Part shown: piece by piece, positions 1 to 64,000 of the stretch | How positions within the stretch are numbered: the first letter of the stretch is position 1 | Layout of the letters: every line of letters begins with the position of its first letter | From: an uncultured Flavihumibacter sp. | Lineage (GTDB): Bacteria > Bacteroidota > Bacteroidia > Chitinophagales > Chitinophagaceae | Length of the DNA stretch: 64,000 nucleotides | Direction of reading: 5' to 3' | Assembly (NCBI GenBank): GCA_902168105.1 | Contig: CABHOY010000052.1 | Coordinates: 987 to 64,986 of the forward strand | Position numbers and translations under genes: made by a program | The notes under the pieces: model-generated | What the model saw: only the letters and a program-made list of their open reading frames with translations | Databases searched by the model: none | Told to the model about the DNA's origin: nothing

Positions 1-24
1 AAACACCCGTTGTTTAACGATAAT

Positions 25-56
25 AAAAAAGCCCGGCCTGCTCACGCAGGCCGGGC
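25..56 (-). terminator. Rho-independent terminator of the ferritin gene
   Basis: 11-bp stem gcccggcctgc/gcaggccgggc with 4-nt loop, flanked by A6 on + (U6 on -), 21 nt after the ferritin stop. Confidence 0.85.
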
Positions 57-77
57 CGTAAATATCTGTAAATCAGT

Positions 78-575
78 CTATTGCTGATCCATTGTCATAA
101 TATCGCGGTCAAACAGGTATAAACCGCTCTTATCATCGCCTATCATCTCAAGCTTGTCGTTACACTCCCTGGCCAGGCGCTCCTCCTCAATCTGCTCATT
201 TACATACCATTGCAGAAAATTATGAGTAGCATAATCCTTTTCCTGCAGGGAAATGTCCACCAACTCATTGATGCTCTCACTTACCTTCACCTCGTGCGCA
301 AAAAGCTCTTCGAAAGCTTTTTTCAGAGATACAAAGGTGAGGACCGGTTGTGCTAATGCCGGAACAACTGCAAAACCACCCCGCTCGTTGATATAATGGA
401 TCAGCTTCAGCATATGGAAACGTTCCTCATCGCTGTGCTTGAAAAAAAACTTCGTTACGCCTTTCAGACCGGGCTGGATATCTGCCCAACTGCCCATTGC
501 CAGATAAGCCTGGGATGACTGTGCTTCCATTAACACCTGCCGGTTCAGGGCTTCTTGTATTCTTTGTGACAACAT
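78..575 (-). CDS. ftnA: Non-heme ferritin
   Basis: 165 aa; LNRQVLMEAQSSQAYLAM, EERFHMLKL and FLQWYVNEQIEEE ferroxidase-centre motifs. Confidence 0.92.
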   Translation of the reverse strand: MLSQRIQEALNRQVLMEAQSSQAYLAMGSWADIQPGLKGVTKFFFKHSDEERFHMLKLIHYINERGGFAVVPALAQPVLTFVSLKKAFEELFAHEVKVSESINELVDISLQEKDYATHNFLQWYVNEQIEEERLARECNDKLEMIGDDKSGLYLFDRDIMTMDQQ

Positions 576-675
576 ATTATTCGCTTTTAGGGTGAAAAAT
601 TGAATAAGCTAAATGTACTAAATTTCCAGAGCCCGCTGAAATCCCACAACTCAATTAGTATTGAAAACCATTGTA

Positions 676-1005
676 TTATTTAATAAAGTCTTCGCGATGC
701 GGACTAAAAACGTCTATCAGTACGCCAGGTTCCAGGCACAATGCCCCATGTACCACATGCGGCGGAATGTAATAGGCATCCCCTGCCTTCAGGACCTTTT
801 TCTCCCCGTCAATGGTGATCTCAAAAACACCACTTTCCACATGAGAGATCTGTGAGTGGTAATGCTCATGCAATGCTCCTATCGCTCCTTGCTGAAACTC
901 CACTTTTACCAGCATCAATTGCTCATTATAGGCCATTATCTTCCTGCGGATGCCCACATCGGGCGTTTCCCATTGAATATGCTCGTCTTTTATAAATAGG
1001 TCCAT
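676..1005 (-). CDS. Cupin-2 domain protein (KdgF-like, pectin-degradation associated family)
   Basis: 109 aa; cupin motifs GALHEHYHSQISHVESG and YIPPHVVHG; GIRRKIMAY N-terminus typical of KdgF-like cupins. Confidence 0.8.
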   Translation of the reverse strand: MDLFIKDEHIQWETPDVGIRRKIMAYNEQLMLVKVEFQQGAIGALHEHYHSQISHVESGVFEITIDGEKKVLKAGDAYYIPPHVVHGALCLEPGVLIDVFSPHREDFIK

Positions 1006-1179
1006 TTCGGGTTATTTTAAGCGCCCCAGCAGCGCGCTTCACAGGCCTGTTAAAATGAAATAGCCCATAGCGCACCGTTCCTGTTGCCGTTTTCTTAGCT
1101 TACCAAGTTAATCATTGATCTGCTAATAACTATACAACAATTTCGATCTCTATGGACTATCTTAAATAAATATCCGGAA

Positions 1180-2313
1180 CTATTTCAGTAGCTCACTCAA
1201 ACGTTTATCCAGCTCTTCTCCTCTCAGGTTTTTAGCCACGATCTTACCCTGCGGGTCAAGCAGGAAATTCTGCGGCACGGACCTTACTCCATACATCTTA
1301 GCCACCGCATTGTCCCAGAATTTCAGATCCGATACATGCGTCCAGGTGAGGTTATCCTTATGGATCGCCTTCAGCCAGGCATCATGTCCGGTCGGCTGGT
1401 CTAATGACACGCTAAGAATAGTGAACTGTTTGTCTTTGTGGTTGTTATACGCAGCCACTACATGCGGGTTCTCTGCACGGCAGGGACCACACCAGGACGC
1501 CCAGAAGTCAACCAATACATATTTACCACGGAAGTCCTTCAGGTTCACTGGTTTACCCAGCGTATCGTTCTGAGTGAACAGCGGCGCTTCTGCTCCAACG
1601 GCAGTGCTCTTCCAGCTGGTCAGCAACTTCTCATATTCCATTCCGTTTTTGCTCTTTTTAACGCTGGCGTCCAGGCCGTTGAACATGCCTTCTATCTGTC
1701 CGATATCATCAGGCATACCACCTGAATATTGCTGTAAAGCATCCAGGCTGATAACAGATTTAGGATTGTTCTTCACAAAGTCCGCATAAATAGCCTTCTC
1801 CTGCTTACGGAGTTCTTCCACCTTCTGGTCCAGGTACTGACGGAACTCAACAGAGCCGCGTTTCTCGTCGTCAGCAGCCATATATTCTGCATTCAGCTGT
1901 CCGTAAATTGTACCTAATGGCTTAAGCGCCTCCTGTAAACGCTGGTTATCAGCATTTACCGGGGAACCCGCAAAAGTAACTTTCTGCAGAGAGTCCGGGC
2001 TGGTCAGGGTAATAGTGCCTTTTTCAACATAGAAAATGATCATATCACGCTGCCTCGGGTCCGGCGATGGTGTGGCATGCTTCAATACCATCATAGCCTG
2101 GGAAGGCCCGTCTATCGTGCCCTTAAATTCAAATGCACCGTCTTTTAATACGGCAGAGTCCTTTACGTCTACGCCTGCCTGACGGTAAACAAGGTGTGCC
2201 TTCACTGGAGCGTTCCAGTTGCCAATCTTGCCTTTCAGTACAAAATCCCCTTTCTGAGCTAACAAAACACCGGGGGACAGCAGTAAGGTCAAGGCTGCTA
2301 ATAATCTGTTCAT
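1180..2313 (-). CDS. TlpA/AhpC-TSA family thiol-disulfide oxidoreductase with N-terminal DUF4369-like domain
   Basis: Signal peptide; LVDFWASWCGPC CxxC motif in the C-terminal thioredoxin fold. Confidence 0.88.
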   Translation of the reverse strand: MNRLLAALTLLLSPGVLLAQKGDFVLKGKIGNWNAPVKAHLVYRQAGVDVKDSAVLKDGAFEFKGTIDGPSQAMMVLKHATPSPDPRQRDMIIFYVEKGTITLTSPDSLQKVTFAGSPVNADNQRLQEALKPLGTIYGQLNAEYMAADDEKRGSVEFRQYLDQKVEELRKQEKAIYADFVKNNPKSVISLDALQQYSGGMPDDIGQIEGMFNGLDASVKKSKNGMEYEKLLTSWKSTAVGAEAPLFTQNDTLGKPVNLKDFRGKYVLVDFWASWCGPCRAENPHVVAAYNNHKDKQFTILSVSLDQPTGHDAWLKAIHKDNLTWTHVSDLKFWDNAVAKMYGVRSVPQNFLLDPQGKIVAKNLRGEELDKRLSELLK

Positions 2314-2435
2314 GCTTGGTTTGGTTTGATTTTATTCGAGTATCACTAAAAATAGTAAATAAATACGAAGACCAACTGCACCCGCTGGATAATCGGTCAA
2401 AACAGTATATGAAAAGGACCCGGATAGTATTGAAC

Positions 2436-2539
2436 CTATATCCTACAGGCATGTTACGCCGTAGTTACAGGCATATTCCTATATCGATCGATATAGGAAT
2501 ATGCCTGTAACTACGGCGTAACATGCCTGTAGGATATAG
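2436..2539. repeat. Perfect 104-bp palindrome (52-bp arms, no loop)
   Basis: 2436-2487 is the exact reverse complement of 2488-2539, checked base by base; centred on cgatcg. Confidence 0.97.
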
Positions 2540-2574
2540 CTCAGATCAAATTGATATGGAAACTGAAGCCTGCC

Positions 2575-3891
2575 TTACTCTATTCCCAGGTCCTTCTGGA
2601 TCTCTTCCAGCGACCGGCCCTTGGTTTCCGGCATCACCTTCCAGATGAACAGCAGCTGCAATAACATCATACCGCTATAGAACACGAAAGAGTAAAATCC
2701 GCCCATCTCACTGCCTGAAACTATGATCGGGAAACTCCAGGAGATCATAGCCGCCATGATCCAGTGGGTGAAACTGCCCAGCGCTCCTCCCTGCGATCTT
2801 ACAGAATTGGGGAAGATCTCAGAAATAAATACCCAGATCACCGCCCCCTGGGAGAACGCAAAGAAGGCTATATACCCGATCAGGTAGATCAGCACATTAC
2901 CGCCGAGATGAGCAGGGTCTTTGAACGCGTAGGCCGTGAGGCCCAGGAACAGGATCATCCCCAGAGAGCCGATCAGCAACAAGGTCTTCCGGCCGAATTT
3001 ATCGATAACCGTCATCGCCAGTAAAGTGAACACCAAATTGGCCGCGCCAATATAAACCGGCTGCAGGTAGGCATCCTCCTTGCTGAAACCCGCCATTTCA
3101 AAAATACGGGGCGCATAATACAGGATGGCGTTAATGCCCGACAGCTGATTGAACATCGCCAGCAATACAGCATAAAGGATCGGTTTGGCATATCGTGCCT
3201 GAAAGAGGTTCTCCTGATGCGTTTTAACCGATTCCCTGATGGCCGTTATAGCGCCCGGAATGTCCACTTCCTGTAAGCGCTGCATAATAGGCACTGCTTC
3301 CGACTCCCGGTTATTAAGTATCAGCCAGCGTGGACTTTCAGGAATAATTCTCAGTAATATCCAGAATAGACCGGCCGGTACTACCATGATACCCAGCATC
3401 CAGCGCCAGGCTTCATCTCCCATACCTACAAACAGGAAGTTGGTCAGGTAAGCAACACAGATCCCGCCTACGATATTCAGCTGGAAAGATCCCGCCAGCC
3501 TGCCACGCAACTGCGCCGGAGAGATCTCTGAAATATACATTGGCCCTACTACCGACGAGGCGCCAACGGCAATACCTGACATAAAGCGGAACAATATAAA
3601 TAATAACCATGCAGATACAGAAGCACAGCCAATGGCAGAGAGAACATACAGGATAGCAATGGCCTGCAATACTTTCTTACGGCCATAGATACGAGCAGGA
3701 ACACCTACCACCAGGGAACCGAGTACAGTTCCTAACAAACTGGAAGCTACCGTAAACCCAAGCCAGAAAGGACTGAGGTCCCATAGTTTCATGAGCGTCT
3801 TTTCCGCACCGGATATAACAATTGTTTCAAAACCAAACAGGAAACCGCCTAATGCGGCTATCAGAGCAATTCTAACAGGATAAGAAAACAT
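2575..3891 (-). CDS. Sugar porter family MFS transporter (XylE/AraE-like)
   Basis: 12 hydrophobic segments; GGFLFGFET, YGRK/FGRK loops, PESPRWL, QLSGINAILYY and PETKGRSLEEI motifs. Confidence 0.93.
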   Translation of the reverse strand: MFSYPVRIALIAALGGFLFGFETIVISGAEKTLMKLWDLSPFWLGFTVASSLLGTVLGSLVVGVPARIYGRKKVLQAIAILYVLSAIGCASVSAWLLFILFRFMSGIAVGASSVVGPMYISEISPAQLRGRLAGSFQLNIVGGICVAYLTNFLFVGMGDEAWRWMLGIMVVPAGLFWILLRIIPESPRWLILNNRESEAVPIMQRLQEVDIPGAITAIRESVKTHQENLFQARYAKPILYAVLLAMFNQLSGINAILYYAPRIFEMAGFSKEDAYLQPVYIGAANLVFTLLAMTVIDKFGRKTLLLIGSLGMILFLGLTAYAFKDPAHLGGNVLIYLIGYIAFFAFSQGAVIWVFISEIFPNSVRSQGGALGSFTHWIMAAMISWSFPIIVSGSEMGGFYSFVFYSGMMLLQLLFIWKVMPETKGRSLEEIQKDLGIE

Positions 3892-4046
3892 GAGTGAAAT
3901 TTATTGTGATTATTTGTGGAGCCGTGGTTGATCATAACGTTTTACTAGAAGGGAAAAAAGTAAACATAAAAAACGGTAAAAACAAACCTCCCATATTTGA
4001 AATTCTTATCGCTGTTACGGGTAGCCATATCCGCTGCCCCTGATAC

Positions 4047-4088
4047 AAAAAAAAGCTGTCCGCGCTATTTGTAACAGCGCGTGACAGC
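4047..4088 (-). terminator. Terminator after aldo/keto reductase
   Basis: gctgtc-cgcgct / agcgcg-t-gacagc stem with an A8 run on + (U-tract on -). Confidence 0.7.
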
Positions 4089-4111
4089 GTTTGCACACAA
4101 TCAGATGATCG

Positions 4112-4957
4112 TTATTTTGATAACTGGTCGAATTCTTCGTCGGTCAGCTCTATCTCACCTGCAGCCAGGTTCTCTTCCAGATGTTTTACAGAGCTGGTAC
4201 CTGGTATCAGCAGGATATTGTCTGCACGTTTCAGCAACCATGCCAGTGCTATCTGCGCAGTAGTTGCATTGTATTTAGCAGCGATCTTACTGATCTTATC
4301 AGCCAGTGCGTCCGGGCCTGAGGCCAGCGGGAACCACGGAATAAACGCGAGACCACGTTCAGCCGTATAATCCACAATCTCCTCCCATTGACGGTTACCC
4401 AGATTGTAGAGGTTTTGCACAGATACGACAGGCAATATTTTTTCAACCTGTTCGATCTGTTCAATCGTTACTTCCGATAAACCTACGTACCTGATCTTTC
4501 CTGCCTTTACTGCTTCTACAACAGGGACCAGGGTTTCCTCTACCGGTACGTTAGGGTCAATACGATGCAGTTGCCAAAGGTCGATAGTATCTACCTTTAA
4601 GCGTTTCAGACTACCCTCAATGTTTTCACGGATGAAGGCCGGAGTACCATCAGGCGTCCATTGATTAGGGCCTGAACGGCCAAACCCGCCTTTGGTGGCG
4701 ATGATCAGGTCTTCTTTGTAAGGATAGAGCGCATCTGCGATCAATGATTCATTAAACTTTGGCCCATATGCTTCTGCAGTATCGATGAAATTTACACCAC
4801 CGGCTACAGCAGCCTGCAGTACTTTCTTCGCATTCTCGCGATCAGCTACTTCTCCCCATACGCCTGTTCCTGTCAATTGCATTCCCCCGTAACCAAGACG
4901 GTTGATCTCAAGCTGGCCCCCTAAACTGAAGGTCAGGTTCTTTGTGCTTGTTGCCAT
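4112..4957 (-). CDS. Aldo/keto reductase
   Basis: LGYGGMQL, NFIDTAEAYG, IDLWQLHRID and LIPGTSSVKHLEEN motifs; start placed at MATSTKNL (4957) rather than the ORF-track start. Confidence 0.9.
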   Translation of the reverse strand: MATSTKNLTFSLGGQLEINRLGYGGMQLTGTGVWGEVADRENAKKVLQAAVAGGVNFIDTAEAYGPKFNESLIADALYPYKEDLIIATKGGFGRSGPNQWTPDGTPAFIRENIEGSLKRLKVDTIDLWQLHRIDPNVPVEETLVPVVEAVKAGKIRYVGLSEVTIEQIEQVEKILPVVSVQNLYNLGNRQWEEIVDYTAERGLAFIPWFPLASGPDALADKISKIAAKYNATTAQIALAWLLKRADNILLIPGTSSVKHLEENLAAGEIELTDEEFDQLSK

Positions 4958-5320
4958 TTTACATGTTTTAATAATCAATCCTGAAATGTAATATGATAGT
5001 TCTGTTACGTTATGTCTGTTTACAAGTACGCTATCTGCATCAATAAACATACCTGCCCATATTATGGTTGAGCGCACCAGTGAACTATCTTCTTAAATAG
5101 CTGATATATCAACGAACCAGCATTTACTCAAACTGACTGATCATTCATTTTGTTCAGTTTGACTGCACAAAGATGAGGTGTTTAGAAAAAGCAGCGATTA
5201 GCAAAAACAAATGTTTTCTTATGAATATCAAAGATGGGGGGAATTAAAAATGCTCACTTATCACAACTGCCTGGCAGCATGATAAGTGAGCAACTTTATT
5301 CATTAATAACTTAATTCAAT

Positions 5321-7759
5321 TTACATTGCCGTAAACACATACGTTTTCCCCTTCTCGGTGGCCACATCATACAAACTAGTCTCAGCAAACTCCAAAGGCT
5401 TCACATCCTTACTATGTATCAATGCCTCCGCTACAGGCGTTACCTGGTAGAAAGGATTACTATTCTCTCCACTTGCCTTCTTCAATTCCTGTGCTGCTTT
5501 TAACGGCTGATTACTTCTGATCCGGCAATTACCCCCCAATGTAGATTTAATCACCAGTTTAGTAATTTTCCCTTCCTGCCATACCAGCTCTTCCACTTCA
5601 AATCCACCTCTTGCACGCAGCCCCTTTATACTACCTGTTTTCCATTGTGATGGAAGCGCCGGTAAAACATAGATCGCTCCATCATGACTTTGCATCAGCA
5701 TTTCCGTAATACCGGAAGTACAACCGAAGTTACCATCAATCTGGAAAGGCGCATGTGCATCAAACAAATTCGTATAAGTGCCGCCACCGTGTTTTCCAAC
5801 AGGACTTAGCTGATTGCTGATCAGTTTCATGGCATGTTCTCCATTTCGTAATCTGGCCCACCAATTCACTTTCCATCCCATACTCCAACCGGTAGAAACG
5901 TCACCACGTTGTATCAACGTTGTATTGGCGGCACTGGCCAGTAACGGCGTACGGTCTGGCGATATCTGTGAAGAAGGATACAGGCCATACAAATGTGAAA
6001 TATGGCGGTGCTCATCCTTCGGATTATCTACATCGTCGATCCACTCCTGCAATTGTCCGTACTGACCGATCTGCATTGGCGGCAGGCGCTTGCGCACTGT
6101 CCGCAAAGTATCTACCAACGCTGCATCTTTACCAAGTATATCAGCCGCATTAATAGCAGCGCTTAATGCATCAAAAACGATCTGGTTATCCATCGTACAA
6201 CCGGCATCGAAATAAACGCCAGGCCTGGAGGCTGGTGAGTTCTCAGGAGAATTACCCGGGTTCACCACGAGGTATTTTCTTTTAGGGTCTTCCACCAGAT
6301 CATCCACAAAGAACAACGCTGCGCCTTTGATAGCAGGATATACATCCGCCAGATAACGTTTATCCCCATTGTAGAGATAACGCTCCCACAGATGCTGTGC
6401 CAGCCAGGCGCCTCCCATGCTCCAGATACCCCAGTAGATCTTATCTACCGGCCCGGTTATACGCCATAGGTCCGTATTATGATGAGCCACCCATCCCCTG
6501 GCGCCATAAAGGGTACGTGCAGTGCCCTGGCCGGTTACAGAGAGTTCCTTGACCATTTGTACCAGCGGCTCATGCATTTCCGGCAGATTATCTTTTTCCG
6601 CCGGCCAGTAGTTCATTTCAGTATTGATATTGATGGTGTATTTACTATCCCATGGTGGTCTCATTTCTCCATTCCACAGTCCTTGCAATGTGGCTGGTTG
6701 CCCGCCAGGCTGGGAACAGGAGATCAACAGGTAACGGCCGAACTGAAAATAAAGCGATACAAACTGCGGGTCATATGCTTTTGAGAAATTAGCCAGCCTT
6801 ACGTCAGTAGGCTCTTTCGATGCGTCCGACGTACCCAGGTCGATCTTCACACGATCAAAATAACGTTGGTACGCAAGCGTATGCGATCTCACTAAAACAG
6901 CATAAGGTTGTTTTACCGCGATATTCAACGCGTCCGTTGCACGCTTTACAGCATTAGCACTAAGGTCTTTGTAATTCACATAGTTGGTGGCCATGGAAAT
7001 AAAGATCAACGCGCTGTTGGCATTCTTCACCGTAATAAGCGTATCGCCTGTAACAACGCTGCCACCTGAAGCAATCACCCTTGCAATACCGCTGAACTGC
7101 ACCTTTCCTTCCACACCCTCATGACTGCCGGTTGTTCCATTAACAGTAAGGTCCTTTCCTGCTGCTTTTACAGCCGCATTTTTCTGTGGCGTGGTCAGAT
7201 AAGCAGAGAAGCCCAGCGCGCCCGGTTCACTGCTGCTAAGCCGTACTATAATAGCCTGTGCAGGCACTGATGCAAATACCTCCCGGGTATATTGTACGCC
7301 ATTTACAGTGTACGTCGTCTTTGCGATCGCCGTTTTAATATCGAGCTCCCGGTAGTAATCCTGGTACTGCTCATGCCCCGGAAATGCCAGGTGCAAATTA
7401 CCTACAGGCTGGTACATTTGTCCGTGGGAAGTTTTACTCTGGATCTTTTCCACAGCCAGCTCCTGTGCTTCCTTATACTTGCCGTCAAAGATCAATTGCC
7501 GGATAGTGGGCAATGCCGCCAGGGCATCCGGATTATCATTGCGGTTCGGACTACCTGTCCATACCGTGCCTTCATTCAGCTGAATGACCTCTTCGGCCGG
7601 ATTACCGAATACCATTCCACCCAGGCGTCCGTTCCCCACAGGGAGCGCTGCAGTCCATATATTGCCGGCAGGTTGCCGGTACCATAACTTTAATTCTTGC
7701 TGGGCAAATGAAAACAGTGGTAAAATGCCGCCTATTATAAGCAGGGCTGTTCTTTTCAT
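5321..7759 (-). CDS. GH95 family alpha-L-fucosidase/alpha-L-galactosidase
   Basis: [56 protein letters not shown] and PFQIDGNFG motifs; start at MKRTALL (signal peptide). Confidence 0.93.
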
Positions 7760-7862
7760 AACTGGATAAGTGTTAGACCTATAAAAGATCAGCCATGCCT
7801 GTTTACAGTTCATGGCTGGGAATATTGTATGGGATAGCAAAATACAAACGATGGACTACGAA

Positions 7863-7917
7863 TGCAAACCGCCTGTAAATAATAATTGTAGTTTTAACAC
7901 ATAAATGTCGGTTTGCA
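7863..7917. promoter_or_regulatory. Inverted 9-bp pair TGCAAACCG ... CGGTTTGCA upstream of GH95
   Basis: Exact 9-bp inverted repeat separated by 37 bp in the GH39-GH95 intergenic region; resembles the half-site of the 9791-9804 palindrome. Confidence 0.35.
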
Positions 7918-7976
7918 GGGAACAACTAAGGGGAAAACAAATTAATCAGCATGCGATCTACCGGTAACGATATCCT

Positions 7977-9626
7977 TTAATGTGTTTCATCGATCAGCAT
8001 AACATCCCACGGTTGCAATGTTTTACTGATCAATAGTACGCCGGCATTACTCGACAATACCTGTTCCTCCCTCACCGCCATTGCCATCTTCTGCATAGTC
8101 TTCAACGGTTCGCCTGTTAGTGCCTCCGGATTACCGCCTTCTTTCCAGGCATTGAGCGCATTACCATTTTCTTTGTCCAGTATTTCCACGTTAAACGTTG
8201 CATCCTTATTTGTGTTCATAAGCTTAAACGTAAAATCGCGTGGCTCACCCAGCTTAAGTGTACTAGCCACTACATCATCCGCACCAAAAGGTGGCGAGGT
8301 TTTTAATCCTGCGGGATAGTTATACACCAGTGCAGTCAGCTTTTGTGTACTCTTATGCCTTGTCACTACAATACCGTCTTTATTATAAAGCAATTCATCG
8401 CCCAGGGCATGCAACATCCTGTAAGCATGAAAAGATGGTTTGGGAATACCCTGATAATTCAGCAATCCATATCCGCCTGAAAACGCTTGTCCGCCGGCAC
8501 CTTGCTCACCACAGTCCGTGAACGACCAGTAAGAAAGCGAGTCTGCCAGGCCAATACTATCCACATTGGCCTTCACAATATAAGCTGCTGTTGGCAATGC
8601 ATCATGCATGGCATCCCTGCCGGAAGAGCTGGTGCCCCATTCTGTAAGATGGATCTCTGCTTTTGGAAAAGCGCTTTTATCAACAACGGCCCTTAACCAC
8701 TGCAGATCTTTCAATGTTGCATCTACACCACGGCTACGGCCTTTGGTGCCATTGTAAGGGAAGTCGGTGGGATATGGATGGGTGGATATAAAATCGACCG
8801 GCGCCTGTTCCCGTTTGCAATATTCCAGGAAATCTTCGATCCACACGCCTTTCCACTTCAGGCTGTCCAGGTCTTCCGTACTACCTGACAGTATTTTTGA
8901 TTTATCTTCTGCTTCTCCGTCAAAGCGGCCGTCGCCTACAAAATTTCCGGTGGCCGGACCTCCTACTCTCAGTTGCGGAGATACAGCTTTCAGCGCCTGT
9001 GCAGTAGCTTTGTACATGGCGAAGTACTGGCTTTTGCTACCGTCCCACATACCTTTCTGGTTAGGTTCATTCCATACTTCAAAATACCAGGTGCTCACTT
9101 CATTCTGACCGAACTTTTCTATACAGTGTTTTGTAAAATTGGTGATGAGTTGTGACCATTTCGAGAAATCCGCCGGAGGCGATACATTCGCTTTCCACCA
9201 GAAGGCGGTACTGGCGCCACCAGCCATTTCCTTAGGGAAGAAACTCAACTCTACAAAGGGTTTCATTCCACTTTTCAATATCCTGTTGATGAGATCATCT
9301 ACCCGCAGCCAGTTATAAACACCGCCCTGGTAAACGGACATATCATCATGAAAGATGCCATGAAAACGGCAATATTCAAAGCCACAATGTTTCTTCGTGA
9401 ATTGCAGTTGTTCCAGCCAGGGACATCCGGGGCGGAATACTTCGCTGGCCCTGCCGGCGCCGACACATTTGCTCCAGAAATGCGAAAAGGTACGCCCCTG
9501 AATTTTGGTGTCAATAAGTAAAGGAGGCTGTTCTTCCCAGAATGAGCGGCCTGATACAATGCCTGGTAACAATACACCACCGGCAGCTGTAACAATAGCC
9601 TGCTTTAGAAAATTACGTCTTTCCAT
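7977..9626 (-). CDS. GH39 family glycoside hydrolase (beta-xylosidase-like), Tat signal
   Basis: FEYCRFHGIFHDDM, FEVWNEP (acid/base) and IHLTEWG (nucleophile) motifs; N-terminal ERRNFLK twin-arginine motif. Confidence 0.9.
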   Translation of the reverse strand: MERRNFLKQAIVTAAGGVLLPGIVSGRSFWEEQPPLLIDTKIQGRTFSHFWSKCVGAGRASEVFRPGCPWLEQLQFTKKHCGFEYCRFHGIFHDDMSVYQGGVYNWLRVDDLINRILKSGMKPFVELSFFPKEMAGGASTAFWWKANVSPPADFSKWSQLITNFTKHCIEKFGQNEVSTWYFEVWNEPNQKGMWDGSKSQYFAMYKATAQALKAVSPQLRVGGPATGNFVGDGRFDGEAEDKSKILSGSTEDLDSLKWKGVWIEDFLEYCKREQAPVDFISTHPYPTDFPYNGTKGRSRGVDATLKDLQWLRAVVDKSAFPKAEIHLTEWGTSSSGRDAMHDALPTAAYIVKANVDSIGLADSLSYWSFTDCGEQGAGGQAFSGGYGLLNYQGIPKPSFHAYRMLHALGDELLYNKDGIVVTRHKSTQKLTALVYNYPAGLKTSPPFGADDVVASTLKLGEPRDFTFKLMNTNKDATFNVEILDKENGNALNAWKEGGNPEALTGEPLKTMQKMAMAVREEQVLSSNAGVLLISKTLQPWDVMLIDETH

Positions 9627-9790
9627 GAGGTAAGGGTTAGTTAAAATATGCGGCTGCCCCCTGGTTTTTCATAGCGCGTGACGCTGCTCACATTAATACA
9701 GATCCGGGGATACAAGCCTCTTTTGATTGATAAAATTCCTATTGTGTAATCATAACTATTAATATACAATGTACGGTATTTTATGAAAAA

Positions 9791-9804
9791 CGCAAACGTT
9801 TGCG
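9791..9804. promoter_or_regulatory. Putative LacI-family operator CGCAAACGTTTGCG
   Basis: Perfect 14-bp palindrome with the AAACGTTT core typical of LacI operators, 165 nt upstream of GH39. Confidence 0.55.
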
Positions 9805-9883
9805 CAATTCATTGAATACAATACACATATAGACAATTTACTCCATGTTTACGATATATGCAAGGAAAGACGAAAGGATATTT

Positions 9884-10165
9884 TTAAAACATAACTGGTA
9901 CAGCATGAATTACTTGGCTCACTTCTGTTCTGATAGCAGGATCATTTTCCAGAATTGTGCATAACTCCGTATCTGATAATATTGATAATGAAACAAATAA
10001 CTCATCTTCATGCACCAGCCGCCCCCTTTGCAATACCTTTCCCCGTTGTCCCAGCTCATCATAGAATTCCTTTTGCGCCGCCAGGCAGGCTGCCCTGTCT
10101 TCACATGTCCAGTTTTTTCCTTTCTTAAAGAAAAGTAATACTCCATGTGGCTGTCCGTAGTTCAT
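9884..10165 (-). CDS. Small YciI-like (dimeric alpha-beta barrel) protein
   Basis: 93 aa; pattern RAACLAAQKEFYDELGQRGKVLQRGRL...ILENDPAI parallels YciI R..H...L..L...G.L...GP.....L..DP. Confidence 0.5.
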   Translation of the reverse strand: MNYGQPHGVLLFFKKGKNWTCEDRAACLAAQKEFYDELGQRGKVLQRGRLVHEDELFVSLSILSDTELCTILENDPAIRTEVSQVIHAVPVMF

Positions 10166-10174
10166 AAATAACTT

Positions 10175-10182
10175 TATTTTTG
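10175..10182 (+). promoter_or_regulatory. Bacteroidota sigma-70 -7 box (TATTTTTG) for the AraC gene
   Basis: Exact TAnnTTTG match 85 nt before the MNLMP start. Confidence 0.5.
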
Positions 10183-10266
10183 TACGAAGTTCCGGATCAG
10201 GCCTGTTTTCCTGCTAACGCAAACGGGACTATTATAGCCGCAAAAAGGACTAAACCTGCTTTTCTT

Positions 10267-11202
10267 ATGAATTTAATGCCATCACCACATCCATCTTTCA
10301 AACTGGAAGAGACCCAGCATTTCTTTTCTAAAGCAGAAACTGACGGCCCGGAGATCCACCGCAGTGAGATCCTGATGGACAATGCCAAAATGATGTGGTA
10401 CTCTTACACGGCCGATAAGGAGTATCATTTGCCCATGCGGCTCGAACAGGAAAGAGTAGAAATGCATTTCAAATTACACGGCAGGTCTGGCATAACCTAC
10501 GAGGGCGAATACATCGTCATGCATGGCAATGAACAAAGCCTCTTTTATCAACATAATCTGGAAGGAGAATACATCCTCTTTCCGGGCGAGCAAAGTGCCT
10601 TCTTTGAAATAGAGCTGCCCCGGCCCGTGTTTGAATCTTTGGTATCGGAGGATTGCTCTTTCCTGAAAGACTTCTCCCACAAATTGCAGACACCCCGCCA
10701 TTATCTGTGGCCCGGACATTATATGCCGATCACTCCACAGATGCACATGATCATCGCAAATATGCGTAACACCTCCTACACCGGGCATTTAAAACGGCTT
10801 TTCCTCGAGGCTAAAATGATAGAATTATTCCTGCTGCAGGTAACAGGATTTGACCAATATACACCTCACGCAAACACATTTTTTCCCCGCGATGTAGAAC
10901 GGCTACACGCAGCCAAACAATACCTGGAACAACATTTTATGGATGACTGTTCCATATTTTCCCTGGCCATCCAGGTGGGTATCAATCAGAAAAAACTAAA
11001 ACAAGGGTTCAAGGCATTATTCGGATATACCGTTTTTGGCTACCTCACCCATGTAAGAATGGAAAAAGCAAAACAATTGTTGCTCGACGAAAAGAAGACT
11101 GTAGGGGAAGTAGCAGAATTAGTCGGGTACCAATACCCGCAACATTTTGCGGCTGCTTTTAAAAAGAAATATAATATACAACCGGGTAAATTAAAACAAT
11201 AA
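10267..11202 (+). CDS. AraC family transcriptional regulator (PchR/YbtA-like architecture)
   Basis: C-terminal LAIQVGINQKKLKQGFKALFGYTVFGYL and VGEVAELVGYQYPQHFAAAFKKKY double HTH; start moved to ATG 10267. Confidence 0.9.
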   Translation: MNLMPSPHPSFKLEETQHFFSKAETDGPEIHRSEILMDNAKMMWYSYTADKEYHLPMRLEQERVEMHFKLHGRSGITYEGEYIVMHGNEQSLFYQHNLEGEYILFPGEQSAFFEIELPRPVFESLVSEDCSFLKDFSHKLQTPRHYLWPGHYMPITPQMHMIIANMRNTSYTGHLKRLFLEAKMIELFLLQVTGFDQYTPHANTFFPRDVERLHAAKQYLEQHFMDDCSIFSLAIQVGINQKKLKQGFKALFGYTVFGYLTHVRMEKAKQLLLDEKKTVGEVAELVGYQYPQHFAAAFKKKYNIQPGKLKQ

Positions 11203-11266
11203 AGTACCTTTGACAGGTGCATATCACCCACCCAATAGATGCACTTTGGACTAAATGAACATCATA

Positions 11267-11376
11267 TCAAGTCCAGCTCAAGTCCACCTTAAGTCCACAT
11301 CAAAGGCATGGTTAAAGCATGGTAAAGGCATGTCTAAGGCCTATTTACGGCATCCATGTACCTGGCAGGAGGCATT
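11267..11376. repeat. Degenerate 11-bp tandem array (10 units)
   Basis: tcaagtccagc/tcaagtccacc/ttaagtccaca/tcaaaggcatg/gttaaagcatg/gtaaaggcatg/tctaaggccta/tttacgggcat/ccatgtacctg/gcaggaggcat in unbroken 11-bp register. Confidence 0.75.
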
Positions 11377-11415
11377 ATCTCCACCACTGATATTATTTTA
11401 ACCAAAATCCCCTGG

Positions 11416-11459
11416 TCGAACAAGCGTCGAACAAGCGACGGCAAAGCATAGAACAACCT
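11416..11459. repeat. Second 11-bp tandem array (4 units)
   Basis: gtcgaacaagc x2 exact, then gacggcaaagc and atagaacaacc. Confidence 0.7.
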
Positions 11460-11508
11460 CCGAAGTCAATTCAGTATGAGAACTACCATGCCTGCCAGGA
11501 AACAGCCC

Positions 11509-11703
11509 TCACGAAGGCCGGTCTTTCGTACTCCTGATCAGACCTATGCCCGCAAAGAAGAAGATAGCCCCCAGGATGGAATAAATAATGATCCCTTTAA
11601 TGCTCCGGGTGGCCCCTGAACTGTTCATAAAGTTCATTGCGCCCATTATCAGGCCGGCAATACCCAGAAAGGTAAGTATGATCCCAATGATCCGCTTTTC
11701 CAT
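11509..11703 (-). CDS. Small two-TM membrane protein
   Basis: 64 aa with two hydrophobic helices; AT-rich sequence upstream of ATG. Confidence 0.7.
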   Translation of the reverse strand: MEKRIIGIILTFLGIAGLIMGAMNFMNSSGATRSIKGIIIYSILGAIFFFAGIGLIRSTKDRPS

Positions 11704-11798
11704 AGCAAGTTTTACAATAGGAGATACAAATTACATGCCCCTCCCTGCCAAATAGACGCCTGCCCCTCCTATGGTGTAATTTTTGTGCTGAACCCGGC

Positions 11799-13628
11799 AT
11801 GAAGATCTTCTGGAATTACATGCGCCCCCATCGCTGGATGATTGCCCTATCCCTCCTCCTCGCCGGTATCGGGCAAGTGGCTATGATGACCGACCCCGTG
11901 ATCTTCGGGAAGATCATCGACAATTATGCCCTGCATCCCGGCAACAGGACCGAAAGTGAACTGGCTAAAGGCGTGCTGCTCTGGCTGGCCCTGGCAATCG
12001 CAGTAGCGATGGTAGCCCGGCTGTCCAAAGCCCTCCAGGACTTTATTATGCGGCTTATCGTACAGCGGTTTGGCATGCAGGTATTCAACGATGGCCTGAA
12101 ACAGACCCTTCGCCTCTCCTTCCAGGAGTTTGAAGAACAGCGAAGCGGTGAGACAGTAGCCCTGCTTCAGAAAGTCCGCAACGATACCGAACGTTTTATC
12201 AATGCATCTATTAACATACTCTTCTCTTCTCTCGTAGGCATAGGTTTCCTGATCTGGTATGCCATCACCAAACACTGGGCACTCGTCCCCATCTTTTTTA
12301 TCGGGGTGGTAGTACTGGGTGCACTCACCGGACTGCTCAGCCGGAAAATAAAAAAGATCCAGCGGGCCATCAACAAGGAAACATTGAAGATGTCGGGCAC
12401 CATCACCGAATCACTCCGCAATATTGAACTCGTTAAAAGTCTTGGGCTCACCTTTCCGGAGATCCGGCGCCTACGCACATTCACCAAAACGATCTACGAC
12501 CTTGAGATAACAAAAGTAAAACGGGTCAGGACATTGTCTTTCATACAAGGCACTACCCTGAACCTGTTAAGACAATCCATACTCTTTATCCTCCTCTGGC
12601 TCATCTTCCGTAAGGTGCTTAGTCCGGGGGAACTGATCGCCATGCAGTTCATTTCCACCATTATCTTCGGGCCATTGCAGGAACTGGGAAGTATCATCCT
12701 GGCGTACAGGGAAGCTGAAAGCTCATTGCAATTATTCGACCAGCTGATGCAGAAACCGGTGGAAGAAAGGCCCGCCAGCCCCGTGGAACTGGGACCGCTG
12801 GAAACGATCCGTTTCTCCGATATCGTATTCCGCCACCAAACGGCTACAATGAATGCCATGGATGGGATCAGTTTTAATGCCACATTGGGAGATACTATTG
12901 CTTTTGTCGGCCCCTCCGGCTCGGGTAAATCCACCCTGGTGAAATTGCTGCTGGGCCTTTACCAGCCTGTATCGGGAGAGATCCTTTTCAACGATATCCC
13001 TTCCGGCGATATCCGTTATAACCAGATGCGCAGGCAGATAGGTTTCGTATCGCAGGATACCCAGCTTTTTGCAGGCACCATCAAAGACAATCTACTGTTC
13101 GTAAAACCGGATGCCACAGATGAAGAAATGATATCGGCTCTCCATAAAGCCTCCTGCGCACAGTTGCTGGCCCGTTCTTCACATGGACTGAACACGAAAC
13201 TCGGAGAGGGAGGACTGAAACTTTCCGGTGGAGAGAAACAACGTATTTCTATCGCCCGTGCACTGATCCGCAATCCGCGCCTGCTCATCTTTGACGAGGC
13301 TACTTCCGCCTTAGATTCATTAACAGAAGAGGCCATCACCGATACGGTCCGCAACATTTCCGCCAGAAGGGAACAACTGAATATACTCATCGCACACAGG
13401 TTGTCCACCATTATGCACGCAGACACGATCTATGTACTGGAAAAAGGCAGGATCGTGGAAACAGGGACACATCAGGAGCTATTGGAACAAAAGGGGCTTT
13501 ATTACGCCATGTGGCGCCAACAGATCGGCGAACGCCGCAGCCCGTTACCTTTGGTTCCTGAAGATCTTAGCCAGATGGGAACGTCGTTGCCAGATGTTAC
13601 GCCACTCCCCGTTCCGGAACAGGAGTAA
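11799..13628 (+). CDS. ABC exporter, fused permease/ATPase (MsbA/MdlB-like)
   Basis: TM domain plus Walker A GPSGSGKST, signature LSGGEKQR, Walker B LLIFDEATS and H-loop IAHRL. Confidence 0.93.
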   Translation: MKIFWNYMRPHRWMIALSLLLAGIGQVAMMTDPVIFGKIIDNYALHPGNRTESELAKGVLLWLALAIAVAMVARLSKALQDFIMRLIVQRFGMQVFNDGLKQTLRLSFQEFEEQRSGETVALLQKVRNDTERFINASINILFSSLVGIGFLIWYAITKHWALVPIFFIGVVVLGALTGLLSRKIKKIQRAINKETLKMSGTITESLRNIELVKSLGLTFPEIRRLRTFTKTIYDLEITKVKRVRTLSFIQGTTLNLLRQSILFILLWLIFRKVLSPGELIAMQFISTIIFGPLQELGSIILAYREAESSLQLFDQLMQKPVEERPASPVELGPLETIRFSDIVFRHQTATMNAMDGISFNATLGDTIAFVGPSGSGKSTLVKLLLGLYQPVSGEILFNDIPSGDIRYNQMRRQIGFVSQDTQLFAGTIKDNLLFVKPDATDEEMISALHKASCAQLLARSSHGLNTKLGEGGLKLSGGEKQRISIARALIRNPRLLIFDEATSALDSLTEEAITDTVRNISARREQLNILIAHRLSTIMHADTIYVLEKGRIVETGTHQELLEQKGLYYAMWRQQIGERRSPLPLVPEDLSQMGTSLPDVTPLPVPEQE

Positions 13629-13700
13629 GAGCAGCGTACCCTGCGGGGCATGGTTTTTGGGTCGCTGTTGAGTACATAAACCCACCTAAATCATTGTTTT

Positions 13701-15044
13701 ATGGAACCAATGAAGCAGATTGCCCTTAATATACCCCCTACCACCAAACCTCGTGTTGTCATAGTAGGCGCCGGGTTTGGCGGATTGAACGCAGCGCAGA
13801 AACTACCCGACGATAAGTTTCAGATAGTCCTCTTCGATAAGCACAATTACCACACCTTTCAACCACTGCTTTACCAGGTAGCATCAGCCGCCCTGCAGCC
13901 GGATGCTATTGCCGGGCCATTGCGGAACCTGTTCCATGGAACGAAGGACTTCCATTTCAGAATGCTGCGGGTGCTCTCTGTAGATCCATTAACAAATACC
14001 ATCAATACATCTGCCGGTCCTCTTCAATACGACTACCTGATCATCTCCAGCGGTGCAAAAACAAATTATTTCGGGAACGAGAATATGCAACGTCATGCAT
14101 TACCGCTGAAGACCATACCCGATGCACTGAACATGCGTAGTCACCTCATGCAGCTTTTTGAATGGGCCAGTCTTAATGCCAATCCTGCACTGGACGACTA
14201 TATGCTCAACGTCGTGCTGATTGGCGCCGGCCCTACCGGTGTTGAAATGGCCGGTGCATTCTCAGAGCTCAGAAAGAATGTACTACCGAAAGACTATCCC
14301 CGTCTCGACTTTAAGAAAATGAAGATCTACCTGCTGGAAGGACTGGACAGGGTACTGCCGCCTATGCATCCTAAATCAAGCGCCCGCGCACAACGGGACC
14401 TGGAAAAGATGGGGGTGATAGTTAAACTTAGCACCATGGTAGAAGACTATGACGGAGAAACGGTTAAACTGAAAAGTGGTGAACACATAAAGTCCTTCTT
14501 TGTGATCTGGAGCGCTGGTGTAACTGGCGAAGCTTTAGCCGGTATACCCAAAGAATGGACAGAGCGGGGTCGTATATTAACAGATCCTAATTGTCGCGTC
14601 ATTGGCAGTAAAAACATTTTCGCTGTCGGCGATATTGCGCTTATGAAACTGGAAGACTATCCCAAAGGTCATCCCGGTGTAGCACAACCAGCCATTCAGA
14701 TGGGCAAGTATGTGGCCAAAAACCTCTTCGCCCTGCATCGGAACGAAACGGTAAAACCTTTTAAATACTTCGACAAAGGCTCACTCGCAACTATCGGCAG
14801 AGGAAAAGCAGTAGCAGATCTTCCAGGTAATATGCATCTCGGCGGACGGCTGGCCTGGTACATCTGGTTATTCGTTCACGTGAACTTCCTCGTGAGCTTC
14901 CGTAATAAGCTGCTCGTTATGACCAACTGGATCTGGAACCTGTTCACTTTCGATAAAGGCAACCGCCTCATCATCCGGCCTTATATCCGTAAAGGAGATG
15001 AAAGGGCCAAAGCCGTCTTTGCTGAAAATCAGGTAGGTAGCTAA
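13701..15044 (+). CDS. ndh: Type II NADH dehydrogenase (NAD(P)/FAD-dependent oxidoreductase)
   Basis: Two Rossmann motifs VVIVGAGFGG and VVLIGAGPTGVE; IFAVGD, PGVAQPAIQMG and FKYFDKGSLATIGR motifs. Confidence 0.9.
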   Translation: MEPMKQIALNIPPTTKPRVVIVGAGFGGLNAAQKLPDDKFQIVLFDKHNYHTFQPLLYQVASAALQPDAIAGPLRNLFHGTKDFHFRMLRVLSVDPLTNTINTSAGPLQYDYLIISSGAKTNYFGNENMQRHALPLKTIPDALNMRSHLMQLFEWASLNANPALDDYMLNVVLIGAGPTGVEMAGAFSELRKNVLPKDYPRLDFKKMKIYLLEGLDRVLPPMHPKSSARAQRDLEKMGVIVKLSTMVEDYDGETVKLKSGEHIKSFFVIWSAGVTGEALAGIPKEWTERGRILTDPNCRVIGSKNIFAVGDIALMKLEDYPKGHPGVAQPAIQMGKYVAKNLFALHRNETVKPFKYFDKGSLATIGRGKAVADLPGNMHLGGRLAWYIWLFVHVNFLVSFRNKLLVMTNWIWNLFTFDKGNRLIIRPYIRKGDERAKAVFAENQVGS

Positions 15045-15046
15045 CA

Positions 15047-15071
15047 ACTGCCTTTTCAGGCAGTCCTTTTT
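15047..15071 (+). terminator. Terminator after ndh
   Basis: actgcc-ttttca-ggcagt hairpin followed by ccttttt. Confidence 0.65.
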
Positions 15072-15073
15072 CG

Positions 15074-15081
15074 TACCTTTG
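15074..15081 (+). promoter_or_regulatory. -7 box (TACCTTTG) for xseA
   Basis: Exact TAnnTTTG; its last G is the first base of the ORF-track GTG start. Confidence 0.55.
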
Positions 15082-15089
15082 TGCCTGCT

Positions 15090-16529
15090 TTGGATACAAG
15101 AAATTACATAACACTATCGCAATTAGCGGCCAGCATACAAGGTACTATCAGAAATGCTTTTTCGGGTCAGAGCTACTGGGTGGTGGCCGATATCACCAGC
15201 CACTCGTTCTATCCCGCTAAAGGATATCATTACTTCGACCTTGTTGAAAAAGATGGCCGCAGCCACCAGCTCACCGCAAAGATCTCTGCCAATGCCTGGG
15301 GCAATGGCAGTACCCGCATCAAAGAGTTTGAAAATGTGACCGGTCAGCGCTTCGGTAACGACATGCACGTGCTGATAAGGGTGGGCGTAGAATACCATCC
15401 TGTATACGGATTAAAACTCTCCCTTCAGGATATTGATACCAGCTTCACGATCGGGTTGCTGGAACAACAGAAACAGGCTACACTGCAACGTCTTCTGACC
15501 GAGTGCAGTGATATTGTGCGTAAAACGCCCGAAGGGTATATTACACGCAATAAACAGCTAGCGCTGAACCCTGTCATACAACGTATCGCTGTCGTTTCTT
15601 CCGCATCTTCCGCCGGTTACCAGGACTTCATGCACACCCTGCAATCAAACGCATATGGATATATTTTCTACATAGAAAATTACTTCACCACAGTGCAGGG
15701 TGAAGCCAATGCTACACAGGTATGTATGCAACTGGAAGCTATTATTGATTCAGGGAAACAATTCGATACCGTTGTGATCATTCGTGGAGGAGGTGCGCAA
15801 ACAGACCTGTTGCTGTTCGATCAGTTCCCGCTGGGAAAAGCTGTCGCCGGCTTTCCTGTGCCAGTCATTACAGGTATCGGCCATCACAAGAACGAGACCA
15901 TTACAGACATGCTGGCGCATACCGCAACCAAAACACCTACGCGCGCAGCAGAACTCATTATTGCACACAACCGCAGCTTTGAAGAGGCCTTGCTCATGCA
16001 GCAGCAACATATAATCATCCGTATGCAGCAGATGCTGGCAGGCAAACAACAACAACTGTCGGCCTTACATGCAGGCATTGTGAACAGGTCACGCGACCTG
16101 CTAACAAACCATAAGGAAGGACTGGCGCGCAACAGGCAGGCCATCCCGCAAAACGCGCGGCACATGCTGTTAAGGCAACGTTCCGCTATGGCCCAGCTAT
16201 CAGGACAACTGCTGGCAAAGCCCGGCCAGGTCACCGCCAGCCGCTTACAGGAGCTATCACATATCCGTAAAGATATTCAGGTATATGCCCGGAAATTGCT
16301 GCAGCAACAGCAGCAAAAATTGCTACACCATGAAACGGTCGTGCGTATCATGAGCCCCACATCATTGCTGCAAAAAGGGTTTGCAATGGTGCAGCATAAA
16401 GGGCAGATCATTACAAGCGCTGCACAACTCTCCCCCGGAGATGAGATCACCGTCCAGATGGCCGATGCAGGTGTACACGCTACAATCACTTCAAAAACAA
16501 CAAACGATGGATACGAGCCTAACATATGA
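15090..16529 (+). CDS. xseA: Exodeoxyribonuclease VII large subunit
   Basis: N-terminal OB fold, RIAVVSS, IIRGGG, VITGIGH and TKTPTRAAE motifs, C-terminal LLQKGFAMV; start set at TTG 15090 because GTG 15081 lies within the -7 box (start uncertain). Confidence 0.9.
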   Translation: MDTRNYITLSQLAASIQGTIRNAFSGQSYWVVADITSHSFYPAKGYHYFDLVEKDGRSHQLTAKISANAWGNGSTRIKEFENVTGQRFGNDMHVLIRVGVEYHPVYGLKLSLQDIDTSFTIGLLEQQKQATLQRLLTECSDIVRKTPEGYITRNKQLALNPVIQRIAVVSSASSAGYQDFMHTLQSNAYGYIFYIENYFTTVQGEANATQVCMQLEAIIDSGKQFDTVVIIRGGGAQTDLLLFDQFPLGKAVAGFPVPVITGIGHHKNETITDMLAHTATKTPTRAAELIIAHNRSFEEALLMQQQHIIIRMQQMLAGKQQQLSALHAGIVNRSRDLLTNHKEGLARNRQAIPQNARHMLLRQRSAMAQLSGQLLAKPGQVTASRLQELSHIRKDIQVYARKLLQQQQQKLLHHETVVRIMSPTSLLQKGFAMVQHKGQIITSAAQLSPGDEITVQMADAGVHATITSKTTNDGYEPNI

Positions 16530-16713
16530 AGCAGCGTACAAAGAACTGCAACAAATAGCGAGAGAGATTGAAACAGAGTCCGTTTCTGTTGACATACTGG
16601 CTGCAAGAGTGAAACGCGCGTCTGAGCTGATCGCCTTCTGCCAGACCCGTTTACGGGCAACAGAAGCCGAAGTAGAGAACATTATTCAGCAAATGGAAGA
16701 CAAACCGCTTTAA
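16507..16713 (+). CDS. xseB: Exodeoxyribonuclease VII small subunit
   Basis: MDTSLTYEAAYKELQQIAREIE...RASELIAFCQTRL; overlaps the xseA 3' end by 23 nt. Confidence 0.9.
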   Translation: MDTSLTYEAAYKELQQIAREIETESVSVDILAARVKRASELIAFCQTRLRATEAEVENIIQQMEDKPL

Positions 16714-16907
16714 GCTTTTTAAGCTGCGGCGTTGTGGTATATCATTACAACGCTGCAGCAAACCTCCCTGCCCTCCTTTATTAGCCCCAGATCCCGCCAT
16801 TTTAATCTGCCTTAAAGGTTTTAATATTTTGATTAAAAACCGGTTAAAATCAATGCGTAACGCTTTATGAGCCGCTACCGTTCCTGACCTTTGTCCTGAA
16901 TTCATCA

Positions 16908-18182
16908 GTGGACAAACAGTATCTCATGAAACGAGCGATCGTCCTGGCTGTAGCAACATTCGCAATATCCTGTATCGGGAACCTTGCTACCGCCCAAACC
17001 AGCTACTCATTATCGGCCGCCCTGGATACCGCCAGGAATAACAGTCCAGTACTGAAGGCCAGACATATGAACATCGGCGCCGCACAGGCAGATGTCATTA
17101 CCGCAAAACTGCGGCCTAATCCCACACTGAATAACCAGACAGTACAACTGGTCAGTTCAGATCACTTTGCCCCCGATACAAGGTGGTCGTCCAACCAGAA
17201 CAGACAGGTGTGGTACCAGGTAACGAAGCCTATACAATGGCCTAATCAGCGTAAATACAAAATTGCAACAGCTGATAAAGATGTGGCAGTAGCCAACAAC
17301 ACTTATGAGGAAGATGTACGCAACCTCTCCCTCAACGTAGGCTACAGCTGGATCAATTGCTGGGTGCTGAAGAAACGCCTTACCCTGCTCGATAACAGCA
17401 GAAGTAACCTGGATACGCTGGTGCGGATCAATGAGCTGCGTTACAAAGATCAGGTCATCACACAAACAGACCTGATCCGTACGAAAGTGTTGCTGGACCA
17501 ATACAATCTGCAACTGAATAAATTTAACCAGGACTATCAGAATGAACTGCAAACACTACAACTGTTAACCGGTAACACGTCTCCCATGGACATCGATACT
17601 TCCAGCGAGATACTTACCCTCACACCAACGGTCACACTAGATAGCCTCATCACACAAACCATGGAGAACCGCTCTGATATCGTGCTGGCTAAAAGCACGA
17701 TCGATGAACGGAACAGCAACGTCAAATATCAACAGGCGCTCGCCGTACCACAGCCTGAACTGGGCATGATATATAACCCACAGAACTCGGTGCCTTATAT
17801 CGGTTTCTATGGCACGATAGACCTTCCTTTCTTTAACAGGAACCAGGGAGAGATCAAAAAAGCTCATATCCTCCAGCAACAGGCGCAGCAGGAATTATCG
17901 TCCACACAACGACAGGTACAAACGGAAGTGGTAACTGCATACAACACCTACCAGCTCCAGAAAAAGAACATGGAGAAATACAGTGGCATCCTGCAACAGT
18001 CACAACAGATCCTCGACAACATCAAGTATGCTTACCTGCGGGGTGGCACTACTATCATTGACTTCCTGGACGCACAACGTAACTGGTATGACACACGCCT
18101 GCTTTATTATGATTCATTGCAGGCATATTACCAGAGTTATATACAACTATTATTCGCTACCGGCCTTATAAACCAATTATAA
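16908..18182 (+). CDS. TolC-family outer-membrane efflux protein (CzcC-like)
   Basis: Signal peptide, LDLPFFNRNQGEI-type segment and AYLRGGTTIIDFLDAQR; first gene of the RND cluster. Confidence 0.88.
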   Translation: MDKQYLMKRAIVLAVATFAISCIGNLATAQTSYSLSAALDTARNNSPVLKARHMNIGAAQADVITAKLRPNPTLNNQTVQLVSSDHFAPDTRWSSNQNRQVWYQVTKPIQWPNQRKYKIATADKDVAVANNTYEEDVRNLSLNVGYSWINCWVLKKRLTLLDNSRSNLDTLVRINELRYKDQVITQTDLIRTKVLLDQYNLQLNKFNQDYQNELQTLQLLTGNTSPMDIDTSSEILTLTPTVTLDSLITQTMENRSDIVLAKSTIDERNSNVKYQQALAVPQPELGMIYNPQNSVPYIGFYGTIDLPFFNRNQGEIKKAHILQQQAQQELSSTQRQVQTEVVTAYNTYQLQKKNMEKYSGILQQSQQILDNIKYAYLRGGTTIIDFLDAQRNWYDTRLLYYDSLQAYYQSYIQLLFATGLINQL

Positions 18183-18184
18183 TT

Positions 18185-19195
18185 ATGCAACGCATTACCG
18201 GATATTTCTTAATCGCCTCACTCCTGCTCGCAGGATGTAAACACAAAACACAGGACCTGGTTGTTGCAGACGATCCGTCTCCTATAATCAGCAATAACGG
18301 TCAACAGATATCTTTTCCCGATACGGCGTCTTCTAACTTCTTTGCCGTAGAACCCGTGGGAGATTCTACACTCAGCGGTACCCTGCATGCACCGGGCAAA
18401 GTAGCAGCGACCGTATTACGTTCAGATGAAGGCGCACAAAACATCGTACTCTTCGACAATCCCGACCTGACAAGCGATTATTCACAACTCATCCAGCACA
18501 GGATCAATATCAATCATATCCAGGACGTGAATATCACACAAAAGAAAACAGAACTGGACCGCACACAGGATCTCTTCGATCACGGCGCTGCCAGCGGAAA
18601 AGATATTCTTGAAGCAAAGTCTGAACTGTCTGTCGAACAAACTAACCTGGCCAATGAGAAAACACAGCTGATAGAACATGAATCAGACCTGAAGGCTGCG
18701 GGCTTTGATCCTGAAGCCTTGCGTGTTGCAGCTCCCGGATCTGTATATATCATCTGCGACGTTCCGGAAAATCAGCTGAACAATATAAAGAAAGGCGCAG
18801 CCTGCAATATCGTGCTGTCTTCATTCCCCGACAATACATACAGCGGCAAGGTGGAAGATATTGCTGATGTGATTGACGATGTAACCCGCATGATCAAACT
18901 ACGCATCCGCCTGACCACACCAGATACCGACATCCGTGCCGGCATGTTTGCCACCGTCACATTCCAGATACAGGGCGAAAGTAACGGCATCAACATCAGC
19001 AGGGACGCATTGGTCACTGCCGACGGACAGAGCTACGTATTTGTCAGAACAGCACGTAACACTTTTACGAGAAGAGAGATCCGCACCGGCCAACAGATCG
19101 GCGACCGCATTGCTGTGTACAGTGGTCTGAAGAATGGTGAGAACATAGCAGTAAAAGGCGTGATGCAACTAAAAGGACTGAGTTTCGGATATTAA
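18185..19195 (+). CDS. RND efflux periplasmic adaptor (CzcB-like lipoprotein)
   Basis: LLAGC lipobox; TRMIKLRI, RAGMFA and GLKNGENIAVKG MFP motifs. Confidence 0.88.
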   Translation: MQRITGYFLIASLLLAGCKHKTQDLVVADDPSPIISNNGQQISFPDTASSNFFAVEPVGDSTLSGTLHAPGKVAATVLRSDEGAQNIVLFDNPDLTSDYSQLIQHRININHIQDVNITQKKTELDRTQDLFDHGAASGKDILEAKSELSVEQTNLANEKTQLIEHESDLKAAGFDPEALRVAAPGSVYIICDVPENQLNNIKKGAACNIVLSSFPDNTYSGKVEDIADVIDDVTRMIKLRIRLTTPDTDIRAGMFATVTFQIQGESNGINISRDALVTADGQSYVFVRTARNTFTRREIRTGQQIGDRIAVYSGLKNGENIAVKGVMQLKGLSFGY

Positions 19196-19215
19196 TTTAC
19201 TAACAACATTACCCC

Positions 19216-19521
19216 ATGCTACAGGCACAGATATTCATAGATAAAGACGAAGTATTCGGTTCACAGCCCTTATACGAATTCATCATACAATTCCTGCTTC
19301 AACAACAGATCGCCGGTGCTACCGCATTCCGTGGCATGACCGGTTTTGGAGAACATCATCAACTGAAAAGACCCGACAGCATTTTCAGTTTTGATGAACC
19401 ACCTGTACTCATCATGTTCATCGATCAGGATGAAAAGGTGATCAATGCACTGAAAGCCCTGCGTAAAAGGGTAAGCAGTGGCTTCATCGTAACCAGCAAA
19501 GTAGAACGGTTCGAGGTTTAA
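19216..19521 (+). CDS. DUF190 family PII-like protein
   Basis: 101 aa; IAGATAFRGMTGFG...SFDEPPVLIMFID typical of DUF190. Confidence 0.82.
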   Translation: MLQAQIFIDKDEVFGSQPLYEFIIQFLLQQQIAGATAFRGMTGFGEHHQLKRPDSIFSFDEPPVLIMFIDQDEKVINALKALRKRVSSGFIVTSKVERFEV

Positions 19522-19556
19522 TAACAATTCAGCATTTGATTTGAAACATACTTACA

Positions 19557-22500
19557 ATGATTCGCAATCTCTTAATATTCTCGCTTAAAAACAGATGGGT
19601 GATCATCTTGATGGGGCTTGGCCTGATGGGCATCGGCTACTGGTGTTTCACCCAGCTGAAAATAGAAGCGTACCCTGATATTGCCGATACGAATGTGATC
19701 ATCGTTGCACAATATCCCGGCCGTGCAGCAGAAGAAGTAGAACAACAGGTCACTATTCCGATAGAAAGAGCATTACAGAATACGCCGAATGTACTGGACC
19801 GCAGAAGCCGTACCATCTTCGGATTAAGTGTGGTGCAGCTGACCTTTACCGATGGCACGGACGACTACTTCGCACGGCAGCAGGTCAATGAAAGACTGGC
19901 CACAGCAGAACTGCCTGATGGCGTAGCGCCTGAACTGGCGCCGCTTACCACTGCTGTGGGCGAGATCCTGCGTTATGTGGTTGAAGCGCCGCCTACTTTC
20001 ACACCTACAGAAATACGCGACCTGCAGGACTGGGTCATCAAACCTGCACTCTTACAGGTGCCTGGCATTGCCGATATCACCACATTTGGCGGTCCGCTCA
20101 AACAGTTCCATATTCTCACCGCACCCGATAAACTGCGTAAGTTCGACCTGACCTTGCAGGATGTGATAGATGCCGTACAAAAGAACAATCAGAACACAGG
20201 AGGTAATATCATTAACCGTGGTGAACAAGGCTTTGCCGTACGTGGTCTGGGAGCTGTAAAAACAGAAGACGATATCCGTAACATTGTGCTGAAAGCAGCC
20301 AATGGCATGCCTGTTTACCTTAGAGATGTAGCTACCGTGGAAGTGGCGCCGCCGCCGCCAAGTGGTGTAATGGGCTATACTATCAATGCTACGAAAACAA
20401 ATGTCAGCAATGGCGTGGAAGGAATTGTGCTGCTGCGCAGATATGAGAATCCCAGTGAAGTACTGAAACTACTGAAAGACCGCATACAGGACCTGGAGCA
20501 GAATGAACTACCCAAAGGCGTACACCTGCACACCCTGTATGATCGCAGCTTCCTGATAGACCATTCACTGGAAACAGTAGGCCATACCTTACTTGAAGGT
20601 GTATCTATCGTAGTGATCATCCTCATCTTTTTCCTGGGTAGCTTACGCAGCGCGCTAGTGGTAGCGCTCACCATTCCGTTCTCATTGTTGTTCGCGTTTA
20701 TACTGATGCGGCTTACAGGCATACCAGCTAATTTATTATCGCTCGGCGCCATTGACTTCGGCATCATTGTGGACGGCGCCTGTGTGATGGCAGAGCATCT
20801 CATACGGGCATACAGAACGGCCTCGCCGGAAGAAAAGAAGAAAGGTATTATCGCGCTGACGTTACGTGCATCGCAGGAAGTAGGCCGTGAGATATTCTTC
20901 TCCGTGACCATCATCATCCTGGCATATATGCCTATCCTGCTCATGACACGTGTGGAAGGGAAGCTGTTCTCTCCGATGGCCCTCACGCTGGCTTTCGCCG
21001 TGATCGGTTCTATGCTGGCAGCGCTTACACTGATACCGGTACTGATCTCCTTTGCCTTTAGGAAGGCGTTCAATAATACGGACAAGCCGATGAAAGAGCA
21101 CCGGAATATAGTGCTCGATTTTCTCTCCAATCAGTATTCACGGATGCTCGCACGTGTCATGAAATGGCCTAAGGCCACTGTTATAGGCGGGTTCTCCATC
21201 GTAATGTTACTGGTATTACTGGGAGGCAGCCTGGGCTCTGAGTTCCTGCCTGAACTGGATGAGGGCTCTATCTTCCTTCGGGGCAACTTTCCGGCTGGTA
21301 TCACCATCCAGGAAAATGCGAAGTATTCTCCGAAGATCAGGGAAGTGATCTCTAAATATCCACAGATATCTTTTGTGATCACACAGGCGGGCCGTAATGA
21401 CGATGGTACCGACCCATTCCCTTCCAACCGTAACGAGATCCTGGTAGGGTTGAAAGACTACAAATTGTGGAGTGATACCATCTCTAAAAAGGAACTGGTC
21501 ACTAACATACGGCATGATCTTGAGAAGGCGATGCCGGCAGTACAATTCTCTTCCGGACAACCTATTATTGACCAGGTGATGGAGATCGTGACGGGTAGCG
21601 CAGCAGATCTGGCAATTTCCATTGTAGGGGACGACCTTACCATGATGCGCGCCAAAGCCGATACCATTGCCAATCTTGTAAGACATACAAAGGGTTCTGA
21701 ATCTGTCAATATTGAGCAGGAGGGCCCCTCAGAACAGATCGCCATCAATATAAACAGGGAGAATGCCGCCCGCTTTGGTATCAATGTAGGCGATATCCAG
21801 AGCATGATAGAAGCTGCTATAGGCGGTAAGGCCATTTCTACCCTCTACGATGGCACCAAACGTTATGATATGGTCATCCGCTATCTGCCCGGAGAACGCA
21901 GCACTATTGAGTCTGTAAAGAACCTGCAGGTACCTTCCGCCACAGGCGCGCTGATCCCAATGAGTCAGCTGGCAGACATTTCTTATGTACAGGGACAGAC
22001 AAACATCTACCGCTATAACAGCAAACGTATGGTGACTGTACGTACCAATATCCGTGGCCGTGACCAGGGAGGTTTTGTGAGTGAGATCCGGAACAAGATC
22101 AATACACAGCTGCATGTACCTAAAGGCTACAGTATTATTTACGGCGGGCAATACGAGAACCTGCAGCGCGCCGGCAAACAGTTATCCATGACTATTCCCC
22201 TCACAATTATCATGGTGTTCCTCGTATTGTTCATATTGTTCCGCAACATGCCGCAAACGTTTGTGACGGTCAGCTGTATCTTCTTTGCCCTGGCAGGTGG
22301 AATAGTGGCGCTGTTCATCCGTGGGTACCATTTCAATGTATCGGCAGGTGTGGGTTTTGTGAGCATCTTCGGGATCTCGGTAATGGCGGGCGTATTGCTG
22401 GTATCGGCCTTCAACCGTTTGCGGATAAGGCCTGATCAGACATTGTTACAAAGTGTTTTAATGGGATCGAGGGAACAATTAAGCGCACTACTATCCATCC

Positions 22501-22709
22501 TAATCGTTGCCATTGCGGGCCTGATACCGGCTGCAACATCTTCCGGTATCGGCTCCGATGTGCAACGGCCTTTAGCAACGGTCATCATCGGCGGATTAAC
22601 CAGTACATTGGTCTTCGCCCCTTTATTGATACCTCCCCTGTATTGGTGGATAGAAAGGAACAGAACGGCTAAACAGGTGGTAAAAGAAGAAGAAGAAGAA
22701 CTGGAATAA
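19557..22709 (+). CDS. czcA: CusA/CzcA-family heavy-metal RND transporter
   Basis: 1050 aa; EAYPDIA, SLGAIDFGIIVDGA, FSPMALT, EFLPELDEG and GSDVQRPLATVIIGG motifs. Confidence 0.9.
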   Translation: MIRNLLIFSLKNRWVIILMGLGLMGIGYWCFTQLKIEAYPDIADTNVIIVAQYPGRAAEEVEQQVTIPIERALQNTPNVLDRRSRTIFGLSVVQLTFTDGTDDYFARQQVNERLATAELPDGVAPELAPLTTAVGEILRYVVEAPPTFTPTEIRDLQDWVIKPALLQVPGIADITTFGGPLKQFHILTAPDKLRKFDLTLQDVIDAVQKNNQNTGGNIINRGEQGFAVRGLGAVKTEDDIRNIVLKAANGMPVYLRDVATVEVAPPPPSGVMGYTINATKTNVSNGVEGIVLLRRYENPSEVLKLLKDRIQDLEQNELPKGVHLHTLYDRSFLIDHSLETVGHTLLEGVSIVVIILIFFLGSLRSALVVALTIPFSLLFAFILMRLTGIPANLLSLGAIDFGIIVDGACVMAEHLIRAYRTASPEEKKKGIIALTLRASQEVGREIFFSVTIIILAYMPILLMTRVEGKLFSPMALTLAFAVIGSMLAALTLIPVLISFAFRKAFNNTDKPMKEHRNIVLDFLSNQYSRMLARVMKWPKATVIGGFSIVMLLVLLGGSLGSEFLPELDEGSIFLRGNFPAGITIQENAKYSPKIREVISKYPQISFVITQAGRNDDGTDPFPSNRNEILVGLKDYKLWSDTISKKELVTNIRHDLEKAMPAVQFSSGQPIIDQVMEIVTGSAADLAISIVGDDLTMMRAKADTIANLVRHTKGSESVNIEQEGPSEQIAININRENAARFGINVGDIQSMIEAAIGGKAISTLYDGTKRYDMVIRYLPGERSTIESVKNLQVPSATGALIPMSQLADISYVQGQTNIYRYNSKRMVTVRTNIRGRDQGGFVSEIRNKINTQLHVPKGYSIIYGGQYENLQRAGKQLSMTIPLTIIMVFLVLFILFRNMPQTFVTVSCIFFALAGGIVALFIRGYHFNVSAGVGFVSIFGISVMAGVLLVSAFNRLRIRPDQTLLQSVLMGSREQLSALLSILIVAIAGLIPAATSSGIGSDVQRPLATVIIGGLTSTLVFAPLLIPPLYWWIERNRTAKQVVKEEEEELE

Positions 22710-22742
22710 GTGGTCAGCATTATAAGGACAGGGGTCATTAAA

Positions 22743-22777
22743 AAAGGGCTGCCGATCTATGGATCGTGCAGCCCTTT
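22743..22777. terminator. Bidirectional terminator between convergent czcA and CsgG-like gene
   Basis: aaagggctgc-cgatc / gatcg-t-gcagcccttt stem with A/T tracts on both sides. Confidence 0.75.
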
Positions 22778-22849
22778 CCTTTATCTTTAAAAACAGCTAT
22801 CGGGGGATGATCTGTCCTGATGCCAGGACCGTTCCTCCTTCCTCCAGGC

Positions 22850-23665
22850 TTATTCGGTAATGATCTCACATTTAACTTTTGCGCCGGATTCTACTTTCTT
22901 TGCAATGTCAGCGCCTCCTTCTTTAACAATACATACGGAGAAGTTCTCGTCTTCCACTTTCGCCACGGCAATCTTACCTAAAGTCTTCTTTCTGTGCATT
23001 TTCTTGCCGTCTACGGTCAGATCGGTTATTTCGTATACTCTGAACTCATCGTGTTCTTTCACCCCGGCTAAACTGCCCGCAACCAGCAATACGCGGATCG
23101 CGTCTCCACTGCTGCTTTTTTCTTCTATCTGCGCAATGGAAACTGCACTTTTCAGGTTATCGTGTATGAACTTGTCGATCTCAGGCTCCAGTCCTTTCAG
23201 TGCATCTTCAAACGCGGTCTTTCCCCTGCCGGCGCCGGTAAATCTGTTGGACGCGATCTCTTCACCACTGGTCACATCGACAACAGTAAGATCAAACAAC
23301 AGGTCAGATACATTGGTATTGGTGATCCCTAAGGGGAGATTGGACGGTTTTGTTTCTACACTGGCTTTCAATACATTACCGGTTATGATATACTGTGCGC
23401 CTAAAGACTTCGCCTGTGCCAGGGCCCCTGCATCGGGATTAGCCTGTCCTACTCCTGTCTTGATCTGCTCCAGCTTGTTCTTCTCCATCAAAGAAAACCC
23501 TCTCAGTCTCAGGGTAGCATCGTATACTGCGTCCTCTATGGCCGATACATGTTCAGTACCACCAGCGCTTTTAAAAGGTGCTACACCGATCAGGTTCTTG
23601 TTTTGAGCGAAAGCAGATGAGAAAGCAACAATGCCGCATAAAACGGATAATACTCTTTTTGTCAT
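22850..23665 (-). CDS. Secreted CsgG/TolB-N-like fold protein with FlgT-C-like C-terminal domain
   Basis: Signal peptide; IGVAPF...LMEKNKLEQI...LGAQYIITGNV pattern of CsgG/HfaB-like domains; C-terminal GVKEHDEFRVY...GKIAVAKV. Confidence 0.6.
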   Translation of the reverse strand: MTKRVLSVLCGIVAFSSAFAQNKNLIGVAPFKSAGGTEHVSAIEDAVYDATLRLRGFSLMEKNKLEQIKTGVGQANPDAGALAQAKSLGAQYIITGNVLKASVETKPSNLPLGITNTNVSDLLFDLTVVDVTSGEEIASNRFTGAGRGKTAFEDALKGLEPEIDKFIHDNLKSAVSIAQIEEKSSSGDAIRVLLVAGSLAGVKEHDEFRVYEITDLTVDGKKMHRKKTLGKIAVAKVEDENFSVCIVKEGGADIAKKVESGAKVKCEIITE

Positions 23666-23692
23666 GGCTAGGTATTAATTTGAAATAGCCGT

Positions 23693-23700
23693 CAAATTTA
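23693..23700 (-). promoter_or_regulatory. -7 box (TAAATTTG) for the CsgG-like gene
   Basis: Exact TAnnTTTG on the minus strand 27 nt before the ATG. Confidence 0.5.
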
Positions 23701-23743
23701 ACGACTATTCCCTTATATATGGTTTTTATTAATAAATAAACCG

Positions 23744-26700
23744 CTAATTGGCTGGCTGGTCCTGCTTTACAGGTAGAATAATGTTAAACGTCGCGCCCTC
23801 TTTTTCCCGGCTATGGGCAGTGATCAGGCCATTATGTTTATCAATGATCTTCCGGGTGACGGCCAGACCGATGCCGGTACCTTCATATTGGTCTTTCGTA
23901 TGCAAACGCTGAAAGAGCACAAATATTTTATCCAGGTACTTTTCGTCAAAGCCTATCCCATTGTCTGTGATAGAGATACATACAAACGGGCCATCGGGAT
24001 CTGTCTCACTGCCAAACTTTTTCTCCTTCAGGCGTGTAGCGGTAATGTTTATAATGGGCTGGACCTCCTTGCCGGAAAACTTAAACGCATTGCTTAACAG
24101 GTTTTGGAACACCTGTCTTAACTGTCCGGGTACGGCTTCTATCGCCGGCATAGGGCTGACAGTAACTTTTGCGTTCTTTTCATGGATAAGTATTTCAAGA
24201 TCTGAGAGTATTTCCTTTATGATCACTTCCAGGTTCACCTGCTCAAAGAAACTGGCCTGTGATAGACGGGAGAACCGCAGCAGGTCATTGATCAGGTTCG
24301 TCATACGGGAAGAGGAATTAATAATGCGGGTCAGATAATCCACCGCCTTATCTTCCATGTTATCCTGATAACGTTCCTTCAGCATATTCCCGAACATATG
24401 GATCTTTCGGAGCGGTTCTTTCAGGTCGTGCGAGGCGACAAACGCATATTGCTGCAATTCGGCATTACTTGCTTCCAGCTCCTGGTTAGCCCTTTGCAAA
24501 GCAAGTGTGCGTTCCTGGATACGTTGCTCCATGATCTCCGCCGCCATCTTCTGCTCATTGATATCGGTACTGGTACCTACCAGCACACTGGACATGCCGT
24601 CCATATCCTTTTGCACCCGGGTCCTGTGCAGGAACCAGTCATATCTTCCTTCCAGATGCCTGATACGTAATTCCATTGCAAAGTCCAGCTTACCCTTTAC
24701 CGCATGCCGCCAGTTTTCTTCCCAACCCGCGATATCGTCCTTGTGGATCACACTCTGCCACCCTTCCTGTTGCAACTCGTGCAATGACTTGCCGGTATAC
24801 ATAATAAACTGCTCATTGACGAAGTTGACAATCCCTTTCGGGTCCGCCGTCCATAATATGAGCGGCATTGATTCTGCCAGAAAGCGTTTTTCCTCACGGT
24901 TCACGGCTGCCAGTTCCTCCGCATGACGCAGGGTTGTAACGTCCATCATAGACCCCAGCATACGGTAAGGTGTCGCATATTCATCAAGCATCAGGTAACC
25001 ACGGTCCAGTACATGCGCATAGGTGCCATCGGCACGGCGCAATCTGTACCCTTCCGACCACTGACTTTGTTTATTGTTCACAGCCCTTGTGATACTGTTC
25101 CTCACCCGCTCGCGGTCATCAGGATGGATGTTCTCCACCCAGAAAGTACGGCTTCCCGTTTCTTCTCCGGCATGACCATATACTGCGGTAAAGTTATCAC
25201 TCCACCAAACGGTATTCCTGGCAAGGTTCCAATCCCAGACAGTGTCGTTCGTAGCTTTGGACACCAGACGGAAACGTTCTTCGCTCATCGTCAGTTCCCG
25301 TGTTCTTTCCAGTACCTTATGTTCCAGGCCTACATTCAGATTGCGCAGGCTTTCCCTTGCCTGTACCAGTTCATTATAATTACGGCGCAGGCGGTCCTCT
25401 CCATCTTTCTTTTCACTCACATCTATACAGGTGATCACGAGATTACCATCCTGTGTTTTTACACCCAGCATCTCATACCAGTAATCCTGCTCCTTACGCG
25501 TTATATGGAACTCTGTGCGCAACACCGAGCCATGAGTAAACACCTGCGCATATTTTGCGAACAGCCCTTGCTCGAGCAATTCGGGGAAGGTCTGTCTGAT
25601 AGAAGGATGCTCTGCCAATACCACCTCTTTCCCCAGGAAACGCAGCCCTTCACTATTGGCTGCCAGCAACCTGAAATCGGTCATCGCACCTTCGTCATTG
25701 AACACCGGCTTCAATGCCAGTATCACATTCGTGCTGGCATTAAATACTCCCTTCAGCAACATGTCCAGCTCTTTGATAGCTGTAATATCCACAAAGGTGA
25801 TCACCACACCGTCAGTCTGTTTGTCCTGACGGATGTATGGCAGTACCTTCATCAGATACATATTGCCATTACTCAGCACCATCTCTTTCTCCAACGTCTT
25901 CTTATGACTGATCACCGAATGAATATCGTCGATCATGCTGTCCTGCTGGATATTTGTAGAAATATGATTGATAGGGCGTCCTATGTCTGAGGGTATCAGG
26001 TTGATCATGTTTACTGCAGCCGGATTGAACTTGCGGATCCGGAGGTTGGTATCAACAAATACCTGCCCGATGTCCGTACTACGGAAGTAGTTGTCCATAT
26101 CGTCATTCAGTTCCACCAATTCCTTGATCTTCAGCTGATGTTCAGTATTCAGGGTATGCAGTTCCTCATTCAGTGATTGCAGCTCCTCATTACTGGATTG
26201 CAGTTCCTCATTCGCAGAAAGTAATTCCTCATTACTGGACTGTAATTCCTCGTTAGAGGTTTCCAACCCTTCGATGGCCATCTGGAGATTGGTACGGGTT
26301 TCTCCCAGCTCCGCCTCCAGCGACATAATATGTTCCTTTACATCTGCCGGTTGATCATGTGTGTCGGGAGCGTCTCCGGGTATGATCACTTTATCAGGCT
26401 CCTCATTAAATACGATCATGGTGTACTGGCCATTACCGTTTCCGGTACCCGGTCTTATCAACAGGTTGACCAACCTTAACCCCGCCGGCGTATTCATTTT
26501 CACGCCTTTCACCATTGCTTTCTTTTCAGTAGCCCATGCCTGCCTCAACGCGATGTTCAGCGCCATAGACAGATCACCCGGCACCATCTTCAACAGGTTC
26601 AGGTGCAACTTCTTTTCCGGCAGTGAGAGATAGTTTTTATAACTGCCTATCGCTTCCTGGATCTCATATGCTTTATCAATATAAACGGCTGCAAAGCCAA

Positions 26701-28246
26701 AGTCTTCCGCCATCACATCCCGGAATTCTTCCAGGAGGTTATTCAATTTCTTATCTGCAAGACGGCTGTTACCGTTACTGCGCATTTCACGCGTCTGCCG
26801 GATATATTCCAGCGGACTGTAAAGATTGTCGGGCAGTGAACTACGTGTAGTATCTGTTTTCCGGTAGATCTTCCATTTCGAATGCACCTCTTCCAGTCCT
26901 GCACGTATCAGTGAAGCAGATTCACTGGGACCTAGAAAAAGGCATCCGCCGGTATTTAATGCAAAATGAAGGGACGACAATACCTGCCGTTGTAACACAT
27001 GCTCCATATATATGAGCATGTTGCGGCAGGTAACGAGATCGTTCTTTATAAAGGGAGGATCTTTTAAAATATTATGACGTGCAAATACGATCAGCTTCCG
27101 CAGGCGCGGCGCGATCTGGTATTTCTTCTCTTCTTTAAGAAAATACTTCTTCAGTAACAGCGGATCTATATCTTTCACAACACCTGAAGGATAGATACCC
27201 CTGGCCGCAAACTCAATCGCATTACTGTCTATATCAGTAGCAAAGATCTTCACATCCAGCCACTTGTTCTTTTCCTGTAAGCACTGGTCAATCAACATGG
27301 CCAGCGTATAGGCTTCCTCTCCCGTACTACAGGCGGTGACCCAGATCTTCAGAATAGCACCTTCCTCCTTCTCATCAACCAGCTTGCTGATCACATGGTC
27401 CTTCAAATACTGGAAGGCCGATTTATCCCTGAAAAAACGGGTTACGCCGATCAGGAAATCCTTCGCCAGCGCTTTACTTTCCTCTTCACTCTGCCGCAGC
27501 AATTGCAGATATTCTTCAAGGCTCTTTATATTGAACTGCGCCATCCGTTTGGCTATGCGCCGCGTAATGGTTGGAGGTTTGTAGTGGTTGAAATCCTGGC
27601 CGCTATGCTCCCTTACAAGCTGAAAGACCTCCGCAAGCATCTCTTCATCGATCTTCCCGTTAAACACCTGTACAGGCATGTCCTGGATGTAATTATATAT
27701 TTCCGCCGGCATAAATTCCGGTGCCAGTACATAGTCTACATTTTCAGTACCGATCAGGCTGCGGGGCATCCCGTCAAACTTAGCGGTTTCCGGGTCCTGC
27801 ACCATTACCATTCCACCTGCTTTTTTAATAGCGGCTGCGCCTCTTGTTCCATCAGTACCGGTACCCGAAAGGATGATACAGATGGCAGCGCTGCCTTTAT
27901 CTTTTGCAAGTGAAAAAAGGAAGGTATCAATAGCCGTATTAGGCGCCTTCTCGGTAGGTTTCTGTACCAACCGCAGACGTCCCTGCTCTATGATAATTTC
28001 TTTATTATTGGGAATAACGTATACGCAATCAATCTCCACTCCCATATCCTGCTCGACCTCCCTGACCTGCATATTAGTGTGCTTGGATACAAGCTCCACC
28101 AGCAAGCTTTTATAGTCGGGGGACAAGTGCTGAATAATGACAAAGGATAAATTGCCATATTCCGGCATATTATCAAAGAATTCATGGATGGCTTCCAGTC
28201 CACCCGCAGAGGCTCCTATCGCTACTATGTAGTTCGCTTTCTTCAT
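23744..28246 (-). CDS. CheB methylesterase-CheR methyltransferase-coiled coil-multi-PAS-histidine kinase fusion
   Basis: CheB triad intact (GASAGG, IIQHL, GTDG); CheR IGVTRFFRD, WVTACSTGEEAY, IFATDID, CRNMLIY; NEEL heptads; several PAS/PAC; H-box ASHDLKEPLR, N-box QVFQNLLSNAFKF, DNGIG and GTGIGL. Confidence 0.93.
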   Translation of the reverse strand: MKKANYIVAIGASAGGLEAIHEFFDNMPEYGNLSFVIIQHLSPDYKSLLVELVSKHTNMQVREVEQDMGVEIDCVYVIPNNKEIIIEQGRLRLVQKPTEKAPNTAIDTFLFSLAKDKGSAAICIILSGTGTDGTRGAAAIKKAGGMVMVQDPETAKFDGMPRSLIGTENVDYVLAPEFMPAEIYNYIQDMPVQVFNGKIDEEMLAEVFQLVREHSGQDFNHYKPPTITRRIAKRMAQFNIKSLEEYLQLLRQSEEESKALAKDFLIGVTRFFRDKSAFQYLKDHVISKLVDEKEEGAILKIWVTACSTGEEAYTLAMLIDQCLQEKNKWLDVKIFATDIDSNAIEFAARGIYPSGVVKDIDPLLLKKYFLKEEKKYQIAPRLRKLIVFARHNILKDPPFIKNDLVTCRNMLIYMEHVLQRQVLSSLHFALNTGGCLFLGPSESASLIRAGLEEVHSKWKIYRKTDTTRSSLPDNLYSPLEYIRQTREMRSNGNSRLADKKLNNLLEEFRDVMAEDFGFAAVYIDKAYEIQEAIGSYKNYLSLPEKKLHLNLLKMVPGDLSMALNIALRQAWATEKKAMVKGVKMNTPAGLRLVNLLIRPGTGNGNGQYTMIVFNEEPDKVIIPGDAPDTHDQPADVKEHIMSLEAELGETRTNLQMAIEGLETSNEELQSSNEELLSANEELQSSNEELQSLNEELHTLNTEHQLKIKELVELNDDMDNYFRSTDIGQVFVDTNLRIRKFNPAAVNMINLIPSDIGRPINHISTNIQQDSMIDDIHSVISHKKTLEKEMVLSNGNMYLMKVLPYIRQDKQTDGVVITFVDITAIKELDMLLKGVFNASTNVILALKPVFNDEGAMTDFRLLAANSEGLRFLGKEVVLAEHPSIRQTFPELLEQGLFAKYAQVFTHGSVLRTEFHITRKEQDYWYEMLGVKTQDGNLVITCIDVSEKKDGEDRLRRNYNELVQARESLRNLNVGLEHKVLERTRELTMSEERFRLVSKATNDTVWDWNLARNTVWWSDNFTAVYGHAGEETGSRTFWVENIHPDDRERVRNSITRAVNNKQSQWSEGYRLRRADGTYAHVLDRGYLMLDEYATPYRMLGSMMDVTTLRHAEELAAVNREEKRFLAESMPLILWTADPKGIVNFVNEQFIMYTGKSLHELQQEGWQSVIHKDDIAGWEENWRHAVKGKLDFAMELRIRHLEGRYDWFLHRTRVQKDMDGMSSVLVGTSTDINEQKMAAEIMEQRIQERTLALQRANQELEASNAELQQYAFVASHDLKEPLRKIHMFGNMLKERYQDNMEDKAVDYLTRIINSSSRMTNLINDLLRFSRLSQASFFEQVNLEVIIKEILSDLEILIHEKNAKVTVSPMPAIEAVPGQLRQVFQNLLSNAFKFSGKEVQPIINITATRLKEKKFGSETDPDGPFVCISITDNGIGFDEKYLDKIFVLFQRLHTKDQYEGTGIGLAVTRKIIDKHNGLITAHSREKEGATFNIILPVKQDQPAN
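26158..26262 (-). repeat. 21-nt coding tandem repeat giving five (S/A/L)NEEL heptads
   Basis: SNEELQS SNEELLS ANEELQS SNEELQS LNEELHT; ttcctcatt/ttcctcgtt recurs every 21 nt. Confidence 0.85.
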
Positions 28247-28297
28247 TCAATTGTTAACAAATAACCATTTTCATACCAATTTGTACCGTTGCTGGTT

Positions 28298-29821
28298 TCA
28301 GGCCAGTCCCTTCACAATGTATTCCAGAATAAAGTTCCTGAGATGTGAAGCCATAAGCATTTCAGTCTGCTGCCAGGGCAGGGCGGTGTGACGCACGGTT
28401 TGCTGCCAGATGCTGAATGAGTTCCGGGGATGGTACTGAATATTATCTTTTTCAAACTGTACGGCTTCATTAGGATTACCACCCCAATTCACTTCCCTTA
28501 TCACTTCAGGGCGAAAGGCAATAAGGTATTCACCCTTGATCGGTTGTACAGGTATGACCAATATACCACTGGCCAGTTGTGCATATTGGATGGCGGGTTC
28601 ATAAACACCAGGAAGATGCAGCTCCTGCGATACCTGATTGGACTGAGCGCTTTGCAGCCACAGGAACAGGTCTTTCAGGGCGTTCCTGTCGGGCGTCTTA
28701 CCAATGGTTTCCAGGCGCTTGTTATACATCATGGCCACACCCGAAGCATTCAGTAACTGTAGCACATTCACTTCATTACCCAGTAATCCCTGTATCAGAT
28801 CTCCTGCTGTATACACTTGTTCCACCAACCTGGCATGCACCTCATGCAGCTTCGTATGCTCATCCCCTTCTTCCTTATAGTACAGTGACACGATACGCGC
28901 GGCAATGATGTCTGACAACAATTCAAACAATGCCCTGCCCTCATATGGCAGTTGGTATGCGGTGCGATGGTGACAGGAGAACAGGCCCCACAACTGTCCG
29001 TCTTTCAGGATACGACAGGACATAGAAGTCATGATATTCATGTTCTTCATATATTCCAGATGCACGGCCGGCACACTCCGCAGGTTACAGCCTGAAAGAT
29101 CCGTAAAGGCATTGGTCAACGGATTGATAACAGGATACAGGCTAACTGGCACGTAATCCCTGTTGGGGATCATACGGTACGGATTGTGCAGATACATCGC
29201 TCTAGCCTGCCGGGGGATGTCAGATGCCGGGAAAGTTAGTCCGAGGTAGGACTCCATGCCCGGCTCCTGTTCTTCTGCAACAACGGTACCGTTCCAGTCT
29301 TTATCGAATTGGTAAACCATCACCTTGTCATAACCTGACAAAGCCTTCAGTTGCCTGGCCGCTGCCTTACAGGCCTCCGTAATGGTAGGCGCTGCATTGA
29401 TGGCGGCCATAGCATATTTCAGTCGCTGATAGATGCTGATAAACGAGTTCTCCTTCTGCTGTTCTCCCGGCGGCTCTATTTCGAGCAGCATAGACTCCCC
29501 TGACAGGTGTATCACGGCCAGGTAATCTTTCCGGCTAGCGCTGGTAGAAACGGTAAGCGTAAAAGGTAATTTATCTACTAGTCCCTCTTCCAGCTTTTGC
29601 CGCAGTTCTTCCATCTGTGTAGCAGGAATATAATCGGAGAGAGATGTGTCCACCACTTCTGCAGGTGGCAGCCCTAATGCGGCTGAAATATTTTCACTAA
29701 CCTGGAAGATCTTGTAGTCGGTTTTTCTGATGACCAGTAAAAAGCCATAAGGCTGAATGAGATTAATCTGATGCAATGGCACACTCCCACAGAAGGCAGC
29801 GTCAAAATTCTGGTTTTGCAT
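28298..29821 (-). CDS. bphP: Bacteriophytochrome photosensory core only (PAS2-GAF-PHY), no output domain
   Basis: N-terminal Cys11 in FCGSVPLHQINLIQPYG (BV-binding position of BphPs); PASDIP, LRSV..VHLEYM, LWGLFSCHH, tongue WGG...PRNSF; ends just after the PHY helix. Confidence 0.92.
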   Translation of the reverse strand: MQNQNFDAAFCGSVPLHQINLIQPYGFLLVIRKTDYKIFQVSENISAALGLPPAEVVDTSLSDYIPATQMEELRQKLEEGLVDKLPFTLTVSTSASRKDYLAVIHLSGESMLLEIEPPGEQQKENSFISIYQRLKYAMAAINAAPTITEACKAAARQLKALSGYDKVMVYQFDKDWNGTVVAEEQEPGMESYLGLTFPASDIPRQARAMYLHNPYRMIPNRDYVPVSLYPVINPLTNAFTDLSGCNLRSVPAVHLEYMKNMNIMTSMSCRILKDGQLWGLFSCHHRTAYQLPYEGRALFELLSDIIAARIVSLYYKEEGDEHTKLHEVHARLVEQVYTAGDLIQGLLGNEVNVLQLLNASGVAMMYNKRLETIGKTPDRNALKDLFLWLQSAQSNQVSQELHLPGVYEPAIQYAQLASGILVIPVQPIKGEYLIAFRPEVIREVNWGGNPNEAVQFEKDNIQYHPRNSFSIWQQTVRHTALPWQQTEMLMASHLRNFILEYIVKGLA

Positions 29822-29845
29822 AAAGAGTGAATGGGTTAAAAGTTG

Positions 29846-30424
29846 TTACTGCAGGTCCTGTTGCCGTACTGCCCACGATTTGAATTTTAAGAACGTATCG
29901 GCAGCAGCGTCCAGCATTCGTTGCCGTTGTTCTTCACTGCCATTGTATCCCTGAAGGTAGTGCACAAATGTGTCCCAGTAAGATTGAGTATCAGTTCCAT
30001 ATCCGTTGAAAAAGGTCAGCGACTTTGATAATTCAGGAACGGTCAGATTGCGTATCAGTATCTGGCTGATCACCTGTCCGCCCAATGTAGACCCTTCCAG
30101 TACATACATCACGCCCAGGGCCTGTGCCGCATCGGCGATCTCCGGCAGGTCTGTGCTCGTGGCAGGCGGGGTTGCATGCGCACCACTGATAGCGGAAATG
30201 TCGTCAAGTAAAAGAGCAGCCTTCCTCCGTCGTTCAAATCCCCCAGGGAATGAGATATCCATATGAGCAGCAATATGCTGCTCCAGCGGATAATAAAATC
30301 CGTAGAACAGTTCTAATAACCTGACATATTTTTCAGGCGTATTCACATTCTTAATAATGGGGATAAGTACACGTTCCAGCTCCTGGTGCTGTTTGCCCGT
30401 ACGCTCCCTTAACAATTCTATCAT
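29846..30424 (-). CDS. bphO: Biliverdin-producing heme oxygenase
   Basis: LRERTGKQHQELE proximal His and YVLEGSTLGG motif; 24 nt upstream of bphP. Confidence 0.92.
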   Translation of the reverse strand: MIELLRERTGKQHQELERVLIPIIKNVNTPEKYVRLLELFYGFYYPLEQHIAAHMDISFPGGFERRRKAALLLDDISAISGAHATPPATSTDLPEIADAAQALGVMYVLEGSTLGGQVISQILIRNLTVPELSKSLTFFNGYGTDTQSYWDTFVHYLQGYNGSEEQRQRMLDAAADTFLKFKSWAVRQQDLQ

Positions 30425-30500
30425 TGTCTATACAGTTGCTAAGTTGTCGAGAGTAGTTAAAAGTACGGTGAATTAACGTCAGGGCCGTGTGGAAAGATTT

Positions 30501-30950
30501 CTACGGTAGTTGTACCACTGTAAACCAGTAAGTATGCAGCATGCGGGTAAACGCCACCAGATCTGAAAAGTTGGCCGGTTTGATGGTGTAGCTATTAACG
30601 CCCAGCTCATAACATTTTGATATATCCTTTGCTTCCGTGGAGGTGGTCAGGATAATAATGGGTAACCATTTTAGGTTGGCATGTTCTTTTATCTCCCGCA
30701 AAGCTTCTCGTCCGTCTTTACGGGGCATATTCAGGTCCAGCAATATGATACTGGGGAAAGGAAACTTTTCTTCATCTGCATATTTTCCCTGCCTGTTCAG
30801 ATAAAACATCAATTCTTCTCCATTCTCCACAAAACGCAATTCAATGTCAGCACCACTTTCCTCAAATGCCACCTTAATGAGTTCCCTGTCGTCTGCGTCG
30901 TCATCTGCCACAAGTATACATTTCCTGTTACGTAGCACCTTTTTGATCAT
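30501..30950 (-). CDS. Single-domain response regulator, Rcp1/BphR type
   Basis: ADDD acidic pocket, IILLDLNMPRKDGRE, IIILTTS, YTIKP and C-terminal YWFTVVQLP, matching the Rcp1-type phytochrome RR pattern. Confidence 0.9.
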   Translation of the reverse strand: MIKKVLRNRKCILVADDDADDRELIKVAFEESGADIELRFVENGEELMFYLNRQGKYADEEKFPFPSIILLDLNMPRKDGREALREIKEHANLKWLPIIILTTSTEAKDISKCYELGVNSYTIKPANFSDLVAFTRMLHTYWFTVVQLP

Positions 30951-31027
30951 CCAGTTTTAATATTTAACGGCTAAAATTACTTAAATAAACTTGCAAAATG
31001 TTAAGAGAATGGGCAAATTGTGCCTTA

Positions 31028-31054
31028 GGTCCCATTCTCTCTGAGAATGGGACC
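31028..31054. other. 12-bp stem hairpin upstream of the phytochrome cassette
   Basis: ggtcccattctc-tct-gagaatgggacc; no U-tract on either strand. Confidence 0.8.
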
Positions 31055-31149
31055 GTTAAAGGACTTATTAAATTAAATGAAACTTTATTGCTGTGACTGA
31101 AAGTCAGATCTGGGCTTAACAAACAGCACTTTTAATTAGGAAGCTGCTG

Positions 31150-31157
31150 CAAAGATA
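31150..31157 (-). promoter_or_regulatory. -7 box (TATCTTTG), candidate promoter of the RR-bphO-bphP-cheBR-HK cassette
   Basis: Exact TAnnTTTG on the minus strand, 200 nt upstream of the RR start. Confidence 0.5.
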
Positions 31158-31217
31158 ACCGCGGCTTACCTAAACGATTGATCAAATCGGGAAAAAACAT
31201 TACGATATAAGGAAATA

Positions 31218-32708
31218 TCAACGCAGTTTCAACCTCGATTCTATCATACCATTGAAGGAGGCCGGCCCCATGTGTACGACAGGCTCCACCGGACCAGTAC
31301 GCAGTCCTGACGGATGCCCCTTAATGTAATTCAGCGATGCCATAACACAGGTTTCACCCGGATCGCCAAAATCATGTCTTATATCATCTTCCGCCGGTAT
31401 ATCCACCTGCATACCATGGAAATAATCCCCATCTCCATTTGCATTCTGCATATAAAAATTAGATAAGTATACGGTGTATTTGTCGATGCTGATGCCAAAG
31501 AAACCAACCGGTTTGCCATAGGTGTTCGCCCCAACCAGTTTTACCGGCATGTGGGGTTTCAGACTGTTAATAACCAGCTCACTTGCAGATGCAGTACTAC
31601 CACTCACAATAAACACTACCTGCTTCACAGTATTAAGGCCGCCTTTATCGGAGAACTTGAAAGTGTTTGTTGCAACGCTGAAATCCAGGTCTGCATAAGT
31701 GGCCCAATGATCGTTCCACATAACAGGGTTGCCCTGCGCATCACGATACAACTGCTGTTTTAGTATAGGCGCCTGACCGTTCTGCAACAAGTTATTGAAG
31801 TACTCAACATACATCACCTTACCGTTCAGCGAAGCCGGAGCTATTTGATTGATCATATATTCTGCAGACTCTGTAAAGCCGCCACCGTTATATCGCAGGT
31901 CAACTATCAGAGAGGTGACGCCCGCAGTAGTGAACCGCGAAAATGCATTATCTATAGCAGCTTGTGTTACAGGAAGACTGGAGAAACGGCTATACGCAAT
32001 ATATCCTACTTTCTGCCCTCCTGCATTGAGCACTGTATCTTTCAGTACTGCCGATGATGTATAATCCGCTTTTGTCAGCGTTACAGTGCTTGGTACCCCG
32101 ATGCTTTTCTCAACCGTCAGCGTTACAGTGGCTCTATCCAGTGCAGCCATTATAAAGGAACCGGAAGACGCGTTAACGGTAGTTCCATTTACTGTCAGTA
32201 CTTTCATTCCCCTGGTTAGACCAGCGTTAGCTGCAGGAGAAGCGGGATGAACGATATTAATGCGAACGTCGGCATCACCGGCGGCAGAAAGCCCCAGCCC
32301 GAAGTCATCTCCTTTATCGTTCAGGTCAATCGTCCCCTTTCTTCCGCCAGTAAGACTTTCTTCTGTTATGAATGAATATTTTGGATGGTTGGGAAAGCCC
32401 GAATACTCATAAGGCTCCCCGGTAAGAGGATTGATCTTGAATTGTGTAATAGCATAAAGCTCCCGTTGGTAGTTATAGAAAACATCACTACCGGTCGCAT
32501 ACTGCCTGGGTTTAAAGACATCAACTGCCGGTATTGCATCGTACCAGAGATAGATCTGCTGTGCATAAAGATACAGGGAGTCCAGTGTCAGCTGTTCCCG
32601 GCTACCTTCTGCAGGCGTGGGAGGAGGGTCTGACCCGTTATTTTTTTTACAGGCAAACAATAACATGGACAGGAACAATAATTGGATCAGGGAATTTCTC
32701 TTTTTCAC
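31218..32708 (-). CDS. S41 family peptidase lipoprotein with PDZ domain
   Basis: LLFAC lipobox, PDZ HPASPAANAGL, IVDLRYNGGG, STASASE catalytic Ser and TYGKPVG. Confidence 0.9.
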   Translation of the reverse strand: MKKRNSLIQLLFLSMLLFACKKNNGSDPPPTPAEGSREQLTLDSLYLYAQQIYLWYDAIPAVDVFKPRQYATGSDVFYNYQRELYAITQFKINPLTGEPYEYSGFPNHPKYSFITEESLTGGRKGTIDLNDKGDDFGLGLSAAGDADVRINIVHPASPAANAGLTRGMKVLTVNGTTVNASSGSFIMAALDRATVTLTVEKSIGVPSTVTLTKADYTSSAVLKDTVLNAGGQKVGYIAYSRFSSLPVTQAAIDNAFSRFTTAGVTSLIVDLRYNGGGFTESAEYMINQIAPASLNGKVMYVEYFNNLLQNGQAPILKQQLYRDAQGNPVMWNDHWATYADLDFSVATNTFKFSDKGGLNTVKQVVFIVSGSTASASELVINSLKPHMPVKLVGANTYGKPVGFFGISIDKYTVYLSNFYMQNANGDGDYFHGMQVDIPAEDDIRHDFGDPGETCVMASLNYIKGHPSGLRTGPVEPVVHMGPASFNGMIESRLKLR

Positions 32709-32822
32709 CGGGATGGTTTTAAGTTGACTGTAGATAGTACAATCTCATGAAATTACAAAAAAACACCCACTCCCCGGGCGATAGCACATTAAATAAACCC
32801 AGATATTGATAATCAGCACATA

Positions 32823-32870
32823 AGACAAACAAGGGGTGCACCATTCCCATGATGCACCCCTTGTTTGTCT
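32823..32870. terminator. Strong hairpin downstream of hmuY
   Basis: 18-bp stem agacaaacaaggggtgca/tgcaccccttgtttgtct with 12-nt loop. Confidence 0.7.
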
Positions 32871-32959
32871 GTACGATATTACCTGGTGTATTGGTGAAAT
32901 ATAGCTACCGTATCCGGACCTTATATTTCAAACCTGTAGTGATAGTACGATCACGGTTA

Positions 32960-33991
32960 CTATTTGCCGGCTGACTTCACCAGCTTGTATTCAATAACAG
33001 GGTACCCTCTTGTGCCGCCATCGTTCAGTCCCATGCTGACAAATTTCAACTTATAGTAGTTGCCATTGGCGTCTTTTACGATATAGTAGAAGTTCTTGAA
33101 GATACCGTTACCTGTAGTAGCTCTCCAACTGCTACCGATCGCGTCTCGGGTAGATACAAAAGTCTGTGCGGCAATATTTGCCTCCGTAAAATTGTTGTAG
33201 CTCACCACAGCGCTGTCTACTTTCGCAGCAGTTACTCCTGCATACTGATTGATCACCACTAAGTCAGAGAAGAAATAAGGGATCGTCTGCGTGTAATAAG
33301 CTCCATAAGACCAGGCGATGTCCCATTCTGCTTTCTTAGGTTCAACATTTACTGTGTTACTGTTGTCCAGTGAGAAGAAAGTAAAATTGTAACTATTGTC
33401 TTTGCTGATATTAGCAGTTTTGATGGTCGTTTCTTTCAGCTTTGCATACTTCAAAGTATAACCATCGCCATTGCGTGTAACGAGGATCTTATACCAGGTA
33501 GCAGGGTCCGCGACGGATGCATTCTCAGGTTTTACCAGGTATACATGATTGGCGGTCGCTGTAGCAGATACTTCGTCAATCACAGTTTTAGTCAGATCGC
33601 CAAATACATCATCGATCATGCTCAGTGTACCTGCGCCCTGACCAATTGCCATACTAATACCTGCAGTATCGTCAATGTTCACTGCACTGATATCTGTCTT
33701 ACTCAGCTCCACTGCGCTCATAGCAGTAAAACCATTGAGTATGACACGGAACGAAGCGCCTCCATAGAAGCCGAGCGACCAGCTGGCACGTGCTCTTGTT
33801 GCGGTAGAGTCGGAGCTGAAGTCTACGTAAACGGTATTAGGGGAACCAGTACCACCACCGCCGTTCAGCGTTAGCTGAGAACCATCTGAAGGAGGTATCA
33901 CTACGGTGGGATCTTCGTCTTTACTACATGCACTGAATAATCCCGTTCCTATAGCAAGTACGAAGAAAAGTCTGCTGAATTTCATAGCCAT
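32960..33991 (-). CDS. hmuY: HmuY-family heme-binding lipoprotein
   Basis: LFSAC lipobox; NTVYVDFS, WDIAW and YIVKDANGNYYKLKF HmuY motifs; directly downstream of a TBDR. Confidence 0.85.
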   Translation of the reverse strand: MAMKFSRLFFVLAIGTGLFSACSKDEDPTVVIPPSDGSQLTLNGGGGTGSPNTVYVDFSSDSTATRARASWSLGFYGGASFRVILNGFTAMSAVELSKTDISAVNIDDTAGISMAIGQGAGTLSMIDDVFGDLTKTVIDEVSATATANHVYLVKPENASVADPATWYKILVTRNGDGYTLKYAKLKETTIKTANISKDNSYNFTFFSLDNSNTVNVEPKKAEWDIAWSYGAYYTQTIPYFFSDLVVINQYAGVTAAKVDSAVVSYNNFTEANIAAQTFVSTRDAIGSSWRATTGNGIFKNFYYIVKDANGNYYKLKFVSMGLNDGGTRGYPVIEYKLVKSAGK

Positions 33992-34025
33992 CTTTGTTTT
34001 TAATTGTATTTATTTTAATCAATAG

Positions 34026-36125
34026 TTATTTGTTACTGTTCCAGTTAAAACTTAATCCCAGGAAATAAGAACGTCCATACCACATGGGCAAAATGCCTCC
34101 CGCAGTGTGTGCCTGTCCGCTGGTCAAAGTCGAATTATTAATGTTTGTATTATTAAACAGGTTCCTGACGCCGCCATTGACGGTTACATACTTTGTAACA
34201 CTCTTCGTAACTGTAACATCTGCCTGATGGAAAGCTTCTGTCCTGATCTCATGTATAAAAGCAGGTGCATTCGTAGTCGTTACTTCTTCATAAGCCGGAC
34301 GTTCACCATTGAATTTGTAAGAAACATTCAATGCACCACCAATCTTTCTAAAACGATAAGTAATATTGGCATTCACTTCCGGCGTCCAGGTCAATTCCGG
34401 ACTGGGATATGTTTTATTGTATGTCTCATCATCTGCAAACTGGTTATACCGACCTATATAAGACATACCGGCATTCACCTGCAGATTATTCCAGTTCAGC
34501 ATACCACTCAATGTACCGCCGGTGGTTTTAAACTTACTGATGTTCACGTAAGTAGAGGTATCTGAGCCATTGACCGTAGCAATATCTATCCTGTCATTAA
34601 AATCGTTATAGAACCCTGTAGCAGTTACATTAACACGCACGGGGCCTTGCTGTATTGCCTGCCAGCTTACCGACCCTGTAAAGCTGTTTGAATATTCCGC
34701 CTTCAGATCACGGTTTCCTTTTATCGAGTGACTGGCATCAAAGAAATAGAAGTATAATTCTCTCAGGGCAGGCGCTCTGAAACCTCGGGCATACGACAAC
34801 CGCAGGTCCACATTGCTGCGTAGTGCAAACTTCGTATTGATAGACGGGATCACTGGTGGTGCATCGTACACGGAGTTCTTACTTAATCTCAATCCCGGGC
34901 GAATATTCAGCCAGTGTATCGGCTTGATCTCTGCCGAAAAGAACAAGGAGTAATCACTGATGTCAGGCGTACCTAATATCCGCTGACCGGACGAACCATC
35001 CCGACGATATTCAATACCCGGCTGGAATGACCAAACGGGAGACAATTCATATTGAGCCGTACCCCTGAAAAAGATCGTATTGAACTTCGACACATCCTGT
35101 GCTCCTTCATCAGGAGAAAGGGTTTCCGCATTAGTTGTAAAATCTTTGATAGTAGTACGTGTGATCCTTCTGTATTGCTGATAAGAAGCCGTACCATTTA
35201 TACTAAGCCCTTTGTTCAATTGCCACACCGCCTGTGCCTGATGTGTATACCTGTCAGTCAGGTAATGCTGGTCAGTGGCTTTACCATTATCAAAATTGAT
35301 ATCGCCACGGCTGATGATATCTTCATCAAGGTAATCCAGTCGGTACCACACTTTAAAATGATCATTACTATAGCCGAATGAGCCGTTCGCAATCAACTGG
35401 TCCTTCGGTTTCCATGCTTTCTTTCTGCCTGTCAGTGAATCACTCCATCCGCCAAAATCATTGCGGGTAATACCACCTCCTGCGAAGAAGCCTTTGCGTC
35501 CCCATTGAATGCCCAGGTTCTCGTTATGTATACCTTTACCACTGAAAGCCGCATATTCTTTACCCACTGTCTCTTCCTGTATCCTGGCAGTTACTGACAA
35601 TTGGTTACCGCCATGATATTTCTTCGTAATGATATTGATCACACCTGCCAGTGCGTCTGTACCGTATACTACAGACATCGGGCCTTCTACTATCTCAATC
35701 CTTTCTATTGTATTAATATCTATTTGTGTGAGACTTTGCCTGGTGCTGCCTCTGTCTACCAATGGCACACCATCCAGCAATATCTTCACATTTGCGCCTG
35801 ACGTCCCCATGATTTCCACATCAGTTTCTCCCAGTGTAGCATCATTGGAAAAACGTACGCCCAGTTCATTGTCAAGTACACCCAGCACATTGGTAGCTCC
35901 ACGTAATTTCATGTACTCACCGGAGATTGTTCTTACCTGGCAAACAGATTGTTTTAATGATTGCGGTGTATATTGTCCTGTTACCACTACGTCACGTAAA
36001 CGTACTGAATCAGATATAACGGTAGCTGCTGCAGCATTCTTTGCAGATTGCGCCCATGCGCCGTTATACAATGCAATAGAAAGACCCAGCACAATTAGAT
36101 GTGACCTCATAAAGTATAGTAGCAT
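34026..36125 (-). CDS. TonB-dependent heme receptor (HmuR-like)
   Basis: VVVTGQ TonB-box region, IERIEIVEGPMSVVYGTDALAGVINIIT plug, YARGFRAPALRELY, terminal aromatic beta-strand; start may be MRSHL (36110). Confidence 0.88.
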   Translation of the reverse strand: MLLYFMRSHLIVLGLSIALYNGAWAQSAKNAAAATVISDSVRLRDVVVTGQYTPQSLKQSVCQVRTISGEYMKLRGATNVLGVLDNELGVRFSNDATLGETDVEIMGTSGANVKILLDGVPLVDRGSTRQSLTQIDINTIERIEIVEGPMSVVYGTDALAGVINIITKKYHGGNQLSVTARIQEETVGKEYAAFSGKGIHNENLGIQWGRKGFFAGGGITRNDFGGWSDSLTGRKKAWKPKDQLIANGSFGYSNDHFKVWYRLDYLDEDIISRGDINFDNGKATDQHYLTDRYTHQAQAVWQLNKGLSINGTASYQQYRRITRTTIKDFTTNAETLSPDEGAQDVSKFNTIFFRGTAQYELSPVWSFQPGIEYRRDGSSGQRILGTPDISDYSLFFSAEIKPIHWLNIRPGLRLSKNSVYDAPPVIPSINTKFALRSNVDLRLSYARGFRAPALRELYFYFFDASHSIKGNRDLKAEYSNSFTGSVSWQAIQQGPVRVNVTATGFYNDFNDRIDIATVNGSDTSTYVNISKFKTTGGTLSGMLNWNNLQVNAGMSYIGRYNQFADDETYNKTYPSPELTWTPEVNANITYRFRKIGGALNVSYKFNGERPAYEEVTTTNAPAFIHEIRTEAFHQADVTVTKSVTKYVTVNGGVRNLFNNTNINNSTLTSGQAHTAGGILPMWYGRSYFLGLSFNWNSNK

Positions 36126-36370
36126 TAAGTAGCGCTAACGCCTTAGTGTTAGAACAAAAGATCCCTTTGCCGTAATACTACGATAGCAGTACAACGGCCC
36201 ATGCGGATGCATTACCAGTGTTAATGAAATATGTTATTGTATTACACGAACTGCAGCGGAGATTACAGTTATAGTGCAATATTGGCGGAGTAATAATACA
36301 TGCAAAGTAAGCATGCGGCGGACAAATAAGTTTATCTATTCAGGAAATTGATTTACGCGAAAAGGAAAAT

Positions 36371-36688
36371 CTACCTGATCAATTCATATACCTGTTGGAG
36401 CAATACGGCCTCGTGCAACGCTTCTTTCATATTCAACCACTCCTGTTGGGTAAAAGTAAAACTGATATCCCGGCACGGAGAATGTACCACTATCCGCTCT
36501 TCACCATCAGGGAACATCATACTGCAGTCGTAAAATTCCTGGTGCTCCAGTGTTTCATAAAACAACTGGAAATCCTGCGGTGTAAAATTCAGGACCAGGT
36601 TATTGTGCCAGATATATACTGTCTGGCAATTGGCACAATGGCTGATATGAGCCTGTTTCTTAGCGCACAATGTTCTGATATCGCACAT
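36371..36688 (-). CDS. Small Cys/His-rich conserved protein (DUF6686-like)
   Basis: 105 aa; HISHCANCQTVYIWHNN N-terminus; lies inside the heme locus. Confidence 0.65.
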   Translation of the reverse strand: MCDIRTLCAKKQAHISHCANCQTVYIWHNNLVLNFTPQDFQLFYETLEHQEFYDCSMMFPDGEERIVVHSPCRDISFTFTQQEWLNMKEALHEAVLLQQVYELIR

Positions 36689-37012
36689 ATTATTTTTTAT
36701 TTAAGGGTTCAGTTACAAACACAGCACTCCTTACGGAGCGCTGTGCCGGAAATATCTGGCCTGCCGTAGCCGAACACCTATCTGTAACACCGGCTGGCAT
36801 TGAGGATTACTTCACTGAGAAGTTTTCAAGGATAGTAAAATACTTTTTTGGAGCTAGCAAACAATGAACATTTGCAGCAGCATTATTTAGTATGAATCAA
36901 TCACTCTTTACGCAATTCAAAAATAACAACTAGTGTTTATGACGGATGCTCAAATGAGGAAAACGATTTGTCTATTAGGGAAAATATCAAATACCGGACG
37001 TGACCTATAAAA

Positions 37013-37048
37013 AAGAGAGATTAAACGCTCACGCATTTAATCTCTCTC
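37013..37048 (-). terminator. Hairpin after hemS
   Basis: agagagattaaa/tttaatctctct stem with an A-run on the + side. Confidence 0.65.
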
Positions 37049-37085
37049 CAACAGTTTAACAATATTACAAGGCTAAGACCACAAA

Positions 37086-38117
37086 CTATAACGCAGCAGC
37101 CAACACGCGCCATTCTTCCAGTTCAGGATTACCTGGTTTGCGTTTACCGAAGAATTGAGCGATCATCTCACCTGCTGCATCAAACACTTCCAACGATGTT
37201 ACTGTACCGTCTACTGAAGGCTTTTCTACTATCCAGCATTGAGCGATAACATCTGTCTTCAGATGCAAATTAAAATCTTCATCCATTACATTGATCCAGT
37301 TTGGAATTTCAACGATCTTCTGGACAGGACCAGTATGTATCTCAATATTGCCTGGATTGCCGACAAAGACCATGATCTCCAGTCCACTTGCTGAAGCCTT
37401 TTCCAACAGTGTTTTCACACAATCACTACCGGTGCGACGGGAAAACTTCCCTTCTGCCAGTTCCAGCGCACGTACCCTTGAAAGCTTGTGCTTCATCAGT
37501 AAAGGAAAGAAGTCGTGCGTATCTTTCAATGCAGCCCAGCCTTGCAGAAACGCTTCACCATCTGCGTCTTTGTCATTATATACCGGAGCAGGAGGCGCAG
37601 GTGCTACGGTAATGGCAGCAGGCTGCTCTGATGCAGTAAAGTCCGCAACCAGCTTGTCCCATGCCGTCAGGTCCGTCTTATCCACAGCATATATCTTCAT
37701 GATAGCAGTACCCTGCGCATCAAATATCTGCAGCGACTTTTTGAATCCAATGCTATCATCAGTATCTACAGCGAAACCATATTTCCAACGGGAGAAGAAC
37801 ATGCGCAGGTCGATGTCTTTTCCCAGTACGGTACCTACGTGTTTATTTTCTGTATTAATTATTTCGAAAGCGCCTTTGCGCTCTATTACGCAGTGTTCAT
37901 TACGGGTCAGCACCATCACCTTACCCAATGCAGGCATTGCCTGTATAAGGGCCGGGAATTCGTTCTTCAGATGTTTTACAGTACCGCCCGTACAAGCAGC
38001 TACCAGCTCACCTTCGCTGACCTGCAATTGGCTGGCGGCGTCACGGATCCTCACTTTTGGATGCTGTTCGCGAAAAGCCTGCCATTGTTCTTTTAATGTT
38101 GTTACGATTGCATTCAT
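37086..38117 (-). CDS. hemS: HemS/ChuS/HmuS hemin-degrading/trafficking protein
   Basis: Duplicated HemS domains; RIRDAA..L.VSEGELVA, LTRNEHCVIE, HDFFPLL, IEIHTG and QFFGKRKPGNPE motifs. Confidence 0.92.
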   Translation of the reverse strand: MNAIVTTLKEQWQAFREQHPKVRIRDAASQLQVSEGELVAACTGGTVKHLKNEFPALIQAMPALGKVMVLTRNEHCVIERKGAFEIINTENKHVGTVLGKDIDLRMFFSRWKYGFAVDTDDSIGFKKSLQIFDAQGTAIMKIYAVDKTDLTAWDKLVADFTASEQPAAITVAPAPPAPVYNDKDADGEAFLQGWAALKDTHDFFPLLMKHKLSRVRALELAEGKFSRRTGSDCVKTLLEKASASGLEIMVFVGNPGNIEIHTGPVQKIVEIPNWINVMDEDFNLHLKTDVIAQCWIVEKPSVDGTVTSLEVFDAAGEMIAQFFGKRKPGNPELEEWRVLAAAL

Positions 38118-38120
38118 GTT

Positions 38121-38969
38121 TTACAATACTTTTAATGCCTTTGCGGCAGGTGATGAAAATAAGCCCCCGGTAGTGGCAGTAACCACCAGTGGATAATGAC
38201 AGTGCGGATGTTCCAGTACTGCAACATCCACGCCGAAACAGTCTTTAATATGGGCAGATGTGAAAATTTCTTCAACACGTCCCTGTGCATATACATGGCC
38301 GTTCTTTAGTAATAGCAGCTTGTTAGCGTAGGCTGCTGCCAGCTGAAAGTCATGCAGTACAGCTACGACCAGCACACCACAGGCGGCCAGTGTAGTAGCC
38401 AGTTGCAATGACAATTGCTGGTGAAGAATGTCCATTCCTGTGACAGGTTCATCCAACAGCAGCATTTTCCTGCCGGTATAATCCGTCGCCTGCAGATCGG
38501 GTGCTTCCAGCAGTTGTGCCAGCACCCGTGCCATTTGCACACGTTGTTTTTGTCCGCCGGATAATGTCGGATAAGTTCTGTCGCGCAGGTTCTGCACCTG
38601 CATAACTTTTAAGGCATAGTTAATGATCTCTTTGTCTGCGGCAGAAAGATGGGCATTATAAATATAACGACCCATGCTTACCACTTCTGCCACAGTAAAT
38701 GGCTGGTTTAATGTGAGTTGCTGAGACAACACAGCTCTTGTTCTTGCCTGTGTTGCTATCGGCAATGTCTTTAGTTCTTCTCCTTCTATCCTTACGCTTC
38801 CGTTATACTGCATGTACTCTCCCGCTATCACCTTCAATAGCGTCGATTTACCTGCACCATTGGCGCCCATGATCACATATAACTCACCGGCTCCTGCCTC
38901 AAGGCTAACTCCTTCGAGGATCTTCATTTTACCGAGAGAGAGCGAAATATCTTTAACACACAACATCAT
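38121..38969 (-). CDS. hmuV: Heme ABC transporter ATP-binding protein
   Basis: GANGAGKST, LSGGQKQRVQMARVLAQL, LLLDEP and VLHD motifs; ATG overlaps the permease stop (ATGA). Confidence 0.9.
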   Translation of the reverse strand: MMLCVKDISLSLGKMKILEGVSLEAGAGELYVIMGANGAGKSTLLKVIAGEYMQYNGSVRIEGEELKTLPIATQARTRAVLSQQLTLNQPFTVAEVVSMGRYIYNAHLSAADKEIINYALKVMQVQNLRDRTYPTLSGGQKQRVQMARVLAQLLEAPDLQATDYTGRKMLLLDEPVTGMDILHQQLSLQLATTLAACGVLVVAVLHDFQLAAAYANKLLLLKNGHVYAQGRVEEIFTSAHIKDCFGVDVAVLEHPHCHYPLVVTATTGGLFSSPAAKALKVL

Positions 38970-40027
38970 GCGAGTATGGTCCTTTTTTCTTTGATAATAA
39001 GCCAGAGGAAAAATGGCGCACCTATTACAGCAGTAACAATTCCTACCGGTAGTTCCGCAGGTGCTACGATGGTGCGGCACAATAAGTCCGCTACGGTCAA
39101 TAGTACAGCACCCGATAAAGCAGCTCCCGGTATCAGTATCCGGTAATCAGGCCCAGTGAACTGACGTACTATATGTGGCACGATCAGGCCAATAAACCCG
39201 ATAATACCAGCTACTGCCACTCCCGCAGCTACTGCCATTGTTGCAAATATGACCAGCAGTGATTTTAATCGCGGCACTCTTACACCGCTATGCATCGCTT
39301 CCCGTTCTCCCAATGCCAGCAGGTTCAACGCAGGCGCTAAACGTGGCAGCATGATCAGCGGGATGATAATAAAAGGCGCTACCCCTGCTACCGTTTGCCA
39401 GCTGGCGCCTCCCAGGCTGCCGAGCGACCAGAAAGTAATACTGCGCAACTGCTCGTTGTTAGCCAGGTAAGTCATCAAACCAGTAACAGACTCACATAAC
39501 GCTCTCACTGCAATACCCGCCAGCAACATGGTTGAAATGGCGGCCTGACCGCCGGTACGGGCAATACGGAAAATAAATAACGTTGTAACGATCGCACCAG
39601 CAAATGCAGCAAGGTTCAGGGCATAAAAATTCAATGCAGGCACTTGTTGAAAAACCGGCAATGCGTTTTGAATGATGATCATTACCACCGCTGCCATTGA
39701 AGCACCTGAACTGATACCTATCAAACCAGGATCAGCCAGCGGATTGCGGAATAATCCCTGCAATGATGCACCAGCTACGCCAAGCCCCGCGCCTATCAAT
39801 ACGCCCAGCATTACTCTCGGCAGGCGGATCATCCATAGCACTCCGGGCATGTTCTCCTCATAAGCAACAGGCAGGTGAATACCTGCCTTGTCTAACAATA
39901 TGGCAAGTACCTGCGTGGGAGACATATGCATCGCACCTGTTCCCGTCGCCAGCAGTATCACAATAATGAGCAATATGCTAAGTATGGTGATACTGCTGAT
40001 ACGTTTTATATTTTCTGTGTTCATCAT
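38966..40027 (-). CDS. hmuU: FecCD-family heme ABC permease
   Basis: IRLPRV, LFRNPLADPGLIG, GFIGLIVPH and ELPVGIVTA motifs. Confidence 0.92.
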   Translation of the reverse strand: MMNTENIKRISSITILSILLIIVILLATGTGAMHMSPTQVLAILLDKAGIHLPVAYEENMPGVLWMIRLPRVMLGVLIGAGLGVAGASLQGLFRNPLADPGLIGISSGASMAAVVMIIIQNALPVFQQVPALNFYALNLAAFAGAIVTTLFIFRIARTGGQAAISTMLLAGIAVRALCESVTGLMTYLANNEQLRSITFWSLGSLGGASWQTVAGVAPFIIIPLIMLPRLAPALNLLALGEREAMHSGVRVPRLKSLLVIFATMAVAAGVAVAGIIGFIGLIVPHIVRQFTGPDYRILIPGAALSGAVLLTVADLLCRTIVAPAELPVGIVTAVIGAPFFLWLIIKEKRTILA

Positions 40028-40037
40028 TATTATTCCA

Positions 40038-40883
40038 CTATGAGTTCAGCTTACCCGCCAGTTCCTGTACCGCCTGTATCACACGCGGGCCGAAACCAGT
40101 CAGCAGCTGACCATCCATTACGATCACTTTCTTTTGTTTACCTGCAGTTGTTTGCGGAATGCCCTGCACTCTCAGCAGGCCATCCACATCGCCCATGCTT
40201 TTCAATCCCTCGTCAAACATGAGGATCACGTCGGGATTAGCAGTAACCAAAGCTTCTGGTGTCAATGGTTTGAAGTCATTGAAACCAGTAGCTGCGTTCT
40301 GTGCACCAGCTAATGCAATGATCTTATCTAACGGTGTTTCTTTACCTGCGACCATCATAGTACCGGCGCCACGTGCATAGATGAACAATACTTTCTTTGG
40401 TTGTGCTTTTATATGTAATGCCTGTTGTTCTTTATCCAGTTGTTTTACCAGTGCAATCCCTTTTTCAGGTGCTTTCAGGGCAGCAGCCACTTCTGTAATC
40501 AGCTTTTTGGTACCGGCTACGGAGAACTCCTGTTTGATCAGTACTGTTTTTACACCTACGCTTTTAAACTGTTCGATCACTGCCGGTTGTATAAAGTTGT
40601 CTGTAGCCAGGATAAGGTCCGGCTGTAAAGCCAGTACAGGCTCTGCAGAAATATTCCGGTTATGCCCCACTTTCGCCACCTGTTTCATACTGGCAGGATA
40701 AGTGCTCGTTACATCCACACCTACCAATGCACTCTCAAATCCCAATGCACAAACAATCTCGGTAATAGCCCCATTCAGGGATACGATACGCTTAATCCCC
40801 TGTTGCGCGCTAACATTCAGCGCAGTAAACAGGCAAACAGCTAATGATACGACCAATGGGCGTATCTGTATACGATTCATCAT
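40038..40883 (-). CDS. hmuT: Heme ABC transporter periplasmic binding protein
   Basis: RIVSLNGAITEIVCALG, GVDVTSTYP (Tyr ligand region) and LLTGFGPR; start at MMNRIQ. Confidence 0.88.
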   Translation of the reverse strand: MMNRIQIRPLVVSLAVCLFTALNVSAQQGIKRIVSLNGAITEIVCALGFESALVGVDVTSTYPASMKQVAKVGHNRNISAEPVLALQPDLILATDNFIQPAVIEQFKSVGVKTVLIKQEFSVAGTKKLITEVAAALKAPEKGIALVKQLDKEQQALHIKAQPKKVLFIYARGAGTMMVAGKETPLDKIIALAGAQNAATGFNDFKPLTPEALVTANPDVILMFDEGLKSMGDVDGLLRVQGIPQTTAGKQKKVIVMDGQLLTGFGPRVIQAVQELAGKLNS

Positions 40884-41383
40884 AGTTCGAATAAGTAAGA
40901 ATGACAATAAATAATGTTGAAAGAAAAATGAATGGTTGACCCTACCCGGGGTTTGGGCCAACCATCGCTTACCATAAGCATTTTTACTCCGCCATGCTTA
41001 GGCAAGATCCTTAATAAGTTGTCTGGTACAGGATACCGGGAAGTCAGGTATTGGCACACAAAAAGCCACTACGGAACTTCACAGTGATCCGGTACAGTTT
41101 ACCAGTAATAAAATTTAAAAAGTAACTATCAGCCGGGCATGATATATATAGGGATATATCAGCATTGGACTGACAGGTGCGACGGAGTAATTGAGTGTTG
41201 CAAATCTATGTCATAGAAATGTAATAGACTAATCGAATCGGGAAAATTTTATGACAATCTTTACGCAAAAGGAAATATCTATGTTTTTCAATGGTTCGGA
41301 GGGAAGTTATCAACGAGGTTAAACTAAATCCTTTATGCTATTGTTAAATATACATTACCTATCACCGGAAAAATTTAAAACCC

Positions 41384-41635
41384 ATGGATTGGGATGAAAT
41401 ACTAAATCCACTATCGCCATACTATCAGAGTGCGATGCAGGAACAACAACAGCTCGTAAATCTGCAGGATGGGCTCATATCAGCCGCTAAAGAACTGATG
41501 TCTTCCACTTACCCGCAGATCTATCACCTTGAATCGGCCGGATACACAGAACTCGAAAACACCATTATTTCGGAATGTGTGAAACTCTCGTGTAAGCTGA
41601 ACGATATCATTTTGAAGTACCAGATAGAAAAATAG
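41384..41635 (+). CDS. Hypothetical acidic helical protein
   Basis: 83-aa ORF with AT-rich upstream sequence, converging on the DUF4249 gene. Confidence 0.65.
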   Translation: MDWDEILNPLSPYYQSAMQEQQQLVNLQDGLISAAKELMSSTYPQIYHLESAGYTELENTIISECVKLSCKLNDIILKYQIEK

Positions 41636-41643
41636 CCACTGTA

Positions 41644-42522
41644 CTACTCTACTGAGAATGAAAGCCTTCCGGCATTCACACCCGCGACGATGCCATATCC
41701 GTTTTCTACATTGGAAAAGATATTCACCGGATCAATAGAGAAATCCAGCCTATCCTCCAATCGCTGCGAATATGTGCCATCAAGGTACTTAAAGGCTCCT
41801 CTGGTTAAACCGCTGACTTCCACGATCATGTGAGAAGCTATGATCTCTTTGCTTGTTTGCAACACAAAGAGCACATCTTTTCCATTGATGCGTTCATCAG
41901 TCAGCAGCACTTCACTGTAATAGGCATTACCAATGATGTCTATAAAGTTGTTATTGTATGATGGGTCCAGGCGGAACTTTACTGTATCCTGTTTCAGCGG
42001 TACGATCACTCCGTTGACAGTATCGGCATTGTATACCCGGATCCTGTAATAATTCTTTTCAGCGGCATTGTCTTTCAGGGAAAACCTTACCCTGTTGGAG
42101 GTCTTTTGCGCAAATGCATCCCTTGTTGCGGGTCTCGTCGGAGTACTGTCCACCGCTACCACACTGGCGAGACCGGTATAACTTACATTCACCGTATATC
42201 GTGCGCCTACTTTAGCCACACCCTGCGATACATAATATCCCTTTCCGTTGATCACCGTCCACCGTGGTGCAGGCAGTGTCGTACCATCTTCCTGTAAAGT
42301 CACGACCGCACCCGCCAGCTCCGGGAACCGTAGGTTACCAGACTCTTTTACCGGCTTGCTTTTGGTAACGCGGATATACATCAGACTGTCCGGCTGAATC
42401 AGGCTGTTCAACACTATCTTATCTCCCTCATAAGGGATATCGATCCGTGATTCTTTTTCACATGCTGCCATAACAATGATCAGCAATATTGCATAAAGAG
42501 AAAATGGACGCATACACTTCAT
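41644..42522 (-). CDS. DUF4249-family lipoprotein
   Basis: VMAAC lipobox; NYYRI and C-terminal PVNIFSNVENGYGIVAG typical of DUF4249; abuts the TBDR. Confidence 0.82.
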   Translation of the reverse strand: MKCMRPFSLYAILLIIVMAACEKESRIDIPYEGDKIVLNSLIQPDSLMYIRVTKSKPVKESGNLRFPELAGAVVTLQEDGTTLPAPRWTVINGKGYYVSQGVAKVGARYTVNVSYTGLASVVAVDSTPTRPATRDAFAQKTSNRVRFSLKDNAAEKNYYRIRVYNADTVNGVIVPLKQDTVKFRLDPSYNNNFIDIIGNAYYSEVLLTDERINGKDVLFVLQTSKEIIASHMIVEVSGLTRGAFKYLDGTYSQRLEDRLDFSIDPVNIFSNVENGYGIVAGVNAGRLSFSVE

Positions 42523-45156
42523 TTAAAATTTAATTGCATAAGTCACACTGGGCAGGATAGGTAAAATACTTATCTCTGACAGATAGCGTTCCTGTTTTTC
42601 CGTATTGGTCACCATATAGTAATAGTATGGATTCCGCTGATTATACGCATTGTACAAACTGAATGTCCAGCTCTTCGTCCACAGTCTTTTCTTTTTACTG
42701 TACGTTGCGCTGATATCCAATCTGTGCATAGATGATGTACGGTATTCATTCCTGTTACCGATATGGTCCAGGATCGGATCATGCTGCGGAGGATCGTAAG
42801 GGGAAGGATCTCCAATACCTTCATAACTCGCTGTAGGTAACGTCAATGGCAATCCGGTAGTATACTCCCACGTTGCAGACAATTCCCAACGTTTACCCAA
42901 ACGCTGTGTCAGCACCACTTCAAGATCGTGCCGGCGGTCATATTTGTAAGGGAACGACTTACCTTCATTCACACTGGGGAATGTTCTGTCCGACCAGGAA
43001 AGTGTATAACCGATCCATCCTCTTGTCGTTCCTTTTTTCTTTTCCAGCATGATCTCTCCTCCGTAACTCCTGCCTTTGCCGATAGCAACCTGTTCATCCC
43101 AATGTTTGCCGGCACCGCTGAAAGGCGATACATATTCACTGTATTCTATTACATGGTCCATTGTTTTGTAATAACCTTCTACAGACATCGCATACATATG
43201 GTGTTTGCTCATTTTGGAGATGCCCACGGAAGCCTGACGTGAAAACATGGGCCGCACCCTTCCTGTAGACGGTACCCAAAGGTCCGTAGGCAAACTGCTG
43301 CCGCTGTTTGTTAACAGATGCAGGTACTGCGTCATATGCGTATAAGATAACTTAAGCGCCCACCGGTGTGGAAAACTATACCTTACACCTAATCTTGGCT
43401 GTATGGAATAATAAGCACGGCCCTCTACAAGAAAAGCGGAAGCATGCACGCCTCCATTCAGTAACAAAGCCTTTGACGCCTTCCACTCATCTTCTGCATA
43501 CAACAATATTTCCTGGCCCACAGATGCGCCATTATCGTAAGTTGTATCTACTGATGGCTGACCGATCCCTTCATCTTCAAAGAGAGATACACCCGGATTA
43601 AAGACATGTGTGATCACGCCCCCGCCAAACCTGATGGTGTGCTGGGGTTTAGGTCTGTATTCAAAATCTACCTTACCGACTATGTCCTGTATGCTGGAAT
43701 AATATTTCCCGTACAACCTGTTGGTATCAGTTGTATTTATTGGTTTGTAGTCGTATTTATATTCTGTTGAAAAGTAGTATTGTGAATAATTGGTCGTTAC
43801 GTTAGCAAACAATTTCGGACTAAATACATGGTTCCAGCGTAATGTACCTGTATAGTTTCCCCATACGAAACTGGAGCGGCTATCGCCATAATAACTTTCC
43901 GGTAGGGTAGCGTCCTTCTCTCCTTCCTGCCATGTCATATTCAACTTGTCCTGCCCGACATATCCACTAAGGTATAACCGGTCCTTCTCTGAAAAGATAT
44001 GATTCACTTTCAGGTTAGCATCATAAAAGAACACAGTAGTATTCTCCGGCCCGTCATCGTTGTTGTCAACGAACACGTCATTCATCATATCGGTATGTGA
44101 ACGCCGGGCAGACACCACAAACGAAGTCTTGTCTTTTTTTAAAGGACCTTCTACCATCGCCTTCGCGGCAATCAGCCCTATAGCCGCTTCTCCATGATAC
44201 TGTTGCATATCGCCGTCTTTGAGAGAGATGTCCACAATAGACGATAAGCGTCCTCCGTAACGCGCAGGAAATGCGCCTTTATAGAATTCTGCATTCTTTA
44301 CAATGTCAGGATTGAACACAGAGAAGATCCCGAATAAATGGGACACGCTAAAGATAGGCGTACCATCCAGGAGCACAAGGTTCTGGTCAGGGCTTCCACC
44401 TCTTACATTCAATCCGCCGCCGCCTTCTATTCCACCAGATACACCAGGTTGTGCCACAATGGTACGCATCAGATCTGCCTCACCCAATAGGCGTGGCATT
44501 GCCTTGACATCTGCGGCCGATAACTTTAATCTGTTCAGCGCTACCTGCTCCTGCTGCTGGCGGGCTGAATCTGTTGTTGTTACCACGACTTCCGGCAAAC
44601 TATTCTGTGCCTGTAATGTAACAATAACAGGTCCGCGTTGATCTTTCTTTACAGCCAGGCGTCCAGGCTTATAACCAATATAGGTCACCTGCAAACTGTT
44701 GCTGTCGCGGGGCAAGGTAAGACTGAAAAAACCGAACTGATTGGTCGTGGTACCTGCACGCTGTATCGGGGAATAAACTGTAGCCCCGATAAGTTTCTCA
44801 CCGGTAGCAAGATCCTGCACATACCCACTGATGGTATTGGTAGGATGATTTTTAGCTGTCAGCACGATCTGATCACCGATGCGTGCAAATTGAATATCGA
44901 AGGGAGCAAAAATATCGTCCAGCGCTTTCTTCAGGGGCCTGTTATGTATGTTCACTGTTACCAGGGCTGTCAGGTCCACTACATTCCTGCTGTACGAGAA
45001 ATGAATACCATATTCTTTCTCCAGTATCATACATACTGTTTCCAGCGACTGATCTTTCACTGATATACTGATCCTTGTCCGCCAATCCCACCCGGATGCC
45101 TGTACAGGAATATAGATGAGCAGCATTCCCAATAACATCCTACACAACAATGACAT
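42523..45156 (-). CDS. TonB-dependent receptor with N-terminal signalling (STN) extension
   Basis: STN-like N-terminus, carboxypeptidase-regulatory-like domain, NVRGGSPDQNLVLLDG plug, FPARYGGRLSS; terminal Phe. Confidence 0.88.
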   Translation of the reverse strand: MSLLCRMLLGMLLIYIPVQASGWDWRTRISISVKDQSLETVCMILEKEYGIHFSYSRNVVDLTALVTVNIHNRPLKKALDDIFAPFDIQFARIGDQIVLTAKNHPTNTISGYVQDLATGEKLIGATVYSPIQRAGTTTNQFGFFSLTLPRDSNSLQVTYIGYKPGRLAVKKDQRGPVIVTLQAQNSLPEVVVTTTDSARQQQEQVALNRLKLSAADVKAMPRLLGEADLMRTIVAQPGVSGGIEGGGGLNVRGGSPDQNLVLLDGTPIFSVSHLFGIFSVFNPDIVKNAEFYKGAFPARYGGRLSSIVDISLKDGDMQQYHGEAAIGLIAAKAMVEGPLKKDKTSFVVSARRSHTDMMNDVFVDNNDDGPENTTVFFYDANLKVNHIFSEKDRLYLSGYVGQDKLNMTWQEGEKDATLPESYYGDSRSSFVWGNYTGTLRWNHVFSPKLFANVTTNYSQYYFSTEYKYDYKPINTTDTNRLYGKYYSSIQDIVGKVDFEYRPKPQHTIRFGGGVITHVFNPGVSLFEDEGIGQPSVDTTYDNGASVGQEILLYAEDEWKASKALLLNGGVHASAFLVEGRAYYSIQPRLGVRYSFPHRWALKLSYTHMTQYLHLLTNSGSSLPTDLWVPSTGRVRPMFSRQASVGISKMSKHHMYAMSVEGYYKTMDHVIEYSEYVSPFSGAGKHWDEQVAIGKGRSYGGEIMLEKKKGTTRGWIGYTLSWSDRTFPSVNEGKSFPYKYDRRHDLEVVLTQRLGKRWELSATWEYTTGLPLTLPTASYEGIGDPSPYDPPQHDPILDHIGNRNEYRTSSMHRLDISATYSKKKRLWTKSWTFSLYNAYNQRNPYYYYMVTNTEKQERYLSEISILPILPSVTYAIKF

Positions 45157-45179
45157 GATTCTTTTTAAGGTTGTAAAAA

Positions 45180-46136
45180 TTATTCTTCATGCTTCTTTAA
45201 TATTACGGTGGTGTCTTTTTTCTCCATGTCTGCATTGGTCATAAATGCGATAGATGCCAGTACGTTCTCCGCTGTTTCTCCTGTAAAAGAGGCTGTCACC
45301 GGCAATTGCAGCAATGCCTCATCTGCGGTAACATGTATATGATAGATCACTTCAAGCGTTTGTAATACCTCCGACAGCGGCGTATCTGTAAATACCAGCT
45401 CCCTGCCTGCAGCATCTGCCACATGTGAAGCGATCCTGAATGGGACCTGTTCGTTCTGTTGTTCCAGCAGCATACCGGCCGATAATACCACACTGTCCTG
45501 ACGGCCTTTACCCATTACCATGATCTGTCCCGTATCTACATGTATCCGTAGTGCGCCATTTTTACCGGGTGCCGCATCCACCATAAAACGGGTGCCCAAT
45601 ACTTTTATGGTCCTTTCTCCCAGCTTTATTATAAACGGATGGTCAGCGTCCGGGGTTACATCGAACAGCGCTTTTCCTTCCAGCGACACCTCCCGTTGCG
45701 AAATCCCAAATCCGGCCAGTACCAGCAAGCGGGCTTTGTCCTCCAACTGAACGGTAGTACCGTCTTTCAACTGTGCCACAAGCGGCCCTGTAAACCGCTG
45801 CGTACGACCATTACGGGCCGCCAGCCATAAACCGGTCGCCCCGGCTATCAGTAACACGGCAGCAGCCATCCACCACCGGCGCCATCTGGAAACGGCCACC
45901 ACACGTCCTCCCATGCCGGCGCTGAGCGACTGCCAGGCACGTTCCGTGTCGGCAGCTGTCACAGCCAGTCGCGGTTGTTCCACCAGCAACTTTTCAAGTG
46001 CTGATAACAACACAGGGTGACTGGTATCACTTTTCAGCCAGTCGTCAACCCACTGGCGTTCAGCGATATCGGCCTCACCGAGCACGTATTTACATAGCAA
46101 GGCGTATAGCGCCTCATCAGCATATAATTTAGTCAT
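45180..46136 (-). CDS. fecR: FecR-family anti-sigma factor
   Basis: Single TM; REVSLEGKALFDV and VLGTRF FecR motifs; start at MTKLY. Confidence 0.88.
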   Translation of the reverse strand: MTKLYADEALYALLCKYVLGEADIAERQWVDDWLKSDTSHPVLLSALEKLLVEQPRLAVTAADTERAWQSLSAGMGGRVVAVSRWRRWWMAAAVLLIAGATGLWLAARNGRTQRFTGPLVAQLKDGTTVQLEDKARLLVLAGFGISQREVSLEGKALFDVTPDADHPFIIKLGERTIKVLGTRFMVDAAPGKNGALRIHVDTGQIMVMGKGRQDSVVLSAGMLLEQQNEQVPFRIASHVADAAGRELVFTDTPLSEVLQTLEVIYHIHVTADEALLQLPVTASFTGETAENVLASIAFMTNADMEKKDTTVILKKHEE

Positions 46137-46386
46137 CGAACAGTTTGTAGTAGTTATAACAGATGAAAGCAGGCAAAAGCACACAGTAGCTTTCGTATGG
46201 TAAACAGACGCAGGTTATGGCAGGTTGCCCCTATAAGGAGACAAATATTTGTAAAAATATTAAACGATAATTACATTTGATCACATTAAAAACAAACAGG
46301 GGGATTAGTATCATTACGGCTATAATTGTCGCCAACATTAGTTCTCCGGCTCAGATCTTTCCCGAAGGGATAATATGTCCAACTGG

Positions 46387-46896
46387 TCAGAATAACAGGA
46401 CCTGCAGGTATTCCTTCAACTCTTTGTGCATGATCTTCAATGCCTTTCCCATCTGATTCTCTACCGTTTTCACCGATATATTCATGACGTCGGCTATCTC
46501 GGCATATTTTAATTGTTGCTGCCGGCTGAGTACAAATACTTCACGGCAACGGTCGGGCAGCACTTCCAACGCCTGCTGATAGAGTCGTTCCAGCTCCCAG
46601 GCAGACGCCTGTAACTGTCCGTCGCCCGCCCGCAGATCACCGGCTACCTGCTCTTTTTCCTGTCGCACCGTTTCCTTCCGCCAGTTGCTGATAGCTGTAT
46701 TCCGGACGGCCGCAAAAAGGTAAGATCTCATAGCACCCGTAATATCAATGGTTTCCCGCTTTTCCCAGAGCCGCAGGAATACCTGCTGCACCACTTCCTC
46801 TCCCTCATGGACATTGCCGGTGTAATGCACCGCAAATGCCAGACAGGAGGCGTGGTGTTCTCTAAAGATATCTTCAAATGTACGACGGTTCAGCAT
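46387..46896 (-). CDS. ECF RNA polymerase sigma-70 factor
   Basis: VVQQVFLRLWEKR region 2; LPDRCREVF..SRQQQLKYAEIA..MNISVKTVENQM region 4. Confidence 0.92.
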   Translation of the reverse strand: MLNRRTFEDIFREHHASCLAFAVHYTGNVHEGEEVVQQVFLRLWEKRETIDITGAMRSYLFAAVRNTAISNWRKETVRQEKEQVAGDLRAGDGQLQASAWELERLYQQALEVLPDRCREVFVLSRQQQLKYAEIADVMNISVKTVENQMGKALKIMHKELKEYLQVLLF

Positions 46897-47010
46897 TGGT
46901 ATTTAAGCACCGTAAAGATATAATATATACTGGGTTTTGTTGTGTTATCTCCTGACTATCATTCTTTCAGGGTATTCTCTCAAGGAAAGAATACTATTGT
47001 CTAACTTATT

Positions 47011-47018
47011 TATCTTTG
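47011..47018 (+). promoter_or_regulatory. -7 box (TATCTTTG) for pyrD
   Basis: Exact TAnnTTTG ending 7 nt before the ATG. Confidence 0.55.
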
Positions 47019-47025
47019 TGCCCGC

Positions 47026-48048
47026 ATGTACAATCTTATCAAAAAACTACTCTTCCGCTTTCCGCCGGAAAGCATTCACTACCAGGTCATGAAAGGCCTG
47101 CAGGTGATGCATGGTGTTCCACTTGGGAAAAATATCCTTCGTTCCTTCTGTCTGCCGAAACGCAAAGGCCTCGAAAGACAACTATGGGGACTAACTTTTA
47201 AGAATCCCGTAGGCCTGGCAGCCGGCTTCGATAAAGATGCCCGGTTCACCGACGAGCTGGCCTGTCTTGGGTTCGGATTCGTGGAGATCGGGACCGTCAC
47301 GCCGGTAGCACAACCCGGTAATGATCAACCCCGCCTGTTCCGCCTTCCTGCCGATCAGGCCCTCATCAACCGTATGGGCTTCAATAACGGGGGCGCCATC
47401 GCCGCAGCTAAACGTTTGCAGAAAAGGAAGTCGGATATCATTATCGGGGGAAATATCGGTAAGAACAAGATCACGCCGAATGAACAGGCTATCGGCGATT
47501 ATGAGAAATGTTTCCACGCACTGTTTGATGTAGTGGATTATTTCGTAGTGAACGTCAGCTCTCCCAATACACCTAATCTCCGGGCATTACAGGAAAAAGA
47601 GCCTTTAAAACAATTACTGCATCACTTGCAGATCCTGAATACGCAAAAGCCAAAACAGAAGCCTATTCTGCTGAAGATAGCACCGGACCTGACCACCAGT
47701 CAGCTCGATGATATTATTGAGATCGTACAGGAAACCAAACTGGCCGGCATAGTCGCTACTAACACGACGATAGACAGAGAGAACTTACAGACCCCCGAAG
47801 CAGAAGTATCTGCTATCGGCGCAGGTGGTTTAAGCGGTTTGCCGGTAAAAGAAAAGGCTACTGAAGTGATCCGGTATATTCATAAAAACACCAATGGCGC
47901 TGTGCCTATCATCGCTGTAGGAGGCATTTTCACAGCTGAAGATGCACAGGAAAAACTGGATGCAGGCGCATCGCTCGTGCAGGTGTATACAGGATTTGTC
48001 TACGAAGGACCAATGATCGTAAAAAAGATCTGTGACGGATTGAAGTAA
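47026..48048 (+). CDS. pyrD: Quinone-dependent dihydroorotate dehydrogenase (class 2)
   Basis: [41 protein letters not shown] and GGLSG motifs. Confidence 0.96.
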
Positions 48049-48095
48049 TAGATTCACGGGATCGGATACCCTAAAATTTAGTTAATATATGATTG

Positions 48096-48128
48096 AAAGG
48101 TGTATTCTTACGGATACACCTTTTATTT
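48096..48128 (+). terminator. Terminator after pyrD
   Basis: aaaggtgtat/atacaccttt stem followed by T-rich run. Confidence 0.7.
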
Positions 48129-48146
48129 TCACCCCAAAAATAACCC

Positions 48147-49271
48147 ATGAGGACATTTGTTCTATTTACAACCCTGCTGTTGTTTTCGCTCGCTTCATTC
48201 TGCCAACAGCCATTTACATTGAAAATAAGTATGCCCGCAACATTCCCGCTCGATAGGCTATCCGTGTCCTACAGCGATGGCATTACATCAAAAGAGTTAA
48301 AGAAAGAAGACGTCAAACATGAGATAGTGATCACGGGAGTGCTGCATTCTTTATACGGATCTGTCAATCTTATTATGGAAGAAGACAGCGCGTCCAAATA
48401 TTCCTTCGATATGTTTTTCTTTGGCGCTGGTAATAGTACGATCGAAGTGCTTAGTGGAAATGTATTCGCGACTGCACGTCTAACAAATGTATTCAATGCA
48501 AAGGAAAATGGCAAGGGCCAAATGGAGGCATACTACGAGAAAGAACACAATATTGCAACAGCGTTTATACGTGAAAATGATTCCAAATTTGGTGAGAATG
48601 GGGCATTATTTCACGAGGCAATAGAAAAAGTAAATACGATGTATAGGAAACAGCTTTCATTCATTAATACCAACCCCTCGTTTTTTTATTCATTCAGGCT
48701 CTATCATCAATTATTCATGCCACTACAGCAATTCACACCTGTAGATAGTATGATGATGGCTTTCCAGCAATTCCCCGATAACTATAAAAATACAGAAGAG
48801 GGTCAATATTTGCTGGGAATGCTCCATAAACAAGATACTATAAAGAACAGGTTGATCGCAGCTGATTTCAATGTGTTGGATATCAAACAAAACGCTGTCA
48901 GCTTAAAACAGCTAAGAGGGAAGTATGTAATAGTAGATTTCTGGGCAACATGGTGTGGACCCTGTATGAAAGAAATGCCTACACTTGTCAAAATAGCAGG
49001 GCAATATCCCGAGGATAAACTGGTCGTTATATCAGTCTCGCAGGACAGCGATACACTTAAATATACAAAGGTACGTGAGGGCTTACCAGCAAACTGGAAA
49101 TATATTTATGGCGATAAATACATCAACAAGATCTACGGCGTAACCGCTATTCCTGTATTCTATCTGATAGACCCCGAAGGAAAGATCATTTTTAAGTGTA
49201 AAGGCGGAAATCCGGAAGAATATGCAGCAATGGCGAAAATATTAAAGGAACGACTGGGGAAAGACTCATGA
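48147..49271 (+). CDS. TlpA-family disulfide reductase
   Basis: Signal peptide; IVDFWATWCGPCMKEMP. Confidence 0.85.
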   Translation: MRTFVLFTTLLLFSLASFCQQPFTLKISMPATFPLDRLSVSYSDGITSKELKKEDVKHEIVITGVLHSLYGSVNLIMEEDSASKYSFDMFFFGAGNSTIEVLSGNVFATARLTNVFNAKENGKGQMEAYYEKEHNIATAFIRENDSKFGENGALFHEAIEKVNTMYRKQLSFINTNPSFFYSFRLYHQLFMPLQQFTPVDSMMMAFQQFPDNYKNTEEGQYLLGMLHKQDTIKNRLIAADFNVLDIKQNAVSLKQLRGKYVIVDFWATWCGPCMKEMPTLVKIAGQYPEDKLVVISVSQDSDTLKYTKVREGLPANWKYIYGDKYINKIYGVTAIPVFYLIDPEGKIIFKCKGGNPEEYAAMAKILKERLGKDS

Positions 49272-49296
49272 TGTGATTAACATCTGTAAGAAATAC

Positions 49297-49359
49297 AAAA
49301 CTCCTGCAGAGTCAAAAACGTTTCATTGAAGAACGTTTTTGCTTCGCAGGAGTTTTTTT
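49297..49359. terminator. Long bidirectional terminator between tlpA and GH127
   Basis: Outer stem aaaactcctgc/gcaggagtttt plus inner caaaaacgtt/aacgtttttg. Confidence 0.75.
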
Positions 49360-49368
49360 CGGGCGATA

Positions 49369-51369
49369 TTATTTAGCCAGGATATCTACATCTACTATCT
49401 TTTCGGGAAACCATACATTCATTTCTCCTTCTCCCCTATTGGCCCATGCATAATACGGTATCAATGTAACCTGCTTGGGCACTGTGCTTACCTGCTGCTG
49501 TTGTTCATTCACTTCAATACTCTTGCCCTGTCCCTTCAGCACCACCACACCATTGAGCAAGTCCTTTCTTTCTTCAGGTTTAAATACTTCAGGCAACAAC
49601 AGATTACTGGTGCGACCATCATTATCCTTCCATTCCGCGCAATACATTAACGGACCTCTCTGGATCGCAACTTTACCATTGTCATCTTTGATTTTCTGAT
49701 CAGCCAATACTTCATGTGTTTCCATTGGCAGCTGCACTTCCACCACATCTTTTTTATTCCATTTCCTTTTGATCACAGCATATCCCTGCTCCTGTTCATA
49801 AGTGACAGGTTGCCCGTTCACTTTGATCACGACATTAGCCGTATTACGGTCCTTGAACTGATACAGTCCTCCGGGAATAGCTTCCTGTCTTACCCAGCCT
49901 GGTATCCGGATCTTCAGTGTAAAATCGGTCGCTGAAGCTGGTTCAATATTGAAACGCAGATCACCCTCCCACGGATAGTTGTTGGATTGCGTGATCTTTA
50001 CCTTTTGTTTTTCGACCTGGAGCGATGCCGTACTGTTGATGAACAGATTGATATAAACATCCTTTTGTTTCTGTGCATAGACATAACCTGGCAATGAAGG
50101 CAGGAAACGTACCATGTTAGTTGGACAACAGGAACACTCAAACCATCCCGAGCGACCAGCTTCCATGCTATGATAATGTTCTCCCCTTCTGATCTGCATG
50201 GCGTTGGTATAAAAGAAAGACTTACCGTCCAGCCCTACACCCGATATCAAGCCGTTGTAAAGGATTTTCTCCAGCATGTCAACATACTTTGAATCGCCAT
50301 GTAACTGGAACATACGTTGATTCCAGAACGCATTGCCGATAGCGGCACATGTCTCATTGTAAGCAGTAGCATTAGGCAGTTCATAGTTTTCGCCAAAACG
50401 TTCACCTTCGGGAATAGCGCCGATACCACCTTGCACATAGATCTTCTTTGTAGCCATGTTGTCCCATATCCTGTCGATGGCATGCAAATATGCAGTATCT
50501 CCTTCCAGCGCTGCGATGTCGGCCATTGCCGCATATAGATACATAGCCCTCACAGCATGCCCTACTGCTTCGGATTGATCTACTACCGGCGCCTGGTCCT
50601 GCCAGTATTTACCATTTTCCCATTGATTCCTGCTCTTGGCATTATACTGGCGTTTGCCTCTTTCATCAATGAAGAACTTGGCCAGTTGCAGATACTCTTT
50701 CTTTCCTGTAATACGATACAAACGCACCAGCCCCATTTCTACTACTTCATGTCCGGGCGCGACACCACGTTTGCCAGGGCCAAAGGTCTGTACCAGCAGG
50801 TCTGCATTCTTCAGGGCGATGTCCAGAAAATTACGTTTGCCGGTCGCCAGATAATGTGCGCTGGCAGCTTCAAACATATGTCCGGAGTTATATAATTCAT
50901 GACTTAGCTCATGCTCTCTCACCCAGCGCTCTGGTCCCGACCAGTCGTGCGGATGTGCCGGATCGATTGTTCTGGCCGTGTACAGATACCCATCAGGTTC
51001 CTGTGCTTTCCCTACAATAGTGATCAGTGAATCTACATACGCATCCATCCGTTTATCGGGTGTAACAGCCATAGAATAAGAAGCCCCTTCGATAGTCTTA
51101 TAAATATCAGTATCATCGAACGGGAATTTTGTACAGAACTTCCCTTCTTTAGCCGCCGCCATTTCAAAGTTCTTCACACGACCTGTGCTTTCGCAACGTG
51201 CAAACGAAGCAGGAATGGTCACATTGTGATTAGTGCGTACACGGGGTAACCAGAAGCTGTCTGTCAGTTTCACAGCTGTGAAATCCACCGCCCTCACAGG
51301 ATAATCCGCCTGCTGTGCACAAAGCGGGATAACATACAACAATGCGAGTGATAATAATTGTCTTTTCAT
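49369..51369 (-). CDS. GH127 family beta-L-arabinofuranosidase-like hydrolase
   Basis: HELYNSGH, GHEVVE, GHAVRAMY, YNETCAAIG and WFECSCCPTN (Zn/Cys nucleophile) motifs; start at MKRQLL. Confidence 0.92.
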   Translation of the reverse strand: MKRQLLSLALLYVIPLCAQQADYPVRAVDFTAVKLTDSFWLPRVRTNHNVTIPASFARCESTGRVKNFEMAAAKEGKFCTKFPFDDTDIYKTIEGASYSMAVTPDKRMDAYVDSLITIVGKAQEPDGYLYTARTIDPAHPHDWSGPERWVREHELSHELYNSGHMFEAASAHYLATGKRNFLDIALKNADLLVQTFGPGKRGVAPGHEVVEMGLVRLYRITGKKEYLQLAKFFIDERGKRQYNAKSRNQWENGKYWQDQAPVVDQSEAVGHAVRAMYLYAAMADIAALEGDTAYLHAIDRIWDNMATKKIYVQGGIGAIPEGERFGENYELPNATAYNETCAAIGNAFWNQRMFQLHGDSKYVDMLEKILYNGLISGVGLDGKSFFYTNAMQIRRGEHYHSMEAGRSGWFECSCCPTNMVRFLPSLPGYVYAQKQKDVYINLFINSTASLQVEKQKVKITQSNNYPWEGDLRFNIEPASATDFTLKIRIPGWVRQEAIPGGLYQFKDRNTANVVIKVNGQPVTYEQEQGYAVIKRKWNKKDVVEVQLPMETHEVLADQKIKDDNGKVAIQRGPLMYCAEWKDNDGRTSNLLLPEVFKPEERKDLLNGVVVLKGQGKSIEVNEQQQQVSTVPKQVTLIPYYAWANRGEGEMNVWFPEKIVDVDILAK

Positions 51370-51370
51370 A

Positions 51371-52987
51371 TTAATAGCCATCGTTTTGTTTGAGTTTTCC
51401 GTTCTTATTTATTTCATTCCGTGGAATAGGAAAGAGTGTTCTGTAATCGCCATTAGCGACATGTGAGAACCATGATTTCTTTGTAAATACCTTAAAGCGG
51501 ATCAGGTCTTGCCTGCGACGGGCCTCCTGTGTAAATTCCCAGCCCAGTTCATCCAGGAAACGACCGTACTGGATATCAGCGCCACCTTCAATAGTCTGAT
51601 TCAAATGATTACGTAGCCCATAATTATATACACTTCCTTTTACCAGATCAGCGGCCGTAACGATCGCTTTCTCCGGATGATCTGTGAAATTGCGTTGTCT
51701 AACCTGCGTTACAATTGTTGCAGCATCAGCAGCCTGACCTTTTCTCAACAGGCTTTCCGCTTTCATCATGAGGACGTCCGCATAACGGAACAATGGCCAG
51801 TCATTACTCAACTGTACATTCGCTTTCTGTTTGATCTCAAACTTACCCAGGCGGAAGCCATGTATCTCTTCCGACAGATCAATACCAGGTACTTCATTGA
51901 CGAACGCCAGCGGCTTACCGGTGTACGCTCCCATTGTGCAATTCAGTTCTGCACCCGCAGCGCTGTATTGCTGTCCTTTTATCCAATTGTCCCGATATCG
52001 CGCGTCCTCTGTATCAAATGTATTGATGAACTGAGGGATGGCACATATTCCTCCCCATGGCGTCGACTTAAGATTGTACGTAGCCTGGCATGCCGGCTGC
52101 AACGTCTGCATGTGGATGTCGAATGCATTCCAGTTCGTTACATACGTCTCATCAAATGGTAACGCAAAAATGATCTCTTTGGAATTTTCATTGTCAGTTA
52201 CAAATACACTACGCTGTACAGGTTCCAGTATAAATCCTTTCCCCGAATTAATGACGGCATCGCACGCAGCAATACAATCATCCCATGCAGGCGTTCCGGA
52301 ATAAACTTCTGCATTCAGGTACATCTTTGCCAGTAAAGAATAAGCTGCCCATTGATTGAACTTACCATAAGTTGTTACGTCGTTCTTATCGCTCAGCAGT
52401 GCTATATTGTCTTTTATTTCTTTGATGATAAATTCATATACTTGTTTACGGGTACTCTGTTCCGGCAAGAAACCTTCCGGCACGTCAAATTGTGACACGA
52501 TGGGCACATTGCCATACACATCACACAGCACATAGTAATACGATGCACGCAGCACTTTCAATTCTGCCAGTGTTGCTTCTTTACCGCTGCTAACAGGAAT
52601 ACCGCCTGATTCCAACTGATAGATCACCCGGTTACAGTTAGTGATACCGGCATAAGTACGGTTCCAGGTATTGATGGTAACATCATCATCTGCCGTCCAT
52701 TTATGCTCATGCAAGCGGCGATAGATACCGCCGTCTACCCAACCGTTGGGACGCGCGGGGATCACCACTTCATCCGAAGTAGCTTCCTGTATACGGGAAT
52801 AACCATTCCAGTCATTCAGTACAAGACGCCAGTTCACATATGCAGAACCTACCAATGAAGCCAGATCTTCCGGTGAAGGATCAAATTGTCCGGCGATGAT
52901 CTCGTTATAACTTGTTTCCTTTAATTTGGTACAGGCACACACCAGTAACAGCGCCGCCAATAATATTTTCTTGCTCATTTGTTTCAT
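51371..52987 (-). CDS. susD: SusD/RagB family nutrient-binding lipoprotein
   Basis: VCAC lipobox; LKVLRASYYY, FRYADVLMMKAE and EFTQEARRRQDLIRF motifs. Confidence 0.92.
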   Translation of the reverse strand: MKQMSKKILLAALLLVCACTKLKETSYNEIIAGQFDPSPEDLASLVGSAYVNWRLVLNDWNGYSRIQEATSDEVVIPARPNGWVDGGIYRRLHEHKWTADDDVTINTWNRTYAGITNCNRVIYQLESGGIPVSSGKEATLAELKVLRASYYYVLCDVYGNVPIVSQFDVPEGFLPEQSTRKQVYEFIIKEIKDNIALLSDKNDVTTYGKFNQWAAYSLLAKMYLNAEVYSGTPAWDDCIAACDAVINSGKGFILEPVQRSVFVTDNENSKEIIFALPFDETYVTNWNAFDIHMQTLQPACQATYNLKSTPWGGICAIPQFINTFDTEDARYRDNWIKGQQYSAAGAELNCTMGAYTGKPLAFVNEVPGIDLSEEIHGFRLGKFEIKQKANVQLSNDWPLFRYADVLMMKAESLLRKGQAADAATIVTQVRQRNFTDHPEKAIVTAADLVKGSVYNYGLRNHLNQTIEGGADIQYGRFLDELGWEFTQEARRRQDLIRFKVFTKKSWFSHVANGDYRTLFPIPRNEINKNGKLKQNDGY

Positions 52988-53004
52988 AACAGTAGATTAA
53001 CGGA

Positions 53005-56000
53005 TCAGAAATTCATATTAACACCAACAGTAAATGTCCTTACAGAAGGATACTTATCACGCTCGTCATTACCAGGTGCAAGCCCCAGCCTGTTCACTTC
53101 AGGGTCAATCCCTTTATAACCGGTGATCACAAACGTGTTCAGCGTAGATACATATACACGGGCCGAATGCATGTACTTCAGTTTCAGATTGCGGAAGTTG
53201 TACCCGAGTGTGATATTATCTACCTTCCAGAAATCACCGTTCTCCACATAATAGCTGTTAAATTCCAGCGGCATATCCTTACTCAGTACGGCCTTGCCGA
53301 ATACCTTGTCATAAGCTGACTTAAAGCGATTGTACTGCTGCAGACCGGTATTCTCATAATACATGCGCTGATAATTCAGGATCTGGTAATCGAAAGCGCC
53401 ACGCATAGTGACATTCAGATCAAACTGTTTGTAACGGAAGGTATTGTTCCAGCCACCATAGTATTTTGGAAGCCCATTACCCAGTACACGTTTATCCTCG
53501 AAAGCATGCTGGTAGTCATCATACTGAACCGGTTTGCCATCACGGCCTTCATAGATCCATTTACCTTCTGCTGATATATCCACTACTTTAAAGCCATAGA
53601 AGTCGCCGATATTATCTCCAATGTTCACAATATGGGTGAACGTCTGAATAGGTTCACCAGTACTACCTGTGGTAAAGTAGTTGTTAGTCGTCTTGTAAAG
53701 ATTATTGGAAAGGTTAACCAGTTTATTGGTATTGGTTGAGAAATTCACACTGGTACTCCATTCAAAATCTTTCGTTTTTACAGGAACAAAATTTAACAAT
53801 ACTTCCAGACCTTTATTCTCCATCTTGCCTACGTTTGCACGAGTGGTCGGATACAGGTTCGGAGGACTAGGTACCTGGTAGTCGTACAACAGACCATTAA
53901 TACGACGGATATAGTAATCTACGCTACCGCTGATCCTTCCGCTATGTATAGAGAAGTCCAGCCCTGCATTCGTTTCATGTTTCTCTTCCCATCTCAGATC
54001 GGCATTGGGGTTCTGTGAAGGCCCCAGCGTCTGGATCCACACACCGTTTGAATACACATAATCGCCATAACTGAGAATAGCCACGCCGAGGAAAAGGTCT
54101 GTCGGCTGTGTACCGGTAACGCCATAACCGACACGTAATTTCAGATCGTCAAACAATGTCTGTCTTTTCATAAATGCCTCATTGCTGATACGCCACCCTG
54201 CGGAGATAGCCGGGAATGTGCCCCATGGTTTACGCGTGCCATACAACTGACTGGCTGCTTCATGCCGTAAGCTGGCTAACAATAAGTAACGGTCGTCAAA
54301 ACTATAAGTAGCCCTGCCAAAGAAACCAATGAGGTTTGTTTCCAGCTTCTCACTGAATTCCGGCGCCAATCCTTCTTTCAACGCCTGCCCTATACCAATG
54401 TTATTATAAGTGAAACGATCTGTGGGGAAGTCCCAGTTCTGCATCCAGTGACTGTTCAACTCACGTTCCTGGTAACTGTAACCGGCAAGCGCAGTGAATT
54501 TGTGTTTTCTGACACTGGCATTATACTGTGCGGTCAGCTCCATCAGCCTGTCGATGTTTTGCCTGGTACCTACAGAAGCATAGCCATTCCTGCTGTCCCT
54601 GAGGGTGGAAATATGGCGCTTTGTTTCTGAGTAACCTCTGTCTTCATTGTAACGTGTGTAGGAGAATAAAGCTGACAGTTTCAGGCCTTCAACAGGCAAC
54701 AATGTCAATGATCCGTTCAGACGTGTATTTTGAGAAGTGTTCCTTCCATCACTTTCATACAGTCTTGACAACGGGTTTTCATAGTTAAACAAACCGGTCT
54801 GCTCATACCAGTTACCCAGTGAATCCCGTACGGGAGACGTGGGGTTACGGATGATAGCCTGCCGGTATGTATAGCCATTAAAACTGATACCATCGCCGGT
54901 AGTCGTGTATTTATTATTAGCGCTCAGCATACCGATATTCACGCGCAGTTTATCATCCAGCATACTGTGATTGATATCGATACGGCCGGTGAATGTACGG
55001 TTATCCGATTTTTTCATGATCCCTTCCAGTGAGCGGTAGTTCGCATTCGCGAGATAATTTGTCTTTGTATTCCCACCCCTTAATGTCAGGTTGTGTACAT
55101 GTGTTAAAGGCGTCTGTGATATTTCCTTTAACCAGTCTGTATTACTGCCCTGGTCCCAGGAAGCGTCCCTGATACCGTCAGCGATCTGCTTCCGGTAATC
55201 GTCCGCAGTCAGCATTTCAGGTTTACGGGCGATAGTTTGTGTACTGACATACCCGCTATACTCCACTGAATTGTTAAACACACCACTGGCCCTGCGGGTA
55301 GTGATGATGATCACGCCATTGGTACCACGGGTACCATAGATAGCCGCAGCGGAACCATCTTTCAACACATCCACCGATTCAATGTCTTCCGGCGCTACCG
55401 TCTTCAGATCGCCGGGGATACCGTCTATCAGTACCAACGGATCAGCATTAGCGCCCAGGAGGGTCGTATTGCCACGCAGGAGGATCTGTGAAGTACTGGT
55501 AGGGTCGCCACTGGGTGTGCCGATAGAAAGCCCTGCCACCTTACCCTGTAATAACTGACCGGCGTCCAGCACGTTTCCTTTTACAAAGCTCTCGGACTTC
55601 ACGGTAGCAACGGCACTGGTCAGATCGCCCTTCCGCAGGCTGCCATAACCAATTACGACAACATCTGCCAGGGAGTTATCACTCAATGCCATCTGGATAT
55701 TCAGCTGACTGCGGCCTCTAACGGCCACTTCCTGCGTACGGTAACCGATATAACTGATGAGCAGTGTATCTGCATCGTTCTTTGCCTCCAGCGAAAAGAC
55801 GCCCTTATCATTTGTGATAGTGCCTGCTTTGGATGATTTCACCACAATACTGACGCCCGGCAATGGTAGCCCCTTTTCGTCGGTTATCATACCGGTGATG
55901 ACCTTCGCCATTCCCACCGGAACAGGCAGCCCCTCGGCAACGGCCTGCATAGCCGCAGACATAGGCATTCTTTTGATGATGATGTATTGGCCCTCCTGTA

Positions 56001-56361
56001 CATAGAAAAGATCGTGAGGCAGCAGCAAAACGTCCAGGACATCCTTTAGAGAGCGTTCCTTGTTCTCAAGTGCAGGTACGGAAGTAGTGCCAGCCAAAGC
56101 ACCATCTACAATGAAGAAGAAAGGCGCCTGTGTTTCTATGCGCTTCAATACCTTGTCAAGCTTACCTTCCCTGATATTGAGCTGTAGCATGACGGTACTC
56201 AGGTCCTGCCCGCTGCTATTGCGGGCTACGAGTAACAGCGTCGTTGTGCACAGCACCATTATTATCATGATCACTGTTCGCATTATTTTAAACAAAAGGT
56301 CTGGTAAATAATGGAGCGGAATGCCCATGGGCATACCTGTCAAAATACCGTAGTATTTCAT
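53005..56361 (-). CDS. susC: SusC/RagA TonB-dependent transporter with N-terminal signalling extension
   Basis: IESVDVLKDGSAAAIYGTRGTNGVIIITT plug, NADLRWEE and YPSVRTFTVGVNMNF; start codon uncertain. Confidence 0.93.
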   Translation of the reverse strand: MKYYGILTGMPMGIPLHYLPDLLFKIMRTVIMIIMVLCTTTLLLVARNSSGQDLSTVMLQLNIREGKLDKVLKRIETQAPFFFIVDGALAGTTSVPALENKERSLKDVLDVLLLPHDLFYVQEGQYIIIKRMPMSAAMQAVAEGLPVPVGMAKVITGMITDEKGLPLPGVSIVVKSSKAGTITNDKGVFSLEAKNDADTLLISYIGYRTQEVAVRGRSQLNIQMALSDNSLADVVVIGYGSLRKGDLTSAVATVKSESFVKGNVLDAGQLLQGKVAGLSIGTPSGDPTSTSQILLRGNTTLLGANADPLVLIDGIPGDLKTVAPEDIESVDVLKDGSAAAIYGTRGTNGVIIITTRRASGVFNNSVEYSGYVSTQTIARKPEMLTADDYRKQIADGIRDASWDQGSNTDWLKEISQTPLTHVHNLTLRGGNTKTNYLANANYRSLEGIMKKSDNRTFTGRIDINHSMLDDKLRVNIGMLSANNKYTTTGDGISFNGYTYRQAIIRNPTSPVRDSLGNWYEQTGLFNYENPLSRLYESDGRNTSQNTRLNGSLTLLPVEGLKLSALFSYTRYNEDRGYSETKRHISTLRDSRNGYASVGTRQNIDRLMELTAQYNASVRKHKFTALAGYSYQERELNSHWMQNWDFPTDRFTYNNIGIGQALKEGLAPEFSEKLETNLIGFFGRATYSFDDRYLLLASLRHEAASQLYGTRKPWGTFPAISAGWRISNEAFMKRQTLFDDLKLRVGYGVTGTQPTDLFLGVAILSYGDYVYSNGVWIQTLGPSQNPNADLRWEEKHETNAGLDFSIHSGRISGSVDYYIRRINGLLYDYQVPSPPNLYPTTRANVGKMENKGLEVLLNFVPVKTKDFEWSTSVNFSTNTNKLVNLSNNLYKTTNNYFTTGSTGEPIQTFTHIVNIGDNIGDFYGFKVVDISAEGKWIYEGRDGKPVQYDDYQHAFEDKRVLGNGLPKYYGGWNNTFRYKQFDLNVTMRGAFDYQILNYQRMYYENTGLQQYNRFKSAYDKVFGKAVLSKDMPLEFNSYYVENGDFWKVDNITLGYNFRNLKLKYMHSARVYVSTLNTFVITGYKGIDPEVNRLGLAPGNDERDKYPSVRTFTVGVNMNF

Positions 56362-56552
56362 ATCTTTAATTGCATTTTGTATGATGTAATAGAATACAAA
56401 GCCGTAGCGCTTGTTTGCATATATGGTTTGCAGACTCTGATGCAGACAGCGCTATGTTTTTCCCCTTTCTTGTATGGAAAAGATCTTATGTAGTATTACC
56501 TGGGAATCTGATTGTTTGTTTCATAACGGGATTGCTTGTTTTTCGTGAAATA

Positions 56553-57425
56553 TTATTGGCTACACCCTTTTCCGCTTATATAGACTTCTTTTCTATCCTG
56601 ACTGATGCGGAACGTGGAATTATTGATCTTACATAGTAGCTCCAGTACCCTTTCCATAGACGTGTGCTCGTCAAAGCTGGCAATGAATGTACATTTCTTC
56701 AAGGCTTCGTTTTCAAAGCGGAAAGCCACGTCATACTTTCTGCTCAACATGTTGGCAATGGCATCAAATGATTCGTTGTTCACTTCAAATCCGCCATTGA
56801 TCCAGGCGTGATAAGCTGTTGCGTTTACTGTTCTCTCTATCGCACTGTCGGTTGTTTGTTCCAGTGTGATCTGTTCGTTGGTTGTTAATACTGATATACG
56901 TTTCTGTTCGTCCTCTACCTTGATCTTCCCTGAAGCAACCGTAATAGCCGTAGGTTCACCTTCATACGCTTTAATATTGAACCTGGTGCCCAGCACTGTT
57001 GTTGTACTGCCCCCGGCCTTTATGACAAAAGGTTTAGCGGCTTTTTTCACATCGAAGAATGCTTCGCCGCTTAACGTAACTTCCCTATGCTGCAGATCTT
57101 CATTATACAACAGTTTACTGTCTGCATTCAACCAAACAATTGAACTGTCGGGCAGCACGATCCTGTTCTGCTGCTCTTTAGGTACGTATATGACCAGTTT
57201 CTTTTCAACCTTCTTCGGATATAAGGCCCAGATCCCGGCAGCTATCATAATGGCGGCGGCCATCCACCATACGGTGGACAAATACCGCTTTCGGGAGTGC
57301 TCTTCATTCCTGACCATATCCATTTCTTCCTTTCCGTACCATTGCATCAGGATATCGATCTCCTCTTCTGTAGCGGTGCCTGCCAGCCATTTGCGGGCAA
57401 GATCATGGATGTAATCGTCAGGCAT
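56553..57425 (-). CDS. fecR: FecR-family anti-sigma factor
   Basis: LPDSSIVWLNADSKL, REVTLSGEAFFDV and TVLGTRFNI motifs. Confidence 0.9.
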   Translation of the reverse strand: MPDDYIHDLARKWLAGTATEEEIDILMQWYGKEEMDMVRNEEHSRKRYLSTVWWMAAAIMIAAGIWALYPKKVEKKLVIYVPKEQQNRIVLPDSSIVWLNADSKLLYNEDLQHREVTLSGEAFFDVKKAAKPFVIKAGGSTTTVLGTRFNIKAYEGEPTAITVASGKIKVEDEQKRISVLTTNEQITLEQTTDSAIERTVNATAYHAWINGGFEVNNESFDAIANMLSRKYDVAFRFENEALKKCTFIASFDEHTSMERVLELLCKINNSTFRISQDRKEVYISGKGCSQ

Positions 57426-57492
57426 ATTTCCGTGTTATACTAATTAAGAGTGTATAACTGACAATTTACCCTTGCTCAGTGATACGTTTTTT

Positions 57493-58068
57493 TTAGAAAA
57501 GGGAAGTGTGTAATGCGCTTAGTTTAAGGCGTAGTATTTTCAGGGCTTTCGTGAGGTGGCCTTCGGCAGTTTTGGTAGATATATTAAACGTTTCTGCAGC
57601 CTGCGGAATAGAATAATCGAGTAACTTATTATAATAGAATACCTGCCGGCTTTTTTCGGGAAGTTCGTTGGCGATGGTCTCTATTAATTGTAACAAGAGC
57701 CTGTCATTTACGAGCGACTCAATATCTGCGTACTCAGAAGTAATATCAGATAATGCTTTCATCCTGGAGGCGATGGTCTGTTTACTGGCCAGGTAATGAA
57801 ATACGGCGTAGCGTGTAATAGCGAACAGGTAAGGTTTCAGGGCGGAGATCTCTATGGAATGTCTTTTCTCCCATAAAATAATAAAGGTATCCTGTACGAT
57901 CTCTTCAGCAATTTCCCTGACCTGCAGGCGCTTCATGGTAACGTGAAATAGCAGGTCCCAATACCGTCTGTACGCTTCATTAAAAGCGTCTACGGAGTCT
58001 GTCTTGATCATGTACCACAGATCGTTATCCGTACAAGTGGAATCGGGACGAATGTGTGCGTTTTTCAC
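57493..58068 (-). CDS. ECF RNA polymerase sigma-70 factor
   Basis: AEEIVQDTFIILWEKR and LPEKSRQVF...ISTKTAEGHLTKAL; GTG start. Confidence 0.9.
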   Translation of the reverse strand: MKNAHIRPDSTCTDNDLWYMIKTDSVDAFNEAYRRYWDLLFHVTMKRLQVREIAEEIVQDTFIILWEKRHSIEISALKPYLFAITRYAVFHYLASKQTIASRMKALSDITSEYADIESLVNDRLLLQLIETIANELPEKSRQVFYYNKLLDYSIPQAAETFNISTKTAEGHLTKALKILRLKLSALHTSLF

Positions 58069-58211
58069 GTGAAAAGTATAAAGACTATAACATGTGTTCT
58101 ACATACCCTTATAAGTGTGTAATCTACAATTAAATCTTTACTTTTCCAATATGGGATTAGTTGTGAGAAAAAAGTTCGTTGTTATATTTTTCCATTATAT
58201 GTTGTGCGGGA

Positions 58212-58919
58212 TCATGAGCCGGTGGCATTCACGGCATTCATCATTGTACATCCCACTATTCCGGCAGTTTCAGTACGCAGGCGGGTGTCTCCCAGTGAAA
58301 CGGGTTGAAATCCTTTCTCTAATGCCAGTTTGATCTCATCAGGCGTAAAATCGCCTTCAGGCCCTATCAGTAGTAAACTATCCTTACCGGGCTGCATGGC
58401 TTGCCAGAGATGCTGCTTTTGTTCCGGCAGACAATGGGCGATGAACAACTGCTCTGCCGGGGGCTGTTGTACCAATGCTTCAAAAGTAGCGGGAGCGGTT
58501 AGTTCCGGCAGGTAATATTGCTGCGACTGTAACATAGCAGAGACGAGGATGTTCTCAAAACGGTCTGCCCGGAACTTTTCTTTTTCGGTACGCTGGCTCA
58601 CCAGGGGAATAATGGTCTGCATACCGATCTCGGTTGCTTTCTCCAGGAACCATTCTATACGGGAAGTATTTTTTGTGAAGGAGATAGCGATACGCACAGG
58701 CGCTTTTACAGGCGGCATCAGTTCATAGTTCCTGATCTGCACGACGCATTTCTTACGGTTATCGTCCGTAACAGCTGCTGTGTACCTGCCCCCCCGCCCA
58801 TCGGCCAGTAACACTTCGTCGCCCACCTCATGTCGCAACACCTGGATGCAGTATTTTGAGGTAGGTTCGTCCATCGTATAATGCCCGGCCCCGGGAGTTA
58901 GATCTTTTGCGTAAAACAT
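58212..58919 (-). CDS. rsmE: 16S rRNA m3U1498 methyltransferase
   Basis: QVLR, LEKATEIG, LIGPEGDF and SLGDTRLRTETA SPOUT motifs. Confidence 0.95.
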   Translation of the reverse strand: MFYAKDLTPGAGHYTMDEPTSKYCIQVLRHEVGDEVLLADGRGGRYTAAVTDDNRKKCVVQIRNYELMPPVKAPVRIAISFTKNTSRIEWFLEKATEIGMQTIIPLVSQRTEKEKFRADRFENILVSAMLQSQQYYLPELTAPATFEALVQQPPAEQLFIAHCLPEQKQHLWQAMQPGKDSLLLIGPEGDFTPDEIKLALEKGFQPVSLGDTRLRTETAGIVGCTMMNAVNATGS

Positions 58920-59130
58920 AATAGCCTGTTGGATTTTTGCAAATATCGGTTACTTGGGTGAGAATAGGGAAATACACACAATAAGTATCATGTCAACTAC
59001 TATAGGCTTTAACGTATAACATGTCCATCGTTTAAAGAATAAAAACTATTGAAACTTTTCAAATTCATAAATGCTAATTTTTTTAGCATCTTATTAACTA
59101 TTTTTACATTAATTAGCCGTATCTTGCTTG

Positions 59131-59138
59131 TACATTCG
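59131..59138 (+). promoter_or_regulatory. Near-consensus -7 box (TACATTCG) for the Panacea gene
   Basis: One mismatch to TAnnTTTG, 21 nt before ATG 59160. Confidence 0.4.
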
Positions 59139-59159
59139 CGCCCTGAAAAATTGTTTTAT

Positions 59160-59654
59160 ATGTATAATCCACTATCTATAGCGAATTACTTCGTAAAAAA
59201 ATCATGGGAAGAAGGCAAGGAACTTACGCCCATGAAGTTAGTAAAGCTCGTATATATTGCTCACGGTTGGCATTTGGCAATCACTGAACAACCTTTATTA
59301 ACAGAGGTTCCGCAGGCGTGGAAATATGGCCCTGTGATTCCAAGTGTTTATCATGCCTTTAAATCGTATGGTAACAGCCAAATTACTAGACTTTACAGTG
59401 TATTAGGCAGAGATGATATTCCTGAAGTTACTGCCCCGCCAATTCGCTTGTTATTAGACAAAGTGTGGGAAATCTATTCCAAATACAACGGTATAGAACT
59501 TTCAGCACTAACCCATAAAAATGATACCCCTTGGGATAAAGTGTGGAATCAAAATGGGGGAAAAGAAAAACAAGATGTTATTATCCCTAATAACATTATT
59601 GCGTCTCATTATAAACAAGTAATTGATGGATACATCCCAAAATCCAATAGTTGA
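59160..59654 (+). CDS. panA: Panacea (DUF4065/SocA-like) antitoxin domain protein
   Basis: SIANYF, LTPMKLVKLVYIAHGWHL, QAWKYGPVIPSVY and LSALTHKNDTPW are Panacea hallmarks; start at MYNPL. Confidence 0.88.
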   Translation: MYNPLSIANYFVKKSWEEGKELTPMKLVKLVYIAHGWHLAITEQPLLTEVPQAWKYGPVIPSVYHAFKSYGNSQITRLYSVLGRDDIPEVTAPPIRLLLDKVWEIYSKYNGIELSALTHKNDTPWDKVWNQNGGKEKQDVIIPNNIIASHYKQVIDGYIPKSNS

Positions 59655-60012
59655 CTCTATTACTCAGACAATTGGCAATATTGATACTTCTTTACAACGA
59701 CCCGAATTTACAGTAGATAGGAATGCGACTACGGAAAATAATCCAGATCCTTACAGCGCAAATATGCATAAGCGTAATGATCAACTTAAGGCTGCGTTCC
59801 ACAGAGTTGCCATATGGGGTATTAATATTGCCTTTTTTATTTTTGTTTGTGTATTCCTTATTAGGGTCCTCCATTTAGTATTACCTGGACAGGGGCGCTT
59901 ATGCAAATGGCTTACTCAAGAAGATATACAAGGGATAGATAAATTGTTTTTCAGTGGTACAATAGGAGGTCTTATCGGGAGATATCTCAAGGTTGTTGTT
60001 CCTGACAAATGA
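59626..60012 (+). CDS. Small membrane protein overlapping panA, candidate cognate toxin/effector
   Basis: 128 aa; polar N-terminus, long hydrophobic segment (VAIWGINIAFFIFVCVFLIRVLHLVLP) and a second FFSGTIGGLIG helix; 29-nt overlap with panA. Confidence 0.7.
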   Translation: MDTSQNPIVDSITQTIGNIDTSLQRPEFTVDRNATTENNPDPYSANMHKRNDQLKAAFHRVAIWGINIAFFIFVCVFLIRVLHLVLPGQGRLCKWLTQEDIQGIDKLFFSGTIGGLIGRYLKVVVPDK

Positions 60013-60174
60013 CATCAACTATAAAATCGATTAATAAAGAAAATTGAAGAATTCACCCTTCATCTTATTAATGAACATAAGCTCAATACATAACTTGCCG
60101 AATAGGTTAAATTGCTGCAACAGGGGTATATGCTTTAAAAACAAAACAACTCTTTCATCCATACAACGAATCAA

Positions 60175-60200
60175 AAGGCCGCCTCAATGAGACGGCCTTT
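60175..60200. terminator. Hairpin between convergent islet genes
   Basis: aaaggccg-c-ctca/tgag-a-cggccttt. Confidence 0.65.
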
Positions 60201-60261
60201 CAAATATATTTAGGGGCAATAACAAAATCAGACTTTCATGATCCAGGATCAGGAGGTGCTA

Positions 60262-60507
60262 TCAATAGCCCATTACGTCATCAATTGCTTTCAGGATCTT
60301 CGACTCTACACAGAAGAAACAGGCTTCTGCTTTTGTTAACTTTGGATCTTCCATTCTTTTTTTAAAAGACGCATACTGCGCGCTCACTTTCTCTTGAAAA
60401 GCCCTGGCTACATTGCGATGTGGCCCGCGACTGACACTAAGCAATCGCACGTATTTGTTCAACGTGTTAAAGCCTTTCATTAAGGCTGTAAATTGTTCAT
60501 TCCCCAT
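60262..60507 (-). CDS. Hypothetical protein (81 aa)
   Basis: ATG preceded by AT-rich sequence and followed by a terminator-like hairpin; no recognised motif. Confidence 0.5.
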   Translation of the reverse strand: MGNEQFTALMKGFNTLNKYVRLLSVSRGPHRNVARAFQEKVSAQYASFKKRMEDPKLTKAEACFFCVESKILKAIDDVMGY

Positions 60508-60597
60508 AATAAATAAAGTTTTACCTAATTTAAGACGGTGTTTTTATATGGACAAATAATGAGAAAACTTTCGCGTGTTGCGATGGTTGTTGTGTCG

Positions 60598-61040
60598 CTA
60601 TGATTGGTTTAATCTCATGCTGAGATTTACTTTACATTCTTCCATAAAGCTATTTCCAATGTTATGTTCGATTAAAGCATTCGTGCGGAACTCGTCTTTA
60701 TAATCCAGGATCATTTTCCTCTCCTCTTCTTTACTGATATCTGATTTTCCATACTTACCCACCTTCGGATAAAATCACAGTAATGTTACAGCTGCCTTCT
60801 CTCTGTCAACATAATAATATAATCTGTATCCATAGCTCTTTCCCTTGCCATTACTGGAATTGTCGACCCTGGACTTCAGATACCTGAAGTTGCCATTATC
60901 ATATAGTATTTGAGGCTGGCTAAATATTTCGTCTATTAATTTCCCTGGAAGAATGAGCATAGACAATTACAATAACTATTATTTTTCTTATAACGCGACA
61001 AGTCGCTTCTTACAGAAGCGATGGTATAGAAGATCAGCAA
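60598..61040 (-). pseudogene. RelE/HigB-like toxin pseudogene (one frameshift plus one in-frame TGA)
   Basis: Reconstructed reading: LLIFYTIASVRSDLSRYKKNNSYCNCLCSFFQ /frameshift near 60940/ GKLIDEIFSQPQIL...YLKSRVDNSSNGKGKSYGYRLYYYVD...VTLL*FYPKVGKYGKSDISKEEERKMILDY; KSxGYRLYY and LL.FYPK..KSDIS are RelE-like. Confidence 0.65.
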
Positions 61041-61050
61041 TGTATTGGGA

Positions 61051-61470
61051 TTAGTCGTTGAATAATGAGTTGTAATCCTGGTCCATGTTTACTCTATAAC
61101 GTGAAAGATCGTTCGCGATTTCGCGCAGGTCGTTTAGCTCATTACAGAAGACCTCTAGCTGTGAATTAATTTGACCCTGCAGACTAGTTTTTGCAATTGA
61201 ATCTTTGAGGCTTTCTGCGGCGTGGAAAATTTCGTGGATCTTGGCAAGCATTTCTTTAGCCTGCTCTATCGTATATAAATTGAAATTCTTCTCAACGGCA
61301 TTCACGAGTGTACTGATAAACTGGACAACGTTAGAAAATCCTCTTTGAATATTCAATATCATGTCCAGGTGTTCATCCGACCCTTGTGCAATAGACCGCT
61401 CAGTATTGGCCAACGAAGAAACTGTTCGCTCTATTAATTTAATATCTTCTGTGCAAGTGGTGTATGACAT
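61051..61470 (-). CDS. Hypothetical all-helical protein, putative antitoxin partner of the RelE-like pseudogene
   Basis: 139 aa, acidic amphipathic helices; stop 10 nt upstream of the RelE-like start. Confidence 0.6.
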   Translation of the reverse strand: MSYTTCTEDIKLIERTVSSLANTERSIAQGSDEHLDMILNIQRGFSNVVQFISTLVNAVEKNFNLYTIEQAKEMLAKIHEIFHAAESLKDSIAKTSLQGQINSQLEVFCNELNDLREIANDLSRYRVNMDQDYNSLFND

Positions 61471-61514
61471 GTGATAACTTATAAGGTAACAAATAAAATG
61501 GTCGGAAACGAATG

Positions 61515-61703
61515 CTATACCAAATGTAATAATTCGCGCTTAACTTCCGTCAAGCCATTTTGTTCATTTTTCAGAACAAAATCTCTTTGATTTGGATACC
61601 TCTTCTCCACCGCCTCAATCCCCTTTTCTCTATAGAGTACGAAGGCCAAAAGCATTTCACTGATAATTATCTTTTTCCTGTATGATTCTCTATTATCCAT
61701 CAA
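61515..61703 (-). CDS. Hypothetical protein (62 aa)
   Basis: Compact ORF with AT-rich upstream sequence. Confidence 0.55.
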   Translation of the reverse strand: MMDNRESYRKKIIISEMLLAFVLYREKGIEAVEKRYPNQRDFVLKNEQNGLTEVKRELLHLV

Positions 61704-61816
61704 TTCAATTAAAGAAAAAAGACGGTTCTATTTACAACAAAGACCTTAATCATCTTCGAAATAAATAAAACCGCCTTTTCACAGACAACTCGTTATTTAA
61801 AATAATAATGCCTTCA

Positions 61817-63160
61817 TCAATTATTAGCAATAGCCTCTTTCGTCTTATGCTGAAATCTAAAAAACAATAATATCGACGCAGTCAGTAATCCTATCAGCAA
61901 TCCCCACCAGATGCCCTGTACACCATATCCCAGATAGATCCCTAACAGGTAACCTACGGGCAATCCCAACACCCAATACGCCAACAGTGTGATCACAGTC
62001 GGTACCCGTACATCACCTAATCCTCTTAGTATTCCAAGTCCAACTACTTGCGTACCGTCAAACAATTGGAAGAAGGCTGCAATGATGAGCAGGTTAGCTG
62101 CGATATCGATAACAGCAGTATCACTGATATACATCAACGGTAACAACCTGCATCCCACCATAAAGATGAGCGCTGTGATTCCCATCATCACCAGTACCAT
62201 ATGATAACTGGCAATTGCGGATGATCTTAGCTCCTGCCACTTTCCTGCGCCAAAATGATTACCACTTCTGATACCCGCGGCAGAAGAGATACCACTCGCC
62301 ATCATGTAAGTAATAGATGCAAGATTGATCGCTATCTGATGCGCAGCCTGTTCTCTGGCGCCGATCCAACCGGCCATTACGATTGCACTACTAAAGGCGC
62401 TCACTTCAAAGATGTATTGCAATGCAACAGGAGTACCGATACCAAGTATCTGTTTGATCGCAGCAACAGACAAGTAACGTTGCCGGAAATGAACCAGGTA
62501 CTCTTTGAAACGGGGAGATGACAACACATACCAGGCCATAGCAACAGCCATCAGGACGCGATCTGTCAGCGTACCGATACCCACACCGATCACGCCCAGT
62601 TTAGGCGCTCCAAACAGCCCATATACCAGCGTAATGCCTATTATTATATTCAGCACGTTGCCGATGATACTGATGTTCATCGCCTGCCGGGTGAATCCTA
62701 GTCCTTCAGCAAATTGTTTAAAGGTCAGGAAGATCATCAGCGGGAAGAAGGAAATACCCAGCAATTTAAAGAATGGCCTGGCCAGTACACGCACATCCTC
62801 CTCCTGCCCAAGCAGATGCAGGTAATTACTGCCAACTATAATAATGGTTGACAATAGTAATCCCAGCACGATATTAATAACGAGGCTATGGCGCAACAGG
62901 AAACCGCATTGGGCAAGGTTCTTCCGCCCATGTTCCTGGGCGATCAGCGGAGTGAGGCCATAAGACATACCAATGCCTACCACCATGAATATGGAAAACA
63001 GGCTGCTGCCAAGCGCCACGGCCGCCAGCGGTACATCCCCGGTATGGCCGATGATAACTGTGTCAGAAAAAGCTACCAGTACGTGTCCCAACTGGGATAT
63101 GACTACAGGATATGCTAACCGGAAATTGTCTTTGTAGTACAGACGATATTTAGTCCACAT
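61817..63160 (-). CDS. MATE family efflux transporter (NorM-like)
   Basis: 12 TM; LAYPVVISQ, AAHQIA and FQLFDGTQVVGLGILRGLGD motifs. Confidence 0.92.
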   Translation of the reverse strand: MWTKYRLYYKDNFRLAYPVVISQLGHVLVAFSDTVIIGHTGDVPLAAVALGSSLFSIFMVVGIGMSYGLTPLIAQEHGRKNLAQCGFLLRHSLVINIVLGLLLSTIIIVGSNYLHLLGQEEDVRVLARPFFKLLGISFFPLMIFLTFKQFAEGLGFTRQAMNISIIGNVLNIIIGITLVYGLFGAPKLGVIGVGIGTLTDRVLMAVAMAWYVLSSPRFKEYLVHFRQRYLSVAAIKQILGIGTPVALQYIFEVSAFSSAIVMAGWIGAREQAAHQIAINLASITYMMASGISSAAGIRSGNHFGAGKWQELRSSAIASYHMVLVMMGITALIFMVGCRLLPLMYISDTAVIDIAANLLIIAAFFQLFDGTQVVGLGILRGLGDVRVPTVITLLAYWVLGLPVGYLLGIYLGYGVQGIWWGLLIGLLTASILLFFRFQHKTKEAIANN

Positions 63161-63176
63161 AGTATAACGGGAAATT

Positions 63177-63209
63177 AAAAAAGGCGCCCCGTTTTGAAGG
63201 AGCGCCTTT
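63177..63209 (-). terminator. Terminator after dnaB
   Basis: aaaggcgc/gcgccttt stem with A6 on + (U-tract on -). Confidence 0.7.
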
Positions 63210-63233
63210 CAGTATTTTACTGAATCTGTTTAG

Positions 63234-64000
63234 TTAAAAAGGAGCATCTTCAAATCCTTCATCGAAGGTCATGTCGTTCATCTTAGAACCCTTTTGAATA
63301 TAGAGTTTCGCCTCATCATTAGCGCCGCTGTCACCGCCACCGCGCAGACCTGCAAATGCGTTGCTGCTGCCGCCGCCTCCAGGGTTTTCCAGGCTTCCAT
63401 CGTCTTCAAAACGCTGGAATTCCAGTACCGCACGCAGCTTAATGGTATCCAGCTGACCGTTACGGTGTTTCGCTATACGCACGTGGGTTTCACCTTTGTT
63501 GGATTCGCCCATCTCATTCGTATTGATCTCGTAGTATTCAGGACGGTACAGGAACATTACCATGTCGGCATCCTGCTCGATCGCACCAGATTCACGGAGG
63601 TCACTCAACTGCGGCATCTTGTTACCGTCTTTACGCTTTTCCACATCACGGCTCAACTGGGAGAGGGCCAGGATCGGAACGTGCAGTTCCTTCGCCAACC
63701 CTTTCAGGTCCCTGGAGATCTTACTGATCTCCTGCTCACGGTTCGTACCCTTTCCATCCGCACTACCACTCATTAGCTGCAGGTAGTCGATGATGATCAC
63801 CCCTACTCCGTGGTTATGTACCAGCCTTCTGGCTTTTGCACGCAACTCGAAGATGTTCAGTGCCGGGGTATCGTCTATGAAGATAGGCGCTTTTGCCAGG
63901 CGTTCAATACCATGGGTCATCAACTTCTTCATTTCATACTCCTCCAGTTTACCCCTGGTGATCTTTTCGAGTTTGATCTCTGATTCCGCGGACAGGATAC
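63234..64000 (-). CDS. dnaB: Replicative DNA helicase, C-terminal part (5' end outside window)
   Basis: IIIDYLQLM, NREQEISKISRDLKGLAKEL, LSQLSRDVE, LSDLRESGAIEQDAD and IAKHRNG motifs. Confidence 0.96.
   Translation of the reverse strand, partial: ILSAESEIKLEKITRGKLEEYEMKKLMTHGIERLAKAPIFIDDTPALNIFELRAKARRLVHNHGVGVIIIDYLQLMSGSADGKGTNREQEISKISRDLKGLAKELHVPILALSQLSRDVEKRKDGNKMPQLSDLRESGAIEQDADMVMFLYRPEYYEINTNEMGESNKGETHVRIAKHRNGQLDTIKLRAVLEFQRFEDDGSLENPGGGGSSNAFAGLRGGGDSGANDEAKLYIQKGSKMNDMTFDEGFEDAPF

Follow-up and report, generated by a model that had tools for sequence, protein, structure and literature searches.

The window analysed here is a stretch of DNA of 64,000 nucleotides. It contains four co-directional open reading frames on the minus strand, separated by gaps of 76, 24 and 51 nt, which encode a single-domain response regulator, a heme oxygenase, a phytochrome and a very large sensor histidine kinase (Table 1). 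The gene set, orientation and spacing given in the first-pass annotation match the ORF coordinates exactly, and its domain assignments for the four proteins are borne out by Pfam.

Table 1. Features of the phytochrome-kinase locus (residue numbers refer to the encoded protein)
Feature	Position in window	Strand	Size and basis
Rcp1-type single-domain response regulator	30501..30950	-	149 aa; Pfam Response_reg, E 2e-19
BphO-type heme oxygenase	29846..30424	-	192 aa; Pfam Heme_oxygenase, E 4e-19
Output-less bacteriophytochrome, PAS2-GAF-PHY	28298..29821	-	507 aa; Pfam and alignment to solved modules
Soluble sensor kinase, CheB-CheR-PAS-helix-PAS10-PAS-PAS3-PAS4-HisKA-HATPase	23744..28246	-	1500 aa; Pfam, orthologue alignment, gene order
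CheB methylesterase domain without receiver domain, residues 8-183	27698..28225	-	Pfam, E 7e-52
CheR_N and SAM-binding CheR, residues 204-450	26897..27637	-	Pfam, E 8e-52
'mid' domain, predicted PAS fold, residues ~495-616	26399..26764	-	AlphaFold2 model
Glu-Glu ladder, residues 663-704 within helix 636-723	26135..26260	-	Candidate methyl-accepting site
PAS_10, residues 717-822	25781..26098	-	Pfam, E 6e-28; 22/106 columns invariant
HisKA and HATPase_c transmitter, residues 1270-1494	23765..24439	-	Pfam
Conserved proximal upstream block TTTTGCAAnTTTATTTAAGTAATTTTAGCCGTTAAAT	30951..31010	-	Nearly invariant in five Chitinophaga loci
TAnnTTTG box TATCTTTG	31157-31150	-	~200 nt 5' of first ATG

Flanking genes and upstream region

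The response regulator is a stand-alone receiver domain. Its best matches among solved structures are RphyB (4zyl), Rcp1 (1i3c/1jlk) and RcpA/RcpB (1k68/1k66), with E values of 7e-31 to 6e-25, which places it nearest to the phytochrome-linked regulators and within the Rcp1 type. Only in Chitinophaga does it head the operon, and a paralogue with 67% identity sits in another operon of the genome. The heme oxygenase is present in a single copy and scores 69.6 bits against a Pfam cut-off of 23; its fold and its genetic linkage to a phytochrome identify it as a BphO. Judged by its sequence, it can supply biliverdin.

The TAnnTTTG box annotated upstream of the operon is indeed present, but its significance is not upheld. 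The motif occurs 35 times in the window compared with 46.5 expected occurrences and is thus not enriched, and a strong hairpin (31027-31053) stands between the box and the first ATG. We rejected the box as promoter evidence on these two counts and for its distance from the gene. Scans for sigma-70 promoters and terminators returned matches at chance level only. Among five Chitinophaga loci, in one of which the entire intergenic gap measures 78 nt, conservation is much stronger in the block lying within 55 nt of the ATG than in the box. This proximal block, TTTTGCAAnTTTATTTAAGTAATTTTAGCCGTTAAAT, is more likely than the TAnnTTTG box to be the promoter and leader of the operon. A search of the conserved leader against Rfam gave no match.

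The phytochrome and the CheB-CheR kinase

The phytochrome is the sole PHY-containing protein in the genome. Pfam places PAS_2 at residues 13-117, GAF at 148-310 and PHY at 326-502; the chain ends five residues later and carries no C-terminal effector (HisKA/HATPase, GGDEF or PAS/HOS) of the kind that defines a classical bacteriophytochrome. Alignments with solved photosensory modules span residues 7-503 (E values of 6e-108 to 1e-95), and the NCBIfam equivalog model for BphP, which has a cut-off of 1040 bits, gives a score of 318 and is matched at its positions 7-506 of 622. Cys11, the predicted biliverdin site, is invariant in 19 + 19 phytochrome sequences, and the motifs D201-I-P203, H254, H284, W446-G-G and P465-R-x-S-F are invariant in the phytochrome alignments. 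Residue 253, which precedes the GAF histidine His254, is a valine, so that the Cph1-type cysteine is lacking. As read from these alignments, the protein keeps every residue needed for biliverdin at Cys11 and for photoconversion; it is a complete, conserved photosensory module without output, in agreement with its initial description as PAS-GAF-PHY only.

The 120 nearest relatives of the phytochrome are all 370-516 aa long. More than 100 clusters of 490-516 aa retain the chromophore and tongue residues throughout and end at the same point, and the main clade of output-less phytochromes has 100% branch support and has long been conserved vertically. Two candidates were removed from this class: L092 is a PAS2 domain split from a GAF-PHY-kinase, and in L089 a separate GGDEF gene comes after a truncated module. 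A quick tree required three changes to account for the output-less phytochromes. Separate origins were nevertheless discarded and no convergence is claimed, because the AU test did not reject a common clade, the constrained tree having the better score (p 0.71).

In the kinase, CheB_methylest, CheR_N and CheR on one chain are followed by PAS_10, a PAS type typical of CheB-CheR fusion proteins, and this Pfam arrangement assigns the protein to the CheB/CheR fusions. None of 54 orthologues deviates at S13, H40 or D132, the positions of the CheB catalytic triad, and 59 of the 247 CheR columns are likewise invariant, including A305-C-S-T-G309, E311, D338, D340 and R408-N409; by this measure the catalytic residues of both enzymes are retained. 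The two domains are intact, and the view that light sensor and kinase are separate polypeptides, the latter with a methylation module of its own, stands. PAS_3 and PAS_4 are also matched, which together with the model gives about five PAS-like domains. The AlphaFold2 model, built on 38 orthologues, reaches a pLDDT of about 80-90 in the 'mid' domain, and Foldseek matches for this region are the tandem PAS-helix-PAS proteins FixL, DosP, PpsR N-Q-PAS1 and LOV-PAS. The segment first annotated as a coiled coil is predicted to be one helix of 88 residues. At the C-terminus, HisKA (1270-1329) and HATPase_c (1373-1494) retain H1273, the predicted phospho-accepting residue, N1382, N1386, D1428-G-G1432 and G1456-G-G1460, all invariant in the 54 orthologues.

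The most conserved stretch of the kinase is a ladder of five Glu-Glu heptads (NEELQ-type) on the predicted helix, between a PAS domain and PAS_10, with its Glu pairs at E666/667, E673/674, E680/681, E687/688 and E694/695. Across the 54 orthologues it is 94% identical, and 32 of its 42 columns do not vary; CheB reaches 66% identity and CheR 54%. The methylation sites of methyl-accepting chemotaxis proteins (MCPs) follow the consensus [ASTG][ASTG]xx[EQ][EQ]xx[ASTG][ASTG]. Three consecutive 9/10 matches to this consensus lie in the ladder and none elsewhere in the four proteins, in which the strict ten-residue form has no full match. MCPsignal gave no match in this 97%-complete genome, although control genomes did give matches, and a CheW domain is likewise absent from the genome. 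The CheB and CheR domains therefore cannot serve chemoreceptors, and a non-MCP substrate is required. A kinase helix can be such a substrate, as in Bacillus cereus, where the kinase RsbK has its signalling helix methylated by the CheR-like RsbM (PMC4574943).

Conservation of the pairing

In all 59 Bacteroidota loci recovered, which include Chitinophaga, Flavisolibacter, Puia, Taibaiella, Mucilaginibacter, Pedobacter, Sphingobacterium, Pontibacter, Rufibacter and others, a phytochrome gene of ~500 aa is followed directly by a CheB-CheR kinase gene. In at least 12 loci, most of them from Chitinophagales, the heme oxygenase gene directly precedes that of the phytochrome, and most loci have no response regulator nearby. 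A search for the four-gene order, suggested by the first-pass annotation as a check, thus recovered its two-gene core throughout the phylum, but the full order in Chitinophaga only. By gene order, the phytochrome and CheB-CheR kinase pair is the conserved core of the system.

The same association holds in unbiased samples of 401 genomes per phylum from Bacteroidota and Pseudomonadota. Complete output-less phytochromes were found in three and two of these genomes, respectively, and all of them adjoin a CheB-CheR fusion gene. Among classical phytochrome-kinase genes of the Bacteroidota sample, roughly two dozen in number, a CheB-CheR match stands alongside one. Three more proteobacterial contexts (Rhodoferax, Alteromonas and one MAG) show a CheB-CheR-PAS-GGDEF-EAL gene followed by the phytochrome, with the heme oxygenase gene 3' of the latter in Rhodoferax; this second family of output-less phytochromes adjoins CheB-CheR-PAS-GGDEF-EAL genes in 5/5 Pseudomonadota cases examined. 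The paired genes are separated by short gaps or overlap, and their order and orientation are rearranged. The pairing therefore survives changes in gene order, orientation and output domain. CheB-CheR-PAS-ladder-PAS is the part common to all phytochrome partners whatever their output, the ladder being present in the proteobacterial partners as well.

The partner family itself extends further. CheB-CheR-ladder-PAS10 proteins occur in 119 of the 401 Bacteroidota genomes (~30%), and because most of these genomes have no phytochrome, the ladder and the enzymes are a general feature of the family. The 'mid' and 'PASx' segments of the kinase match orthologues only, and a full-length orthologue of its middle part was found only in the other sampled genome with a main-clade output-less phytochrome. 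Comparison with the proteobacterial partners turned up no further segment in common apart from the core general to the family, and no part of the kinase so far stands out as a docking site for the phytochrome. A full-text literature search found no description of the phytochrome and CheB-CheR-kinase pairing, in line with the annotation's remark that it knew of no characterized system with this architecture; for CheB/CheR fusion proteins it found neither a functional study nor a link to phytochromes.

Proposed mechanism and relation to known systems

Conserved gene order makes a functional coupling of the phytochrome with the CheB-CheR kinase well supported, and the recurrence of the pairing across phyla is a pattern pointing to an undescribed light-signalling system. 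As to its mechanism, we somewhat favor a two-polypeptide bacteriophytochrome system in which the holo-phytochrome would act in trans on a self-methylating, adapting kinase. BphO would make biliverdin, which the phytochrome would bind at Cys11. The holo-phytochrome would then bind the kinase non-covalently, most likely on the PAS/long-helix/PAS10 segment or on the kinase core, and its Pr or Pfr state would alter both how the kinase autophosphorylates at His1273 and how it passes the phosphoryl group to the Rcp1-type response regulator. At the helix's five invariant Glu-Glu pairs, the tethered CheR would add methyl groups and the receiver-less CheB would remove them, in the same or the sister kinase subunit. 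Methylation may in this way reset the gain of the kinase, as adaptation or memory, in the manner of a chemoreceptor although without MCP, CheA or CheW. More tentatively, and with the odds somewhat against it, the two phyla may share an old MCP-free photosensory system in which a detachable light subunit docks on a self-methylating scaffold, the ladder stores a record of illumination, and the output is a kinase in Bacteroidota or c-di-GMP enzymes in Pseudomonadota.

The alternative that best survives, though we consider it unlikely, is that light acts through the methylation enzymes and not the kinase core: the phytochrome would bind the CheB or CheR domain or shield the ladder, and the methylation level itself would relay the light signal to the kinase or GGDEF-EAL output. 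In its favour, the segment common to all partners is the CheB-CheR-PAS-ladder-PAS part, and a CheB without a receiver domain needs some other control of the esterase; the same module is, however, widespread without a phytochrome. Less likely still, the two proteins may be co-regulated neighbours with separate inputs, the phytochrome signalling to an unlinked partner by light-dependent binding while the PAS domains of the kinase, at least five in number, sense other cues. Repressor-binding output-less photoreceptors (RpBphP1-PpsR2 and AppA-PpsR) offer a model for such a partner, but the adjacency in 59/59 Bacteroidota and 5/5 Pseudomonadota, with short gaps or overlaps despite rearranged order and orientation, would be unusually persistent for unrelated functions. 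That the tethered CheR and CheB act on the phytochrome itself, with methylation tuning its photocycle or dimerization, would explain why output-less sensor and methylation enzymes constantly keep company; it is improbable, as the phytochrome contains no MCP-like methylation motif and no Glu/Gln pair conserved across both the Bacteroidota and proteobacterial families, and the invariant ladder of the partner is a far better candidate. True fission and frameshift cases such as L089 and L092 notwithstanding, it is scarcely credible that the phytochrome is no more than a decaying, now functionless piece of a classical phytochrome kinase, given the residues and end point kept in over 100 clusters and the vertical conservation of the main clade.

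A clade that has lost its output while keeping to a fixed partner would show how the light signal can leave the PHY domain in trans; for optogenetics, the pairing would be a naturally occurring red/far-red switch in two parts. Since its input, light, is known and easily controlled, the system offers a convenient way of approaching the as yet unstudied CheB/CheR fusion proteins, and it allows receptor-style methylation adaptation to be tested directly on soluble kinases and c-di-GMP enzymes in chemotaxis-free bacteria. It also suggests that soil Bacteroidota that are not phototrophs measure red/far-red light and adjust to it. Were the reading as an MCP-free self-methylating scaffold true, the pair would represent, in soluble form, a bacterial equivalent of sensory rhodopsin-Htr, and the CheB/CheR fusion proteins, which roughly 30% of the sampled Bacteroidota genomes encode, would gain their first function.

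In the current picture of phytochrome signalling, the sensor drives an output to which it is fused. The classical bphO-bphP-(bphR) operons (DrBphP, Agp1, PaBphP and Cph1-Rcp1) contain the same heme oxygenase, N-terminal-Cys PAS-GAF-PHY module, HisKA/HATPase transmitter and Rcp1-type regulator; in contrast, the photosensory module and the kinase are here separate proteins, and the kinase starts with CheB and CheR followed by about five PAS domains. Signalling in trans by an output-less photoreceptor through a partner is known from haloarchaeal sensory rhodopsin-Htr, where CheR and CheB adapt a transducer whose long helix carries methyl-accepting Glu pairs. The present pair resembles it in its output-less sensor and in the Glu pairs on a long helix of the partner, and differs in its photoreceptor fold, its solubility, the fusion of the kinase and both enzymes to the transducer, and the lack of CheA or CheW. 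RpBphP1-PpsR2 and AppA-PpsR are photoreceptor systems that act by binding a PAS/Q-helix/PAS protein. The predicted PAS-helix-PAS of the kinase matches PpsR N-Q-PAS1 weakly in Foldseek (E about 1e-7, low TM-score); PpsR is a DNA-binding repressor, whereas the proposed partner here is a CheB-CheR kinase, and RpBphP1 retains a PAS/PAC-HOS output module.

A CheR-type enzyme tied to a sensor histidine kinase and not to an MCP is also found in RsbK-RsbM (PMC4574943) and in the cfcABC cluster of Pseudomonas putida, which includes a CheB-type enzyme too (PMC4951495); in these systems the enzymes are separate, there is no photoreceptor and the kinases are membrane-bound CHASE3/GAF hybrid types. Ppr of Rhodocista centenaria is a fused PYP-bilin-binding-kinase protein with a reported link to the chemotaxis pathway (PMC2993699); like the present pair, it ties a phytochrome-related photoreceptor to chemotaxis-type signalling components, but it lacks a CheB-CheR fusion and its sensor is not split off. 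Genome surveys have counted 'CheB/CheR fusion protein' genes as cheBR fusions (PMC8396549), and in Azospirillum CheB/MeTRC appear among the listed kinase input domains (PMC4618731). These catalogued fusions have the same CheB-CheR-PAS-ladder-PAS10 core, and the present kinase is a member of their family.

The four genes and their surroundings

The coordinates that the first-pass annotation gave for the four minus-strand genes, and the gaps of 76, 24 and 51 nt between them, were reproduced exactly. The closest solved structures to the regulator are the phytochrome regulators RphyB, Rcp1, RcpA and RcpB. The phytochrome, whose closest relatives are Chitinophaga proteins, can be aligned over its whole length with photosensory modules of solved structure. 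The NCBIfam BphP model matches it with 318 bits (cut-off 1040) over model positions 7–506 of 622; the match falls short of the model's end, and the 507-residue protein is therefore a photosensory module alone, output-less as had been claimed.

A TAnnTTTG box, noted earlier upstream of the genes, is present and followed by a 12 bp hairpin, but the case for it as the promoter is weak: it stands some 200 nt ahead of the first ATG, and its motif is not enriched; on comparison with Chitinophaga, a block at most 55 nt from the ATG is much better conserved than the box. The leader between the S41 peptidase and regulator genes is conserved, with a folding z-score of −2.7; in C. pinensis and C. agri, base changes in this hairpin (GGTCCCATTCTC...GAGAATGGGACC) compensate one another, so that its pairing is kept. 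An Rfam search of the leader (31027–31157) matched no family; the hairpin region could either terminate transcription of the gene before it or act as a leader with a regulatory role. A heme-uptake cluster lies immediately upstream, on the minus strand like the operon, and heme acquisition may be tied to biliverdin supply. Downstream, 78 nt past the kinase gene, is a gene for a 271-residue protein with a signal-peptide-like N-terminus and a weak FlgT_M match as its sole Pfam match; a TAAATTTG box of its own stands 28 nt ahead of the ATG, and the gene may belong to the locus as a fifth member. Three other Chitinophaga contexts keep the regulator, oxygenase, phytochrome and kinase order, with the TonB-dependent receptor, HmuY and S41 peptidase genes upstream and a gene of 262–271 residues (about 270) in the downstream position.

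Features of the locus, the source genome (G000; C, contig) and loci in other genomes (L)
Feature	Location	Strand	Length (aa)	Content
Regulator	window	minus	149	Pfam receiver domain
Heme oxygenase	window	minus	192	Pfam match
Phytochrome	window	minus	507	Pfam PAS_2-GAF-PHY; PHY match stops at residue 502
Kinase	window	minus	1500	Pfam CheB_methylest, CheR_N, CheR, PAS_10, PAS_3, PAS_4, HisKA, HATPase_c
TAnnTTTG box	window 31157–31150	minus
Leader	window 31027–31157	minus
Heme-uptake cluster	window 31218–40961	minus		In order: periplasmic binding protein, FecCD permease, ABC ATPase, HemS/ChuX, TonB-dependent receptor, HmuY, S41 peptidase
Downstream gene	window 22850–23665	minus	271
Second CheB-CheR fusion	G000 C13:4101–8087		1328
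Separate CheR-CheB pairs (two)	G000 C55:302815–305893; C30:270064–276036			Adjoin kinases or regulators
Regulator paralogue region	G000 C56:43841–47187			67% identical; flanked by 485- and 477-residue genes
G091 operon (Bacteroidota)	L119 4963–11986			CheB-CheR-PAS10-kinase (1215 aa), BphP kinase (739 aa, 3 nt gap), regulator, heme oxygenase
G199 locus (Bacteroidota)	L091 4195–10100		486	Divergent GAF-PHY protein; no PAS_2 match
G417 locus (Pseudomonadota)	L087 236–4695		1058; 423	CheB-CheR-PAS and GGDEF-EAL as separate ORFs, 11 nt apart
G482 locus (Pseudomonadota)	L089 7527–15138		447	Truncated PAS2-GAF-PHY and stand-alone GGDEF gene (rejected)

Kinase architecture and genome background

Mean identity to the window protein among 54 full-length kinase orthologues is 66% for CheB, 54% for CheR and 58% for PAS10, 10–51% for the other regions and 94% for the Glu-Glu ladder (residues 663–704), where 32 of 42 columns are invariant. 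Also invariant are the CheB triad positions (Ser13, His40 and Asp132), the CheR SAM-site residues, His1273 and the N, G1 and G2 boxes, so that the methylation module ascribed to the kinase is borne out by both Pfam domains and by their catalytic positions. An AlphaFold2 model of residues 455–835, built with 38 orthologues (mean pLDDT 79), gives the segment before the ladder helix, to which no domain had been assigned, a PAS fold and places the ladder on one 88-residue helix (636–723) followed by PAS_10; a Foldseek search with this model matched tandem PAS-helix-PAS proteins (FixL, DosP, PpsR N-Q-PAS1 and LOV-PAS kinases). Against the MCP methylation consensus, the ladder contains three consecutive 9/10 matches and no strict match. 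The ladder recurs in the proteobacterial partners and in G199, where one heptad reads NQEL; this single observation is reminiscent of chemoreceptors, in which CheB deamidates Gln residues.

The source assembly (8.1 Mb, 97% complete) contains a single PHY domain and a single heme oxygenase. MCPs, CheA and CheW are absent: a search of the assembly for MCPsignal and CheW domains found neither, and the CheB and CheR domains of the window therefore cannot serve chemoreceptors. The genome has several CheR/CheB sets, every one tied to kinases, and kinase methylation may be widespread in this organism. The 477-residue gene beside the regulator paralogue begins with receiver-like sequence; cross-talk between this paralogue and the phytochrome kinase is possible.

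Pairing of output-less phytochromes with CheB-CheR proteins

Scanning one genome per prokaryote species with the phytochrome alignment returned 80 loci. In all 59 from Bacteroidota (among them Chitinophaga, Flavisolibacter, Puia, Taibaiella, Mucilaginibacter, Pedobacter, Sphingobacterium, Parapedobacter, Pontibacter, Rufibacter, Nibribacter and Cesiribacter) the gene for a roughly 500-residue phytochrome is directly followed by one for a CheB-CheR-PAS10-kinase; those outside (Nostoc, Archangium, Gemmata, Methylobacterium and others) encode ordinary fused phytochrome kinases with the regulator downstream. A heme oxygenase gene lies immediately upstream of the phytochrome in at least 12 loci, chiefly in Chitinophagales, and in about nine the kinase gene is directly followed by that of a single-domain regulator; the upstream position seen in the window is confined to Chitinophaga. 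Two genes are constant while the oxygenase and regulator vary, and the conserved unit is therefore a two-gene core rather than the four-gene string.

Evenly drawn samples gave the same association. PHY domains occur in 24 of 401 Bacteroidota genomes, mostly in classical genes of 730–780 residues, and in 52 of 401 Pseudomonadota genomes, nearly all in proteins of at least 700 residues. Each complete output-less phytochrome in the Bacteroidota sample (G000, G063 and G199) adjoins a CheB-CheR fusion gene, and the two in Pseudomonadota (G417 and G797) lie immediately 3′ of a CheB-CheR-PAS gene with GGDEF-EAL output. A protein search with the proteobacterial type found more than 100 clusters, all of 487–532 residues (Alteromonas, Salinimonas, Rhodoferax, Skermanella and others). 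In three of three contexts a CheB-CheR-PAS-GGDEF-EAL gene (about 1510 residues) precedes the phytochrome with a gap of 0–16 nt or an overlap (gaps in orthologous loci are approximate, start codons having been called mechanically); in Rhodoferax a heme oxygenase gene comes next. The separate ORFs of G417, fused in its relatives, may be genuinely split or may result from a frameshift or from an error in sequencing. The G199 phytochrome is oriented away from a heme-oxygenase-like gene and a 1233-residue CheB-CheR-PAS protein, the last 260 residues of which match no output domain. G091 is the only classical phytochrome locus in the Bacteroidota sample with an adjoining CheB-CheR match, and its two-kinase operon may show an earlier state, in which the phytochrome had yet to lose its own kinase. 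CheB-CheR-ladder-PAS10 proteins themselves are common, occurring in 119 of the 401 Bacteroidota genomes, mostly with no phytochrome; the only full-length orthologue of the kinase's middle region in that sample (49% identity) is in G063, the one other genome whose output-less phytochrome falls in the main clade.

Two apparent exceptions were rejected. One is a gene split between PAS2 and GAF-PHY-kinase; the other is the truncated G482 protein, whose gene and the GGDEF gene lie just downstream of MotA/MotB-like genes and are followed by a ribonucleotide reductase gene split by a LAGLIDADG-containing intein.

The pairing is kept in both phyla although the genes are arranged in three ways and the output chemistry is of two kinds, and this persistence is strong evidence that the phytochrome and the CheB-CheR protein are functionally coupled. 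The main Bacteroidota clade has full support and groups among modules of the Cph1/BphP type from cyanobacteria, myxobacteria and alphaproteobacteria, away from classical Bacteroidota phytochromes. The proteobacterial and G199 proteins form long branches elsewhere, with uncertain placement; a single clade of all CheB-CheR-linked modules was not rejected (AU test, p 0.71), and these modules may have one old origin or several.

Proposed mechanism and relation to known systems

As judged from sequence, transmitter, CheB and CheR are all intact in the kinase, whose Glu-Glu helix is invariant, and the phytochrome is a complete, conserved, biliverdin-type photosensory module, obligately paired with the kinase at the genomic level and linked to an oxygenase. 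We propose that the holo-phytochrome would bind the kinase and modulate it by its Pr/Pfr state, that CheR would add and the receiver-less CheB remove methyl groups on the ladder within the same dimer, giving adaptation, and that the phosphoryl group would pass to the regulator. Chemoreceptors tether their methylation enzymes by a pentapeptide; CheB and CheR fused to their presumed substrate would stand in for this tether.

Light might act on the methylation enzymes instead, which we consider unlikely yet worth some weight. Independent partners for phytochrome and kinase are less likely still. Methylation of the phytochrome itself is very improbable, a scan of phytochrome, regulator and oxygenase for the MCP consensus having matched nothing. 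A phytochrome that is a decaying fragment is the least likely reading.

The full-text literature, incompletely covered, yielded no link between phytochromes and CheB-CheR fusions and no functional study of such fusions, which genome surveys only count or list in tables; nor did it yield a characterized system of this architecture, in keeping with the first-pass annotation. The closest precedents for kinase methylation are RsbM-RsbK (PMC4574943) and the cfcABC cluster (PMC4951495). Every part of the locus belongs to a known family; what is undescribed is a split sensor with a fixed partner, a signalling protein that carries its own methylation enzymes. The overall logic proposed here is like that of sensory rhodopsin and Htr, in which a photoreceptor without output is joined to a methyl-accepting transducer.

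Follow-up and report, generated by a model that had tools for sequence, protein, structure and literature searches.

A stand-alone PAS-GAF-PHY bacteriophytochrome encoded beside a separate CheB-CheR-PAS histidine kinase in Bacteroidota

The stretch of DNA analyzed here, referred to below as the window, comprises 64,000 nucleotides from an uncultured Flavihumibacter sp. and carries, on its reverse strand, a string of genes for a response regulator, a heme oxygenase, a short bacteriophytochrome and a large histidine kinase. The genes and their features, in the 5′ to 3′ order of the reverse strand, are:

30501-30950, reverse strand: Rcp1-type, phytochrome-associated single-domain response regulator, 149 aa, first gene of the string (Pfam Response_reg)
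29846-30424, reverse strand: heme oxygenase BphO, 192 aa (Pfam Heme_oxygenase, 4e-19)
28298-29821, reverse strand: output-less bacteriophytochrome, 507 aa (open reading frame and Pfam)
29789-29791, reverse strand: Cys11 of the phytochrome (read from the sequence)
29471-29785, reverse strand: PAS_2 domain, aa 13-117 (Pfam, 64.6 bits against a cut-off of 21.4)
28892-29380, reverse strand: GAF domain, aa 148-310 (Pfam, 41.6 bits against a cut-off of 22.4)
29213-29230, reverse strand: PASDIP motif (read from the sequence)
29060-29062, reverse strand: His254 of VHLEY (read from the sequence)
28316-28846, reverse strand: PHY domain, aa 326-502 (Pfam, 158.1 bits against a cut-off of 27)
28478-28486, reverse strand: WGG of the PHY tongue (read from the sequence)
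28415-28429, reverse strand: PRNSF of the PHY tongue (read from the sequence)
aa 485-506 of the phytochrome: C-terminal helix
28247-28297, reverse strand: spacer of 51 nt in the same frame, with two further TGA stops (sequence read directly)
23744-28246, reverse strand: CheB-CheR-PAS histidine kinase, 1500 aa (Pfam)
26147-26269, reverse strand: Glu-Glu heptad coiled coil between CheR and PAS_10 (kinase ortholog alignment)
24428-24430, reverse strand: phospho-acceptor His1273 of the kinase

The reading frame at 28298-29821 is not a chance one, because its 507-aa product matches a solved phytochrome photosensory module over residues 7-503 with E = 5.8e-108; alignments with solved photosensory modules are full-length, with E between 1e-108 and 1e-67. 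The original prediction described the protein as a photosensory core only, and not as a fusion broken by one stop. This agrees with the Pfam result, in which PAS_2, GAF and PHY are the only domains of the sensor and neither HisKA nor HATPase is found, and with orthologs that are equally short. The NCBIfam equivalog profile for BphP (NF041576) scores 318.3 bits, below its curated cut-off of 1040, and is matched at positions 7-506 of 622 only. No other protein of the source genome carries a PHY domain. The chromophore determinants that had been named as present (Cys11, PASDIP, His254, WGG and PRNSF) were all located by direct reading. The residue preceding His254 is a valine and the Cph1-type GAF cysteine is absent, so that biliverdin at Cys11 is the expected chromophore; an N-terminal cysteine for biliverdin is shared with the DrBphP-type bacteriophytochromes.

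The AlphaFold2 model of the sensor (pLDDT = 87.1) is a canonical photosensory module with a β-hairpin tongue and a C-terminal helix of 22 residues. In Foldseek it superposes best on photosensory modules in the Pr state (TM 0.85-0.9), which is a weak hint of a Pr dark state. The end of the protein had been placed ~20 aa after the tongue, which is too close: the chain extends 38 aa past PRNSF and ~31 aa past the last tongue strand of the model.

A strain-specific truncation, for which ortholog lengths had been proposed as the check, is ruled out by orthologs that are uniformly short. In a collection of 5.8 billion proteins the best 120 homologs, ranging from 91% to 48% identity, measure 491-516 aa save for four shorter partial sequences, and across three orders the length stays at ~491-516 aa down to about 41% identity. 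Their sources include several Chitinophaga species, Paraflavitalea, Segetibacter, Mucilaginibacter, Hufsiella and Rubrolithibacter. All of the 52 aligned orthologs stop a few residues past the conserved LRNFILEY helix, and all of them share C11, Y170, F197-P203, R216, R248, H254, Y257, S266, S268, H284, W446, G448 and P465-F469. Judging from this alignment, purifying selection acts on all photochemical residues. The short form is almost certainly the native architecture. Other Chitinophagaceae have either the short type (49% and 42% identity) or ordinary phytochromes of 733-755 aa (~30% identity), and in a phylum sample of 401 genomes, 23 of which contain a phytochrome, the short type occurs in only two of the 23.

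When read in frame, the junction between sensor and kinase runs, after ...KGLA, through TGA, NQQRYKLV, TGA, KWLFVNN and TGA to the kinase ATG at 28246, in accordance with the earlier description of a 51-nt spacer in the same frame with two extra in-frame stops. The sensor stop and both in-frame stops of the spacer are TGA (window positions 28247-28300). No terminator-like hairpin is seen in the spacer, and scans for consensus promoters and terminators gave nothing over the shuffled background. Among 21 orthologous junctions the relative frame is 0 in five, 1 in nine and 2 in seven, the gaps range from -20 to +67 nt (49 nt in C. agri), and the sensor stop codon is mostly TAA. Since the junctions use all three frames, the same-frame layout in the window is a coincidence and programmed readthrough is excluded; the survey equally rules out a frameshift into the kinase. 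The run of TGA stops is likewise taken as a coincidence, given that the orthologs mostly use TAA and other frames. The argument that a single nonsense mutation or simple readthrough cannot account for the split is therefore sound, and it follows more firmly from the junction comparison than from the two extra stops.

Upstream of the sensor, the 149-aa regulator belongs to the phytochrome-associated single-domain subfamily typified by the Cph1/Rcp1 system. Its ten best matches among solved structures are all phytochrome response regulators (7e-31 to 4e-17), among them RphyB (7e-31), Rcp1 (8e-29), RcpA, RcpB and the DrBphP partner, and the next class follows at ~1e-11. C. agri and C. sancti have this gene in the corresponding position. 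BphO is the presumed supplier of biliverdin, and a heme oxygenase lies directly upstream of the short phytochrome in eight of the 24 loci read. An HmuY-family heme-binding lipoprotein is encoded at 32960-33991 on the reverse strand, a few kb upstream of the heme oxygenase and phytochrome string; the HmuY region is also found upstream in C. agri and C. sancti (L105/L106), together with a TonB-dependent receptor, and these neighbors may represent a heme-supply link or only a conserved neighborhood of the genus. At the other end of the string, 78 nt downstream of the kinase and on the same strand, a gene at 22850-23665 encodes a 271-aa secreted protein with a signal peptide, to which no Pfam or NCBIfam family could be assigned above cut-off. 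Genes for proteins of 271 aa and 269 aa occupy the same place in C. agri and C. sancti, respectively.

The domain order of the kinase according to Pfam is CheB methylesterase (without a receiver domain), CheR_N, CheR, PAS_10, PAS_3, PAS, HisKA and HATPase. Both the CheR and the CheB part have matches among solved structures of these enzymes, and the motifs GASAGG, QHL and GTDG, which are predicted to be catalytic, can be read from the sequence. With CheB_methylest, CheR_N, CheR, PAS_10, HisKA and HATPase in one protein, it belongs to the CheB/CheR-fused PAS kinases. Like other CheB/CheR-PAS kinases of Bacteroidota and other phyla, often annotated as "histidine kinase with CheB and CheR activity," it combines CheB, CheR, PAS_10, a NEEL coiled coil, PAS and histidine kinase. 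It is the only fused CheB-CheR protein in the source genome, the other four CheB domains being stand-alone. The Glu-Glu (NEEL) heptads are nearly invariant in 22 orthologous kinases and also occur in a paralog without a phytochrome; they are a possible substrate of the kinase's own CheR and CheB domains.

In all 24 loci read, such a kinase (1350-1670 aa, CheB-CheR-PAS_10-PAS-HK) is encoded directly downstream of the short phytochrome and on the same strand. These loci span Chitinophagales, Sphingobacteriales and Cytophagales: 17 are in genomes or MAGs of Mucilaginibacter, Pedobacter, Pontibacter, Flavipsychrobacter, Puia and unclassified Bacteroidota, and the remaining seven are in three Chitinophagaceae, one large metagenomic genome, C. 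agri, C. sancti and the window. Across the partner loci, identity to the window proteins is 58-65% for CheB, 43-59% for CheR, 41-47% for the sensor and 22-58% for the kinase (HK) core. The low values of the core are those of Sphingobacteriaceae and Pontibacter (L015, L017, L018, L020-L027, L038 and L066), where it is 22-30% identical as compared with 43-65% for CheB-CheR-PAS_10, and where the output end of the kinase has evidently been exchanged.

A tree of 108 photosensory modules places all 40 short forms in one clade (SH-aLRT 100, stem 0.68). This clade is distinct from the ~750-aa (733-755 aa) full-length phytochromes that other Bacteroidota carry; its neighbors in the tree are cyanobacterial, planctomycete and Chloroflexota sequences, none of which is resolved as its sister. 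In a search without a length filter, longer proteins also fall inside this clade: P0218 (885 aa, sensor-PAS-HK) is basal, P0242 lies near the base, and P0211 (1077 aa), P0214 (903 aa) and P0225 (771 aa) are nested among the short forms. P0211 joins the sensor to PAS-PAS-HK. Over 544 aa, its residues 535-1077 share 52% identity with residues 954-1496 of the window kinase, and the same part of P0211 is 69% identical to the kinase of the split sister P0095. The two loci (L098, 5829-9062, and the split L100, 8001-14060) are syntenic, with NDH2, a gene for ~170 aa, a methyltransferase and a heme oxygenase shared upstream, and the linker of P0211, roughly residues 505-545, is non-homologous, of low complexity and scar-like. 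P0211 thus looks like a deletion product in which CheB-CheR-PAS_10 was lost and the sensor came to be joined to PAS-PAS-HK. As a singleton it could be a recent one, and together with L100 it amounts to a natural deletion experiment in which the methylation module was removed. In P0214 and P0225 the sensor is joined to the same kinase core through normal-looking helices, with aligned identities of 45-53% and 41%, respectively, and P0225 was found in five assemblies.

A single split event is ruled out by the AU test, which rejects all short forms as one exclusive clade with p = 5e-84, a value that applies to a group named after the tree had been seen and that is partly driven by P0211 and P0095. 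The split and fused states have thus interchanged several times, always with the same kinase. A search for surface residues that would set the split forms apart gave none: all seven clade-specific positions are shared with the fused forms inside the clade. Three phytochromes outside the clade (L102, L103 and L104) also consist of PAS-GAF-PHY only and have other neighbors, namely PAS-GGDEF-EAL and PAS-HK genes, each in convergent orientation, and a heme oxygenase gene downstream; phytochromes without an output domain have arisen more than once. The best explanation for the gene in the window is a complete stand-alone PAS-GAF-PHY core, with sensor and kinase as separate polypeptides, in an old clade of Bacteroidota.

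Paralogs bear on the origin of the kinase. When its core was compared with solved structures, phytochrome kinases ranked second to fifth (2e-30 to 1e-25), ahead of HK853. The core is 44% identical to that of a CheR-PAS-HK paralog of the source genome, which has no phytochrome, and 35-40% identical to those of cyanobacterial phytochromes, so this type of core appears not to be exclusive to phytochromes. A chimera that captured the PAS-HK part of an ancestral phytochrome was considered and is not supported, since the core of the non-phytochrome paralog is closer than those of the outgroup phytochromes; the basal fused members P0218 and P0242 were not ranked among the matches to the core. As the core type is also present in a non-phytochrome paralog, we do not derive the kinase end from an ancestral phytochrome. 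The second system of the source genome (L107, G000:C13:3431-8087) consists of a stand-alone CheB (222 aa) followed by the CheR-PAS-HK protein (1328 aa), with no sensor gene upstream or nearby, and the generalization that CheB/CheR kinases have an upstream sensor gene fails for it. Paralogous CheB/CheR-PAS kinases are present in 13 of the 61 genomes of the family, and only the subfamily with at least 51% identity is linked to a phytochrome. In one genome (L094, G030:C164:2151-7022), a CheB-CheR kinase of 1623 aa is 55% identical over the first 700 aa, and there is no phytochrome upstream of it or elsewhere in that genome. The kinase can thus exist without the sensor; either the sensor was lost in this genome, or the kinase is independent of it.

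The locus resembles those of canonical BphP kinases (DrBphP, Agp1 and PaBphP, and the Cph1/Rcp1 pair) in its PAS_2-GAF-PHY sensor, adjoining heme oxygenase and Rcp1-type regulator. It differs from them in that the sensor polypeptide lacks HisKA and HATPase, and the kinase, with CheB and CheR at its N-terminus, forms a 1500-aa protein of its own. The sensor is accordingly not a type 1 phytochrome sensor histidine kinase, and the same holds for all split orthologs. The locus may best be read as a split two-component system composed of heme oxygenase, trans-acting sensor, CheB-CheR kinase and Rcp1-like response regulator. Signaling would take place by protein-protein contact, and the CheB-CheR kinase is named as the candidate partner because it lies directly downstream in 24 of 24 loci and because natural fusions join the sensor to its C-terminal part. 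On the strength of these in-clade "Rosetta stone" fusions, sensor and kinase are expected to act in one pathway. In the proposed mechanism, the neighboring heme oxygenase would produce biliverdin, which would bind Cys11; upon red/far-red photoconversion the PHY tongue would refold and the short C-terminal helix would move; the sensor would then alter in trans the activity of the presumably co-transcribed CheB-CheR-PAS-histidine kinase, and the kinase would phosphorylate the Rcp1-like regulator. That the sensor signals to the adjacent kinase is, in our judgment, probable. We count against this reading the kinase without a phytochrome in G030, the kinase core of only 22-30% identity in Sphingobacteriaceae and Pontibacter, the lack of surface residues specific to the split forms, the singleton status and scar-like linker of P0211, and a heme oxygenase that adjoins the phytochrome in only eight of 24 loci.

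The alternative that survives best is that the sensor regulates the CheB/CheR part and not the kinase core directly, so that kinase output changes only as a consequence; light would then control how far the Glu-Glu coiled coil is methylated or deamidated, or else the substrate would be the sensor itself. It draws on the same comparisons: CheB is the best conserved part of the partner, the heptads are nearly invariant, and some lineages have replaced the kinase core but retained CheB-CheR-PAS_10. However, P0211, P0214 and P0225 drop CheB-CheR and join the sensor to PAS-HK, which points to the kinase end as the target that matters, and CheB/CheR-PAS kinases with the same coiled coil exist without phytochromes. 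We regard this alternative as unlikely. A more speculative idea concerns the cassette as a whole, which might be a light receptor that is put together like a chemoreceptor but from separate pieces. The phytochrome core would serve as a ligand-binding domain in trans, and CheR and CheB of the kinase would add methyl groups to its invariant Glu-Glu heptads and remove them, so that the output would be adjusted to the background and would signal changes in red/far-red light rather than its absolute level. This is a tentative proposal, which we regard as unlikely. If true, it would represent methylation-based sensory adaptation outside chemotaxis, in bacteria without flagella.

Alternatively, the sensor could target the response regulator directly, or a partner encoded elsewhere, for instance a transcription factor, and its linkage to the kinase would reflect co-expression only. 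There is precedent in RpBphP1 of Rhodopseudomonas palustris, which signals by binding the repressor PpsR2 (PMC6899989), and the short phytochromes outside the clade adjoin PAS-HK and PAS-GGDEF-EAL genes. The likeness to RpBphP1-PpsR2 is that the light signal is proposed to leave the phytochrome by non-covalent contact, with no enzymatic domain in cis. RpBphP1, however, keeps a PAS9/HOS output module that makes the contact with the repressor, whereas the sensor described here stops past the PHY helix and has a kinase, not a repressor, as its candidate partner. Adjacency to the kinase in all 24 loci of three orders, with genes that overlap or nearly touch, and the natural fusions to the same kinase make this alternative quite improbable.

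A third possibility is that the protein senses bilin or heme status, or simply binds biliverdin, and is tied to heme uptake and not to light. It would fit the HmuY and TonB-receptor genes a few kb upstream in the window and in two Chitinophaga species, but WGG, PRxSF and all photoconversion residues are invariant across the clade, a constraint that plain bilin binding does not need, and we give this possibility very little credence. The least credible explanation, and to us a negligible one, is that a full-length phytochrome kinase has decayed or been truncated in this strain, or that stop readthrough or a frameshift extends the sensor into the kinase: the shared frame and the three TGA stops of the window would suit it, but the orthologs are all about 500 aa long, their junctions fall in frame 0, 1 or 2 with mostly TAA stops (and the 49-nt gap in C. 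agri), and no sensor-CheB-CheR fusion exists among the 90 matches of 1113-3542 aa, the outputs of which are HK, GGDEF/EAL or fungal-type.

Signaling from a stand-alone sensor to the adjacent kinase, the reading we prefer, has parallels outside the phytochromes. Stand-alone sensors encoded beside the enzyme they control include H-NOX with HnoK and short LOV or BLUF proteins, for example in the PixD-PixE pair. The arrangement is alike in that a sensor-only protein and a separate signaling enzyme share one operon, with regulation in trans, and it is unlike in sensor fold and cofactor; to our knowledge, no partner of an H-NOX, short LOV or BLUF protein carries CheB/CheR domains. The sensor also matches engineered PAS-GAF-PHY constructs and near-infrared tools in length and domain boundary (480-520 residues in solved chains). 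The suggestion that it could be a compact natural scaffold for such tools is for this reason weak, its size being that of laboratory-truncated photosensory modules. Unlike those constructs, it is a natural gene product with a boundary kept by selection and, presumably, with a binding partner in nature. What could make it useful is not compact size but, if it proves real, a naturally occurring pair of sensor and partner that depends on light. We found no description of output-less Bacteroidota phytochromes, or of a link between phytochromes and CheB/CheR, in the open-access literature; an earlier one may exist elsewhere.

Current models of phytochrome signaling depend on a rigid helical connection from PHY to the output domain. 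Here that connection is naturally cut, and the cut has long been kept, so that the signal must cross a protein-protein interface. If the proposed pairing is true, it would offer a clean way to identify the part of the photosensory core by which the signal is passed on, and it could supply a genetically encoded pair that heterodimerizes in response to red/far-red light. It would also provide the first testable physiological input for the large and uncharacterized family of CheB/CheR-PAS kinases, and it would mean that soil and rhizosphere Bacteroidota such as Chitinophaga, Mucilaginibacter, Pedobacter and Pontibacter sense red/far-red light.
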